This document shows positions 1 to 64,000 of a DNA stretch of 64,000 nucleotides, piece by piece. The stretch covers positions 1,984,001 to 2,048,000 of the forward strand of contig JAYWIR010000009.1 in assembly GCA_036172245.1 (NCBI GenBank), given 5' to 3'. Source of the DNA: Raillietiella orientalis (Eukaryota). Each line of letters begins with the position of its first letter. Within the stretch, counting starts at the first letter, position 1. The translations under genes were made by a program, and so were the position numbers. The notes beneath the pieces were generated by a model. That model searched no databases, was not told where the DNA came from, and was given only the letters and a program-made list of their open reading frames with translations.

Positions 1-1400
1 CCCTAAGAACGGTGGTTAACTCGGGACGCTCCACAGAGGCAGCGGCATACTCCCGCGCCCTGCGACCACTACGGGAGGTCGTACCTCCCTTCCCCGAGAC
101 GGACCCTTCTCCCTCGCCCTCTTCCCTCCCTCCATCCCCCTTTCGACGGAGGACGCCATCTGAAGAGCAATCCGGAAGTAAGACTGGGAAGCAGGGCTCG
201 TATCCCACCTCGCCTTGGGAAAATAAAAAAGGGAAAAACTGAAGAGAGTTTCCTCCTCCCTTTTTGTCCCGCTTGCTTCGAGGATTGGCCCATTCCAGAC
301 GATGGTAGGCCTGAATCCCAGGAGCTCCCGGGCGGACCAGGAGCGAGGGGAAGGAAGGGAGAAGGGAACGCTCAGGAAGAAGGAAAGAGTGAGGTTAGAA
401 GAAGGGAGTGGGGGGGGGGAAGAGGAGGGGAAAGAGACTCGGCTCAACCGTCCGTTTCCAAGGCGATGCGCTTCATCGGGCGAGGACCGCCTTGCGCGTC
501 TCCACAGGGTGGCAGAAGCGGGAAGGCTCTCGGGAGCAGCATCCTCAAGGGCTCCTGCGGCTCCCTTCTGTTCTCCTCCCCTCGAGCCGCCTTATTCCAT
601 GCGGCCATCCCTCAGGAAGAGTTTCCTCCTTTTAGGAAGGGCCAGGATGATCCAGAGGGAAAGACAGCGATGGCGACTTGGGATTTCTCTCGAGGCTGGG
701 TGGTGGTGGCGGAGGTAGTGGCACAGGAGGTAGAGGAGGCTGCGTGTCATCTGTGGATTTCTCCCCCCCCCCCTCCAGGATGACGATCCCTCCGGCTTCC
801 CTCTCCGTCCCACGGCCGGCGCATGCTTTAGGTGGAGTACCTGCCGTACACCTCGCAACTCGTCGTGGAAGGCGCCCCTTCCTGAGGCAACTTCGCTGGA
901 GGCACCTCCTTCGCCTCGCAACGCCCCGCGAAAGACGCGGACGAGACCACGAGAGGAGCCCGCTACCTTCTCGTCCGCGCGCACGCATGCGCGTGCTCGT
1001 GCAGGTTTCCGGCGCGCATGTCAGCCTGCGCACACCAGCGCATACCGACCCACCCCTCCATGCGCCGGCGCGGGGCCCCTTGAAGATGCCAGGAACGGCA
1101 GGAGCCACCAGCATACGAGACTCTGGAAAGCGCGGTCAGCATCCACCAGCAGCTCTGCCGAGATGTTCCCGCCCTCTTCACCCTGACGCCTCCTTCAGCG
1201 AGCTGCTTCCGGAACGCTTCCCATCGGCATCTCCCTGGTCGCTCGCCGTCTCGCCACGGCTGCAGCCCCACAGCATAGTGCCGCTCCTTTCAACCTGCGT
1301 TGGAGGACACGAGGTTGGGCTTCTTGAGGGGAATCCTTGGTCCCCAGTGCACTCTTTGCTCTTTGTTTCCACGGTACCTCCGCTGCCGAGCAAGCCACGA
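1..1400 (+). mobile_element. GC-rich probable retrotransposon debris
   Basis: Composition resembles the element-rich region. RLLQRAASGTLPIGISLVARRLA near 1185-1260 resembles the L1 zf-RVT lead-in (g.LP.g..l..r.l). No firm domain. Confidence 0.3.
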
Positions 1401-2911
1401 ACCTGACTCCTTTCACAGTGTTCTTCTGCGGTGGTGTTCCGATACACAAAGGTCCTCTCAGGTGAGGATGCTCTTTTACCACGTGTCCGCATCACCTGCG
1501 TGCGATGGGGATCCCCGTGACATGCCGTTCTTTCTTTGGGTGTGAATGCAACCTCATCTTCGCAGATGAACGAACAGAGCGAAGGACTCTGACACTGAGC
1601 TTCAGTAGGCTTTTGGAGTTGGCCGTCAGCTTCTCTCCCTGGAACCGCTTGCACGGAGTAGGGGGCAGCGGCACTGCTCCATTGCACTTCTGAAGAGTCC
1701 ACTTTGCACTTGCACACTTCGAGCTTATCTCAAGTCTGCCTCACAGCTTCTGAATTACACGACTCCCGGGAATCCTTCCTCAGTGTACCACGATGAAATT
1801 CAACCACGAAGATGCAAACCACCAATTTTCACTGTTGTACTGGCTCCAAAGTGCATCCTCGAGCATCTTAGCTCGTTGGAATCCATATCATTGTATCCAA
1901 TGTCCTTCACACTCAATTCAAGATCGCATGTGGAGGTGTGCTAACTTTCTCACGATGCCTCTCACACTAGCAACATTCCCATAAGATGTTTCCCTATTTT
2001 TCAACTTGATTCTTCCTTTTCAAATCTTGATTGAAATTGAATATAACCTTACGTTATGAAGTCATCACTGGAGCAAGTTTGTTTTATTCTGGCGCGATCT
2101 CGTTCGACCAGTGGATACACTTTTGGCTTCTTTACCCTTTTCACACATGTAGAATCGCTTTGATATCTGAGATGCGCTTTAGCAGAGGTGGGAAAATGCA
2201 GTTTGAGAAACCTGGACACGCAGAAAGGTTCAGGGAAGAAAGAATTTTACACATGCATTCTTTCTCGGACAACAGAACAAAAATAGCTTGATAATAAGAG
2301 ATCTCGTTCGATCCTTAGAGTCCAAGGCACTGAATTACGTTAAACTTCTATATAAAAAACATTGCTTCAAAACCTCTTTCTATAATTTGCCGTATATCTT
2401 CGAACTAGTGCCAATTTGAAATTACAGTATACAGATAAAATATTGGAAACTTCTAGCGTTAAAATACAGAGATGATCTCAAATCAGTCGAATGAACTTAT
2501 CTTCACATCGAAATACAACTGTTGTTTCCTAAATATTCAATGAAGTGTGATCAATCGGTTTTGGTCACCATCAAGATATGCCTGAGTACATATTTCTAGG
2601 CATCAGCTCAAGAGATCAGTTGAGCTTCGGACCTCCAGAAACTTCCGAAGTATCAGCTGTAATCTGTCTAACAAACTTTTACATAACTTATGGGTTACGA
2701 TGTCATAAGTAGAAGAGTAATATATTAAAATAGTGTTCTTAATATACTGCGTAGATTTTCAAAATATTTGGTAAGCAATTTTTTCTTTCAAAATTATTCT
2801 TTCAGAATTTCATCCTCCGAAAGAAATGGTTCTAGTAATAACAAAAGTGTTATGTAAATCTTTAAAAGAAGCAATTTACTGATTACTTAATTCACATGAA
2901 AGCTTGTATGA

Positions 2912-2952
2912 ATTCTCTTATATGAACATATATTATTCTCTTATATGAACAT
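2912..2952 (+). repeat. 18-bp direct repeat pair
   Basis: ATTCTCTTATATGAACAT at 2912-2929 and 2935-2952. Confidence 0.8.
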
Positions 2953-4827
2953 TCTTTTTCTCCAATAATTCCTGTAAACGAAGTCTAGGCAAGCAATTAT
3001 TAATGCGATTCTATGTAGCAGACTTTTTCAGAAGAATCCAGCACTTCCTTGGCCTCAGTTATGTTTCTCAGAATTTTAAAGCGTTCATAGTAAAGTATCT
3101 GGTACTGAATTCATGCTTATCCTTGTCGAAAATTAAAGGTTTCTTTATGAATTTTACCATCCATAAATAAAATGTATTTGTTTTTAATCTCAGTGAGAGA
3201 TCTTAAACAAGAGTTACAAAGTCGAAAATATGTTATCGCATCATTTTTAAAATAAATTCAAAAATACATGAAAGCAATCATGCCGATAAATCCAAGGAAT
3301 AGCTGAAATAAGTAACAATGGTTTGCATGCACTTAATCACTTAATGCTATTGAAACCTTTTCTTTCTGGTTTGAATTCTCAAAAGTTGTGAATGTGACAG
3401 ATAAAGTTTCATTTCAAATTAAAAGAAAGATTTTTTTTCCTATAAATGTGTACTCCGAACAAGAGTATATAAGTGAAGATGATTCTTACGATATATTAAA
3501 ACAATAAATTTTGTAAAGAAACTCATTGTAAATTTTCGTGCTTAGCGTAAGTAGTTTCTAATGAACTGTGCAACCTTGCCGTAAATTCATCACGAAAGCT
3601 TCAAAAAAATACTAAAAAACTGAACCCGGCAACTCAAATTTAAAAGATAGATCACAAACTATTATTGCAAGTCTTTCACCTTGTTTTTTCAGATCAATTA
3701 GTTTGAGCTGGTTAATTGGAAAATTTTACCCAATGTGATCCATCAATTTAATGTTATTTATTGGCAACCATGTTCATGAAATTGATTTCTGCTATTGTGT
3801 TACGCTATCCGTTTGAAATTCGTAATGTGTTTTATTATGTAAATGCAGAAATGTAACTTGTAATTATTTAATTGAGTGGATAAAAACTCAGATGGAAAAA
3901 ATATTTATTATCAAGTGACACAGTTACATTGATATTGTTTTTTAGAGAATCTGATTTCCTCTGGAATAATCAATAGGTAGGTATAATTCTAAAATTCATT
4001 TTATTAGTTTTTAGTACCAATTGGATTGCTTCATTTCAGTAAGTGTATTGTTCTTTTTGTGATTGTTCGTTGTTTTTTGAATATTTGATCACCTATTTTC
4101 CTTTAATTGTTCGAGGTCATTTTGGAAGGGTTTAATGCGGTTAACATACGGTTTCGTGCGGCATGCAGACTTCCGAACTTGAGCCTTTAAAGTGGTTTGT
4201 AATTAACTCTATTTTTTCGAAAGGAGCGAGGTGTAACTGTAATTATTAGATATATAAAGCCTACAATTGCAGTTAGCTAAAGGAAAAAGTGAACTCGAAT
4301 AAGTAATTCTTTTAATTACTCAAAAGTTGATGAGTGGTCAAGATAGCGTGTATGTTTTTCGCTGTTTAGTCAATGTGTGTTGTGAGACTAATTGAAGAGA
4401 CAGTAAGTAGGAAAAAAATGAATATTGATACAGAATCTTGTACCAATTCCCGTCAGTAATTACGCATCCACAGCATCTACCATTTATTCTGTATACAAAT
4501 TTGTCTTGATTGTCAACTAGTGTTTTCTTCAAGGAAATTCTATGTTATGTATGATAAATCATGTGCCATACCGGCACCTGATTTAATGCAGTTTTTATAA
4601 TTTTAATCACATTTTTAGCCCACACACGTACATATTGCGCATTCTTTCCAATGCATTCTGCATTTACTTCACTTTTAAAGCAACCTAATAAAAAAATAGT
4701 GCTGATGCTGGTTTCTAGATTGTCTTCCTTATAAGAAATCGATGATATAGAACACAAATGTACATGTTTATCGTGTTTTGAATAATGTATGGTTACGTTT
4801 ATGTTTTATGAACACATTTCAGTTTCA

Positions 4828-5942
4828 ATGTTCCCTACTAGTGCTGTTTTTTATACCTGGCATTCCTTGATTATCAAGATATGTGCGTTGCTGTTGTTTT
4901 TATTACTTTTGGGGAATTTACCATGTCTGGTAGCAGATCAGCCAAGCCCAGTAGTCTCTAGTATTATTCAGCTTCATGATGGCACTTGGAAGCAGATGTT
5001 AGAAGGAGAATGGATGGTAGAATTGTAATTATTCTCTTTCTTTTTTTTTGAACTGTCTTCAGGCTTATGTCAAAAGGTACTCCTAATTGCAGTTGCTTTG
5101 CAGTTTTGCTGCCTGGTGTCCAGCCTGTAAACACCTTCAACCGATTTGGGAACAGTTTGCAGTCAACTGTTCAGACACGAAAATACGTGTAGCTCAAGTT
5201 GACATCAGTGTGAATATGGGTCTTAGTGGTCGTTTCATGGTTACCTCGCTGCCTACTATCTATCAGTAGGTGGTCCTATCTTGATATGCTATTTATGGTA
5301 CTCAGTGTTCATAATGGCACATTTCGTCTATACCGTGGATCTAGGCTGCTTCCAGAACTTGTTAATTTTGTGCGAAATAATTTATGGCAGGAGATTGAGC
5401 CCATATCTACATGGAAGGCACCCAGCTCACCTATCATGATGGTTGTCAGCTGGTTCTTTGCTTTCTCCATGACATTGAGAGTAAGTCTTCTTCTTTTTTC
5501 TTACATTTCTAGATGTTATCAGAACTATCATGTAACCTTACTGGAAGTTTACAGTCTACCATCCTGGCTTTCTTACCTCATTTTTGGTCTGTTGACTATT
5601 TCATTTGGAGCATTGCTGGGTTTGGTAAGTTTGGATACCTTATCAGTAATGCCTTGTTAACATAAATAATATTTGTATGTAGATTCTCGTTTGTTGTGTT
5701 GAGTATTTCCGTCCACCTATTCCTGTACATTCAGTGGCCTGGAAAGAATCACCTACTGATGATGAGGTAAACTACCCAACCCATTCTTGAATAATTCACT
5801 AACCATGCTGCAGAAAGAGGATGATGCCAATGAGGAGGAGAAAAAGAAGACTAAAAAAAAACAGGACAGCGAACAGGAAACAGAAGAGGGGGTTATTCGC
5901 AGAAGAGGCCTAGGGGGAGGGGAAAAGACACTTAAGGAATAA
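4828..5942 (+). CDS. TMX1: Thioredoxin-related transmembrane protein (TMX1-like); 6 coding exons: 4828-5024, 5104-5265, 5306-5480, 5523-5624, 5683-5766, 5814-5942
   Basis: The spliced translation gives a hydrophobic N-terminal signal, GEWMVEFFAAWCPACKHLQPIW (CPAC active site), AQVDISVNMGLSGRFMVTSLPTIYHVHNGTFRLYRG, a C-terminal TM helix (WLSYLIFGLLTISFGALLGLILV) and an acidic/basic tail. All five introns are GT-AG and keep frame; stop TAA at 5940-5942. The ATG at 4828 is chosen because TTTCAG (4817-4822) precedes it. Confidence 0.92.
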
Positions 5943-5971
5943 ATTGTTCCTTGATACTTCTGTATTTGCAG
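5938..5971 (+). promoter_or_regulatory. Polyadenylation signal overlapping the TMX1 stop codon, followed closely by a 3' splice acceptor upstream of the U2AF1 ATG
   Basis: AATAAA at 5938-5943 contains the TAA stop. A pyrimidine-rich stretch ending TTTGCAG (5965-5971) lies 13 nt before the ATG at 5985. Confidence 0.6.
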
Positions 5972-5984
5972 GTTCACAGACACT

Positions 5985-6978
5985 ATGGCAGAATATTTGG
6001 CATCTATTTTTGGTACTGAGAAGGACAAGTACGTTGTTAGTGTGTGATTATTGTATCTTTATGTCATTCTAGAGTAAACTGCTCTTTTTATTTCAAAATT
6101 GGGGCCTGCAAACACGGTGATAAATGCTCACGTATTCACAACAAACCCACCTTCAGCCAGGTAGGTTCATTTTTTGATGTCAGCATCCAATTGAGGGCCA
6201 TGTTCCACAGACCGTGTTGCTTCAAAACCTCTACATTAACCCACAAAATTCAGCCAAGTCGGCTGATGGTTCGCACAGTAAGTGTGGGTCAGGCCTGCTG
6301 ATGACTGCGGGTCTTCCTTCTAGTTATCACCAACGTTTCTGATGAGGAAATGCAGGAACATTTTGACAATTTTTTTGAAGACGTGTTTGTGGAATGTGAG
6401 GACAAGGTGATGAAAGACATTTAGTCCTGGGGTATAATGGGGAGGGATTCCAGTATGGTGAGATTGAAGAAATGAATGTATGTGACAACCTTGGTGATCA
6501 TCTGGTGGGGAATGTATACATCAAGGTGAGTCAGTTGTTTTAGCAATTGAGAATGGAGACTGTTTGCAGTTTCGTCGTGAAGAGGATGCTGAGAAAGCTG
6601 TAGCAGATCTGAATAATCGCTGGTTTGGGGGACGCCCCATTTATGCTGAACTCAGTCCTGTAACTGATTTTCGAGAAGCATGTTGCCGCCAATATGAGAT
6701 GGGGTGAGTGAGTTTCATTATTGTTTGAGCCTTCTGTGGATAATTTCATGGTTGTTAGGGAGTGTACTCGAGGAGGCTTTTGCAACTTTATGCATTTAAA
6801 ACCCATATCACGTGAGTTGCGCAGGGAACTGTATGGCCGTAGTCGCAACAAACGCAAAAAATCACCATCACCAGTGAATAGGAATGCACGACCTAATAGG
6901 GAACGGAAGAGATCCAGATCTCGAGATCGTAATGATGCTAGGTCAAAGGAAAGGGAAAATCGCATGGGTCGATATTGA
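5985..6978 (+). CDS. U2AF1: Splicing factor U2AF small subunit (U2AF35/U2af38); 7 coding exons: 5985-6028, 6073-6160, 6211-6277, 6324-6406, 6454-6525, 6570-6703, 6759-6978
   Basis: [44 protein letters not shown] (zinc finger 1), a UHM/RRM ([35 protein letters not shown]), [27 protein letters not shown] (zinc finger 2) and an RS-rich tail. Six GT-AG introns of 44-55 nt. The first three exons (44, 88, 67 nt) match the vertebrate U2AF1 exon sizes as I recall them. Confidence 0.97.
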
Positions 6979-9900
6979 TGATTCCATATTTATGGGGACT
7001 AAAGTGGCTGCTGATTGGATGTAGTGCTACAGACTTTTCATTCACTGATCCTACATACCAATTCTGTTATAGGTGTGCATTTATCTTGGCACCCTAAGTC
7101 AAACTATTATCACTGATGTTCTTACAAAAGTTGTACTTTTGAAAAGTCCTCATTGTTTATCTGGACTGAGATGTTAATTCCATACTTCCTGGCTAATACC
7201 TCAAAACATGTCATGAGTCATCCATGTTTTCTAATGTTTATTCAAATGTTTACTTCAAAGTTGTACATTCCAGTCTATTTTCAGATGTGCCTTGTGAACA
7301 TTTGATTTTTGCCATTCATTGACTTTAAACAGATCCTTTGACATAAACCTGAGCATCATTGATGCCAAAGTTGCCTTTGTGCTCATTGTCAGCATGTTGG
7401 TCTTATTTACGTAATTAGAATTAGAATTAATGCGAGCCACGAAGCCTAACAAGCTCTACTTCGTTTTGCTTCATGTTTTTGTGCTCAAAAAGTGCTATGA
7501 ATACAAAAAGATCGCACTTATGCTGATGAGTTTGACTGATATGCTGTAGATGATTTTGGTCATCTTGAAGTTTTTAAGCATTTTAATGAGTACTTAGCAA
7601 CTACGAATATTCAACAAATAATTGTGTGATCTTGATATAAAAGTTTGAAATTCAAGAATTTTAATATGAGTGTAATTACAAAGCATATTACTAAACATGG
7701 AATTAAATGCATCACATAGTTTTATCATTTGAATGAATAATGCTTAGTATTCAGTTCTTTTTATTGATAAAAACAGACTGTTAGATCTGGGATTTGTTTG
7801 GTTGCTGGTTAGACTTGTATTTTGTTTGTATTTCTATGGAAATTCTTTTTGTTTTATGACCAGCTGAATTAAATTTTCCAGCTGCTGTTTCAAACGATTT
7901 TGAATTCAAGTGACTGATGTGAACAGTGCTGGTTTCATTTTTTTTTTCTTTTCCTCTGCTAAAGTGATTCTAATGATGTCAGTGGCTATTTATTATTTCA
8001 CCAAGCTCCCACTAGTTGTTTTGAGTGTTAAGACAAGACCAGCTCTCACACAGATTAATGTGTAATTGTACTACTCTGGTGTTCTCATTATTTTCTGTCA
8101 ATGCTTTTGTGAGCCAAAGCCCTCTGGCCCACACTGTAAATACAAATGTTTCATTGAAGGAGTAAATCTGCATTCTAAAAGATGTACTTAGATTGTAATT
8201 ATTAACAAAAAAGTGGTGTCCGTAAGCTAAATGTTTGATGGATTCTTCCTTTTCAGCTTGCCCCACTCATTTAGTTCTGTGCATTTGGACAATCTAAGAC
8301 ATTAGTCATTACATGGCCACTTTTCTGTAACACCAGGTTATGATTAGGTTATGGTGTTTTGGGTTTTCTTTGAAATATGTGTAAATTCTCGTTTTGGCAT
8401 ACCATTGTGGGTGCAATTTTCGGAAGGCTGTCGCATTTGTTACTTTCAGATTGGTTGGAACAAACATTTAATGAAACTATTCAAAAGCTTTCATTGCATT
8501 GTGGATATGTGTTTTGACTTTTACAGTATCACATTTAAGTGCAGGTTTTCCTCAACTATTTGTTGTAATTTAGGGAAACCTAATAGTACGATGGTACATA
8601 ATTTGGCCTGCTTCATTGGTGCATAAAGGTACATGCATAATGGCTGCCTTGGACTATATTTTTGCAGTCCGATTATGTGTTCGCAGCCAGTGCTTTAGGT
8701 AAAGTACGTCGTCGGAATTGAACTTTTGTTGTGATTCCTTTTTGTAACTAGTCAAGCTTTTCATGCAAAGTACCAAAAAAGGCATCCACAAAATCATCGT
8801 CTAAGAGACTGCCTTCAAGTCGTATTTTCAGTTGATTTCCCCATGCCTTCAAAAGTGAGCCATTAAAAAATTACGCCGTTTTGCTTTTCGTATTTTTGTG
8901 CCGTTCTGTTCCTCCAAGATTCAGTTTTCTTAATGAACCGCCTCCAACTAGACATAGCATATCGATGAACTTAATGTCTTCCATAAAAAGTTTGTACAGT
9001 TTGTTTTAGGACCACTTTACCGGACTTACCGAAAATTGTTCCGAGAACTTAAAAACTCAGTTGATACGTTCAAATTGTTAAGTTTTTGGATGATCTGCAT
9101 TTGATTTGAGTTTGAGGTGGCCAATCAATTTTCACAACTCAATATATACGTAAAAAGGGAATACTTTGAATTGTTAGGAACTTTCATCTGGTTTAGCTGT
9201 CATTCGTTTTTGTTATTTTTCATTATTCTTGAATACAAGGCTATTCTATATCAACATTTTAGGTTATCTTTCAGTTATTAAGAAGAAATGCCTTTTAATT
9301 TTGCAATTGCCGTTTTATCAGAAGGAATTCAATCTATTTGGATCTAATATTCAGTTTATGATCAGAATGCTGAATTTTCTTACAAAATTCAGAAAGGAAA
9401 TGTTTGCCACCTGTGAAATTTGAAATCACATACTTTACTTAAACATACTAACAAACGATTCTCTTCGTCATTACAACATTGAATTACAGCAACCATTCAG
9501 CTATAAAATTAATTCCTTCAGCTCATTAGCAGAGTTAGCCACCGTTATACACTGATAAATTTAGAAAGAGTTGAATTTATTCTTCAAATTCAATGAAGCG
9601 ATGCATTTGAGGAAACAATCGAAAATGCATTCAATTTTTCGTTAAATTTTTTGCAAGGAAGAAAATTAGGATTCAAACATTTCAGAAAAATCAGGGTAGA
9701 AATTGCAGATATCCAGCGAGAATACTGAAGCCAGAGAGGGAGGAAAAAAAATTATACTTCACATCAACTGAAGGTTTTAAGCTTCAGTTTCTTATAAAAT
9801 GCAGCATCCAAATACGTGACTTCACATGCATTTCATTTTGGTTTGCAATGTTACCTTTTACATAACGCCCCAAATTTCGTTTCATAGACTGACCCATAAT

Positions 9901-10817
9901 TCAGGAGATACTTATAGAGTAAATTGTTCAATGTAAACTGAATCAAGACAGAATATGGAAAAAAACAAAAATGTTTTGGCATTCTGTCTTTGTGTGGAGA
10001 TGTACAGAAAACCAGGACTTTGAGGAAATAAATCAAGCACTTATGCATAAATGGAAGATAATTAAACGAAAGCGTACGAAATACACGGGAGGTATTAATA
10101 TGCAACTTACATTCCAAGCATTAGTGCTTCAGAACTTAAGAAAAAAAAAAAAAATTGTTTCTTTAACGAAGTCTAAATTGGTCTGCAAAGTGTTCCAGCT
10201 AAAGCTCTGGATTAGAATCTTTCATGATATCATGTTGAACAATCGAATAAAATATATACTGATGTAACTTTCTCTCAAAGGCTTCAAGTGTTCTATGGGT
10301 GTTTAGCTCAAAACTCGTCGATCTCGAAGAGTTTTGAGATTTCCACAGTTCCACAAAAGTTTGCATTTCTAGGAGTCATGGTTGATACAGTTCATTGAAC
10401 TGCCTTGATAATGGGAAACCAACTTATGGTTTCCAGATTTTCGCGGTAATATACTCATATAAAAAATGCAAATCTTTGGAAACTATTTATGATTATTTTG
10501 ATTCACATATATTAAGCAAACTCATTTTCAAAAAGGTTCTATACTTTGGCGGAATCATTGGAAAAATGATAAGAAATAGCTTGTGAAAGACTTAAGAGTA
10601 CAAATTACATTGATGAAACCTAGAGAAATAGAATACTCATTCTCCCAAAGAAAATATAAAACCCTTGTCAGTGTGCTTTAAGACCAGTTGATAGGCGAAT
10701 ACAATCAAAACAATAATACAATGCAACAGACGTCGATTAGCCAACTGAGCACTGTCTGATTTTCCATTGTGTGACACGAACACAAGCATCATCCAGAATT
10801 TATGGTTGCGAGTTAAG

Positions 10818-10884
10818 CAGAATTCCTGCAAAGATTCCGTTCAGAATCTCCGTTTCCATCATTCAGAATTCCTGCAAAGATTCC
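10818..10884 (+). repeat. 21-bp direct repeat pair
   Basis: CAGAATTCCTGCAAAGATTCC at 10818-10838 and 10864-10884. Confidence 0.85.
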
Positions 10885-11974
10885 AGCAAGTCCATTCATA
10901 GATCACGTAAGTGACCAGACTTGCTGCTTGCATTCATGGGCTCCGTTCCAAATCAAAAGTTGAAACGATAAGCTATCTAGTTTTCCAGACATCTTGCATA
11001 CTATAAATCTTGAACAGTTTTGAATACAGTAAATTACAAGGAATTCTAAGTGCTTTTGGATACAATAGTTTATTTCAATTCTTGACGGATCGAATGTTAA
11101 GGATACTTCATTATGATGGCTTCTTTTATTGGATATTGCTTTTATTACTTAGACTCTGTGAAATGATTAAATGATTGGAGTCTAGTTATTCTTATCTCTA
11201 CTGTTGTGATCATTTAGGTCCATTGCATCGTTTTGGTCTCGGTATGTTACCACGCTCTCTGGAGTTCCCTAAACTCCACGTATGTTGTGTTGTCAAAAGG
11301 CAAGACAACACAAATTTCACGTGTTTTTATGGAAATTTATGCAAACGTGAAACCATTGATGCTTTCCACGAGTAGCATTGCATGCCTGCCTGGACTGATG
11401 GCCTCAACGTGCCGAACATGCGGTGTGCTGTATGCAATGACCTTCGAAGACCAAAGTTGATTGTGAAGAAATCTAGTAAAAAGTATCCAAAGAAATATAT
11501 TTGTGATTTAAAAAAAAATAAATCATTATTCCAGATACGAGTTCTTTTGCTTGTGGATCGCAAGTCTGCTACATTAAAAAACGAATCCATTATTTGTAAT
11601 TTCTGCGTTATAGTGCATCAGGTTTAAGCATTTTAGGAGTCAAAGTAGTGAAATACTTCAGGGAATTTTCAGCATTCGATCGCAAAGTGAAGTTACGTTT
11701 TTGTCGAGATCTGAATTGAAATCAGCCACAGAGGCTCCATGCGACTTCCTATTTGCATTTTCTTGGTGCCATCGCTTTAGTTTCTGAAGAACTTTAACAT
11801 TTCTAATGGAAATATGTGCTCATATCTGGAAAATCCACGACTCAATCTATGACAAAAGCCTCTTCATTATGATTAAAAAGACTAATCAGCCTTAAACTCA
11901 AAGAAGGTTCATTTAAGTCAGTTGAATTCTGATCTGATTGTTCTGTTGATTAGAATATCAACCATTGGTTTACA

Positions 11975-13146
11975 ATGAATGATGCAAACTTCTGGTGGTC
12001 CCTCTTGGTATGAATGTAAATTGTGCCAGAACTTCAAGTTCAGTCAATTGTTTTAGGCTGGTGGTGTAGCTGGATCTGTAGTTGATCTTTCATTGTTTCC
12101 TTTGGATACCATCAAAACCAGACTTCAAAGTGGCAAAGGTTTTTTTGCATCAGGAGGATTTAAGGGAATTTATTCAGGAATTTCTCCTACTCTTTTAGGT
12201 TCAGCACCTGGTGGTAAGTTTTATCAGGAACTCTTAACTTATTTTTTTTCTTAACTAAGTAAACACTTGAATGTGCTATTAGCTGTAAACTCCCATTAAT
12301 TGTGAAAATAAAACATTAAATTGGAAGCAATAATTCATATTCATCATTAACATTGCCTCATGGTTTCAGCTGCCATTTTTTTTTGCACATATGATGCATT
12401 CAAGAGATTGTTCGAATTTCAAATTTCAAATACTAAACAGTACTTAACACACATGTTAGCTGCATCAATTGGGGAAGTGGTAATTGAGATTTCTAAGTAT
12501 TCCATTGCAATTGTACAGAATGCTTGTTTTGTCAGAGTTCCAGTTGAAGTAATAAAGCAACGGAAACAAGTATACAGACATATGAAAATAGCAACAATTG
12601 TAAAGAATACATGGATAGAAGAAGGTGTCGCTGGATTTTATAGAGGCTATTGTATTACTATCTGTAGAGAGATTCCATTCTCTCTTATTCAGTTTCCACT
12701 TTGGGAAGCTCTATTGACATTTCGCCAGTACCAAACTAAAAAAACTATATCATCTTGGGAAGCTGCAATCTGTGGAGCAGTGGCAGGTGCTTATTTCAAG
12801 ATGCATACAGTAATAATTGTTTCATATTTACTAGGAGGTGTAGCTGCTGGATTAACCACACCTTTAGATGTAGCTAAAACAAGGAAGATGTTGGCAGGCT
12901 CAGGAAGCACATTTGCTATTGGTTCTTTAGTTCATGTGTTGAGATTATTAGTAGCTGAGAATGGATTACATAGGTAATCAGCTGCTTATAGACTGCATCA
13001 TTAATATTGCAGTTAGTTTATTTTCAGGAATTGTGCCTCGTGTTTGCTGGATGTCTATAGGTGGATTCATCTTTCTAGGCTCCTATACCCAGGCACAGCA
13101 TTTCCTTGATTCATACCTTAAAACAAAAAGTCAGTATCCAGAATAG
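11975..13146 (+). CDS. SLC25A26: Mitochondrial S-adenosylmethionine carrier; 6 coding exons: 11975-12007, 12057-12213, 12370-12479, 12519-12786, 12835-12973, 13017-13146
   Basis: Three mitochondrial-carrier signatures ([35 protein letters not shown]) plus SAM-carrier-type segments [33 protein letters not shown] and [27 protein letters not shown] introns keep frame; stop TAG ends at 13146. Confidence 0.93.
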
Positions 13147-14275
13147 CCCTGGCATGTTCAATACATTTATTCTGAACAGGGTTCCGTTTTTTTTCCGTAT
13201 TCTTTTGGTACACAAAAAAGTAAAAAATTGAAAAACCTTCAACACACATTAGAACCTTATTTTACATTCCAACTGCTTTATATTCATATGATTCACTGGA
13301 GATTCAGCCAACTTTATGGTGAATTCTTGCAGCATGCTTTAAGTTTTTATGTTTTAAGATGTAGCATTAACCACTCTAGGTTCTTATATACCCTAACAGT
13401 AGTACGAATGTATTAGTATAAGTGAATCAAACTGAAAGCTGATGCATTAGTCATTCCTCACCAAGTCATTCCCATCTGCCAACTGGTTTGGTAAACCAGT
13501 CTTTTCATATCAACATATTTCTTTGTCATGAAATACTTTTTTTCGTCAATATTTCATTTCTTAACACAGCTCTTTCAGGAAGTCTCATTTCCAAAGTTTG
13601 GTGCATCCTTACATTCTTGTGCGTGACAGTTTTGCGTTTCGTGGTTTTCTGAATGAATACAAAAATTTCGAGAGTGCCCGATAAATTAATTTAGATCAAA
13701 ACTATATCTGCAAACACGGAAAGTTTTCTGTGCGCGCCTTGAATTGTTTTAAATGTCTTGTGATCCGTATACCTCAGAATGCATCCATACCTTACCACGC
13801 AGGAATCCATGATTACACTTAGGAATTCAATAAAAATTTTTATCAAAATTCCTCCCCCCATTCTAGCACAAAAGTTTCACATGCGAGTGATATTTGCAAA
13901 TTAAGTAATTTATTATTATTATTGCTCCCATAATAATAATCCATTTCAACTAACAGATGCAATAAATGTGCATTTCGTTTCTGTTTTTTTCAATGTGATT
14001 ATATGCTTCTCAGGGAACGCATGCTATATGTTACGCTGATGGTCGGTCTTCAAAAGTGATTACACTTTAACCGTAGGTGTGTTTCTGCAGTGAAAAAACT
14101 GAACCTCACAGTTTGTTTAGTTATCGTCCTCCATCGTGAATGAGTGCTCCGAGGATCGGACCTGTGAAAAGTGAAAGTGAAATGCTTAAACAAACAAAAC
14201 TGAGGTTTTCTCTGCTCCTTTTGCATTTCACCGAGTGCTGCATAGGAAAGGGAGGAATGCCTCGTTTGCCTCTGG

Positions 14276-14612
14276 AAACGCAGCCAAAACAATACCAAGT
14301 TTTTCAAATCCAAATTCCTCCAGCCCATTTCTTATGTATTGAAAGGGACCACTAAATATCTGCTGCTGGCCTTCTGTTCTGAACGCTAAAGCCACTTCAG
14401 CGAATTTTGCTGACACACCAAAAAAGTCCATGATCACCATCCAAGGTACCACTCCTGGTCCTCTTATAGAAACTGCAGTTGCAACACCAGCAACAGTTCC
14501 AAGACCTACCTCCCTTGAAAGTGCAGTCACAAATACCTGAAAATGTGGCCATCGTGATGATTTGTGCCATATTTTTCCACACAGAGTAGCAAACGCATGC
14601 TTAAACATCCTC
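14276..14612 (-). pseudogene. Bacterial sodium:alanine symporter (AgcS family) N-terminal fragment (Rickettsiales/Wolbachia-like nuclear insert)
   Basis: HFQVFVTALSREVGLGTVAGVATAVSIRGPGVVPWMVIMDFFGVSAKFAEVALAF..FSGPFQYIRNGL matches the AgcS signature FQAxxTALxxxVGxGNIAGVAxAIxxGGPGAxFWM...KFAExxLA...GGPxYYIxxGL. Confidence 0.85.
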
Positions 14613-14779
14613 AGATGTTCAACACATGCCTTTGCTGATGCTGCTAAAACAGGAGATATGGCGGTGGTAAAAAAAATAAACCCTGAAGCGGAACTTCTTA
14701 TTACATCTACTAAGCTTTTTGAAGACGCTATATCTCCACCCATCACTCCAAAAGTCTTTGATAATGTGCCTTGAATAAA
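14613..14779 (-). pseudogene. hemA: Bacterial 5-aminolevulinate synthase fragment (Rickettsiales/Wolbachia-like nuclear insert)
   Basis: The minus strand reads FIQGTLSKTFGVMGGDIASSKSLVDVIRSSASGFIFFTTAISPVLAASAKACVEHL. This is the ALAS PLP-lysine motif (GTLxKAFGxxGGYIA) followed by the IRS..GFIFTT motif. No introns. Confidence 0.8.
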
Positions 14780-14799
14780 CGCACTCCAGCGTTCCTAAA

Positions 14800-15900
14800 G
14801 TCACTTGGTCGTAGACTCGAAGCTCCGTAATCCTGCGCTCCTTGGAAACTCCGCTGGATTCGGAAGGGACTCGAGGGTTTATAAGAGTTGCTCAGCCGCG
14901 AAACGGAACTCAGGGTGAACAGGGAGAAGTCGTCCGTGGTGCCAATTGGTGCGGCGTGGGCAGGACAGCCGGACTGGATCCGCTTAACGATACTCACGGG
15001 TAGGTACTTGGAGTATCTCAACGTCCCGAAGGGAGAATTGTGCATTGCAGAAGCCTAATACGTCTGTCTTCAGAAAAGAGAGCAGGCTCAGGGCTCGTTT
15101 CAAGCAGGCAATTTTTAGTTTCCCATCGGACCGCGCCGTAGAACACTTTCGTGGCCCCTCTCCATCGCTCCCTCCTTTTTGTTTGTACCCCAACGGAGAA
15201 GATTGGAAAGCGGATAACGGACCAACTTAGGATCGCCCTCTGGAGCACGGGGAGGTCAGCACTTGAAAGACTTGTGAGCTCCGCTTAGGGAGGGCAGTCT
15301 CGGCCTTCTGACGTTTGAGCGAATGGAGCTCCAGTTACAGTTGAGGTTACTTGCCCTCGTGGCCAAGTTGTAGAACACCAACTGTTGCGACCCTGCACGC
15401 ATTCTCATCGGGCAAGGAACAGGCAACGTGGGACTTGCATCCTTCCATAGGCGCCGTCGATGCAACATCTTGTACTGAGGACTGCAGCTTCGATGGGTGG
15501 CAACATTCAGCAGAACTCGGCTAACCAGCCCATCAGCAACAGCTGGATCTCCTACTGCCCCGAGAACGGTAGTGCCTGGCTGCAGGAACCATCGCACGTG
15601 AGCAAAGCACAACGAGCGATGTGCGGAACAGGCATAGCGTCTGCTCCACGGTTTCTATAACAACTGCTCTTTCCGCGAGGTCCTGCAACACCCCACGAAG
15701 AGTGCGGCGGCAAGAAAACCTCCCTCACCGCAGCGCTGCCCTCCGAGCGAAAATATGAACAATAGTCTGGCGGCAAGATGAGAGGGTAGTATGCAAATCT
15801 CCTTGAGTCGTGTTACAGCCCGCGGGACCTTGCGGCAAGTGGAGCTGACCATGCTGGAACGGAACTAAGGCAACTTGCCCTCGCCCTCTCGAGGGAGGTC
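14800..15900 (+). mobile_element. Degenerate L1/Tx1-like non-LTR retrotransposon fragment (RT C-terminal half and downstream region)
   Basis: ELRVNREKSSVVPIGAAWAGQPDWIRL...RYLEYLNVP and LKDL*APLREGSLGLLT align with the RT-bearing copy at 57830-58250. NSWISYCPENGSAWLQE aligns with segments near 49490 and 59515. Confidence 0.7.
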
Positions 15901-16899
15901 GACCAGCTTGGCTTTCTTTCGCAAAGAAAGCCAAGCTGGCTGCACTCCAAAATACTCGAGGTTGGAGCAGGAGCTAGTGCTGTTAAGCCTTTTTGATCGT
16001 GCAGCCAACGCAGCTCTAGACGGAACCGCTCCCGACTCCTGCAAGTCCAGGAGCATGCCCGCACCCCGAAGGAGCAGCTTTTAGAAAGCATCTAATGAGA
16101 CCAGGCGACAGAGCGGCAGCATCAGAAGAATGACAAAAAGACGGTGGTCGACGTCGGCTGACGTTCCGGGTCACGGGCACGGCAAGTGAGCCAGAGTCTC
16201 CTCGAGATTCGGATGCACCCACACGAAGTAGGCGCTGTCATCAAGGGACGCCGTCTGTGAGTTTCTGCCTCATGCGAATCCCCAGCTCACGTACTGGCGG
16301 CTGCAAACCATGTTCGGATTCTGCAAAACGTTGGGAACGCTTTCGCCTTCGGCTCATCTTTGCAACCCCGCTGTGGTGTGCCTGTCGTGTTTTCTTGCGG
16401 AAACAGAGTGATCGGCCGACCCGCCTCTTTCGCATCTCCCCACAGATGCTGTGGGGTCCTCAGGCGCAAATAGGAAAGCTTCTTCCCACGAGGTGGAAGA
16501 TGCTGACTACCACTACCAGGAAAAGCACGCGGATCCCTTGTTCTCTCATCGTGCGGATGGGACACAACTTGGGGAAGCGCCGTCCTTCGAAAAAGTTCGG
16601 CTAAGCGGAGAGCTTCTCTCGGAGGCAAGGTCTCATCGTAGCTGCTTTAGTTGAGTAGGGAGACGGCACCTCTGTCACCTCTTCCGACCAGCTTCTCGAG
16701 AAACTGTTTTGATTGCTACTCTTCGAGGCTTGGTTTCTCCAGCTTGCTCTTACCATCTGCTTGGCTGCCGCGCATAAGGGGAACGAAACGAACGTTCCAC
16801 GCTGGCTGAACTTCCCATAAAGGGGCCTCTTGAAAACCCCGAGTCGATCGGCGTGTGGCACCAACGAATGCTGACCATCGCTTTGTGTGATCTTGAATG

Positions 16900-17540
16900 G
16901 AGAAGTCGGCCAGCAGCGCTGGCTGGCTGCTCGCACGTCGGACCATGCGCACTACGTTGGAAAGTCTCTGTGGCTTGAGGCGTGTACGCGCGCGCACCCT
17001 TCCGAAGCATTTGCTTGGTGAGGGCAAAGAGTGCTCGGCCCATTCTGGGAATCGCATGGCTGCGGGCGCTGCTGAACCACCACAAAACTGCTGAACTGCT
17101 TGGCACTCGTGATCAGACGTCGAAGAGCGTCATGCCTTCGTAGCGAGAATGAACAAGAGGAGCCTCCAGGACTCGGTGGAGTCGAAGGGCACAATCGATT
17201 GCCCGTTGCCAAACAGAATCCGTGTGCGGGTGTCACGAAAGGACATCCTTCCGAGAGGAACGCGGGGTTCGAGTGAGCTGCGAAGGCACCCTTCTGGTTC
17301 GAGGACAAGCTTGCCGGTTGTGGCCAACTAGGGACCGTGCCTGCCACGCACTTCGCGAACGTATGCTTTCGCTGGCAGGTGCGTACTCGTGTGTGCTGTG
17401 GCGCGCCAGCTGGATGGCGACAGTCGCCCTCTGGAAGGCGAACAGGAGCACTGACCTACCTCTTGGCGTTCGCTTTGCACGTCACGCACGCACCTCCCAT
17501 ACCTGGCAGGCGGACGCGCTGAGCACTGCTTAAGCCTGCA
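16900..17540 (+). mobile_element. Possible decayed L1-clade ORF2 C-terminus (zf-RVT/CCHC region)
   Basis: The fragments HNRLPV, CRLWPTRDRACHALRER and VLWRASWMATVALWKAN follow the order H.rLP / CxxC..E..H..C / alWk.RN typical of L1-clade ORF2 ends. The match is weak. Confidence 0.35.
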
Positions 17541-18189
17541 GGGCACGCAAACGTAACCGGCGGCGAGTGTTCGTCAAGAAAACAGTCCACCGCGCCTGAG
17601 CCGTTGAGCACTGGCGCAGGCAGGCTCACAAGTCCAAGCGCCTGCCACCAACCATGCTCAAAAAGGCGGTGGCCATCTTGTCCTTCCAGGAAGTTGCTGA
17701 TAGCCAATTCTGAATGCCTGTGAAGATCAGGGGAAGGAAGGTAGACGACTCCGTTGGCAAAGGCCTTTAATGCTTGGCGTTTGCAGATCGAGCGAGGACA
17801 AGGATGGAACGATGGTGGGCAACGCGCAGACATCGAGCGGAGAGGTCAGGCTCCTCGCTACACCCGTAAGGCTCATGACTACGAATACGCCGGACACAGA
17901 ACTTCAAGATGAACATCGTGCGACTGCGTTGGCTCGACGTCGTTATCGTTTCGTTTTGCTCTGTGTTCCTAATCTCCTCTCTTTTTCGTTCCGTGACATT
18001 GGCGGCTCTTGTATGTTGATCCCGGTACATATGAAGCGAACCCAAAGACCCGAAATGCCTCTTTTTTTTGTTGTCCCCCTCCACTATCCTGTTTTGCATG
18101 TCAGTGGATCTCCCACTGAGCTTCTTAAGTATTCAAATGGAAACTGGTTCCCAATTTGTTTATTTTATAAAATGGCAATCCAAGGTAAC

Positions 18190-18540
18190 AGAGTTTTGTG
18201 ATGCAAGGCAGGTAGCCAACAGGAAGTTATCTGTTGTATTTTGTACACGACAGTTTTGATTGCAAGACATGGGTGGAGCCACGTAACATGAAGGGCATGC
18301 GTGATGTATTCCACAAGGCGAGTTTAGCTGGAACAAGGTATACATTTGGGCCTCTGGAGCGCACCTTCAGTGCAGCAAGGAATGAGGTACACTGTCAAGT
18401 CTCATTAGGTCATAAATACTGTAAGCGAAGAATTGCCTTTCCTCGAGAACCCGATACCTGGATTTGTGCCTGGTTATAAGGATTTGGGAAAACGGCAGTG
18501 CGCTTTCAAACGAAGGAGCAGTGCTTTTACAGAACGCTTG
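18190..18540 (+). pseudogene. Possible decayed tandem Kunitz-type (BPTI) domain pair; mirrored at ~48555-48905 (-)
   Basis: EFC..EPTGSYLLYFVHDSFDCKT...GTRYTFGPLER and HCQVSLGHKYC.RRIAF..EPDTWICAWL*GFGKTAVRFQTKEQC resemble Kunitz spacing (TGxC..YF.FD; G.N.F.T.EQC), with several cysteines lost. Confidence 0.3.
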
Positions 18541-20619
18541 GCGCGAGGGGTATGTCGATGTATATTCGAACGCCATGCAAGAAGGCGAGACGCTCCGGAG
18601 AAGGTTACGAGATTAAAAAACTGAGATGCCCATGGACGGATGCGGACGATCAGCGGAAGAAGAAGATAATAAATGCTTACGCCGTGAGGCATAGAAGCGG
18701 TTTCGAAATATCTGATAGTTGATTTCCAAACGTGCAGGGACATCGAATGGATCTGTAGAAAACAAAAATAATAACAACTATTTGACATGTGCCCCGCCGT
18801 TTGTAATTCTTATTTTCAAGTATATAGAGGCATAAGTGATTAGCAATAAATTGATTTGTCGACTCGATCGTCCGGCATATCAGGAAGGGAGGTGATGGTT
18901 TGTTTCCAATGGTGGATTATGGCGCCGATCCGTGTCCCAGTTTGCAGAGACGACGACATGGATTGTGTTGAAAAACTTGGTGCAACTGGCTGGGATCAAG
19001 TACCGCTCTCGGGTTGGGCTTACCTCAGCATCTTCAAGTCTTAAGATGATTTCAGGAGCTTCGGATGCTGGAATAACCAGCTCTCTTTTTTTAAAAAAAA
19101 AACTGGGAAGGATGCTGTAATTTCATGGAAATTTTGATTCTGACCTACGCCTACTTTCCCCATATCCAGTGTGCATGCAGAGCCACTCTTTCTAAAACCA
19201 TCACTCCCACTGTTAAAGGGTCAAACGCATGCTGTCTGGTAATCACATCAGCAGAGTCACAAACTGCGTTACCATCTTCATCTTTGTAGACGACTGCATT
19301 TGAACACAAGCCTGCTGGAAAGAGTCTCCTAGCCAGCAGCTTGCAAAGTGGCGACTCCAGAATGGCTACAGTTATCAGGAATCTATTGCAAAGTCACCCA
19401 GAAGCCAATTTTGTGCCTTGTTCAGCAACGTGCCATCAAAGATTTCACTGTTTTGCTGAGAACTGGATGAATTGCACCAGGAAGCGGCACGTTCCACCTA
19501 ATGACGCATCGAAAAGTGCGCACGAAGATGCGCAATCCCTAATCAGCTTCCAAAACCAACGGAGTCAAATCAGAGATCGAACCTGTCGGTTCGTCTCCTT
19601 AGGAATATCGCAGTGGCTCTATCCATAAACCCCTCGATCTGAAGATGCGCGCGCGCCTTCAGCCGCAAGTCCGGCACCCGGGAACCACTCATCAGCAAAA
19701 TTGGCAATACACTGGCTTCCAACGCAGTCGAAGGCAGGAAAAACAGGAGCAAGGTGTTCATGTATCACCCATCCATCAATATGCATCCATCCGCATCTTC
19801 TCCATACGGATATGTGCACTTTTATTTTGTTTGAGCTTCCGGGATTCTTTATCTCGGCGCTGGCGACTTTCAAACCAGTCCTCATGGACGAAGTGGATCG
19901 ATTTGCCACGCAAGTCAGAGAAGAAATCCATTCAACCATTGCTGGGACAGAAAGCGTACCAACGAGATTGAGGACAGCAACCGCCAGACAACTGCGAGCG
20001 AATCGTCAAATCTCGAGAGACCTTTCGCGTAAGAAATCGCAAGTGTCACGTAAGAAGAATCCGGAACGTACATTCCAGCCGGCATGACGAGAACGCGTAC
20101 GGGGACAAATCGCTGAACAACTTCCTGATCGAGGCAAGGAAAATGCGCCACCCTGGTAGCAGTCATTCCGCCTCATCCGGAAATCACTGCGATTCGTCGA
20201 CCATCGTTTCATCCGGCGGGATGGCGCGTGTCGCAGATGTGGACAGTGCAATGAGACGCCTCTTCACTTGGCAAACCACAGCGCGACCGCCTTCGTCCAC
20301 TACGCTGCCGATCACGGTGCGGTAACTCTTCCGTGTAACTTTTGGGTTATTCTAAATGAGTTTGTAGCTTTTCGCGATTGTTTCCTTAGTTTTGTTTAAA
20401 AGTGTGTTGTCACAAAATCTGTATGTACACGCGGTCTTTCCACAGTTGTGGTCGTACAAGGGTGACACAGAACCTGACGGTCTGATGGTCTGTTCTGAAT
20501 TATTCCATTACTTGAATGTTTAAAGAATAACAATGTCGACATAATTAAATCTATTCAATTCTATCACAAACTATCCTTGCTGCATTCTCTTATATTCGCG
20601 CACTACATGAGCCATGATG

Positions 20620-23600
20620 ATTCCTCAGAAGCCCGCTCGCGGTACGGCACGCCTGAATGCCCCTTCCCCTTTCAACTCGCTATTGTCTTCTCCACCCAAT
20701 TTATCCCCAACTGCCTGCCCCCTTTTCCCTCAAGGAAAGGGTTTCCTTTGTTTGCCTCTCCGGGAAAAAGTGTCTCCCAGAAGGAGAAGGGCTGCCTTCG
20801 GGCAATGGCGGCTCCTTAGATAAACTGGGCACTCTTCTCGTCGTTCTCTGGCAGAATCAGGGCTGCCAAATACCGATACATATATCTGCCTCCATACCGG
20901 CTTTGATGGACAGCGCTGATCTATGCCGGTGGAGGAACATGACATCCCTGAATGCGCTGATGCCCGCTTGTGGGTTCCCCTCCCTACTCCGCTGCCTCTG
21001 ATGTGCCCTCTGTATGGATGCCATGGGTGCTCGGTGGCCTCGACCCCAGCGGAACGCAGACGCAACATGAAGCGCCATCTAGTTCGAACTCATGACATCA
21101 GTGTGACTGGAATGGCGACATTCTGCGGGACCTGCCGATCCCCTATACCTCATCCTGCACCCACGGTACACGTTTGCAGGAAAAAAGCGATCCCATTATC
21201 CGCCGCGGTTCGCATGCTGAAGTTCAGGTGCCCCCGTTGCCCCAACCGCTTCCACGAAAGAGGCTTACTGAAGAGGCATGTGCGCATCGTGCACAAGGAG
21301 CAGAATAACCTCTCCTTTGACTGTGCTGACGAACAAGCCTGGATACCACTGTCGGACCCTGTGCCTGGTGCCTCCCCTTCCTCGGTGACAGCTTTCGGCG
21401 CCAGGAGCGATGACGATCATTTAATCACCAGCCTGGCGCAACTCGGGCCTTCCCCAAGCGTGTCGAACAGTTCCGTCCTTACCGTCGCTTCCCCCTCACA
21501 AACTGACATTGCTGCCCTGTCTGACGCGGCGGATGTGCTCTTGGGAGCCGGTGAATTCGGGAGCACTGCAACAGTGGCGTGTTCCGGGAGGAGCGCAATA
21601 AGACTCTGATGGTGAATACCACGAGACGGTGCTTGCCGATAGTGCAGGAACCCACGACCCTTGACGACTCTAGCCAACACGTCGTCTCTTCCGTGCCCTC
21701 CCTCGAATAGCTGACGAGCTGGGTGTCGGACCTCGGGATTAACGTACCACCGAGTGCACCCCCAGTCTCCAAATCTTACATCCGTGAGGTTTCCCTGAGG
21801 CTTGCTTCCCCAAGTGACACTTTCCCCCACCCGGAGCCGCCGGTCGTGCCCATCGATGGAGAAGCTTTCAGCCCTAACCATCCCTACCGACGCCCATCGA
21901 ACCGGCCCCGCCACAACCGAATACACCGGATGTTTCTCTTCTTGGCCACGATGCGCTTCAGGTGCTTTTTCCCATGCCAAAGTACATACACTGCATTGAA
22001 GAGGGATGAGGCTGGGAATCCACAACGGCGTACGGGAGCCGTACCCTACAATCGCTCGATCGCCACTTGAAGCACGTCCCCAAGCTGGCCATTAAAAGGC
22101 ACTCCTTGGCGTGTCGTCGTTGCCTCCTTCCGGTGACCGTGCCCACGCATCTCCATAGATGTGTAAAGATAGCTCCAGAAGCCACCGAACCGAACACCTC
22201 CTGGGCCCAGTTCCTACAGCCACACTGCTCGCTCGCCTTCCCCAACGAGAAGGGGTTACAGAACCACCTGAGATGGCATCAAATGGTGAAACGCTCGCTC
22301 CAACGTTCACGCCCCACATCAGTGCTGGCTCTTCCCCCAGTGAAGGATCCCCCCCCGTTCCGACTATCCCACTAGCGAACAGATTCGAACGACTTGGCCA
22401 ACTCCCGCCTACGGAGCATACCCCTCGATCCTATGAGTGGGCGATTGGGAAGGATGGAGTACTCACCAGGCAGTGAACCTCGGCCTCCGCCTGTGGCATC
22501 CGCTTACCCTCATCGGCGCTCGTTTGCTCGCGGAAAAGCGCCTTCTCAGCCACAATGTCGACGGAGGAAGCATTACCTTACCCCAACCTCTCGACCACAT
22601 GCCATGGCCCCGTCCCTACGACAGACATTTTTCGGCAGAAAAGCCATGCGCTTACCCAATGTTCACCTATCACGAGCGCTTGACGACGTTGTGCAGCTGC
22701 AGCCGAGCCTTGACACATGGAAGAGGACGTTGCTGGCTCTCCAAGAGTATCGTCGACGCGTCCAGAGCACTGTTTCTGAACCCCACAAGAAGGGTCGGGG
22801 GGTTGCACGCACCGCACTTCCACAGAGGAATACACCTGGGAGGGCCCGCCTTCAACTTGTATACAGGACTTAACGGAGGCGAGCAATAAGGGAAATCCTT
22901 GGACATCACCACGGTCGGTGCACTGTCGACTCTGCGGGTATGCACGCATACCTCAGTGACATCCACTCTCCGAAGCACATGGACAGCTCCCAACTGGACA
23001 GAGCCCCGCCCCCCCCAATCGAACCCTTGGACCTCCAACCACTCCTCCCTGACGAAATCCTTGAATGTCTTGCGAAGTGCGAGGGAACACTGCCCCTGGT
23101 GAGGACCGCATTGCATACGCCACACTCCTAAGGGATGATCCTCAGGCAGCCGTCTTGACACGGCTATATGGTGCCTGCCTGACCCATCGCCGATTCCCTA
23201 AGGAATGGAAAGACAGCTTTTCCATCCTCATCCCGAAGAAACAATACCCGCGAAAAGATCTCCTTAGCGACTTCCGCCCCATCGCGATTGGCAACACGAT
23301 GGGGAAAGTGCTTGCCAAGTGCTTGGCGAAGAGACTTCGGGACTGGAACATGAGCAGTGGCGTGATCGGTCTTCGGCAGAAGGGCTTCCTCCCCTTCGAT
23401 GGGGTACCGGAGAGCAATTTCACCCTCTCTACCCTCAATGACGAAGCCCGCATGCAACGGAAGCCGCTGTGCATTGCCTGGGTTGATTTGAAAGATGCGT
23501 CCTCCTTCCTCCCCCATGACTATCTACTTGCATCTCTTTTTCACGCAAGGCTGGTTCATCACTTCACCGATCTTATCCGCGACCTTTACGATGGATCTGT

Positions 23601-25620
23601 GACCACCTTTGGAGGGACGACTGATGCAACAGAACCGGTGGCGATCCGAGCAGGTGTTCTACAGGGCCGTTCTTCAGCGGCCTCCTGTTCAACCTAGCGT
23701 TGGAACCCATCCTGTCTCCCCTCTCTGACCGGTGCCCAGACTGCATCTGTCTCGCATACGCGGACGACGTAGCGCTCGTCTGTGAGTCCCCTCAATCCCT
23801 CCAAAGTGCTCTGGATGTGCTTTATTGCGCGTCGGCGAAAGGTCGGTTGCGAATCAACCCAAGAAATGTGCTTCCTACCACTTGGTGCATCAGCGCCTGG
23901 CTGGCACTCTGCCCACGACCTTTCGGGTGTGCAACGTCCCCATTCCCGTAGTGGAGGATTCCGATGTCTACTCTTACCTGGGAAAGCCCTTGGCTTGTGT
24001 GCCCTCGAATCGGATGCCGGGAAAACACATATACTTGACTCCCTCCTGAGACTGATGGACTCCTTCCTGACCCACTTTCAAAAACTAGATGCTCTTAAGG
24101 TTTTCTTCTTCCCTGCCTTCACGCACTCCCTCCGGCTAGGGCATAAACCCTTGGCCTTCTGAAAGTCGTTGGACAAGAAGGTGAAGGACATAGTGAAAAC
24201 ACAAATCCTATCCCTGCCCCAGTCCACCTTCTTGGAGTGTCTATATACGGCCTCCATGTACGGAGGCATAGGTTGCTTGCTGCTCCAGGAGTAGAGCACG
24301 ATCATGATATTGGACTCAGCATTCAAGTTTCTGACGAGCCCGGACCACATGGTCGCGCAACTGGCCCTCCCCTCTCTAAGTTACGTCGTCTTTCTTCCCG
24401 GAGATCAAAGTTCTCCCCGCACCAACCTGCTCCTCTAGCGCTACCTCAATGGGGACTGCGATTCGCCACTCAACATTCCCTGCGGTATTCCCCGTAGCAT
24501 CTGGCCCCCAGTCCGGAGCGCCTCCAAGAATCTTCCTGTCACCTGGATGTTACAGGATGACGGCGTGGAACTGATCATGGACGGTAGGAGGATCTCCATG
24601 TACCAGAGGCGTCAAGTTGCTCGCAGCCTCCGCAACGCCAGAAGGGACGACAGACTTGTCTCCCCCCTGCAAAAGCCCAGCCGGGGAAGAATCATGGACT
24701 GTGTGTGCTTCTATCCTGCGTTCAATGGCTTTCTGCAACGATGTGAATCTTTGCGGTTCTCCTATTGGAGGTTCATCCATGGTGCCCGCCTTAACCTCCT
24801 CCCCCTTAACGGGCATATGAGGCGTGCGGGCTTCCTCGAGCGTTGCCGCAGGTGCACGTGACCCAATGAAACTCTGTGTCACGTAATCTGCCACTGTCGC
24901 TACCACCTGGGCTCCCTTATCACGGGGCGCTACGACGCGGTCCTCTCCCTGTTCCTAGATGCCGCACGGGAACGTTGACCCTGTGTTATGAGTGACCAAC
25001 AGGTCGAAGATTCCAACTCCTCCCTCAGGGCCGACCTGCTCGCCCGGGATGACCAGCGCGTGGTGATCATCGACGTCTGCATCCGTTTTGAAAACCGACG
25101 GGAAGCACTCCGCCATGCGCGGGCTGAGAAAACCAAAAAATATGCCCTGCTTGCCGAATCCTTTAAGACCAAGGGCTTCGCTGTTTACGTGGATGCAATT
25201 GTGGTGGGTTCCCTGGGATCCTGGGACCCCAAAAATGACGTGGCGATCGCCCGCCTCAGCATCCCGGGTACGGTGGCGACAACTCAGAGGCAGGCGGCAA
25301 ACGCCTCCACGATAAAACGGTCAAGGGATATCTACTCCCGCCACATCGAGCGCCAAAAGCCCTCCGGTTTCTCTACCCCGACGGAAGCCCATAGTGAACC
25401 TGATGCTCCCGAATCCGGTCCGCAGCTTTCTGCCCCGAAACCTCCGCAAGATCTCCAGCCTGCAAAGCCTGCACTAAAACAACGTTCCCCCTGGGAGACA
25501 CTTACGGTCCACCCACCACGTGAAGAAACCCCGCCGTTACAGCTGAGGTAGCGGAAAGCATGCGACTTCATATTCTGCTTCCATGGACCTCACCCACCCA
25601 CGCATTGATGCCAGAGCCTC
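20620..25620 (+). mobile_element. Near full-length, inactivated RLE-type non-LTR retrotransposon (Utopia/NeSL-like)
   Basis: N-terminal zinc fingers (CPLYGC..KRHLVRTH; FRCPRCPNRF..LKRHVRIVH; CSLAFPNEKGLQNHLRWH); RT motifs APGEDRI, LIPKK, DFRPIAIGNTMGK, QKGF, AWVDLKDA, GVLQG, LAYADD, YLGK; WRFIHGARLNLLPLNG; CRRC..ETLCHVICHC; RLE RADLL..VVIIDVCIRFEN..EKTKKY..IVVGSLGSWDP. Multiple frameshifts and stops. Confidence 0.9.
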
Positions 25621-26089
25621 AATCAGCTGATTGAAGAGATTAAGCCTTAGCGATTCAATTCACGAGCCGCCGCAAATACCGTTAGCCCTATTGATGCCTC
25701 TAGCAGAGGAAACGATGTAAATCCAGAAAGCGATAAAGACTATATCCTCGAAGTGAGTCGGCACATTCGCCCAATTTGCCGGAGGCAAGCCCACTGCAAG
25801 GGTGCTTCCAACGCTGCAGGAGCATCCTCCATTCCTGCCGCCTCTTTCCATCCTGCAACCGCTCCGCAGCAGGGCACGTCCCTACAGCCCAACCAGTTGG
25901 CAGCCTGAGGGGAAAACCACACCGATTCTCGGAGGTATTAGCAACCCACGGCCTCGAATGTCGACCCCACCCCCGGACCCACGCGCACCTCTCACCTCTC
26001 AACGTAGCATTCACCGCATTCATCTCCGCAACTTCAAGACAAATCCGCAGCTTCCACGGAGGCGAAATTTCCGTGCGAGTTTTCGATTT

Positions 26090-27870
26090 CCATCTTTTTC
26101 CACCTTTTTGTTTTCTTTCCTTTTTCTTTTTCCTCCCCTTTCTCCTAATGTTCTCCTTTTTTTCCCCGCTTTTTGTTTCTATTTTTTTGTTCTTTCCTTT
26201 CACCTGGTAGTATTTTTTTTCTCTTTTCTTTTTTCTTTTTCTTTTTTCTCCATTCTCCACTGTGCTGTTTTTCTTCTCCTTCTCTATCTTTTTTTCCTTT
26301 CCTTTCTAATCCTGGTGCTTTTTCTTTTTTTTTTCTTTCCTTTCTTCTGCTGCTAATGTTCTCTTTTCGTTTACTCTTCTTTCGTGTGTCCTTCCTATTG
26401 GTTTTTCCTCTCCCTTCTCCTCCTTTTTGTTTTTTTCCTCTTTTTTCCCCTATTTTCTCGTTTTTTTTTTCTCCTACTCTATCCTCCCGGTGTCTTTCTA
26501 ATTTTTTTCTTTCGGGATTTTTTGCCCTTTGTTCTTTTTTCCTCTTTCTTTCTTTTCCCTTCGATTTTCAGTTTTTCATCTTCTCTGTCCTTTCTCCTCA
26601 CTTTCTTTTTTTTCTATCTCCTTCCAAGTTCTATTCCTCTTCTCATTCCTTTTGTTTTCTGCATTCCATTTTATTTTACTGTCTCTCTCGTTTCTCTTTT
26701 TTTTCTTTTTGTTTTTTCAGTCTCCTTTCTGCTCCTGTCCTTTTTTTCCGCTTTTCCATTTTTCCTCCTTTCTTTTCTTTTTTTGTCTATTCCATCCCAT
26801 CATTTTCCTTTTTTCCCTTCTTTTTCTTTCCTTCTTTCTTTTTTTCTGTGTATCCTTTCCCCTTCCTTTCTTTTCTTTCTTTCTTTCTTTCCCCCTCCCT
26901 TTTCTTTCCTTTGCTTTCTTCTTTCCTTTTTTTTTTTGTCTCTTTTCTCCCTTTAGTTTTCTTCTTTCCCCTTCCCTCCTTTTTTTTTTTTTTTTTCTCC
27001 CTCCTTCCTTTCATTTTTTTCATTCTGATTTTCTTTTCTTTATTTTGTTTCTCTGCTTTCTCCTTTTATTCCTCTTCTTTTTCTCCCTTCCCCCGCTCTC
27101 CTGTTTTTCTGCCTTTGGTTCTTTTTCCTTTTTTTATTTTTCTTTTTTTCTCTCCTTTGTTTTCATTTCCCATTCCCTTTCTTTTTCCCTTCCGTTTCCT
27201 CCCTTTTTTTTTTTGCCTTTGGCTGCATGACTGACCACCCTCGGCGGGCAAAAGAAAGGATCAAATCCAAATAGGCAAGCAGACAGACGGGAAAGCTCAG
27301 CCACTGCAGCAGCCAATCCAAGGAGCAAAGATAGGAAACAGCACAAAGGGGAAACTTCTTGGACGTCGACCACCACCACCACCACAGCACACAAGCCACG
27401 GGGAGCCGCAGAACACAACAACAGTGGAGCGTCCATCAGCAGCAGCATCGCCGCCACAGACATGTGGATCTTCTTCGTCCTGTTGACCGGCACCTCTGCT
27501 TCCTTGCTTGTGATCCTTCTTTCCATTTTTTTGTTCCTTTCTTTCTTTCCTTTCCATTTTTTTTCCTTTCCTTATCTCATTTGTGCCTTTCCGCTTCTTT
27601 TTTTCTTCTTTCACTTTTCTTTACCCCTCTCTTTCTTTTTCTTTTCCTTTCAGCTTTCCGGTTTCCGGATTCTTCTGGACGTTTTCGTTTTTTACTGTTC
27701 AATCTTATTTCTTGTTTCATAGGTCTTTCTGTTTGTCTTGCTTTCTTTTGCTGGTTTTCCTCTCTTTCTTTCTGTTTCTTTCCTCTCCTTTCCTGCTTTG
27801 TTCTTCTTGGAAATGTTTTCTCTTTCCTTTTTGATTCATTTCCTTCCTTCCTTGCTTTTTTCTTCCTCCG
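26090..27870 (+). repeat. Long irregular polypyrimidine (T/C-rich) low-complexity tract, interrupted at ~27220-27510
   Basis: About 1.1 kb plus about 0.35 kb consisting overwhelmingly of T and C, with no fixed repeat unit. Confidence 0.95.
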
Positions 27871-30800
27871 CAGATTTCCAGAAATGGCACGACAAGAACT
27901 TCAGCATTCCGAGGACCAGAAAAAGCCTCCGTGGCGCATGAAACGCTCGCAGTGGCACCGAGAGAAAGCGACACAGCTCGAGTGACGTCACCACCACTGC
28001 TCCCGACGAAAGGGACAGAAGGCACTCACGCCGACAGAAGGAGACGAACGCAAGGGTGGCGCCAGGGGACGCGGTGCCTCCCCGGCGGTAGGATAGCAGC
28101 GCCGCCCGCAAGGTCCTCCCTGCACAGGTGGGCGGGACGGAATTCGCTCGCGCCCTAGCGAAATCCCATCGCATCAAGGGGTCGATGCCGGAGATGGACA
28201 GCCCTCGGTTCTCGCAACAGTCCGCGCGCGGAGGCGATGCCCACTTGCGACGGTGGGATGGCCAGGGGCAGCTGGGCTCCCAGGAGTCTGCATCACCGGG
28301 ACTCTGGGCACACAAATCGCGCATCTTCCTGAGACAAAGCGACTCTCGCGCGTGCGGCCATTCATTCGTGAAAATGCATTCGCGGAGGTACGAGAGGAAA
28401 ATTCTCGCCTGGCGAGAAATGGAAACCACAGGTGGCCATCTTTCTGTAGGTCCGCTGGGCGAAGCGAACTGTTCCTGGAGGAGGCCTGGCACCTTACTGT
28501 TGGGAAGAACAGTGGGGCGCCGAAGAGTGCGCCGCATCTGGAAAGCCAGGGAAATGTCCCCGAGTTCTGAGATTCCAGGAATGCAAAAAGGGGAGAAGTA
28601 GCTCAATTGGGAAGGGCAGCGAAGGGTCCGCAGGCCACCCGGACCGTGCGGGCGAAGTGCGTCTTCTCCCGCTCGCAGTCTGCCGGTTGCTGCTCCCTTC
28701 TGTTGAGCGACTTTCCGCAGGTCGGCGATGGAGCTTCGGCTGTTCGACCCTGGCGTCTTGAATGGACGGTAGCCCCGGAATCCGCGCTTCCTGCATGCGT
28801 GTGCTTTCCATGCTCGGTCCAGATGCTCCTCTGTGCGATTCGCACGGGACCCTTCCTCGTGCACAGTTTGCGGTTACTTTAATCATCTAATCTTCATGTC
28901 TTTGATGTCGAATGCGGCTATCTCGATCGTTCTGCTTCGTGATTGCTGTCTACAAAGCGCAAGTAGGAGCTCCAGACTCTTTGCTCTTTTTAACATTACG
29001 CAATCTCTGCGAAAAACCAGTTCTTAGCAGTATCTTGTTTGGATCACTTCCAGGAGACGGTCAACGCTGAAATGGAGCAGTTTGAAAAAAACATACTTCA
29101 CACGACATCTTTTGTGGCAACTCTTCCAGAAGAATTCGAGAGCGCAATGGTAGAAATCTTGGTGATTTATCATAAGGAAAGTAGATGAATCTTGTACTAT
29201 TATCTCTTCACGTCTACTGAACGGTCTGAGTTCCATACTCTTTCCCAGTAGGCGAATCCCACCAAAGAAGGAATCAAAACTCACTCAAATCAAAACTCAA
29301 ATCAAGAGTTTATTCCTGGACTGATCTTCGGCAGTGGCTCCATGTTATGCTTCAAGAATTCCAGATCTACTGTCCTGATTAGGAGAAAATTGTGAATCCA
29401 TCCCTCAAGGGAGATGGAACGTCAGCATACTCTGGATCGACCCTTTTGATCCTTCCGTCTCACGGTGAGCCGCATGCCAATGCCAAGTGTGGGAAGTACA
29501 GTATTATGCTTTCAAACATAGGTACACAATTTGGACTGATAGCGTGCTGCACTTCCTAGGCGGTTTCGTACATGGAAGGAAGACAGGCCATCACCACTTC
29601 GAAAAAAAGGAGGCTGCAATCGCAATCTCGCGAAGGGTAGAGTAACTTTTGGTTGCGAAGGCTGTTCATTTCCGGTTCTCAGCATCGAGGATAAGAATTC
29701 AGTCTGGAAGCTGATGCAGCGGAGAGAAAAGTTTACTCTTTCCGTTTTCGCACACTTGCCTTGAATAGATGGGTCGTCCCAGACTGACGTGACATCCCAT
29801 CAACCCTGCTGAAAGAAGTCACTCTGAGCTCGTAGTCAGTCGCCTGGCATGAAAGGATTACCTGCCTCTGAGCATCCATTGCTCCTATTGCTGAAAGCAT
29901 GCACTTCCATTGTATGCTTTCAGGACTTCATTTTGACTGCTGTTGTGCACAAAATTCCACACGAAATGAAGGACTTTTTTCGTTTCGCATCCATCTAGCA
30001 CTCCTTTCTGTTAATATCGAGAGGCACTTTCAGTTATGTGAGCTCGTGCGCAGACATGGAACCCATTCGTATAATACTCTTTCCAACCTTACAAACAAGA
30101 GCATCTTTTGGTTTGTACCGTTCGTCTCGCAACATTCCCAACGTTTTTGCCTCATCCGTGCCTTTAGCATGTTTGTGTTTTCCGCTGCGTTGTGTTTGGT
30201 GCGAGACGGCAGCTGTGACATCAACCTGCGGTCCTTTGATCGGATGGTCATCTCCTCCACAGCTGAATATCTGTTTCGGACCGGGATCTGACCAGCACCT
30301 ATTCCTTCTTTGTGTGACGACCGGGCCACGCTCCCCTCTTGGGAGACACCCAAATACTTTGAGGAATTCATAACTGGGATCTCAAGTCAAATCGAATATG
30401 GCCGACCTGCCTAATAATCTTCCAGGAGGCACGGCCGCAAACTTCATCCTTGCCACCACGCCCGCCCCTGTGAGTTGGGTACGGACAATATCACAGTCGA
30501 CGATATCAAGAGATACGTTATTCTCGACAGGTGAAAAGTTTTCTTACGCCCGCCTTTGTGAAGATCAGGTCGGATAAGACCCCAAAGCTTCCTTCAGAGT
30601 GAGACACCGGGTAGACAGAATTAGCAGGTCCAAAGAGTGAGCCAGAACAAACGGCACGCTCGTGCTCACGACTCCAGGGTAAGGCTGCATACCCTTACCA
30701 ATGGCGTAAACAGTAAACAAAGCGGGTTGAAAGCATGGCCGGGCGGAATCTCTCCAGGGGTACAGTGTACATGACTTCAGAAATATAGTGGTTATCGCGG

Positions 30801-33800
30801 AACGTGGAGTTGAGCGCAATCGGTCAGCATAGTGGGCAGAAAACAGTTTGGGGATGTCGAGCAACTTTAGGCTGGCAAAGCCGAACGACCACTGGAAATC
30901 GACTCTGACGACGAGGTCATCCTGGATCGCAGAACTTAAAAAGCAAGTTCCTAGGACGACCACACTACGGTGCCGCGAGAATTTAGCTGCTCCTGGTGCC
31001 CAACTCTGGTAGCCACCATTATACGGAAGCATCCTAGCAAGGTCGCAGAACGAACCGAGATGTTTTATCCGGTTGCTTATTTCCCTGAAAACCATTGTCT
31101 TCCTCTCTTCGTCTTTGTTTGTTTCGGTTTTCCCTTTTCCCTTGCTGACAGAAGAAACCGCGCCGGTCTTCGTAACGGCGCCTGGCAAGTTTCGCGCACG
31201 TGGCTAAACGGGTATCCAACCTCAAAATTATATTTTCATCCATCGCACCTCACGCTTGATTGCTAGGAAATGCACCGAAGGACGTATTCACGTAAACATG
31301 GCTGCGACGCAGGTCATCTCGCCGCTCGCTGAAGGGGAGCCACTAGTAGGATGGAGCAAGCATAGCTGCCACACCTGCCAGAGATGACAACTTCTTGGTG
31401 CAAAAGAGCAGATCGGGAGGAAAGCGGGCTCACTCTTCGACGCTCAGTGGAGCTGAGCGGAACCGGAAAGAAAAAGAGACGCGCTTGCTCGATCCGAATT
31501 TACCGTGCAGAAGGGCCATTGCGTGACGCCTATTTGGATAATGGTCAGCTGACTGCATCTTCGGCAGCACCTTCGAAGACGCGTTCCCTGCGCGTTTCTC
31601 GTGATGCACTCTCAACTCCATGTAACCCCATCGGTCTCGTGTACCGCACTGCCCTTCTTCTCCACCGCTTCTGTTCAGCACAAATTCCACCGCATCTCAA
31701 CCACTCTTCCACAACGCCAGCATCCTTACGCCCAGTCAGCCGACGATCCAACTTGCAACCACCACTCTTTTTCTTACGACACACAGGAAGATATCCTCCC
31801 CATCCTACAGACGCAACCGTGAAGAAATCCCCGGAATCCTCCTGGCATGCGACCCTTTTAAAAAGCTGTGAATATGTGCAACAGAGAAAGCGGATCCGCT
31901 CCAGCGCTCAATCATTCCGCGCGTCCTGGCTCGTCTTGTGCTGTCACCGATTCGCGCACGTCGACGCCGTGGGCGGTGGCGTCGTGCGCGAGCGAAACGC
32001 ATCGTCACAAGCCCGCATACCAACCACAGAAGGAGTGCCTGGAGCGGTGGGACTCCTCGACCACCGTGCCGGGAGCAAGATGCGGTACGCTGGGCTCGGG
32101 CGAGTCGCCCTTACCCGCCTCGGATGAGACAAGAAGTTCACCAACGTGCGAGTTCCACCCGCCGGATTTGTTCTTCCTCGTTCCATTCTGCCAGCACTGT
32201 GGGCAGGCGTGGTTGGACGCGCAGTGAAAGTGGCAGGTAGTGACCAGCCGGGAGCAACTCGATTTCATCCGGAGGCTGGTGCGGTGACGTGGAGGTCGTG
32301 GTGACCACCAGCAGGTGGCGGGGAACGTGGAGCTCTCCCAGCGTTTGCCGCCATCGGTGGAGCTTCTGAGAGGCGGAGACATCGGCTTTGGTGGAGTTGG
32401 AAGCTACTGAGGATCGGCAGCCGTTAGCAGCTTCGACTCGCCAATCAGCGCGCGATCGACCTCTTCAGCCGGATCTCAGCATCAGGAGGGCGCCCTAAGA
32501 TCTAAGAAGACCGGAGCCCGGAGCAAGATCGCCCGGTTCTTCCGCAGGCTGGTGAGCTGTATGGTTTCACTCCATTCCTCACAAACAGCGGTAGCTGAAC
32601 AAATTTTCGTTTGCTTTGCATCCTTGGTTTGGAACAGAGGCCGTGGCTACAAGTTCGGTTGGTTGGCATTGGCGAACGGCAATGCAAGGCTTGTCGACAA
32701 GGGTAGAGGTCACCGACAACCCAGACAGCCTTCTGAATCTAGATGTAACGACTCAATGAGCGCTAAACGTGAGGCGACGATTTCCTCCCCTAAGACCTCG
32801 CACGACCACGGATTAGCCTTTCAAAGTCTTCAGTCGGAGACCTTGCAGCTACCGAGGTCTCCGTAGTCGGTTTCAGACCTCGCGGATTCGATTGAGCGGA
32901 AGGAAGGAATCAACGCCGGGAAAAGGAATCCCTGGCAGCTTCGCACCGCTCGCGCACGATCTGAATGACCTGCTTAGTCTGTCTTCGGGTATGGCGCCGG
33001 TTGCGGATGTTGCCGGTTGGTGGGCGAAATTCTGCCTGACCACTATGACCCATGCATCGCTTCGCCCTGGTAAAACACATAGCCACACTAGAAAAGAACT
33101 CCGAAGCGTACGACGAGTCTTCCGACGCCTTGCTCGTGTTGGTGTACTACACGCCATCATCTCACATTAAGTGGGTGTCTCTGTAACAAGCGGTCGACTA
33201 GCTCAGGGGCGCAGTAGCTGCATCTCCCAATGCCAAGACGAAGGCGATACCTTAGACGAGAGACCGGCACAAGCCCCCTTTCTGACCCCCTTTCTCATAT
33301 CGGTTTTCGGAGAACTGCTGAGGATCACCATCCAATGAGGATCACACGCTGATGAGCAGTTCACCGTGTCCTGCTCAGGAGCTCACCTGTGCTGTTCCCC
33401 TTAGAGTGATCACTCTGAACGAATCCGAACGGCAACCACGGAGATCCCGGAATGTAAATTGTCTCCAACACATACCGCTTCGCCATTCTAGAGAAGCAAA
33501 TCTCATCACGGAAACCGAACATTTTCAGGAATTCATGCAAGAGAGGTCATGAACCCACAAAAAGCAAAAAGGGAACCCAGTCAAGAATGTGCACCTCGAA
33601 CACTTCAAGCACACCATCCACCGAAAACTCAATTCCCAATCAGGATCACCCATTCGCGGATTTTCCCACAATTTTGCCATGGATTCAGAGAAACGGTGGT
33701 ACTGTTAGCCCTAGAAGGGCAACGTGCCCATTTTGTGCGCACATGGTGAAGTGGTGACATATAGAACACTGACGAAATTCTGAAAACTTCATCATTTTTC

Positions 33801-34792
33801 ATTAACATTTCATTTTGTGAGTGAATTACAATTATATCCGCAAATATAATATAATTATAAGTTATTTTGCATGTTCACAGCATGAAGGTTTTCGGTGATG
33901 GGCTCATGTGACTCTTCTGCAATAGGTACACTTTGCTCTTCCTCTCCGGCTGGAGGAACGTGGGCGCATTTCGCAGCGCCTATGGACGGTGAAAGGCTCC
34001 TGTGGAACATCTTGGGACCTCGGATCTTCTTTCTTTGGTACAGAAAAAATCGCATTTTGCCAAAAACGAGACAAATTTCCGCGTTGCAGCCGGGGGCGTT
34101 ACACACGAGGTGTGACGAGCTGGCGTCCTGAATTTGGAAGGAACATTTTTCTGGAAATCACTGCCATGATTTGGATTTCCGAGGTTGTTAGCAACGAACG
34201 CCACATACGAATGTATGTCAGCCCATCTAACATTGTATGAAAAACTCCCAAAGGCCGTCCACGTCACTTTCATCTGCCGTCGTCTTGCACGCTCTCTGCT
34301 TCCGAATTTCCGTCATCTGAATCTTGGTCTCCAGCAGATGAAAACTCTTCCCAAGTCGTTCCTCCTCCTTCGTAGCATCCAATCGACCCTTCCCGTTCAT
34401 TCTGTGTGAGAGTCTTGTTATGAGGCGCCACAAGTAAAAATTTTTAAATGCAGTGTATGGGGTGACGTGGTGTGGTGTACGACACATTCGGGCACAAAAC
34501 GAAACAGCACCAACGGGCCATTGCGCCTGCAGGCACCCGGAAGGCATGGTAGGTGGAACGGCATGCTGGCACAGCACTGACCATGGCAAGAAGACTTTCT
34601 TGTTCCTGTATGACGTTACGTTACCCTTCCAGGATCACAAATAACATGCTGTTAAAAACAACATCTATCCACACATCGTTCCTGTTGCATGCTGAAATGA
34701 ATATGTTTCCGCAGATGCGAATAAACAGAGGGAAAGATATAATTATGTATACATGGATGCTATGATGGGCATATGGATAGTAAAATATCTAG

Positions 34793-34829
34793 ATGTATAT
34801 AAATGTATATATATATATGTGTGTATATA
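34793..34829. repeat. Short compound (TA)n/(TG)n microsatellite
   Basis: atgtatataaatgtatatatatatatgtgtgtatata. Confidence 0.7.
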
Positions 34830-35289
34830 ACTATTAACACAAATATTGCAGTTGAAAAGAGGAATATGTGAATATCAGCATATTCAATGAAATGAATTTG
34901 TGTGGGTTCATCTTTAGACGTATTCACTCATAGATGTAAGATTATAAATATCGTTGGAAGTGTAACTAGAATAATGTACAAATGGCGACTTTTGATGCGA
35001 GTGTATGCGTACGTGTTTTAATATTCATAGCTTCCCGTTGCGGTTTTTCGTTTTGTACAGGGTGCGTGGAGATTGCTGGCAATGTACGTACCGCGAGGAA
35101 CGTACGCACTGCCATGAAGGAGGGCAATGCACGTGCTGACGAGAACGCATGCAGGTCGATGCTCATAGATGCGTATGCTCAAAGGAGGCTGCCTCACAGC
35201 AGACCACCTTTCGGACCGGAGTGTGAGATGCAGGGCGCGGCCGCGAGGAAGTGCTCGCGAGCGCACAAAGCTCTTCTGATCTCCTCGCT

Positions 35290-35720
35290 GTAGCCGACCG
35301 GCGAGGTGAGGGTTCTTTCGCACCGTTGGGGGAAGAGAGAAAACTCCCCGGTGGCAGGAGGGCGCGCGTGTCGGCGGATGCTCATAGCCCGCGTTGGATG
35401 GGCGAACTCTTGGGTGTTGCTCCCGAAGAACCTGCGGGCCCTCCCCATTGTTTAAACACTTCCGTGTTCGCCCTCTTCCAGAAACAGGCCGTGCTGCTCC
35501 TCCTCCGCTAGACATTCCAGAGGGACGAGAGACGGCGCCGAGTTTCCCGAGGGGCTGTATCCCCAAACTGTGCCACGTGCGGGTCGACCGAATCGATTGC
35601 GCCCATCTGCTTTTGTACTGCCGCGCCCTCCACAAACTGTGGATGGGGTTGCCAGCAGCAGTCCTGCATCAGAACACCGCTCGAGGTGTGCTGCGACAGC
35701 TCATCGCTTCAGCAGGACTC
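35290..35720 (+). mobile_element. L1/Tx1-like ORF2 C-terminal fragment
   Basis: LGVAPEEPAGPPHCLNTSVFALFQKQAVLLLLR*..ERRRRVSRGAVSPNCATCGSTESI..HLLLYC aligns with LGVTPEELVVPPQCVDSSLLPLAWKQAVLLFVHW..NCVRCRMTESIPHLLLDC at 58795-59361 (-). Confidence 0.75.
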
Positions 35721-36419
35721 TCCAAGCTCGCTGTGATTTCACACCCGGGTGCGCCTAAACGTTAATTCTCTTTCAGGAATCGATCAAGCCAAAGACCCAC
35801 CAATTAAAATTCCTTCACTAAAAAGAAGGGCAGCGGGCGAAGAGGTCTACAACGTCCACGGAGAAGAAGTTTTCTGTCCATGAACACGGGAGGCATTTCC
35901 AACTCTTGGAGCCGAATGGAGAAGAGTTCGCCCCAATGTTCCAGTCGATTGGAGACGGGCGCTGTCATTGTAACCATGGTTTGCATCCGTTCCATCGTCA
36001 CGGCCCGACAGCTGTTGGAGACCACCACGAAGCGAAGGGAGTTCACCACGATGGCAGCCGCCTACGTCAGGGCTGCTGTAAGGTGGCCTCACCTGGTAGG
36101 AGCGAAGGAGATATAGGAATAGACGTTGGATGTGCCCATTCGTGGTTGACTAGGAACGTCCCATCTCGGTGAACTCTGTCCCTTGCCCCCCCTTTACTTA
36201 CTTGGAGTCAACACTTTCCCGTTTTGAAATGCGATAACTCATGTGCTTGCTCTGCAGTAAAAAAAACGAATGAGAAGCTTTGAAAGCATCTCTTATATTT
36301 TTCAACTCAAGAATTCTGAGGAACCAGAACAGCGAATTTTGTCCATCCGATGTAATAGATGTCGGTGAGACCCTCTATCCTTGCCAAGTGGGAGAGAACA
36401 AGGTAAGGGTGGCCGCAAA

Positions 36420-36760
36420 GAAGCTGCCCTGTCGAGATGGACAGCCGCGTGCGCACGTTCCCTCGCAGGCGAGAAACCCGGTCAGACTGTCCACAGGAGC
36501 GAGGAACGAACGACCGTCTCAGGCCATTCCCGCTTCCAAACTGCGGAAGGCGGTTACCACGAATGACGCTCCTCCGGGGTCTTCTGACCGGCAAGGCAAC
36601 AATCGTAACCTCCAGCATGCGCGGGTGGGCAGGGCCAAAAATTTCGGCACCATGGAAGCGGATTATGCGGCGATTCTTTGCTCTCATTTCCATCAACATC
36701 GTCGAGAGAAGCGTACGTGCCTTCCGAGGCGCGGGGGCTGCACCCACCTTAACGTGGCTG
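36420..36760 (-). mobile_element. Possible ORF1 (gag-like) relic of an L1/Tx1-like element
   Basis: PRMLEVTIVALPV..VIRGNRLPQFGSG..GNVRT loosely resembles the RRM-type ORF1 pattern (v.I..lP....i...L..fG.v). Weak. Confidence 0.25.
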
Positions 36761-39224
36761 GGGTGGGTAGCGGGAGGAAGCATCGGCGGTACCAGTGCTC
36801 CCACGACAGGCCGCCGCCGGCGCCAGCACGAACCTCGCCGGAGACGAGGAATGGACATCCGCCGCGGAGCTGTTGCGGCCGCTGGGCGTGGACCAAGGAG
36901 AAGAAAGAGCTGCCCCGACAACACGTGGAATGCACGGGAGCCGAGCGCCAAGATCGTTCCAGGCACAGGAGCGGCGAGAGACCTGCAAGGTGAGTGACGC
37001 AGAATAGCGCCCGAGGAAACCAGGACGCGGTGTTGCAGGATGAATCTCCACGTCTCCGAGCCTCATCCTCTACCGGTGCGTTCAGTAATTCGAATTCCGT
37101 GTTTTTCTTTCCTTCCCAGCCCACGCTTGATGAGAAATCGCCGTCTCGCGTGCGCGTTTTTTCCAGGGGAATCACGAAATCCTTAAGCATCAGCGCCAAC
37201 TATCTCCACGTTCCGAGTCATTTCTTCGCCTCCGGGCTGCTAGCATCAGAACATGCCATTGGATCCACGAATGGGGAAAATGGGATGGGATGTAGTGGTT
37301 GTAGGGCCTGTTTCGCACGAGCTGCATACACCTCGTGCTCTAACGGCGTAGTCGGAAAGGAGCAATCATAACCCCGGAATGCCCAGCGGCTACTCGCGCG
37401 GATGTGCAGCAAAATCTAATCCTCGGCAACAGGAAAGGATCAACGGAGCGCCGCTGCCCCTCCAGCTCACACGCTTATGCTGCAGTTGGAAGGTGAGCAG
37501 CCTCCACGGATGGAACAACTCCCCAGAAGCAGACGCCCATGGATGCATCCGTCGTCCCCAGGAGCACCGCAGCCCGCCTCAGGGTACGACCCGCGTTCCC
37601 AGAACGCACGTCCGCCGTCCACATGAGCTGCCTAGCAGCGAGACCGGCATCGCAGGGGCAGCCGTCTTTGCTCCGCCAATCGCGCGAGCTGAATGGCCGG
37701 CACCGGGCGGAAGCCGACCACGCCCTGCCCATACCCGCTCGCGAAGGAATCGATCTCCACGGAAGTGCTCGCGGAATGGCCGAAAACTGATTGCGAGGAA
37801 AGAGCGGAAAGGCCGTTGGCGCGCACACCCAACGAAAGGCACGCCTCCGCTGGAACGTGAAGGCGGGACCATTTCCTCAAACAAGCAACCGGACATCTCT
37901 TGCAGGGGCACGCGATTCCGGAGCCAGGACATCAGAAGGGTTCTTCGCAACCCTCTCACGCCACGGCTGCACCACCCCATCCATTCGTCCCTTGGTCCAG
38001 GAATCGCAGAACCCATCTACGGTGCGATGCTCAGAAAGGGCAGCAAGACCCATCTGATGAAAGAAGCACAGGCAGCAAAGTCCTACCGTTTGCCCCATTC
38101 CCCATAACCCAGTCATCTCTTAGACATTCTCCCCTCCATACCGTCCTTGTTTTTTTTTCCTTTGCTATGCTTGTCTCGAATCAAGGTGCGGCCATACTGG
38201 CCACGCGAGGTCGCCCCGTTGTCTGCTCTACAGGAACACGGCTAGCAGCAGGAAGCGCCGCTGAGAGGTGGCAGCGCGGATACGTCTCAATCAGCCCCGT
38301 GAATAGGCAGACGAGGGACCACCAGGATCCCAGAAGCCCGCATGTGACCAGCAGGCAAGGCACAAACTGCGGCAAGCGACAAGCAATTCCTCATGTGGAC
38401 TCGAATCCCGCAGTCCAGAGTTTTGGTTGCGATCTACGCTCTCCAACTCTACATGGCTTCCGTTGACGGCCACAGTGACGTCACTCGGAGAGCTGCTCCC
38501 TCAACCCTTTGCATTTCTGGCGTCTCAGAACGCGGGGACGTCTCCCTGGCGTTTCAGATGCGTCGCACTCTTCGGCGCCCCACTGTTCTTCCTAACAGTA
38601 AGGTGCCAGGCCTCCTCCAGGAACAGTTCGCTTCGCCCAGCGGACCTACAGAAAGATGGCCACCTGTGGTTTCCATTTCTCGCCAGGCGAGAATTTTCCT
38701 CTCGTACCTCCGCGAATGCATTTTCACGAATGAATGGCCGCACGCGCGAGAGTCGCTTTGTTTCAGGAAGATGCGCGATTTGTGTGCCCAGAGTCCCGGT
38801 GATGCAGAGTCCTGGGAGCCCAGCTGCCCCTGGCCATCCCACCGTCGCAAGTGGGCATCGCCTCCGCGCGCGGACTGTTGCGAGAACCGAGGGCTGTCCA
38901 TCTCCGGCATCGACCCCTTGATGCGATGGGATTTCGCTAGGGCGCGAGCGAATTCCGTCCCGCCCACCTGTGCAGGGAGGACCTTGCGGGCGGCGCTGCT
39001 ATCCTACCGCCGGGGAGGCACCGCGTCCCCTGGCGCCACCCTTGCGTTCGTCTCCTTCTGTCGGCGTGAGTGACTTCTGTCCCTTTCGTCATGAGCAGTG
39101 GTGGTGACGTCACTCGAGCTGTGTCGCTTTCTCTCGGTGCCACTGCGAGCGTTTCATGCGCCACGGAGGCTTTTTCTGGTCCTCGGAATGCTGAAGTTCT
39201 TGTCGTGCCATTTCTGGAAATCTG

Positions 39225-41005
39225 CGGAGGAAGAAAAAAGCAAGGAAGGAAGGAAATGAATCAAAAAGGAAAGAGAAAACATTTCCAAGAAGAACAAAGC
39301 AGGAAAGGAGAGGAAAGAAACAGAAAGAAAGAGAGGAAAACCAGCAAAAGAAAGCAAGACAAACAGAAAGACCTATGAAACAAGAAATAAGATTGAACAG
39401 TAAAAAACGAAAACGTCCAGAAGAATCCGGAAACCGGAAAGCTGAAAGGAAAAGAAAAAGAAAGAGAGGGGTAAAGAAAAGTGAAAGAAGAAAAAAAGAA
39501 GCGGAAAGGCACAAATGAGATAAGGAAAGGAAAAAAAATGGAAAGGAAAGAAAGAAAGGAACAAAAAAATGGAAAGAAGGATCACAAGCAAGGAAGCAGA
39601 GGTGCCGGTCAACAGGACGAAGAAGATCCACATGTCTGTGGCGGCGATGCTGCTGCTGATGGACGCTCCACTGTTGTTGTGTTCTGCGGCTCCCCGTGGC
39701 TTGTGTGCTGTGGTGGTGATGGTGGTCGACGTCCAAGAAGTTTCCCCTTTGTGCTGTTTCCTATCTTTGCTCCTTGGATTGGCTGCTGCAGTGGCTGAGC
39801 TTTCCCGTCTGTCTGCTTGCCTATTTGGATTTGATCCTTTCTTTTGCCCGCCGAGGGTGGTCAGTCATGCAGCCAAAGGCAAAAAAAAAAAGGGAGGAAA
39901 CGGAAGGGAAAAAGAAAGGGAATGGGAAATGAAAACAAAGGAGAGAAAAGAAGAAAAATAAAAAAAGGAAAAAGAACCAAAGGCAGAAAAACAGGAGAGG
40001 GGGGAAGGGAGAAAAAGAAGAGGAATAAAAGGAGAAAGCAGAGAAACAAAATAAAGAAAAGAAGAACAGAATGAAAAAAATGAAAGGAAGGAGGGAGAAA
40101 AAAAAAAAAAAAAGGAGGGAAGGGGAAAGAAGAAAACTAAAGGGAGAAAAGAGACAAAAAAAAAAAGGAAAGAAGAAAGCAAAGGAAAGAAAAGGGAGGG
40201 GGAAAGAAAGAAAGAAAGAAAAGAAAGGAAGGGGAAAGGATACACAGAAAAAAAGAAAGAAGGAAAGAAAAAGAAGGGAAAAAAGGAAAATGATGGGATG
40301 GAATAGACAAAAAAAGAAAAGAAAGGAGGAAAAATGGAAAAGCGGAAAAAAAGGACAGGAGCAGAAAGGAGACTGAAAAAACAAAAAGAAAAAAAAGAGA
40401 AACGAGAGAGACAGTAAAATAAAATGGAATGCAGAAAACAAAAGGAATGAGAAGAGGAATAGAACTTGGAAGGAGATAGAAAAAAAAGAAAGTGAGGAGA
40501 AAGGACAGAGAAGATGAAAAACTGAAAATCGAAGGGAAAAGAAAGAAAGAGGAAAAAAGAACAAAGGGCAAAAAATCCCGAAAGAAAAAAATTAGAAAGA
40601 CACCGGGAGGATAGAGTAGGAGAAAAAAAAAACGAGAAAATAGGGGAAAAAAGAGGAAAAAAACAAAAAGGAGGAGAAGGGAGAGGAAAAACCAATAGGA
40701 AGGACACACGAAAGAAGAGTAAACGAAAAGAGAACATTAGCAGCAGAAGAAAGGAAAGAAAAAAAAAAAGAAAAAGCACCAGGATTAGAAAGGAAAGGAA
40801 AAAAAGATAGAGAAGGAGAAGAAAAACAGCACAGTGGAGAATGGAGAAAAAAGAAAAAGAAAAAAGAAAAGAGAAAAAAAATACTACCAGGTGAAAGGAA
40901 AGAACAAAAAAATAGAAACAAAAAGCGGGGAAAAAAAGGAGAACATTAGGAGAAAGGGGAGGAAAAAGAAAAAGGAAAGAAAACAAAAAGGTGGAAAAAG
41001 ATGGA
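39225..41005 (+). repeat. Long polypurine (A/G-rich) tract, the reverse complement of 26090-27870
   Basis: Inverted copy within the duplication; differs only by homopolymer-length changes and a few substitutions. Confidence 0.95.
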
Positions 41006-41473
41006 AATCGAAAACTCGCACGGAAATTTCGCCTCCGTGGAAGCTGCGGATTTGTCTTGAAGTTGCGGAGATGAATGCGGTGAATGCTACGTTGAGAGGT
41101 GAGAGGTGCGCGTGGGTCCGGGGGTGGGGTCGACATTCGAGGCCGTGGGTTGCTAATACCTCCGAGAATCGGTGTGGTTTTCCCCTCAGGCTGCCAACTG
41201 GTTGGGCTGTAGGGACGTGCCCTGCTGCGGAGCGGTTGCAGGATGGAAAGAGGCGGCAGGAATGGAGGATGCTCCTGCAGCGTTGGAAGCACCCTTGCAG
41301 TGGGCTTGCCTCCGGCAAATTGGGCGAATGTGCCGACTCACTTCGAGGATATAGTCTTTATCGCTTTCTGGATTTACATCGTTTCCTCTGCTAGAGGCAT
41401 CAATAGGGCTAACGGTATTTGCGGCGGCTCGTGAATTGAATCGCTAAGGCTTAATCTCTTCAATCAGCTGATT

Positions 41474-44400
41474 GAGGCTCTGGCATCAATGCGTGGGTGG
41501 GTGAGGTCCATGGAAGCAGAATATGAAGTCGCATGCTTTCCGCTACCTCAGCTGTAACGGCGGGGTTTCTTCACGTGGTGGGTGGACCGTAAGTGTCTCC
41601 CAGGGGGAACGTTGTTTTAGTGCAGGCTTTGCAGGCTGGAGATCTTGCGGAGGTTTCGGGGCAGAAAGCTGCGGACCGGATTCGGGAGCATCAGGTTCAC
41701 TATGGGCTTCCGTCGGGGTAGAGAAACCGGAGGGCTTTTGGCGCTCGATGTGGCGGGAGTAGATATCCCTTGACCGTTTTATCGTGGAGGCGTTTGCCGC
41801 CTGCCTCTGAGTTGTCGCCACCGTACCCGGGATGCTGAGGCGGGCGATCGCCACGTCATTTTTGGGGTCCCAGGATCCCAGGGAACCCACCACAATTGCA
41901 TCCACGTAAACAGCGAAGCCCTTGGTCTTAAAGGATTCGGCAAGCAGGGCATATTTTTTGGTTTTCTCAGCCCGCGCATGGCGGAGTGCTTCCCGTCGGT
42001 TTTCAAAACGGATGCAGACGTCGATGATCACCACGCGCTGGTCATCCCGGGCGAGCAGGTCGGCCCTGAGGGAGGAGTTGGAATCTTCGACCTGTTGGTC
42101 ACTCATAACACAGGGTCAACGTTCCCGTGCGGCATCTAGGAACAGGGAGAGGACCGCGTCGTAGCGCCCCGTGATAAGGGAGCCCAGGTGGTAGCGACAG
42201 TGGCAGATTACGTGACACAGAGTTTCATTGGGTCACGTGCACCTGCGGCAACGCTCGAGGAAGCCCGCACGCCTCATATGCCCGTTAAGGGGGAGGAGGT
42301 TAAGGCGGGCACCATGGATGAACCTCCAATAGGAGAACCGCAAAGATTCACATCGTTGCAGAAAGCCATTGAACGCAGGATAGAAGCATACACAGTCCAT
42401 GATTCTTCCCCGGCTGGGCTTTTGCAGGGGGGAGACAAGTCTGTCGTCCCTTCTGGCGTTGCGGAGGCTGCGAGCAACTTGACGCCTCTGGTACATGGAG
42501 ATCCTCGTACCGTCCATGATCAGTTCCACGCCGTCATCCTGTAACATCCAGGTGACAGGAAGATTCTTGGAGGCGCTCCGGACTGGGGGCCAGATGCTAC
42601 GGGGAATACCGCAGGGAATGTTGAGTGGCGAATCGCAGTCCCCATTGAGGTAGCGCTAGAGGAGCAGGTTGGTGCGGGGAGAACTTTGATCTCCGGGAAG
42701 GGAGACGACGTAACTTAGAGAGGGGAGGGCCAGTTGCGCGACCATGTGGTCCGGGCTCGTCAGAAACTTGAATGCTGAGTCCAATATCATGATCGTGCTC
42801 TACTCCTGGAGCAGCAAGCAACCTATGCCTCCGTACATGGAGGCCGTATATAGACACTCCAAGAAGGTGGACTGGGGCAGGGATAGGATTTGTGTTTTCA
42901 CTATGTCCTTCACCTTCTTGTCCAACGACTTTCAGAAGGCCAAGGGTTTATGCCCTAGGCGGAGGGAGTGCGTGAAGGCAGGGAAGAAGAAAACCTTAAG
43001 GGCATCTAGTTTTTGAAAGTGGGTCAGGAAGGAGTCCATCAGTCTCAGGAGGGAGTCAAGTATATGTGTTTTCCCGGCATCCGATTCGAGGGCACACAAG
43101 CCAAGGGCTTTCCCAGGTAAGAGTAGACATCGGAATCCTCCACTACGGGAATGGGGACGTTGCACACCCGAAAGGTCGTGGGCCGAGTGCCAGCCAGGCG
43201 CTGATGCACCAAGTGGTAGGAAGCACATTTCTTGGGTTGATTCGCAACCGACCTTTCGCCGACGCGCAATAAAGCACATCCAGAGCACTTTGGAGGGATT
43301 GAGGGGACTCACAGACGAGCGCTACGTCGTCCGCGTATGCGAGACAGATGCAGTCTGGGCACCGGTCAGAGAGGGGAGACAGGATGGTTTCCAACGCTAG
43401 GTTGAACAGGAGGCCGCTGAAGAACGGCCCTGTAGAACACCTGCTCGGATCGCCACCGGTTCTGTTGCATCAGTCGTCCCTCCAAAGGTGGTCACAGATC
43501 CATCGTAAAGGTCGCGGATAAGATCGGTGAAGTGATGAGCCAGCCTCGCGTGAAAAAGAGATGCAAGTAGATAGTCATGGGGGAGGAAGGAGGACGCATC
43601 TTTCAAATCAACCCAGGCAATGCACAGCGGCTTCCGTTGCATGCGGGCTTCGTCATTGAGGGTAGAGAGGGTGAAATTGCTCTCCGGTACCCCATCGAAG
43701 GGGAGGAAGCCCTTCTGCCGAAGACCGATCACGCCACTGCTCATGTTCCAGTCCCGAAGTCTCTTCGCCAAGCACTTGGCAAGCACTTTCCCCATCGTGT
43801 TGCCAATCGCGATGGGGCGGAAGTCGCTAAGGAGATCTTTTCGCGGGTATTGTTTCTTCGGGATGAGGATGGAAAAGCTGTCTTTCCATTCCTTAGGGAA
43901 TCGGCGATGGGTCAGGCAGGCACCATATAGCCGTGTCAAGACGGCTGCCTGAGGATCATCCCTTAGGAGTGTGGCGTATGCAATGCGGTCCTCACCAGGG
44001 GCAGTGTTCCCTCGCACTTCGCAAGACATTCAAGGATTTCGTCAGGGAGGAGTGGTTGGAGGTCCAAGGGTTCGATTGGGGGGGGCGGGGCTCTGTCCAG
44101 TTGGGAGCTGTCCATGTGCTTCGGAGAGTGGATGTCACTGAGGTATGCGTGCATACCCGCAGAGTCGACAGTGCACCGACCGTGGTGATGTCCAAGGATT
44201 TCCCTTATTGCTCGCCTCCGTTAAGTCCTGTATACAAGTTGAAGGCGGGCCCTCCCAGGTGTATTCCTCTGTGGAAGTGCGGTGCGTGCAGCCCCCCGAC
44301 CCTTCTTGTGGGGTTCAGAAACAGTGCTCTGGACGCGTCGACGATACTCTTGGAGAGCCAGCAACGTCCTCTTCCATGTGTCAAGGCTCGGCTGCAGCTG

Positions 44401-46474
44401 CACAACGTCGTCAAGCGCTCGTGATAGGTGAACATTGGGTAAGCGCATGGCTTTTCTGCCGAAAAATGTCTGTCGTAGGGACGGGGCCATGGCATGTGGT
44501 CGAGAGGTTGGGGTAAGGTAATGCTTCCTCCGTCGACATTGTGGCTGAGAAGGCGCTTTTCCGCGAGCAAACGAGCGCCGATGAGGGTAAGCGGATGCCA
44601 CAGGCGGAGGCCGAGGTTCACTGCCTGGTGAGTACTCCATCCTTCCCAATCGCCCACTCATAGGATCGAGGGGTATGCTCCGTAGGCGGGAGTTGGCCAA
44701 GTCGTTCGAATCTGTTCGCTAGTGGGATAGTCGGAACGGGGGGGGATCCTTCACTGGGGGAAGAGCCAGCACTGATGTGGGGCGTGAACGTTGGAGCGAG
44801 CGTTTCACCATTTGATGCCATCTCAGGTGGTTCTGTAACCCCTTCTCGTTGGGGAAGGCGAGCGAGCAGTGTGGCTGTAGGAACTGGGCCCAGGAGGTGT
44901 TCGGTTCGGTGGCTTCTGGAGCTATCTTTACACATCTATGGAGATGCGTGGGCACGGTCACCGGAAGGAGGCAACGACGACACGCCAAGGAGTGCCTTTT
45001 AATGGCCAGCTTGGGGACGTGCTTCAAGTGGCGATCGAGCGAGTGTAGGGTACGGCTCCCGTACGCCGTTGTGGATTCCCAGCCTCATCCCTCTTCAATG
45101 CAGTGTATGTACTTTGGCATGGGAAAAAGCACCTGAAGCGCATCGTGGCCAAGAAGAGAAACATCCGGTGTATTCGGTTGTGGCGGGGCCGGTTCGATGG
45201 GCGTCGGTAGGGATGGTTAGGGCTGAAAGCTTCTCCATCGATGGGCACGACCGGCGGCTCCGTGTGGGGGAAAGTGTCACTTGGGGAAGCAAGCCTCAGG
45301 GAAACCTCACGGATGTAAGATTTGGAGACTGGGGGTGCACTCGGTGGTACGTTAATCCCGAGGTCCGACACCCAGCTCGTCAGCTATTCGAGGGAGGGCA
45401 CGGAAGAGACGACGTGTTGGCTAGAGTCGTCAAGGGTCGTGGGTTCCTGCACTATCGGCAAGCACCGTCTCGTGGTATTCACCATCAGAGTCTTATTGCG
45501 CTCCTCCCGGAACACGCCACTGTTGCAGTGCTCCCGAATTCACCGGCTCCCAAGAGCACATCCGCCGCGTCAGACAGGGCAGCAATGTCAGTTTGTGAGG
45601 GGGAAGCGACGGTAAGGACGGAACTGTTCGACACGCTTGGGGAAGGCCCGAGTTGCGCCAGGCTGGTGATTAAATGATCGTCATCGCTCCTGGCGCCGAA
45701 AGCTGTCACCGAGGAAGGGGAGGCACCAGGCACAGGGTCCGACAGTGGTATCCAGGCTTGTTCGTCAGCACAGTCAAAGGAGAGGTTATTCTGCTCCTTG
45801 TGCACGATGCGCACATGCCTCTTCAGTAAGCCTCTTTCGTGGAAGCGGTTGGGGCAACGGGGGCACCTGAACTTCAGCATGCGAACCGCGGCGGATAATG
45901 GGATCGCTTTTTTCCTGCAAACGTGTACCGTGGGTGCAGGATGAGGTATAGGGGATCGGCAGGTCCCGCAGAATGTCGCCATTCCAGTCACACTGATGTC
46001 ATGAGTTCGAACTAGATGGCGCTTCATGTTGCGTCTGCGTTCCGCTGGGGTCGAGGCCACCGAGCACCCATGGCATCCATACAGAGGGCACATCAGAGGC
46101 AGCGGAGTAGGGAGGGGAACCCACAAGCGGGCATCAGCGCATTCAGGGATGTCATGTTCCTCCACCGGCATAGATCAGCGCTGTCCATCAAAGCCGGTAT
46201 GGAGGCAGATATATGTATCGGTATTTGGCAGCCCTGATTCTGCCAGAGAACGACGAGAAGAGTGCCCAGTTTATCTAAGGAGCCGCCATTGCCCGAAGGC
46301 AGCCCTTCTCCTTCTGGGAGACACTTTTTCCCGGAGAGGCAAACAAAGGAAACCCTTTCCTTGAGGGAAAAGGGGGCAGGCAGTTGGGGATAAATTGGGT
46401 GGAGAAGACAATAGCGAGTTGAAAGGGGAAGGGGCATTCAGGCGTGCCGTACCGCGAGCGGGATTCTGAGGAAT
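41474..46474 (-). mobile_element. Inverted duplicate of the inactivated Utopia/NeSL-like retrotransposon
   Basis: Same motifs and the same disabling stops and frameshifts as 20620-25620 (ORFs 45485-46171, 43397-44029, 41543-42106). Confidence 0.9.
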
Positions 46475-49439
46475 CATCATGGCTCATGTAGTGCGCGAAT
46501 ATAAGAGAATGCAGCAAGGATAGTTTGTGATAGAATTGAATAGATTTAATTATGTCGACATTGTTATTCTTTAAACATTCAAGTAATGGAATAATTCAGA
46601 ACAGACCATCAGACCGTCAGGTTCTGTGTCACCCTTGTACGACCACAACTGTGGAAAGACCGCGTGTACATACAGATTTTGTGACAACACACTTTTAAAC
46701 AAAACTAAGGAAACAATCGCGAAAAGCTACAAACTCATTTAGAATAACCCAAAAGTTACACGGAAGAGTTACCGCACCGTGATCGGCAGCGTAGTGGACG
46801 AAGGCGGTCGCGCTGTGGTTTGCCAAGTGAAGAGGCGTCTCATTGCACTGTCCACATCTGCGACACGCGCCATCCCGCCGGATGAAACGATGGTCGACGA
46901 ATCGCAGTGATTTCCGGATGAGGCGGAATGACTGCTACCAGGGTGGCGCATTTTCCTTGCCTCGATCAGGAAGTTGTTCAGCGATTTGTCCCCGTACGCG
47001 TTCTCGTCATGCCGGCTGGAATGTACGTTCCGGATTCTTCTTACGTGACACTTGCGATTTCTTACGCGAAAGGTCTCTCGAGATTTGACGATTCGCTCGC
47101 AGTTGTCTGGCGGTTGCTGTCCTCAATCTCGTTGGTACGCTTTCTGTCCCAGCAATGGTTGAATGGATTTCTTCTCTGACTTGCGTGGCAAATCGATCCA
47201 CTTCGTCCATGAGGACTGGTTTGAAAGTCGCCAGCGCCGAGATAAAGAATCCCGGAAGCTCAAACAAAATAAAAGTGCACATATCCGTATGGAGAAGATG
47301 CGGATGGATGCATATTGATGGATGGGTGATACATGAACACCTTGCTCCTGTTTTTCCTGCCTTCGACTGCGTTGGAAGCCAGTGCATTGCCAATTTTGCT
47401 GATGAGTGGTTCCCGGGTGCCGGACTTGCGGCTGAAGGCGCGCGCGCATCTTCAGATCGAGGGGTTTATGGATAGAGCCACTGCGATATTCCTAAGGAGA
47501 CGAACCGACAGGTTCGATCTCTGATTTGACTCCGTTGGTTTTGGAAGCTGATTAGGGATTGCGCATCTTCGTGCGCACTTTTCGATGCGTCATTAGGTGG
47601 AACGTGCCGCTTCCTGGTGCAATTCATCCAGTTCTCAGCAAAACAGTGAAATCTTTGATGGCACGTTGCTGAACAAGGCACAAAATTGGCTTCTGGGTGA
47701 CTTTGCAATAGATTCCTGATAACTGTAGCCATTCTGGAGTCGCCACTTTGCAAGCTGCTGGCTAGGAGACTCTTTCCAGCAGGCTTGTGTTCAAATGCAG
47801 TCGTCTACAAAGATGAAGATGGTAACGCAGTTTGTGACTCTGCTGATGTGATTACCAGACAGCATGCGTTTGACCCTTTAACAGTGGGAGTGATGGTTTT
47901 AGAAAGAGTGGCTCTGCATGCACACTGGATATGGGGAAAGTAGGCGTAGGTCAGAATCAAAATTTCCATGAAATTACAGCATCCTTCCCAGTTTTTTTTT
48001 TTAAAAAAAGAGAGCTGGTTATTCCAGCATCCGAAGCTCCTGAAATCATCTTAAGACTTGAAGATGCTGAGGTAAGCCCAACCCGAGAGCGGTACTTGAT
48101 CCCAGCCAGTTGCACCAAGTTTTTCAACACAATCCATGTCGTCGTCTCTGCAAACTGGGACACGGATCGGCGCCATAATCCACCATTGGAAACAAACCAT
48201 CACCTCCCTTCCTGATATGCCGGACGATCGAGTCGACAAATCAATTTATTGCTAATCACTTATGCCTCTATATACTTGAAAATAAGAATTACAAACGGCG
48301 GGGCACATGTCAAATAGTTGTTATTATTTTTGTTTTCTACAGATCCATTCGATGTCCCTGCACGTTTGGAAATCAACTATCAGATATTTCGAAACCGCTT
48401 CTATGCCTCACGGCGTAAGCATTTATTATCTTCTTCTTCCGCTGATCGTCCGCATCCGTCCATGGGCATCTCAGTTTTTTAATCTCGTAACCTTCTCCGG
48501 AGCGTCTCGCCTTCTTGCATGGCGTTCGAATATACATGACATACCCCTCGCGCCAAGCGTTCTGTAAAAGCACTGCTCCTTCGTTTGAAAGCGCACTGCC
48601 GTTTTCCCAAATCCTTATAACCAGGCACAAATCCAGGTATCGGGTTCTCGAGAAAAGGCAATTCTTCGCATACAGTATTTATGACCTAATGAGACTTGAC
48701 AGTGTACCTCATTCCTTGCTGCACTGAATATGCGCTCCAGAGGCCCAAATGTATACCTTGTTCCAGCTAAACTCGCCTTGTGGAATACATCACGCATGCC
48801 CTTCATGTTACGTGGCTCCACCCATGTCTTGCAATCAAAACTGTCGTGTACAAAATACAACAGATAACTTCCTGTTGGCTCCCTGCCTTGCATCACAAAA
48901 CTCTGTTACCTTGGATTGCCACGGATGGAGATGCCCCTATCAGTGAAACCATTTCGCCATCCTCGACGCCTCAGACGTGTTACTTTCAACCATCTCCTAC
49001 AGCGATCCACGTACATTCGGCGAACATTCCTGCTTCGCCTACACTTTACTGCACGCTGTGCAGACAAGCGCTTCCCTTTTCTAGTAAGTAAAGGAAACTA
49101 TGCATCTCCCATCCTTTGCGGCCCTCCTCCTTCGCCCTTTACTTTTTGTGTGCCCGCCCAACCCCAAATTAGGACACGGACAAGGGGTCTCATCAGGAAA
49201 TCCCTTGGGGTAGCCGGCGTCCCCGCGTGCCACTGAGAGACATGTGCGCACCACGCAGGGACGGTGGACTTGGTCTCCTGACGTTGGACCGCATGGAGCG
49301 TCAGCTCCTATTCAGGAAAGTTGCCCTTATGGCGAAATATTGGTCAGCACCGTGGTGTGCACCCATCCAACACTTCGTCCACAGGGCAACCGGTTGCTAA
49401 GGATTGACCTCAATCCTAGTAGCTAACGACCGTAGCCTG

Positions 49440-50666
49440 AAGCATTGTGGGTTTCAGCTACATGACCTGGTTGCTCTGGTGAGGGGCAACCCGTAAATCT
49501 CCTGCAGCCCCGAAAACTGGACTACCTGGCTCCAGGAGTCCGTTTCCGCGTGGGCAAAAATCAACGGCTCTAGCGAGGTGGACTTCTCCTGCCTCCGCCG
49601 AGGCAGGTACGCTGGCCAGCCTCTGTAGAAGATCGTATCCAACCCACAGAAACTTCTGTGAGCTTCCTTCACTTCCCTTGTCTCCGTGCTGCCCTCCCTT
49701 TAGAGAAGCCAGGGACAGCCAAGAAGAAGCATCTTGGGAAGTGTCCTGCCTCATTGGAGGCAGGAAAAAACTGATGAAGGCGTGGACGTCCCGGGAACTA
49801 GCGGATGCCAGTACCCTCACTGTCCCGCCGAATGGACTTGTACGCTAGGGCGAGCTGCTCGACATGCCTCCGGAGGAGGTGAAGTGGCCCCCAGCGTCTT
49901 GGGACAACGGCACCCTTCCCCTGCAGTGGCAGGAGACGGCGTTGCTTCTGCTCCATTGGGGACTTTTAAGCAGAGCACGCCTGTCGCACTGGACCTAGGG
50001 AGCGTGGATGCCAATTGTGCAGAGTGCGGGGAACAAGAGACCTTCCTCCACTTAATCATCGAATGTATTGCCCTCCGTCAGATGTGGGATCGACTCTCGT
50101 CGATCCTGAACATTCCGGGGGCGGCCCCAAGAACATCTTTCGACGCCTCCTTACGCGGGACGTTAAGCCAGCCGTCGAGTGTGTATCAGTGGTCTGCTGC
50201 ATACGCGGGATCTTGGAGAAGTGGACCGCAACTAGGAGAGGACGAAGAAGTCTGAATGCCATTCACTGGGCAGCCATCTCTTTGGAGAAGGCTTCCCGTT
50301 GGAGCCGACTTAGACAGCATATGTCTGCACTTGTTCGCATCCAAAACCGGATGCAGAGGCCGCCTCACGGCGCACTGTGATCCCTTCCCTTCCCTTCCCT
50401 CCCCTCCCCTCCCCTCCCCAGAAAACCTTGTCCCCCAGGCGTTTTTCTTTTTTGTCTTTGTTTTGTTTTTTCCCGCCCCGGCGCCAGTGAAGTGGCCCTT
50501 ACCTGCCTATGGGTCGGTAAGGACAAGTGCTCCAAGACTGTTTGGACATGTGTGTTGGCTGAAAACAAAAACAAAAACAAAAACATTGACAAGAAAAAGA
50601 TTTTATTATGAAATTTTTCTTTGTAAAAATTTTTATAATAAAAGCCCCGGATCACCCGGGGGAAAA
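49440..50666 (+). mobile_element. 5'-truncated L1/Tx1-like retrotransposon with its 3' end
   Basis: ISCSPENWTTWLQESVSAWAKIN; NCAECGEQETFLHLIIEC (CCHC); stop within GTGATCC near 50378; 3' UTR with (CCCTT/CCCCT)n and (AAAAAC)n; AATAAA at 50637-50642, hairpin CCCCGG-ATCAC-CCGGGG, then AAAA. Confidence 0.8.
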
Positions 50667-50689
50667 TCCTGTGCAACGAATACCTGTGT

Positions 50690-51640
50690 GGAGAAAGAGG
50701 GAAAGGCTGCTTGGGACTGATGAAGCTGGCCAATGAATTCGACATGTTCACTTTTGGCAGATGCTGAAAATTATTCACCACCTCGGACAATGCGGTGGAG
50801 AGATGGGCCCATAAGACAATTAGAGCAGTGGTCGAAAAGAGAATCATCGAACCAGCAACACATGAATATCCCTGGGATCTCATGACAGGTGCTCCCTCGG
50901 AAAAATCCGTATAGGTCGGCAGGGATTTCGAAGGCCAATGGTCCAAGGGAGGAAGGGCCTCGAGCATGCTAGGAATTTACTGATGAAGAGCCAAACATAA
51001 CGATCGACGGCGTCATCTTCAGCAGCAGCATGACGAGAAAACTAACCTCTGGCGTGAGACCACTGCATAGAAAGAACCCGTGGCTATCACTTATTCAAAA
51101 CCAGGTCAATCAAGGGAAAGCCATGCAGTGTGCGAGCATACCTCACGCCTTTAGCTTCTTCTTCACCAATGAAGGATACTTCAGGTTCCAGGACTACAGA
51201 TTCATCCTTGCAGCTCGAACGTCTTACAAGCCAGGGACGGACGCAGGATAAAATAAGAAGAACGAGCATGTCGGCGCTGAAGGACGGAGGATGAGACGTT
51301 GTCTTATATATTAAACAGATGAGAGAGGCACCTTCAACTGTTCCAATTCGCAACATAAACTTGATTCGAGAAATGATCACCACGACCGCGGTGAACGAAG
51401 AAAAGTGGACCCAAGTGTCCACTAACCAGAGAACTCCAAAAACAGATTTCCTCTTAATGACGGACCCAGTGATCGAAATCGGATAATAGTGCTGGATACC
51501 TGCTTCCCATTCGAGGGTGGAAGAGGGAAGTTCAGTACAGCAGTGAGGGAAAAAAGGGAAGAGATTAGGGAATTAACCCTCCAGATAAGAAGGGAGGGGA
51601 AGGAAGCTGCTTGGAACAAAGGAAGCTTGAAAGACAAGTA
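50690..51640 (+). mobile_element. Second, diverged RLE-type (Utopia/NeSL-like) retrotransposon, 3' fragment
   Basis: QNQVNQGKAMQCASIPHAFSFFFTNEGYFRFQDYRFILAAR is homologous to QKPSRGRIMDC..LRFSYWRFIHGAR of the element at 24660-24790. RIIVLDTCFPFE..REK is an RLE remnant. Confidence 0.7.
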
Positions 51641-54600
51641 ATGAAGAAGAATGACCCCATCGCAGAAAAACAAGCTGCAGATTTCAATCAAGGCAAAGAT
51701 GCAAGTAACAAAAAAAAAGTTTTTTCTTAATGATTTCAGAGTTCCTTCATTGTCACGGATATCAGGGATGACATGAAAGCCACCAATCCCACATCAAGCA
51801 TTGCGGCAGTCAACAAATGTCTTCAAGTCACATGTGGAAAAGCGTACACCACTGCTCCGCGAGCAGGGAGAAAAAATGGAGAGCGGTAAGGAGTATTCAG
51901 TGACCGCGATAGCCACGGAGAGCCTCGAGATCCTGTCGCTTGGAAAAAACACCAGGATGGTGTTTCCGCAGCTGGAATGAGCCAATGCGCCTGCGTTCCT
52001 AAATGTGAACACTCGGTTGTGCAGGTGAAACGAAAAATGGGTCCCATCGCCTCGAATTCTTTCAAAAGGACGCCACTCCTTTTCGGGTCGATGCTTGCAA
52101 GTGGTCAGTTGGTCAGCTGCTGCCGGGATCCAGAGATGCCAGTGCACGGGAAGCTGGAAGCTGCAACAGTTCACAAATGTGTCTCAGCAGACGCGCGATG
52201 TGAAAACCGCGAATTCTGAGTGTCACGCGCTGTCAGAGGCGCACTTCCTCAAAAGTGAAAGTCCTGAGAGTCCGAATTTGAGTGAAAACTTTCCATTGGG
52301 TTTTTTCATATTCCTTCCTCCCGGCAAAGAATTTCATCCATTGATTTGCATTTTAGGAACAACCCTTCATCAGAGAACAGTTGAAAACAACCGTTCTTAC
52401 ACACAAACTTGCTCCCAAGAAATCAAAGTAGGATGATTCATGCATCTATAAACATCCTAAAAAAGTGATTTAGTGGAACACATTTTGGAAAAAAATTCAT
52501 TCAGCACATTGCAAGGCAACATAAATGAAAAACAGAAATTTCATAAAAAAGGACATCATTGGAAAACGTGCTGCATGAAATTCCCTTGAAAACCTAACCA
52601 GTCTCGGTTGTGATGCTTATTAAAGAGAAATTTGAGCGCAACCTTGCAAACCACACATAGTTTAGGTCGATGTGATGGCATGAACTAGCATACAACTTTC
52701 GTACAAGCCTGTGTACACCTATGCTGAGGGACGAGTGCATGTGTGGGGGCACCGACGCGAGCGCTGCTTGTGTGGCTGGTAGGAAGAAAGGGGGAAGAAA
52801 GGTGAGCATTGAGATGAACACTGACTGGAAACTGAGACCACGGAATCAAATGATGATGATGATCCTCTCAGGAAACTGCACTCTTGTTTTCAGTCTTCGT
52901 GCATCTCAGCTGCTACTCGATCTCGTTGCAAATTTCCCAAGAGGCAATTTGTTCTTAAAGAGCAATCAAGGTAAAGTAGGCATTTCTCAAAGTGGAAATG
53001 CCTGTACTAAGTTTAGGACGGTGCGTTTGGAGCCGAAAGCAAGCAGATGGGAAAAAGGGAAAATGGGGAAAATGCCGTGCTCCCTGCGTGTCGAGGTGTC
53101 CTCATTGGCATGTTTCGACGCGATGGCGGCTGCGGGAGCGGTCCGTAGACGGGATGAGAGTGAGGCGTGTTGGCCTTTGCTGTCGTGCCAATTGCAGCTC
53201 ACTCGAATGCTTGCTAATGAAAGATGCTCAAAACATTCTTCCTTCCATTGAAAAGAAAACCATGCCAACGGCCACGGCATTCGAATCCATTGTGGCACGA
53301 TTGGGAAAAGCAGCCACGAGGCCGGAAAATGCGACAACAACGGTGGCCCAGCCTCACAACGTGGAAGAGCCCAATAGCTTCGGGAATTCGAATTTTGCAT
53401 GTGTACTTGCATGATACTCCCAGACAAGTGAGAACGTGTACATCCATGCTGGCTGTTGTTGGCCAACTCACACGTGCGAAACGCATTCACTTGGGTGTTT
53501 CGAACAGTTGAGTTTGGGAAGCAATTCGTTGTTTCGTTCCCTCTCGCATTCCTTGGCTCCCTTTTGTGACCACCAGCTGGAAAACATGTGGCTAGCAGCT
53601 TGGGTTGCCGGGATGGGGAGCAACTTCAGAAGTCCTTGTAATTCCGATTCATCCCTCATTTTTTTTAGAAACGGACCCTGAGTGGCTCTTGGACTAATCC
53701 GATGGGGATGTTTGGCAGTTTACCACATCCGGTCGAGAAGCATCTCCGAAGAAGTTCGGCAGCACGCGCTCATGGTGGTGGGAGCATTCCGGTAGAGCTC
53801 GGTATTTTAAAGGCCATCGTTCGAGGTTGCCTTCTTGCCGTTTGGAAAATGCGTAAACAACTGCTTGCGTGCAGCTTCCTTTTCGTTTGCAGAATCCAGC
53901 GTGCTTTTCTCCAATCGGCATCTCGTTGCAAACAACCTGATGACCGTACCATGCTCCAGCTACTTGAGCCCTTTCCGAATGTCTTCGACAGATCGAAACC
54001 TTAAAAGAGAAGGAGGACTCATGTGCCACTCACTCTCATCTTTGTGTGATAAGCGAAGGCTCTGCGGACCTTGCTTGGCTACCGAGAGTATGTAGAAGGG
54101 CACGGATCTGGAAATCTGCATTTTCGCAGAGCCCTACTCCGTCTACCGCCGCGAAGGATGCGATGGATATGGCCGAGTTGTTTGCTTGTCGTATCCTTGA
54201 AGGATGGAAAGCAAAGGAAGTCTTGGGGACATGGGGAAAACCAAAAAGTTGCTCGTTGCTTCCAGGGGTGAGCGCGTCTCGTGGGTCCATTCGTGGAGAG
54301 TGTTTTATCCGACTTGCACACATTTGTGCAAACGCATCAAAGAACAATTCTGAACTGGAAGACCGAGAAAGGCTGCAATTACGAGCTCGTAACGACACCC
54401 TCACTTGCACCCAGCACTAACTGTCTCCACCCTGCTACAGTCCCATCAGCTGATACAGCGGCATTCCTTGCCGATTAAAATCGGAGCGAAGTAGTAGGAA
54501 GAGGTAAGATTTTTCGATTGGCGATTTCCCAGTTCTTTTCCTGTTGCTCTCCAGGCATCCCGGCATGTCACTGATGGCAGCAAAGCACTGAAGTTTCCAG

Positions 54601-57439
54601 TCGCACCTGAAGAAGCAGGCGGCTCAGCGTTTGCAACGACGGGATGTCATGAATAAACATTTCGTACATGCAGGCTCGTCTTTTTCGTCATTCTTTTCCG
54701 TTGTGTCGCGAATTTTCCATCTCGCATGCATTACGTCATTTGCACACCCCGCTGCACACGTGCGCATCCCTGTGGAGACGTGGCACGCTGACGCCTGTCG
54801 ACAAATCGACGAGCCACATGTGCTTCTCCTTCCGGTTCGGTCGTGGAAGAAGCGTTTCTTGCACTCGAGATCCCGGACAGAGCGCACCAAACGTAGCGGA
54901 CTTCCTCGAGAAACGAATAAAGAAATTTCGCAGTCATCCTATCCTCCCCCTTTCGTGGGGGAGTGTTTTTTTCTTCTTTCCCAACAAAAACGAAAAACGA
55001 AGGAGCGTTCGGGAGGAATCCACAGAGTCAGTGAAAGGTGATGCTTCCTAATTGCAGAGATGCTGCAGACTTTTTCGAAATGCCAGGCAGTGCCGGGAAG
55101 GTGATCGGTTCATCAATCGTGCTGAGAAGAATACCCAGCACCGTTGATCCCTGGTGCCCACTACACGCAGCGTACCAGATAAAGTCCCGGCAGAAGACTG
55201 ATCTTTGCATTCTGAAATCATCGGTCTCACGGGAAAACAAACAGGACACATAGGTAGCCCAGTACTTGCGTGATCTCATCCTGCAGCTTTTCTCGCACCT
55301 TCATGGTGATTTCAGGACTTTGTAACCTCCAGTCAATCCCGTGTTTCGAGAAGAGTGACCTGCTCTTCCGTGGCCATTGCCGATCCGAGTGCTTCTTCTG
55401 AAAGTGTGCACATGCTTGGAAAGTCGTCTTGCAAACGCACACGTCCGAAGTGTTTGCCGGTGCCGCGTTCGAATGCGGCAAGCGAGGGCTTTGCATGAGT
55501 CAGGGCCGGCTGATACGTTTGTGCTAAGCCAGGTTGCCGCACCCTTTCCCTCAGGAAACGGGGTGCCCCTGCTGGTTCTTCGTGCACCCCCGCTTGTGCG
55601 CACAGGCGCTCTCCGAATTGCCGTTCTTCCCGGCTTCCGAACTCGAAGATACACGCGGGGAAGTGGTCGCGCTGATCCTTCCCCTCTTTCAGTAAGGGTT
55701 CCACTGATCGAAAATCCCACTATCCCATCCATCGGGCTGTTTCTTTTCTTTCGATCGCTTTCCGCTTTCGTGATTTCCGAAGTTGCCGTTGTCACACTTT
55801 TCACCCACAGAACTTCCCTCGTTGCCATTGCGGATGTCACCATGCCACAGTGGTTCGTTTCTCGATCTGTTCTGGAATGTTCGAGAGGCCGCTTTCAAAG
55901 CTGAACTCGCTCTCAGTGCATGCTGGAATTCTCGAATCTTCTTCAGCTGCTCATCCTTTGCAAACCTTCCAATATTCCTTACCGTGAAGTGCTGCAAAGT
56001 GCAGTTCCAGTTTTCATCATGTTTTAGTACAGACTTTCGGTTTCTCCTTTACCGACTTCCTATTTTCGCATCCATTTTGAAGTATTCCCGGAAGATCCAA
56101 TACCGAGATATGCAAACTCGTTCCTAGCTTCACTTGGACCAGTGCACGCCATCCACGTGCTACGGAGCGGCCTTCACGATTGATGCTGGGAAGTTCTCCG
56201 GAGGCAAGGGCGAATCCGAGAAGGGCCAATCAGGGAATGAATGGCCGCTGAGCAGCACGGAAAAAGCTTAAGGGTTTCGTAATCTCACTTGAGGTCAGGC
56301 GCTGGTTGAATTCCGTTGAGAATGAAAAGAGGCCCTCGTCGGAGGCCGTGTGGTTACGGTGGTCTCCGCGCGTGGCACTATGCGTCGTGGGTCCCGATAC
56401 TCTGAAGGAATCGACGCAGTGCGTCGTGGGTTCCGAGTTCACCCCACAAGAAGACGCTGGCTGTCCTACATTCATCCGGGTGCGACACTAATGTTAAACC
56501 GGATGCCCTTGATGAGGGCCGGAACAAATGGGAGTCGACCTCCGGCTCCTTCGAGGAATCACGGAGAGGGAGCTCCTCTCCAGTTGTAAAGGAGCGGACT
56601 TCCCATTCCGGAGGGACCTTCCGCGTAATACTGATGACCTACCATGTCTCCGTCACCACCTCTCCAGAGAGTGCAGGGAAGCAAGCCGATCCCTTCGGGA
56701 AAGCTGCGTCCTTCTCAATTTCGAAAGCGTTCCTTCAGAAGAGTAAACAGGAGCAGATCTCTTGCGGGGGACCCCTCCGGAGAAGAAATTCCAGGATCGG
56801 ATCCTTTCCGGGTTCAACTCAGAGAAGAAAGAATGGAGCGAATACCCCGGGGGTCCTCCGGAGAGAATAAGAAAAGAGATTTTCTTCTGGATCCCCCTTC
56901 GAAGACAACCAAGGTGGAGGTGATCCCCATTTCTAGGGTTCCCTCCACAGGCGTGAGAGAAACGGACTCCGAGTCCTTCCTGGATTCATAGGCCGGACCC
57001 CTCCCGGGATACCCTCTAACTTGAACACTACCCACCCTCAAGTGGCGTGGAATCGTGTCGAAGGTCGAAGCCAAGAGCGCATAGGCTGCTGTTTCTACCT
57101 TCGTATCGATAGTGATCCTTGGCATTTTTTTTTCTTCAGCAGCCTCACGAACGCTGTTTCGTGACGTTGCACCAGCTGGCCCATCCGTTCCCGTGCTTGC
57201 TTGGCGACTCGAGGGCCATCATTGGATGCATTCGAGAGTGTTGAAGTTGTCTTGACCTCGCTCCACCAGCGTCTACTGTTTAACCCAGCGGTACTCCATC
57301 TGCAGCCCTCGGGCCGTGTTCGGTCCTCCAGGATTCTATGGTTGGTCCATGTCATTCGCAGGTGTTAGGGATTTTTTGAACTATCTGTGTTCAGGCAGAG
57401 TTTATTGGAGGAGGGGAGTCATGAGCGGTTGGCACCCAC

Positions 57440-58297
57440 TCACACACGTAAAGCGTTCGATTGCGTGGACCAGGAACTCCTTCTGGAGCTCCTGGATCGC
57501 ATGGGCTTCCCGGCCGCCTTAACGGCCTACCTGCGCTCCTGCTGGCGCAATGCGATAATCACCGTTTCTTTTAGAGGACAAAACGTGTTCGGCGTGCCGG
57601 TGAGGCGCGGCATTCGGCAGTGCGACAGCTTAAGTCCCCTGCTCTTTAGCACCTATTTCGAACTGGTTCTGAGAGCATACAGGGTGACATTGGCTGCCCT
57701 GACGAGCTTGTGCACCGGTACGCTGGCCCTGTAGGCGTATGCTAACGATCTTCTGCTCCTGCCGCCCATGTCCGCCCCGGCTTCGGCACTCGAAGATTTC
57801 TCTGACTTGCTGAGCCGCGGTACAGGACTACGTGTGAACAGGACGAAGTCGTCGCTGGTAGCGGTTGCTGCAACGTGGGCAGAACGACCTGACCGGATCC
57901 GCCTGGGGATTCCCACGGAGAGGTACTTAGAGTACCCCGGCGTTCCTTTGGGAGATTTCTGCTAGTCAGAAGCTGGTCAGGTCGTATCCAGAAAGTGGAC
58001 TCGGAGATCGGCCCGTTCTTGGAAGGCAAGTTCACTTGCAGGAACGGGCCGCGGTTTGGAACGCGTTTGCGGTCCTCATCCTCCACCCCCTACTTTTTGT
58101 TTGCCCCGTCCCCGTCGAAGTTAAGAATAGGACAAAGGACCTTTTCCGCATCGCCCTTTGGGGCAAGGAAAGGCCCCGAGTCCCTCTGAAGGACTTGTGA
58201 GCTCCGCGTCGGGACAGAGGTCTTAGAGTCCTGACGCTGGAGCGCGTGGGAATACAGCTGCAATGGCGCACCATGGCCATCGCGGCGAAGAAGTTTA
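57440..58297 (+). mobile_element. L1/Tx1-like reverse transcriptase fragment (pseudogenised)
   Basis: KAFDCVDQELLLELLDRMGFP, VPVRRGIRQCDSLSPLLF (RQGDPLSPLLF type), AYAND (degenerate YADD), GLRVNRTKS, LEYPGVP. Confidence 0.85.
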
Positions 58298-59432
58298 CCA
58301 CCCGGTCACGCCGGGGCGTTTATTTAATATAAACCAGTCAGGGACAATGTCTCCAACCAACACAATGACAGAGAACAAAGAGAAGTTACCGGCACGCAGG
58401 CCTGGTAAACAAACCACTCGCAACATGGGAGGAGTTAGGGAATAACAAGAAAACATAAACGGGAGGGAAGGGTGACGGGTCTTTGGCGAGGCTCTGTACT
58501 CACGGGGATTCATACAAAGGGCACCTGGAATGTTCCGGAGCCTAAGGGGACGGAAGTGGAAAAAAAAAGACAAACCAATTCATGAAGGGTGGGGCAAGGA
58601 TCACCGCGTAGGCCGCTGCGGAGTGTGTGTTAACCGGTGGTGTATGCCGGTGAGATCCCTTCTTGTCTCTGTCAAATGAAGCCATCTGGCGACCGCTTCC
58701 ATGTAGGAGGATGCTTTGCCGACTACCTCTTGGTGCTACCCGTTGATTACCAGAGCCTGACGGACTGAAACTATTGCGCGTATGCAACCGATGGTTACAA
58801 TCCTTGAGCTTGTAGATAGCCCGCTTGGCGTGAAGAATCGTCGCAGCAAGTCTCTTGCGGTTTCCATGGGGTGCGAGAGTGCTGTTGCCAGCCTCCGCCA
58901 GGGTCTTGTAGGACAACGCAGTCCAGAAGTAGGTGTGGGATCGACTCCGTCATCCTGCACCGAACACAGTTCGCAGACGCAAGTCCCCCGGAGACACGAT
59001 GCCAACGCTCGTTGCACTGAATATCCCAGTGAACGAAGAGCAGCACAGCTTGTTTCCAAGCAAGAGGGAGCAGCGAACTGTCAACACACTGTGGAGGGAC
59101 TACAAGTTCTTCGGGGGTGACACCAAGTTCTTCTTCCCACCGAAGGAGTCCCTTCGCAGTAGCACGAGGAGTGGCAGCGTCCGCCAACTCACTCGTCTTC
59201 CAGGCGCCAAGGAGTTTCGTTTTTCCTGCTATCATGCAGGAAATCTCCCAGCTCGCCGGTGGGCAACTGTCGTTTCTTGCCCTGAGGGCAGCCAGCGCTG
59301 CGGCAAGAGGCGTGGCAGCCAGGGTACGAAACTTCACCTCGTCCTGCAGTACCTCTTCCAAAGAAGCGGAGCTCCCCTTGGTGCGTCCCGACTCGCCTCC
59401 TTGCCAGCCGTGTGTCCCGGACCGAGGGACTC
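58298..59432 (-). mobile_element. 5'-truncated L1/Tx1-like copy, minus strand, 3' end at 58298
   Basis: WKQAVLLFVHW..NCVRCRMTESIPHLLLDC; stop in GTGATCC near 58600; terminus AATAAACGCCCCGGCGTGACCGGGTGG. Confidence 0.8.
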
Positions 59433-60594
59433 CCGTCGTATCTTCTGTGTCCCGGCCGGAAAATGAGAAGATGCGGCCTTCTTCTCGGACGCATGGCTAC
59501 CCTAGCCAAGGAGAACGGGTGGATGGCCTGCAGCCACGCCAACTCCAGCGCATGGCTGGAAGAAACAGTTGGCACGTGGGCGAAGTTAAACCAGTCTAGT
59601 GGTGAATCCTGGAACCGTCTGCGTCCCGGCATCTACACCCGCAGCACGCTGCGGAACATGCTCGAGTGTACCGCCAGAAGCACGGGGGCGGAAACGACCC
59701 CACTGACCACGGCGCTTCCCTTTCTGAGGAGGACTCTTGGCAGCAGCCGTACGCCAAGTCTCCTGCCGGATAGCGGGCAGGGAGCAGATGATGAGCGGCT
59801 GGACCACGAGGGAACTGGCAGACGCCGCGACCCCAAGCGTCCTCCCTCAAGGAATCCGGAGATAGGGCGAGCTGCTGGGCATCCGCTGGATGACCTAAAG
59901 TGGCTCCCGGTATTTACAGACACGTCCACCGTCCTCCTCAAGTGGCAGGAAACGGCGCTGCTGCTGTTGCACTGGGGTCTTCCCTGCAACGCGCGCCGCC
60001 ACCACTGAACGTTGGGGAAGGTGGGACGGAAGTGTGCAGTGTGCGTGGAGAATGGAATCCTTCCCACCTGTTAGTGGAGGGCGCTTCCCTTCGGCCCTTG
60101 TGGGAATGTTTTGCTACAACCCTCCGGATGCCGGTCGGCAGTCCCCCCAGAGACGCTGTGCGAGACGCCCTGCAACCAGCCTCGGCCCTGGAAGCGCTCT
60201 GCTGTCTCTGAGGGATTGTGGCTGCGTGCAGCGCAGCCAACAGTGGAAGGAGCGATAGGGACTCCCATCGTACACGCGGGTCGCTACCTGCGATTCGCGA
60301 TCAAACGGTCCCATCTGGGAGCTATGCAGAGGGACCTCGAGGGCATTCTAGAAAGGATGGTCTCTTCCTCCAGCGGACAGTGATCCCTTCCCGGCTCACC
60401 TAAATGTTTCTTTTTTTTGTTTTCCTTTTTATTTTTATTTTTGTTTTCTCTCCTATCCGCCTCCGCTGCCGAGGAGAGTCAAGCCGGTCTGCGCATCGGC
60501 TTCCCAGCAGGCCCCACGATCTATTGGCCGTAGCGGGGCCTCGTACCGTAAATGTACAGAGTTTAGAAATAAACGCCCCGGCGTGACCGGGTGG
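59433..60594 (+). mobile_element. 5'-truncated L1/Tx1-like copy, plus strand, 3' end at 60594
   Basis: ENGWMACSHANSSAWLEETVGTWAKLN, LKWQETALLLLHWGLPCNAR, KCAVC; stop in GTGATCC near 60381; terminus AATAAACGCCCCGGCGTGACCGGGTGG. Confidence 0.8.
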
Positions 60595-63500
60595 GAACAA
60601 CCAGCGTTCTTGCGGGCTCTCTTTCGTTGGTTTCGTGATTTGTCTCCAGAACCGGGTTGCGTCCCGTACCGTTTCGGATGATTTTTTTGTTAGTACGCGC
60701 ACAGAACACAGTCTGTGCTTAACTCACCTCCATTAGAAAGGTGCTTGTTTACATCGTCGTGAATGTTCGGCTTTTTTCGCATGAGTTTCATGAATTAAAA
60801 AAAAATTGTATTGTGATTAATATGTAAATCAAGTGAAATATGTTCATCTATATGCAACATCACCCGGACCGTATATAATAGGTTATATAAGACTATCAAG
60901 AAAAAACTAATGCATATCAAGACATTTCAGTTGAACCCACAGATTTATCGCTACACGGATTTTTTGTTTAATATCCGTAACATTCATGGGAAAGAATCTG
61001 CTTATTTGCGGAATATGCTTGCGCAGCTGAGTAGGTGTTCCTCAACTCCGGACGTTTTGCCTTTAAGATCTTTGCAGTTTACCTCTTAAATGACGCATTT
61101 TGCTTATGGCTTGATCTTTAATGATCTTCGTTTGTTTTTTGCTCTTGTGCACTCAAATGTTTTTTCCGCTTCGGATGGGCTTGCTGGCGACTGGTTGCAT
61201 CTGCGCTCCATGCATATCGCCCATAAAAGTGCCTTTTGGATGTTCTCCGGGAAACTGCATAGCCACCTCATGCTGCTCCCAATAGTTGCTTTGCTTGTGC
61301 CGTCGTTCCTCGGTGAGTTCACGACTTTCACATCCCTATGGTCTGCGTGTTTGATCTTTGCAAATGGGATGTCCATTCCACGAAGAGAGGAAAGAAGCTG
61401 GCTCTTTGCTTTGTCTGTATCAGGGCTTTTTGCATCCTGAGCTTTGGAGTGGCTTTTAATGACGGTGTCTCTTTTTAATAACAAAATGCTTTATGATCAT
61501 TCAGTCACCACGATATTTTCTTAGGTGTGGCTGCCTCTGGCGCCGAGGAGCTGTCTCTTTCAGATCCCTTTCTCGGGATTCATGAGATTATTGACAGATT
61601 CAGGTAAGCATTTGAAATCGGAACATAAAAATCTTTGGTTGCTATTTCAGTTCGCTGGAAGAAGGCTTCAACGAGACCGCAAACAGTTTGCAATCTATTT
61701 CTTCAGAGTGCAAATTCAGCGAGGCCTATCATGCTCATGTTCAAGCATGGAGAAAGCTTTTTCAAGACTCGAATTCAATTTTTCTAAATCTCCTGAAATT
61801 TAATTACAAGGATTTGAGCGAGCAGTTTTCGTCCCTATCCGGGTAAGATGGTCTGGTACAGCTCGGTTTATATTTGCGTCAGGTGATTCGGGACAGTTCG
61901 GCTAGAAAATCCTTATCACAATTTGACCTGATAAACTGCGACAGGGCAAGGGCACACCTTGAATTTTTCGCGCTGGCTGTTGTTTGATATGCTTTCTCTT
62001 AATTCCGTGCTCTTCTCGTGGAAGGCGCTTTTTGAAAGGTCTTTGTGCTGCTATGAAGGAAAGTTCGACATTGCCCTTTGAGTTGCGCTTCTAAGAGCTC
62101 ACAATGACTTTCGTTCTCGCGAATTAAAGCGAAGAATGATTGTGGAGTGTTTGAAGAACGGAAGCTCTCTTTTCTTAACCGAATTTCCGTCCTGGCGGTT
62201 CTATTCAGAAGCGTTTGATGGTGTCCCTCGACGCATCTGTCGGATGCCATGAGCAAAATTTTGTGGTCACTAAGTAGAGAGTACTGGTCGAAGAGATGAT
62301 TTACCGATGATGAACGGTTTTCAACTTTTCTTGAACATTACGTGTGCATCTAACGTCGGTTTCACCATGAGGTTCAAACGAAAGTCAGCAGAACAAACTG
62401 TTACGAAAAGAACCCGAAGGTTGCTTTCCTGTGCTCTGTACAATTTATATGATTTACGGACTTCAGGTAGAGAAATGCGTGACATCAGACACCTGCAAAT
62501 TGCACAAGTTGACCAGATGTCTCGAGGAATCTTTCAATATTGTTTCTATTTTAGTGATTTTAAGGACATCTGGAGAACATTCCTTCTAATTCTAACCGCC
62601 CTTTGGTGCTTAATCGTGTACTTGTCCACGAAACCACTAGAAACCATCAAGGCACTCCCGTCATTGATTTCACTTTTCGTCCATTGGTCTAAATGGCGAA
62701 ACACTTAGACCAGATAATGACTGGCAACTCGGATGGGATCCCCCAAAAGTGCGATTTAAGTGCTTTGTCACATTAAGTCGAAGGACATTGAATTTGCTGC
62801 AAGAATAAACTGAGAAGGCGGCATGTTTGATTGCAATCACTATTTCGGCCAGTTGAAGGCCGATTGGCTAGCAGAACCAGTTCAAGGCACGCGGACCTAG
62901 CCCGCCCATGCTGCTGAATTTCGGTTGCCAATGCTCCATCTAGAGTAGTACATCGCAGCACCTCCACGGAACGCACATCTGCGTCCATCCCAATAAAATA
63001 CTGGACCTTGGACGGCCCCTAACACAGAGCAGCATGGTCAGTCTTTTCCTGGTCTCGTATTACAAAGACACCGCGAAGGACATACAATCCTTTGAGTTTG
63101 GGATTGCTGGTTCCTTGAACCGATCAACATTTCCCGAGATGCACACCCGATGGTCGGGTGCCCTCTTTCGACTTGCAAAGATACACCGTTTCGGTGGGCA
63201 CGAGAAAGCGCAACTAGGAAACCCTCTGCATCTGGGAGATTTCAGCAATGTTACGCAGATGACTGCTGTTTTCACGCTGTCAACTTTAAACTCGGTGGAA
63301 AGGTCATCCGAGGGGGTTGTTCGAGTGGTCATGCATCACGCTAAGACGTCTGTTGCACAGAAATGATGAACTGCCTTTCAGGAAAGCTCAAGCAAAAGTT
63401 TCCCAAGAGGTTTTTGAATCGAAGTTTGCTACTGTGAAGAGTGCACTGCAGAGCAAGGACACAGTGCCAAAAAAAAAAGCAGAGGGTGGGGACACAAAGA

Positions 63501-64000
63501 ACCAACTGCTCCTTTCGATTGAACCTTTCTGTTGCAGGCACCGTGAGGTGCCAGTGGGCTGGTTGCAGACTTGTTCAATGCAATGGGGGAGTCTCTACAT
63601 TGGCCGATTCCAGACGTGTGATTCCGCGCCCCAGGCAGAAGGCATGCCGTATAGTAAAGCAATTGCAACGAAACGTCCCGTTGAAGAGGTCACACGAGAA
63701 AACTTGTGACGGAGCTAACGGAGTGCACACTCACAGTTGCCTGCCTCTGCAGCAGCTTGTTCTCGGTTGCAGCGTGGTTTCCAAGCAGTCTGAGCAGCAG
63801 CAACGCTTCGTCGATGGGTGCGACTGCACTGCCTCAGGCGTAGGGAAATTATCAGCCTTACAGTGCTCTTCATGCCGAACTGTATGCGTTCTCTGCCTTC
63901 ACTGTAAACAGACAACTGGCAGAATTATCAAGACAAAGTTGTCTCGTATCCTACATATCAAGATGCTGCTGCAGCTCGAGAGAGGATCTCTAAGATTTGC

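Follow-up and report, generated by a model that had tools for sequence, protein, structure and literature searches.

Two common animal housekeeping genes lie head to tail on the + strand of the 64-kb window (the whole stretch of DNA analysed) with 42 nt between them: a TMX1-like gene of 6 exons (4828-5942) and the gene for U2AF35, of 7 exons (5985-6978). This close spacing, combined with a 3′-end signal and a splice site in the gap, suggests that both are expressed from one common transcript. The reading that we favour, to which we give a probability of roughly 0.4, is a two-gene operon of TMX1 and U2AF35 in which an intercistronic region is essentially lacking and which would be resolved by spliced-leader trans-splicing. 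The layout had been pointed out in an earlier note on this DNA, and when the positions given there were read again directly in the window all of them held to the base.

Identity of the two genes

The exons of the first gene (4828-5024, 5104-5265, 5306-5480, 5523-5624, 5683-5766 and 5814-5942) are separated by introns of 79, 40, 42, 58 and 47 nt, all GT-AG, and encode a product of 282 aa, a thioredoxin-related transmembrane protein. A match to the Pfam family Thioredoxin was found with exon 2 (2.8e-11), and the best single-domain PDB match of the product was 1x5e (6.7e-16), named “Thioredoxin domain containing protein 1”, or TXNDC1, which we take to be the same as TMX1. The model has a hydrophobic N-terminus, a CPAC motif, one hydrophobic stretch and a Lys/Glu tail. 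Read as a signal sequence, one thioredoxin domain with C-P-A-C, one transmembrane helix and a charged tail, these features point to TMX1, for which CPAC is presumably diagnostic. When exons 3-4 were compared with longer proteins, one relative was obtained (P0001, 272 aa, 41% identity).

U2AF35 (U2AF small subunit, U2AF1) was modelled with exons 5985-6028, 6073-6160, 6211-6277, 6324-6406, 6454-6525, 6570-6703 and 6759-6978, introns of 44-55 nt, again all GT-AG, and a product of 235 aa. Exon 6, only 44 aa long, matched S. pombe U2AF23 (1.2e-17) and human U2AF35 (4.2e-12) in PDB, while matches of single exons to the Pfam families RRM_1 and zf-CCCH were weak, just under the curated cut-offs. In the translation, C-x8-C-x5-C-x3-H is present near the N-terminus and C-x7-C-x5-C-x3-H past the RRM-like part, and the protein ends in a basic tail of Arg-Ser repeats. 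Similarity over the UHM/second zinc finger region, together with two CCCH fingers flanking an RRM-like domain, argues for assignment to the U2AF small subunit. The spliced model was up to 92% identical to metagenomic U2AF35 loci, counted over the matched stretches only, and its exon ends correspond to HSP ends in unrelated U2AF35 loci.

Surroundings of the pair

Around the two genes extends an AT-rich island of 12 kb with a low gene density. No Pfam-recognisable ORF was found at about 1,800-4,800 or at 7,000-10,200, and the next modelled gene after U2AF35, the third of the island, begins only at 11,975. It encodes a mitochondrial S-adenosylmethionine carrier, SLC25A26-like (11975-13146, + strand), and has a possible 1-nt frame problem. 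Since the island is not gene-dense, the tight spacing of TMX1 and U2AF35 does not reflect a general compaction. Introns are short, 15 of the 16 modelled ones measuring 39-79 nt. Elsewhere the window also holds a near-perfect 10-kb inverted repeat, a chimeric ORF built of bacterial-type gene fragments, and a reverse-transcriptase ORF whose best match is at 42% identity.

The 42-nt gap

The intervening segment, 5943-5984, contains 17 T among its 42 nt. An AATAAA hexamer (5938-5943), the presumed poly(A) signal of TMX1, overlaps the TMX1 stop codon TAA (5940-5942), as the earlier note had described. The + strand of the 12-kb island has 12 copies of this hexamer, which puts the chance of meeting one no further than 10 nt from a given stop at about 2%. 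The first AATAAA past the U2AF35 stop is at 10,027 and the first ATTAAA at 7,702, and past the stop of the carrier gene the next AATAAA is at 13,829. A 3′ UTR of ~25 nt or less would thus be peculiar to TMX1.

The splice acceptor-like TTTGCAG at 5965-5971 begins 22 nt past the last base of AATAAA, and the U2AF35 ATG is at 5985, both again as first described. Direct reading shows that 9 of the 12 bases ahead of its GCAG are pyrimidines. To this site we can add a second one, TTCACAG, the two standing in tandem over 5965-5979, with their AGs at 5970-5971 and 5978-5979, separated from the ATG by 13 and 5 nt. With a weight matrix (PWM) built on 16 sites, and with thresholds set after the data had been seen, the first scored 6.3 and the second 8.9, compared to a leave-one-out median of ~3.3 for the real acceptors (n = 16). 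A branch-like TTGAT of the YTRAY type (5951-5955, with the A at 5954) lies 17 and 25 nt upstream of the two sites; a branch-like YTRAY at 11-33 nt is present in 8 of the 16 real introns. Sites scoring as well as that at 5971 or better occur at 0.0037 per nt and strand, which gives a ~14% chance of meeting one in a 42-nt gap; for a site of the quality of that at 5979 the chance is ~5%. On one strand, an upstream 3′-end signal is followed within a few tens of nt by an acceptor-like site for the downstream gene, as expected of an operon that lacks an intercistronic region and is resolved by a spliced leader.

An in-frame fusion of TMX1 to U2AF35 through the gap acceptors was also considered and is ruled out, because exons starting at 5972 or 5980 would enter 13 or 5 nt before the ATG, neither of which is a multiple of 3.

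Acceptor-like sites at the start codons

All three modelled genes of the island have an acceptor-like site (score of at least 5.7) within 21 nt upstream of their start codon. At random non-genic positions a site that close is found at a rate of 6-7%, and 49 of the 532 ATG triplets of the island also have one. In the carrier gene the site, TTGATTAG, ends at 11953, 21 nt before the ATG. The presence of such sites at 3 of 3 starts fits the pattern of genomes in which trans-splicing is common.

The TMX1 site is the weakest of these candidates (PWM 5.7), and no branch-like motif accompanies it. The earlier note had placed a TTTCAG just before the TMX1 ATG. Its position is correct (4817-4822, AG 4821-4822, 5 nt before the ATG at 4828), but its meaning is ambiguous. 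Downstream of a stop at 4783-4785, two further in-frame ATGs (4789 and 4801) are present, so the statement depends on which ATG is chosen. Moreover, the site overlaps TCAGTT (4819-4824; the two together span 4817-4824), which we take to be the arthropod initiator consensus. TTTCAG could therefore be a trans-splice or a cis-splice acceptor, or mark an initiator-like transcription start. That it doubles as an initiator-like element, and that the TMX1 start codon is uncertain, both weigh against the operon reading. Nor was a spliced-leader RNA gene seen: in Rfam, which comprises described families only, the 64-kb window had no match at gathering scores and the island none at E values up to 1, though a leader gene may sit outside the window.

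Lineage and conservation

The genome had been called arthropod-like, a label which is weakly supported at best. The carrier protein shares 49-56% pairwise identity with all named phyla, and its best named matches are pancrustaceans, a weak lean in that direction. In a tree of 37 named matches and 13 of the top 14 unnamed ones, from 120 listed, long branches joined the window sequence to a bdelloid rotifer, a grouping that we do not trust.

The last U2AF35 exon was then used as query in a metagenome scan, and 80 of the 197 confirmed U2AF35 loci were taken. None of the 80 had a TMX1-like neighbour by tblastn; there is no close relative among them, and upstream sequence of 900 nt or more is present in only 8. 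Eleven contigs were cDNA-like, with 29-277 nt before the ATG and no upstream gene, indicating that ordinary U2AF35 mRNAs have plain leaders. No common leader was evident among these 11 contigs. The pair is thus without support from conservation, the sampled loci not being close relatives.

How the two mRNAs may be produced

In the operon reading, a single promoter upstream of TMX1 would drive a pre-mRNA running across both genes. Cleavage and polyadenylation ~10-30 nt past AAUAAA, at or just before the acceptor, would then release the TMX1 mRNA, while spliced-leader trans-splicing at AG 5970-5971 or 5978-5979 would provide the U2AF35 mRNA with a capped 5′ end and leave a genomic leader of 13 or 5 nt before its AUG. 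The presumed branch region (around A5954) would be no more than ~10 nt away from the poly(A) signal, so that both reactions would use overlapping RNA. Competition between the two would follow from this layout, and cleavage and splicing probably compete on each precursor.

U2AF35 is the factor that reads the AG of 3′ splice sites. A feedback of the protein on its own acceptor, i.e. autoregulation, can be imagined and is speculation. The proposal in its complete form assembles a pancrustacean or arthropod-like host, an independent operon of the Ciona or SL1 type, two processing reactions competing over the same 30 nt, and U2AF35 setting both their ratio and its own level; taken together, this is a long shot.

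The earlier idea of one pre-mRNA processed at the AG gains from the way the gap is laid out, the scarcity of AATAAA in the island, the acceptor with its TTGAT, the low gene density and the 3 of 3 start codons. These observations do not separate trans-splicing from a shared 5′ exon or an internal promoter, which we consider now.

An internal promoter is the more serious of the two, even if we find it unlikely. U2AF35 would start from its own promoter in the last TMX1 exon or intron, or in the gap, with an unspliced leader of up to ~150 nt, the AGs remaining unused; if TMX1 were polyadenylated at its own signal, the two transcripts would overlap by tens of bases. The claim that there is no room for a promoter between the genes is right for the 42-nt gap, but the last TMX1 exons could hold one. 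The 155 nt ahead of the U2AF35 ATG are free of any ATG (P ~0.05 by local composition), which fits an unspliced leader starting inside TMX1. The start context is good (A at −3, G at +4), the 11 cDNA-like metagenomic contigs have plain leaders, and an A-rich run at 5861-5869, as well as AATAAAT, could by direct reading be weak TATA-like elements. Trans-splicing would moreover be unexpected if the host were an arthropod outside copepods and amphipods. Against this, no initiator-like TCAGTT is found near 5985, and transcription of TMX1 would cross the U2AF35 promoter. An internal promoter also leaves unexplained why the genes are pressed together despite kilobases of empty flank, and it leaves to chance the strong acceptor, the branch motif and the pattern at the three start codons.

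Acceptor-like sites ahead of both start codons are what one would expect as well if an upstream non-coding exon were cis-spliced either to 4823, for TMX1, or across TMX1 to 5972 or 5980, for U2AF35. Such a shared or nested 5′ exon needs no spliced-leader machinery and is hence workable in any lineage. Three strong donor-like sites on the + strand (3977-4410), with GT at 3977, 4039 and 4403, are candidate ends for it: they lie 430-850 nt upstream of TMX1 and score 10.0, 8.9 and 8.3, against a 99th percentile of 8.9 for all GT in the island. However, no upstream exon or promoter could be defined, and several ATGs directly precede the donor-like site at 4403. The introns required would measure 420 to ~1,900 nt, compared to 39-79 nt in 15 of the 16 modelled introns, and the TMX1 acceptor they would use is the weakest candidate, devoid of a branch-like motif. 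We regard this route as improbable.

A true dicistronic mRNA, in which both frames would be carried by one mature molecule and U2AF35 translated by re-initiation or internal entry, is very improbable. The short gap on one strand and the remote poly(A) hexamer after U2AF35 would suit it, but re-initiation after an upstream frame of 282 codons with many AUGs would be inefficient for an essential, abundant splicing factor, and neither the AATAAA placed exactly at the TMX1 stop nor the strong acceptor in the gap would be accounted for. Finally, a non-functional arrangement or an assembly artefact, with one gene a dead copy or the junction misassembled, is hardly credible in spite of the oddities of the window (the 10-kb inverted repeat, the chimeric bacterial-type ORF and the carrier frame problem), as both frames are complete, 11 of 11 introns are GT-AG, the U2AF35 protein shows strong conservation (identities of up to 92% over the matched stretches) and intact zinc-finger spacing, and the window does not contain a single N.

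Comparison with known systems

According to PMC7986045, operons of Ciona intestinalis and Oikopleura dioica are same-strand pairs in which the upstream 3′ end abuts the downstream trans-splice acceptor, as is predicted here for TMX1 and U2AF35, the median spacing between cistrons being 1 bp in Ciona and 31-33 bp in Oikopleura. The same text describes these operons as served by a single leader and mostly dicistronic. The Oikopleura genome is compact, unlike the surroundings of this pair. The U2AF35 gene of the window also differs from Oikopleura in keeping widely shared intron positions, which are atypical for that genus.

In operons of the SL1 type, cleavage and trans-splicing are expected to compete. 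Those of C. elegans have no intercistronic region (Williams et al. 1999, as cited in PMC9258526), the upstream poly(A) site adjoining the downstream trans-splice site, similar to the layout found here. They are, however, a rare class in a phylum with a dedicated SL2 system, and the gap acceptors of the window differ from the strong UUUUCAG acceptors of nematodes; nothing points to a nematode. A U2AF small-subunit gene is likewise located downstream in an operon in C. elegans, uaf-2 being expressed together with sfa-1 and three other genes (PMC2762039); the partners differ and TMX1 is not among them. Any resemblance to the uaf-2 operon is convergent. The title of a 1999 report by Zorio and Blumenthal names cyp-13 as a partner of uaf-2. 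Literature searches gave no confirmation that these two make up a no-spacer operon of the SL1 type, as the earlier note had it.

The cholinergic VAChT/ChAT locus is nested, with a shared 5′ exon, and some insect gene pairs are expressed from a dicistronic mRNA by re-initiation or internal entry. Both arrangements yield two proteins from one promoter region with no trans-splicing; no shared exon was identified here. Dicistronic genes are not known to carry a poly(A) signal at their first stop codon, whereas the TMX1 stop has AATAAA.

Apart from copepods and amphipods, most arthropods are, to our knowledge, devoid of trans-splicing. According to PMC7986045, no operon had by 2021 been described in copepods or amphipods, and PMC4664967 found its copepod leaders in data sets of calanoids, possibly also of siphonostomatoids, while those of cyclopoids and harpacticoids gave none. 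No later report of arthropod mRNA operons was present among the matches listed, 15 of 86.

Significance

It is reasonable to treat the proposed TMX1-U2AF35 operon as a lead rather than a demonstrated novelty. In a phylum with known operons the pair would be routine; an arthropod host would make it the first operon-type arrangement on record for that phylum. Should the operon reading be correct, the AG-recognising factor would be encoded by a gene that itself depends on an AG lying atop its neighbour's poly(A) signal, and the pair would offer a compact natural system in which to study the competition between cleavage and trans-splicing.

Gene models and composition of the region

The window DNA is eukaryotic and free of N, and its composition is sharply mosaic: an AT-rich island at ~1,800-14,400 (26-45% GC in 300-nt bins) is set between flanks (1-1800 and 14400-64000) of 50-68% GC. 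All three short-intron genes lie inside this 12-kb island, where complete models with very short GT-AG introns were built for a TMX1-like gene (4828-5942, + strand, 6 exons, 282 aa), a U2AF35 gene (5985-6978, +, 7 exons, 235 aa) and an S-adenosylmethionine mitochondrial carrier gene (11975-13146, +). The 16 modelled introns measure 39-79 nt, with a single exception of 156 nt. Three of them (5481-5522, 42 nt; 12480-12518, 39 nt; 12787-12834, 48 nt) are multiples of three without in-frame stop, and their retention would merely add 13-16 residues. At 12974-13027 in the carrier gene, the last exon is one base out of frame with the GT-AG intron as modelled, owing either to a non-canonical boundary one base over or to a 1-nt assembly error.

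The flanks are almost devoid of Pfam-recognisable ORFs, and contain reverse-transcriptase ORFs and a near-perfect inverted repeat. The arms of this giant repeat (18173-28587 and 38508-48921, ~10.4 kb, 98-100% complementary in 5 segments, 9.9 kb spacer) each contain CT/AG-rich low-complexity sequence and an ORF for reverse transcriptase, at 23065-23694 in one arm and mirrored in the other. The repeat is a genuine palindrome or else an artefact of fold-back assembly. At the island edge, a single open frame (14231-14794, - strand) fuses a stretch resembling 5-aminolevulinate synthase with the N-terminal portion of AgcS, a sodium:alanine symporter of bacterial type (Pfam Na_Ala_symp 1e-20). Among solved structures, the synthase stretch best matches the short forms of 401-403 aa, which are bacterial, and the frame has the appearance of a fragment of bacterial-type DNA, acquired by transfer or contamination. 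Two weak, isolated Pfam matches with no recognisable rest of gene, a beta2-adaptin appendage C-terminal piece (10202-10375, -, 6e-05) and a CAP N-terminal domain piece (53968-54417, +, 2.9e-06), are possibly gene relics.

The carrier protein shares 49-56% identity with those of 37 named animals from nine groups, the best four among these named matches being all pancrustaceans (Folsomia, Artemia, Neocloeon, Orchesella), and a few metagenomic proteins reach 57-58%. As the median between-phyla identity in this set is 56%, the protein has little lineage signal; its placement was not resolved in a tree.

Identity of TMX1 and U2AF35

Exon 2 of the TMX1-like gene encodes a thioredoxin domain (Pfam 2.8e-11), whose closest single-domain counterpart among solved structures is human 'Thioredoxin domain containing protein 1' (6.7e-16). 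The modelled protein is hydrophobic at its N-terminus and has a CPAC site, a single hydrophobic helix and a charged tail, a layout it shares with P0001, a 272-aa relative (41% identity). The TMX1 start codon is uncertain: ATGs in the same frame lie further upstream at 4789 and 4801, following a stop (4783-85), and the TTTCAG before the gene overlaps TCAGTT, an initiator-like word. The + strand of the island (2000-14000) has 13 copies of TCAGTT and the - strand 6, against ~4 per strand estimated from composition; one copy is at 4819 and another at 11918, 57 nt upstream of the carrier ATG. ATCGAT is found twice, once 90 nt upstream of the TMX1 ATG. Both may be core-promoter words.

The U2AF35 translation has two CCCH fingers and a basic Arg-Ser tail, and exon 6 matches the solved structures of S. 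pombe U2AF23 (1.2e-17) and human U2AF35 (4.2e-12). Its exon ends (residues 15, 44, 66, 94, 118, 163) fall at the same places as HSP ends in numerous unrelated metagenomic U2AF35 loci. Intron positions are therefore widely shared, which rules out a retrocopy. In one such locus, L007, the exons for residues 44-66 and 67-94 are both tandemly doubled (2900-2965/3876-3938; 4397-4471/4846-4929), a pattern reminiscent of the alternative exon duplication known from vertebrate U2AF1.

The TMX1-U2AF35 junction

The earlier note had placed the two genes 42 nt apart on the same strand, with AATAAA (5938-5943) overlapping the TMX1 stop, TTTGCAG (5965-5971) in the gap and TTTCAG (4817-4822) before TMX1; all its coordinates for the junction proved correct against the sequence. 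An additional acceptor-like AG, better than that at 5970-71, is present at 5978-79. With an acceptor matrix trained on 16 real introns, scores are 6.3 and 8.9 for the two sites in the gap and 5.7 for the one before TMX1; real acceptors range from -4.2 to 10.8 when scored leave-one-out (median ~3.3, n=16). Sites scoring at least 6.3 occur in the island at 0.0037 per nt per strand, giving a chance of ~14% for one in a 42-nt gap, and ~5% at 8.9. In all three modelled genes an acceptor-like site precedes the start codon by at most 21 nt (spacings of 5, 5 or 13, and 21 nt), against 6-7% of random non-genic positions and 49 of 532 ATG triplets. These figures are suggestive only, since the matrix is weak and the thresholds were set after the fact. 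A YTRAY branch-like motif stands 17 nt upstream of the AG at 5971, as one does at 11-33 nt in 8 of the 16 real introns. AATAAA has 12 copies on the + strand of the island; none follows the stops of the U2AF35 and carrier genes within roughly 700 nt or more.

No Pfam family was recognisable in stop-to-stop ORFs of at least 38 aa at 1,800-4,800 and 7,000-10,200. Such tight packing in a sparse neighbourhood speaks against compaction of the region as a whole and in favour of a functional link.

A scan of metagenomes using the final exon of U2AF35 gave 197 confirmed loci, of which 80 were kept. TMX1-like sequence was absent from all 80, including the 8 with at least 900 nt upstream; none is from a close relative, so the scan shows no more than that the pairing is not widespread. 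Eleven cDNA-like contigs have plain sequence for 29-277 nt upstream of the ATG. In two unrelated loci, L072 and L061, open frames of 100 and 136 aa (3765-4067 and 477-887), not TMX1-like, stop 37 and 47 nt upstream of U2AF35.

Possible origin of the two mRNAs

The pair is laid out like operons that lack an intercistronic region. Median intercistronic distances are 1 bp in Ciona and 31-33 bp in Oikopleura (PMC7986045), SL1-type operons of C. elegans have no intercistronic region (PMC9258526), and in the same species uaf-2 belongs to an operon (PMC2762039). An operon, with the U2AF35 5' end made by spliced-leader trans-splicing, is a plausible reading, somewhat strengthened here and unproven.

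Two rivals stand beside it. U2AF35 may have its own promoter within the TMX1 3' end, as supported by the 155 nt free of ATG before its start codon (P ~0.05). Alternatively, a non-coding upstream exon may be common to both genes, which three top-percentile donor-like sites (3977, 4039, 4403) support. A dicistronic mRNA and an artefactual arrangement are less likely.

Under the operon reading, both signals would act on a single precursor. The AG at 5970-71 lies 27 nt past the end of AAUAAA, the usual cleavage distance, and the likely branch point, A5954, 11 nt past the hexamer, so that 3'-end cleavage would compete with splicing at the AG. Feedback of U2AF35 on its own production is conceivable, because splicing of human U2AF1 responds to its own product (PMC5224494). 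The operon, if true, would be one more case of a known kind of arrangement and, because operons had not been reported in copepods, amphipods or rotifers according to PMC7986045, a real surprise only if the host belongs to an arthropod-type lineage.

What the first reader, a model, noticed from the sequence alone, without database searches (positions are those of the whole stretch)
14228..14794. Endosymbiont-like nuclear insert that fuses hemA and an alanine symporter in one open reading frame
Seen: a stop-free minus-strand frame of about 188 codons. Its first part is the PLP-lysine region of ALA synthase (GTLSK.FGVMGG.IAS). Its second part, after ...CVEHL|RMFKHAF... near 14613, is the N-terminal signature of an AgcS symporter. 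It has no introns and sits between host AT-rich DNA and a LINE relic. Known: AgcS is a prokaryotic family, and ALAS of this type occurs in alpha-proteobacteria including Wolbachia, which often transfers DNA to arthropod nuclei. Inference: two non-adjacent pieces of a Rickettsiales genome were joined, possibly at ATCT microhomology, during or after integration.
Basis: partly seen in the sequence, partly recalled or inferred. Interest (0 to 1): 0.78.

Follow-up and report, generated by a model that had tools for sequence, protein, structure and literature searches.

The report
Decayed mosaic Wolbachia DNA fragment
A roughly 500-base scrap of Wolbachia DNA, stitched from pieces of two distant bacterial genes and now decaying, sits beside an animal gene; it is an ordinary fossil of endosymbiont-to-host DNA transfer, not a working gene.

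Summary
Window 14228-14794 (minus) is a stop-free frame of 188 codons. It carries a 5-aminolevulinate synthase (hemA) fragment joined to an AgcS alanine:cation symporter fragment. Both pieces match Wolbachia best: 84-88% protein identity for hemA and 73-78% for AgcS, and about 90% DNA identity outside gaps.

In 60 Wolbachia-level genomes the two genes are never neighbours. Of 56 genomes with both by DNA, 41 have them on one contig, at 17.7 kb or more apart. The mosaic inference is therefore supported.

The open frame is not evidence of function:
- The insert has four private indels (+3, +1, -7, -6). The +1/-7 pair puts about 11 codons out of the Wolbachia frame.
- The 25 private substitutions look neutral: 4 synonymous, 21 non-synonymous.
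- The insert's tree branch is about 7 times the median.
- Simulation gives roughly a 10-20% chance of staying stop-free.

The proposed ATCT microhomology is absent; only 1-3 bases can be shared at the joint. The "LINE relic" flank was not confirmed. No other Wolbachia piece was found in the window. Junction-spanning reads could not be tested.

Verdict: a decayed nuclear Wolbachia transfer, a new member of a known kind, of low to moderate interest.

The parts
14228..14794 (-). Stop-free frame of 188 codons. The first Met is at residue 18. It extends 16 nt and 51 nt beyond the bacterial-like DNA into the flanks.
14610..14778 (-). hemA (5-aminolevulinate synthase) fragment, matching about codons 241-295 of a 406-codon Wolbachia frame. 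It includes the PLP-lysine motif. Identity to the closest genome (G742) is 89.6% outside gaps.
14279..14611 (-). AgcS (alanine/glycine:cation symporter) N-terminal fragment, matching about codons 78-192 of a 492-codon Wolbachia frame. Identity to G736/G743/G742/G745 is 90.1% outside gaps.
14610..14612 (-). Internal hemA|AgcS joint. At most 1-3 bases of possible microhomology; there is no ATCT on the AgcS donor side.
14545..14576 (-). Stretch read out of the Wolbachia AgcS frame. It is bounded by a private +1 insertion (14576) and a private 7-base deletion (between 14546 and 14545), and covers about residues 74-84 of the frame.
14381..14382 (-). Site of a private 6-base in-frame deletion in the AgcS piece.
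14674..14676 (-). Private 3-base insertion in a T run of the hemA piece, adding one Phe.
12057..13110 (+). Host gene with short introns: a mitochondrial S-adenosylmethionine carrier (Mito_carr). It ends about 1.2 kb from the insert, on the other strand.
14795..18172 (.). GC-rich (about 55%) flank of unknown nature. It is not repeated in the window and has no Pfam or NCBIfam domain.

Best explanation
This is a non-functional nuclear Wolbachia transfer (a 'nuwt', or genomic fossil) of about 500 bp in an animal genome.

Two short pieces came from distant places in one Wolbachia genome: the middle of hemA and the 5' part of one AgcS paralogue. They were ligated end to end and integrated about 1.2 kb downstream of the host's mitochondrial SAM-carrier gene. 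Ligation was most likely by end joining at a chromosome break, with little or no microhomology.

Since then the insert has evolved neutrally, gaining about 25 or more private substitutions and four indels. The 188-codon open frame is a leftover: both pieces happened to be joined in phase, and by moderate luck no stop has arisen yet.

Shown here: the Wolbachia origin of both pieces, their non-adjacency in sampled donors, the private frameshifts, the neutral substitution pattern and the long branch.

Inferred: a single integration event, the end-joining mechanism, nuclear residence, and lack of function.
For: Origin:
- Best protein hits are Wolbachia for both halves.
- By DNA, 60 of 60 genomes of the Wolbachia-level genus match the AgcS piece (71-87% by BLAST) and 56 of 60 match the hemA piece (76-89%).

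Mosaic:
- In 41 of 41 genomes with both pieces on one contig, they are 17.7 kb or more apart. In 15 further genomes they are on different contigs.
- In the 60 fetched loci (each match with 1.5 kb on either side), hemA-part hits occur only in the 30 hemA loci and AgcS-part hits only in the 30 AgcS loci.

Same age and donor:
- The two pieces are equally diverged from the closest genomes, at 89.6% and 90.1% identity.
- Their nearest genomes overlap: G742, G736, G745 and G717.

Decay:
- Four indels (+3, +1, -7, -6) are absent from all 30 Wolbachia compared for each piece.
- The +1/-7 pair shifts the frame over about 11 codons.
- The 25 window-private substitutions fall 13/7/5 on codon positions 1/2/3, with 4 synonymous, 21 non-synonymous and 0 stops. 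Random change would give 22-25% / 71-74% / 4%.
- Among Wolbachia, 115 of 157 polymorphic columns are third positions.
- The window's end branch is 0.17 against a median of 0.023.

Open frame by chance:
- P(no stop) is 0.38, 0.26 and 0.15 for 25, 35 and 50 random substitutions. An out-of-frame 10-codon stretch is open 55% of the time.

Host context:
- An intron-bearing SAM-carrier gene lies 1.2 kb away on the same contig.
- Flanks on both sides are not Wolbachia-like.
- No other Wolbachia DNA was found in positions 1-64000 against 5 genomes per call.

Precedent: short, inactivated, neutrally evolving Wolbachia fragments co-assembled with host genes are described in PMC4046930 (passages read) and PMC3849323 (abstract passage).
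Against: - No read-level or PCR evidence for the two host junctions could be obtained; no run was listed.
- The private-substitution count under-samples third positions, because bases already seen in any Wolbachia are not counted as private. This exaggerates the non-synonymous share.
- Tree placement inside Wolbachia is unresolved; no well-supported set holds the window. Part of the long branch could therefore be divergence of an unsampled donor lineage rather than decay in the host.
- An open frame of 188 codons surviving four indels is somewhat lucky, at roughly 0.1-0.2 by my simulation. That leaves a little room for selection.
- The donor's own gene order is unknown.
Confidence: 0.82

Rival explanations
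1. The hemA-AgcS junction already existed in the donor Wolbachia, as a rearranged or pseudogenised stretch, and one contiguous piece was transferred.
For: Gene order varies widely among the sampled genomes: hemA-AgcS distances range from 17.7 kb to over 1 Mb in linear coordinates, so rearrangement is common. Nothing in the window dates the junction relative to integration.
Against: None of the 60 genomes shows the junction. hemA-part hits occur only in hemA loci and AgcS-part hits only in AgcS loci. hemA was found by DNA in 56 of 60 genomes, with long open frames wherever listed. The junction cuts both genes mid-way. No representative protein among the best 150 of 3319 hits matches both halves; all but five best stretches start at residue 50 or later (the earliest at 28) and all lie in the N-terminal AgcS-type part of the hit. 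The junction 25-mer has 0 matches in metagenome contigs.
Confidence: 0.07
2. Assembly artefact: reads from a live Wolbachia infection, or from contamination, were wrongly joined to host DNA.
For: No read evidence was obtainable. Wolbachia sequence is filed under arthropod names in public data, for example the Glossina austeni, Vollenhovia emeryi and Trichonephila clavata entries.
Against: A live bacterium would contribute intact genes. Here both genes are mid-gene stubs of 169 and 333 bp. They carry frameshifting private indels and a neutral substitution pattern, are about 10% diverged from every sampled genome, and are flanked on both sides by non-Wolbachia DNA within one contig. Producing that by misassembly would need three chimeric joints within 500 bp.
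Confidence: 0.04
3. The frame is an expressed, selected chimeric host gene or exon, domesticated from bacterial DNA.
For: 188 codons remain open despite four indels, and the +1 and -7 indels restore the frame. The PLP-lysine motif and an N-terminal stretch of the symporter are recognisable.
Against: Only 58 of about 400 ALAS residues and about 115 of about 490 AgcS residues are present. Both score far below the family cut-offs: 64.5 against 338.55 bits, and 76.4 against 272.65 bits. About 11 codons are out of frame. Private changes are 21 non-synonymous to 4 synonymous. Openness is expected by chance at roughly 0.1-0.2. Neither fragment could form its fold alone; this last point is inference from established knowledge of fold-type-I PLP enzymes and multi-helix transporters.
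Confidence: 0.04

Closest known systems
Nuclear Wolbachia transfers (nuwts) and 'genomic fossils' of Wolbachia, e.g. in Dictyocaulus viviparus (PMC4046930, passages read) and Brugia malayi (PMC3849323, abstract passage read)
   Same: A short Wolbachia-derived fragment co-assembled with host genes. It carries inactivating indels and evolves neutrally. DNA identity to living strains is in the mid to high 80s percent; PMC4046930 reports 84.5% on average, and here it is 82-89% by BLAST.
   Different: This is a single isolated 500-bp piece in 64 kb, rather than hundreds of kb. It is a two-gene mosaic that still reads as one open frame. The host is an animal whose SAM carrier is only 38-48% identical to any listed protein, and it was not identified further.
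Mosaic organelle-DNA insertions (NUMTs/NUPTs) formed by end joining of non-contiguous fragments (recalled, no paper read here)
   Same: Non-adjacent donor fragments are ligated with little or no microhomology and inserted at one chromosomal site, followed by neutral decay.
   Different: The donor is an endosymbiotic bacterium, not an organelle. The joining mechanism is inferred here, not shown.
Wolbachia 5-aminolevulinate synthase (HemA, TIGR01821) and the Wolbachia AgcS/AlsT amino-acid carrier (TIGR00835, PF01235)
   Same: These are the source genes. Over the retained stretches, protein identity is 84-88% (hemA) and 73-78% (AgcS).
   Different: Only 14% and about 23% of the respective proteins are present. 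The AgcS part is frameshifted, and neither is a family member in any functional sense.

Membership tests
Nuclear Wolbachia transfer (nuwt / Wolbachia genomic fossil) | The sequence is closest to Wolbachia rather than to host or other bacteria. | tested here: met
   (top hits Wolbachia). (60 of 60 and 56 of 60 genus genomes matched by DNA). In an even sample of 401 alphaproteobacterial genomes the best AgcS identity was 47% and the best hemA identity 68%.
Nuclear Wolbachia transfer (nuwt / Wolbachia genomic fossil) | The fragment is physically linked to host nuclear DNA on both sides. | tested here: inconclusive
   In the assembly it lies between an intron-bearing SAM-carrier gene and a non-bacterial GC-rich block. 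Read support across the junctions was not obtainable.
Nuclear Wolbachia transfer (nuwt / Wolbachia genomic fossil) | There are signs of residence outside a living bacterium: truncation, inactivating mutations and relaxed constraint. | tested here: met
   Mid-gene stubs, four private indels including a frameshifted stretch, 21 non-synonymous against 4 synonymous private changes, and an end branch of 0.17 against a median of 0.023.
5-aminolevulinate synthase (TIGR01821) | A full-length fold-type-I PLP enzyme of about 400 aa that scores above the curated cut-off. | tested here: not met
   Only model positions 240-297 of 402 are matched, at 64.5 bits against a cut-off of 338.55.
5-aminolevulinate synthase (TIGR01821) | The PLP-binding lysine motif. 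| tested here: met
   GTLSK is retained at residues 9-13. That this lysine is the one binding PLP is recalled, not tested here.
AgcS / Na_Ala_symp (TIGR00835, PF01235) | A complete multi-helix transporter of about 420-490 aa that scores above the curated cut-off. | tested here: not met
   Only model positions 23-135 of 424 are matched, at 76.4 bits against 272.65. About 11 codons are out of frame and 2 codons are deleted.

The most novel reading that the evidence does not exclude
The insert is a relic of a past infection by a Wolbachia related to the supergroup-F-like clade, in an animal lineage that is poorly represented in databases. In addition, the still-open chimeric frame is transcribed and translated as a small host-specific protein, for example a membrane peptide made from the AgcS helices with a bacterial leader. 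That would make it an early-stage de novo gene born from bacterial DNA.
Probability: 0.05. Interest if true: 0.6.

Novelty: new member of a known kind. Interest (0 to 1): 0.25.

Why it matters
- The insert is a clean, small example of how endosymbiont DNA enters animal chromosomes: non-contiguous pieces ligated almost bluntly and then left to decay.
- It records that this host lineage once carried, or still carries, a Wolbachia related to the clade that includes supergroup-F-type strains.
- It is a caution for annotation. The 188-codon open frame with two good domain hits would be called a 'fusion protein' by a gene finder, although it is a pseudogene.
- It does not open a new biological question by itself.

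Tried and rejected
- Read support and expression: the look-up of sequencing runs on window 13500-15500 listed no run of any kind, and no RNA holder was listed. Read laying was therefore never used.
- Own genome: none is held for this window, so copy number and other inserts in the genome could not be examined.
- The search for related loci in genome contigs returned only one Sphingomonas hemA locus, L001.
- Reaching Wolbachia genomes took several blind attempts:
  - class of G001, 401 genomes, best AgcS identity 47%;
  - order of G033, 1 genome;
  - order of G188, 11 genomes;
  - order of G180, 151 genomes, none at E<=1e-25;
  - order of G138, 151 genomes, which gave G694 and G708 at 75%.
- 'LINE relic': 91 frames of 110 aa or more across the window and 53 frames of 60 aa or more in 12955-18476 were scanned against Pfam. 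Reverse-transcriptase hits appear only at 23065-23694 and 43400-44029, and none in 14795-18172. NCBIfam on 41 frames gave nothing.
- ATCT microhomology: rejected on the base-level comparison.
- The same fusion elsewhere:
  - 0 matches of the junction 25-mer in metagenome contigs;
  - no hit spanning both halves among the best 150 of 3319 representative proteins;
  - nothing in earlier findings by place, sequence or words.
- Rfam: no RNA family anywhere in the window.
- Host identity: the SAM-carrier query matched only at 38-48% identity. The best named hits are ostracod, amphipod, springtail, shrimp and brine shrimp entries. That is too distant to name the host beyond 'an animal, probably an arthropod'.
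- Supergroup: no well-supported clade holds the window. The 'F-like' label rests on G736 hemA being 99.75% identical to an entry named wCfeF, and G732 AgcS being 98% identical to an entry named for the Mansonella perstans symbiont. That these strains belong to supergroup F is recalled.

Full report
**1. Observation**

The minus strand of window 14228-14794 is free of stops for 188 codons. Profile searches confirm both signatures.
- Residues 6-64 match 5-aminolevulinate synthase (TIGR01821, model positions 240-297 of 402, E 7.9e-18). They include the GTLSK lysine motif.
- Residues 60-171 match the AgcS amino-acid carrier (TIGR00835, model positions 23-135 of 424, E 1.9e-21; Pfam PF01235, E 1e-20).
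- Both scores lie far below the curated whole-protein cut-offs: 64.5 against 338.55 bits, and 76.4 against 272.65 bits. These are fragments, not genes.

**2. Origin**

With the AgcS part (residues 62-180) as query against longer proteins, 37 hits passed.
- All 22 entries carrying a bacterial name are Wolbachia, at 63-76% identity.
- Two further entries are filed under insect names (Glossina austeni 73%, Vollenhovia emeryi 78%). The others are unnamed.

With the hemA part (residues 1-66), 115 hits passed.
- The top-scoring rows are named Wolbachia (one Rickettsiales MAG and one entry filed under a spider among them) at 80-88%.
- Lower hits are other bacteria or unnamed, at 55-77%.
- No named hit is an animal mitochondrial ALAS.

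In an even sample of 401 alphaproteobacterial genomes, the best identities were only 47% (AgcS) and 68% (hemA).

After several blind attempts I reached two genomes at 75% AgcS identity, and then 60 genomes of their genus. By DNA, 60 of 60 match the AgcS piece (71-87%) and 56 of 60 match the hemA piece (76-89%).

**3. Extent**

DNA searches of the window against five of these genomes at a time covered 1-20000, 20001-40000, 40001-60000 and 59001-64000.
- They found only 14279-14611 (AgcS) and 14610-14778 (hemA).
- The other matches were two weak hits to the neighbouring AgcS paralogue inside the AgcS piece and three 38-39-base chance-level matches at E 0.009.
- NCBIfam found nothing bacterial in 41 frames around the insert.

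The insert is thus an isolated mosaic of about 500 bp. Its GC content is 42%, like the donor pieces (44%). The flanks are 36% on one side and 55% on the other.

**4. Are the two genes neighbours in the donor?**

No, in every genome sampled.
- Of 56 genomes with both pieces by DNA, 41 carry them on one contig. The smallest linear distance there is 17,714 bp (G719), then 18,988 and 30,103 bp.
- In the other 15 genomes they are on different contigs (coordinates).
- In the 60 fetched loci (each match plus 1.5 kb on either side), the hemA part hits only the 30 hemA loci and the AgcS part only the 30 AgcS loci.
- The gene next to this AgcS copy, about 1.4 kb away on the same strand, is a second AgcS paralogue at 37-46% identity.
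- The joint also cuts hemA at about codon 295 and AgcS at about codon 78. Even with adjacency, the joint would have needed a deletion.

**5. The joint**

At base level the window reads ...GAACATCTG|AGGATG.... Wolbachia hemA continues ...CATCTAAAATCA.... Wolbachia AgcS is preceded by ...CAACATAAGG....
- At most 1-3 bases (A, or TAA if the window's G is a later change) can be shared.
- A nearby AACAT occurs on both sides but out of register.
- The proposed ATCT microhomology does not exist on the AgcS side.
- This is what blunt or near-blunt end joining would give. The mechanism is inference.

**6. Decay**

Relative to all 30 Wolbachia sequences compared for each piece, the window alone has four indels:
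- +3 in a T run at 14674-14676;
- +1 at 14576;
- -7 between 14546 and 14545;
- -6 between 14382 and 14381.

The +1 and -7 together restore the phase. Between them about 11 codons (residues ~74-84 of the frame) are read out of the Wolbachia frame, giving KIWHKSSRWPHF where Wolbachia has KYDTNHHDGHITHF.

Twenty-five substitutions are private to the window, meaning the base is seen in none of the 30 Wolbachia.
- They fall 13/7/5 on codon positions 1/2/3.
- They are 4 synonymous, 21 non-synonymous and 0 stops.
- Random change in these sequences would give 22-25% synonymous, 71-74% non-synonymous and 4% stops.
- Among the Wolbachia, by contrast, 115 of 157 polymorphic columns are third positions.
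- Caveat: this way of counting under-samples private third-position changes.

In maximum-likelihood trees the window's end branch is 0.17 changes per site against a median of 0.023 (20 rows concatenated, 31 rows AgcS only).

**7. Is the open frame remarkable?**

I used the closest genome's two pieces as a proxy ancestor.
- Random substitution leaves the frame stop-free in 38%, 26% and 15% of 20,000 trials for 25, 35 and 50 changes.
- 55% of out-of-frame 10-codon stretches are open.

The open frame therefore needs no selection to explain it.

**8. Donor lineage**

The nearest genomes by DNA are G745, G742, G743, G736 and G717 for AgcS (90% outside gaps) and G742 for hemA (89.6%).
- The two pieces being equally diverged and sharing nearest genomes fits one donor and one event.
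- No well-supported clade holds the window. The best grouping has 86/88 support.
- G736's HemA is 99.75% identical to an entry named for strain wCfeF. G732's AgcS is 98% identical to the entry for the Mansonella perstans symbiont.
- That these strains belong to supergroup F is recalled, so 'F-like donor' is only a lead.

**9. Host context**

- A mitochondrial SAM-carrier gene with short introns occupies 12057-13110 on the plus strand.
- Its best listed relatives are only 38-48% identical. The top named ones are crustaceans and springtails. The host is an animal, probably an arthropod, without close relatives in that database.
- The GC-rich block 14795-18172 is unique in the window and has no recognisable domain. 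'LINE relic' is unconfirmed.

**10. Comparison with what is known**

Short, inactivated, neutrally evolving Wolbachia fragments co-assembled with host genes are well described.
- PMC4046930 (passages read) reports fragments at 84.5% mean identity to living strains, with frameshifts and stops, judged to be relics of a lost symbiosis.
- PMC3849323 (abstract passage) reports 227 transferred genes and gene fragments in Brugia malayi.
- Ligation of non-contiguous donor pieces is familiar from organelle-DNA insertions (recalled).

This insert is a new member of that kind. It is not a member of the ALAS or AgcS families in any functional sense.

**11. What remains open**

- Read-level proof of the host junctions. 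No run could be listed, and no genome is held for the window.
- Whether the fusion arose in the donor or at integration.
- Whether the frame is ever expressed.
- The same fusion was not found elsewhere. There were 0 matches of the junction 25-mer in metagenome contigs. No hit spans both halves among the best 150 of 3319 representative proteins. Nothing appeared in earlier findings.

**Verdict**

The object is a decayed mosaic nuclear Wolbachia transfer, of low to moderate interest.

Noticed in passing
window 18173-28587 and 38508-48921: Two arms of 10.4 kb form an inverted repeat at 99.58% identity, separated by about 9.9 kb. Each arm carries a reverse-transcriptase fragment (RVT_1 at 23065-23694 on the plus strand and 43400-44029 on the minus strand) and a strongly strand-skewed low-GC stretch (26-27 kb and 40-41 kb). 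This could be a recent inverted duplication of a retroelement-bearing segment, or an assembly palindrome.
   Followed up: partly
window 53968-54417 (+): A frame with a weak match to the CAP N-terminal domain (PF21938, E 2.9e-6, 27.9 bits against a cut-off of 27). It may be an exon of a host cyclase-associated-protein gene.
   Followed up: no
Wolbachia-level genomes, e.g. G717:C1:608672-610462: In most of the 60 genomes a second AgcS paralogue (37-46% identical to the window's AgcS part) lies about 1.4 kb from the first on the same strand, forming a tandem pair. The window's fragment derives from only one of the two.
   Followed up: partly
proteins P0001, P0002 and P0099: Wolbachia-type AgcS or HemA sequences are filed under animal names (Glossina austeni, Vollenhovia emeryi, Trichonephila clavata). 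Some appear as multi-domain 'fusion' predictions that string together neighbouring bacterial genes. These are either other transfers or contamination in those assemblies.
   Followed up: no
window 1-2000: A GC-rich block (55-62%) at the window start holds several long stop-free frames on both strands with no Pfam match. Its composition resembles the other GC-rich blocks, which alternate with 30-36% GC host DNA.
   Followed up: no
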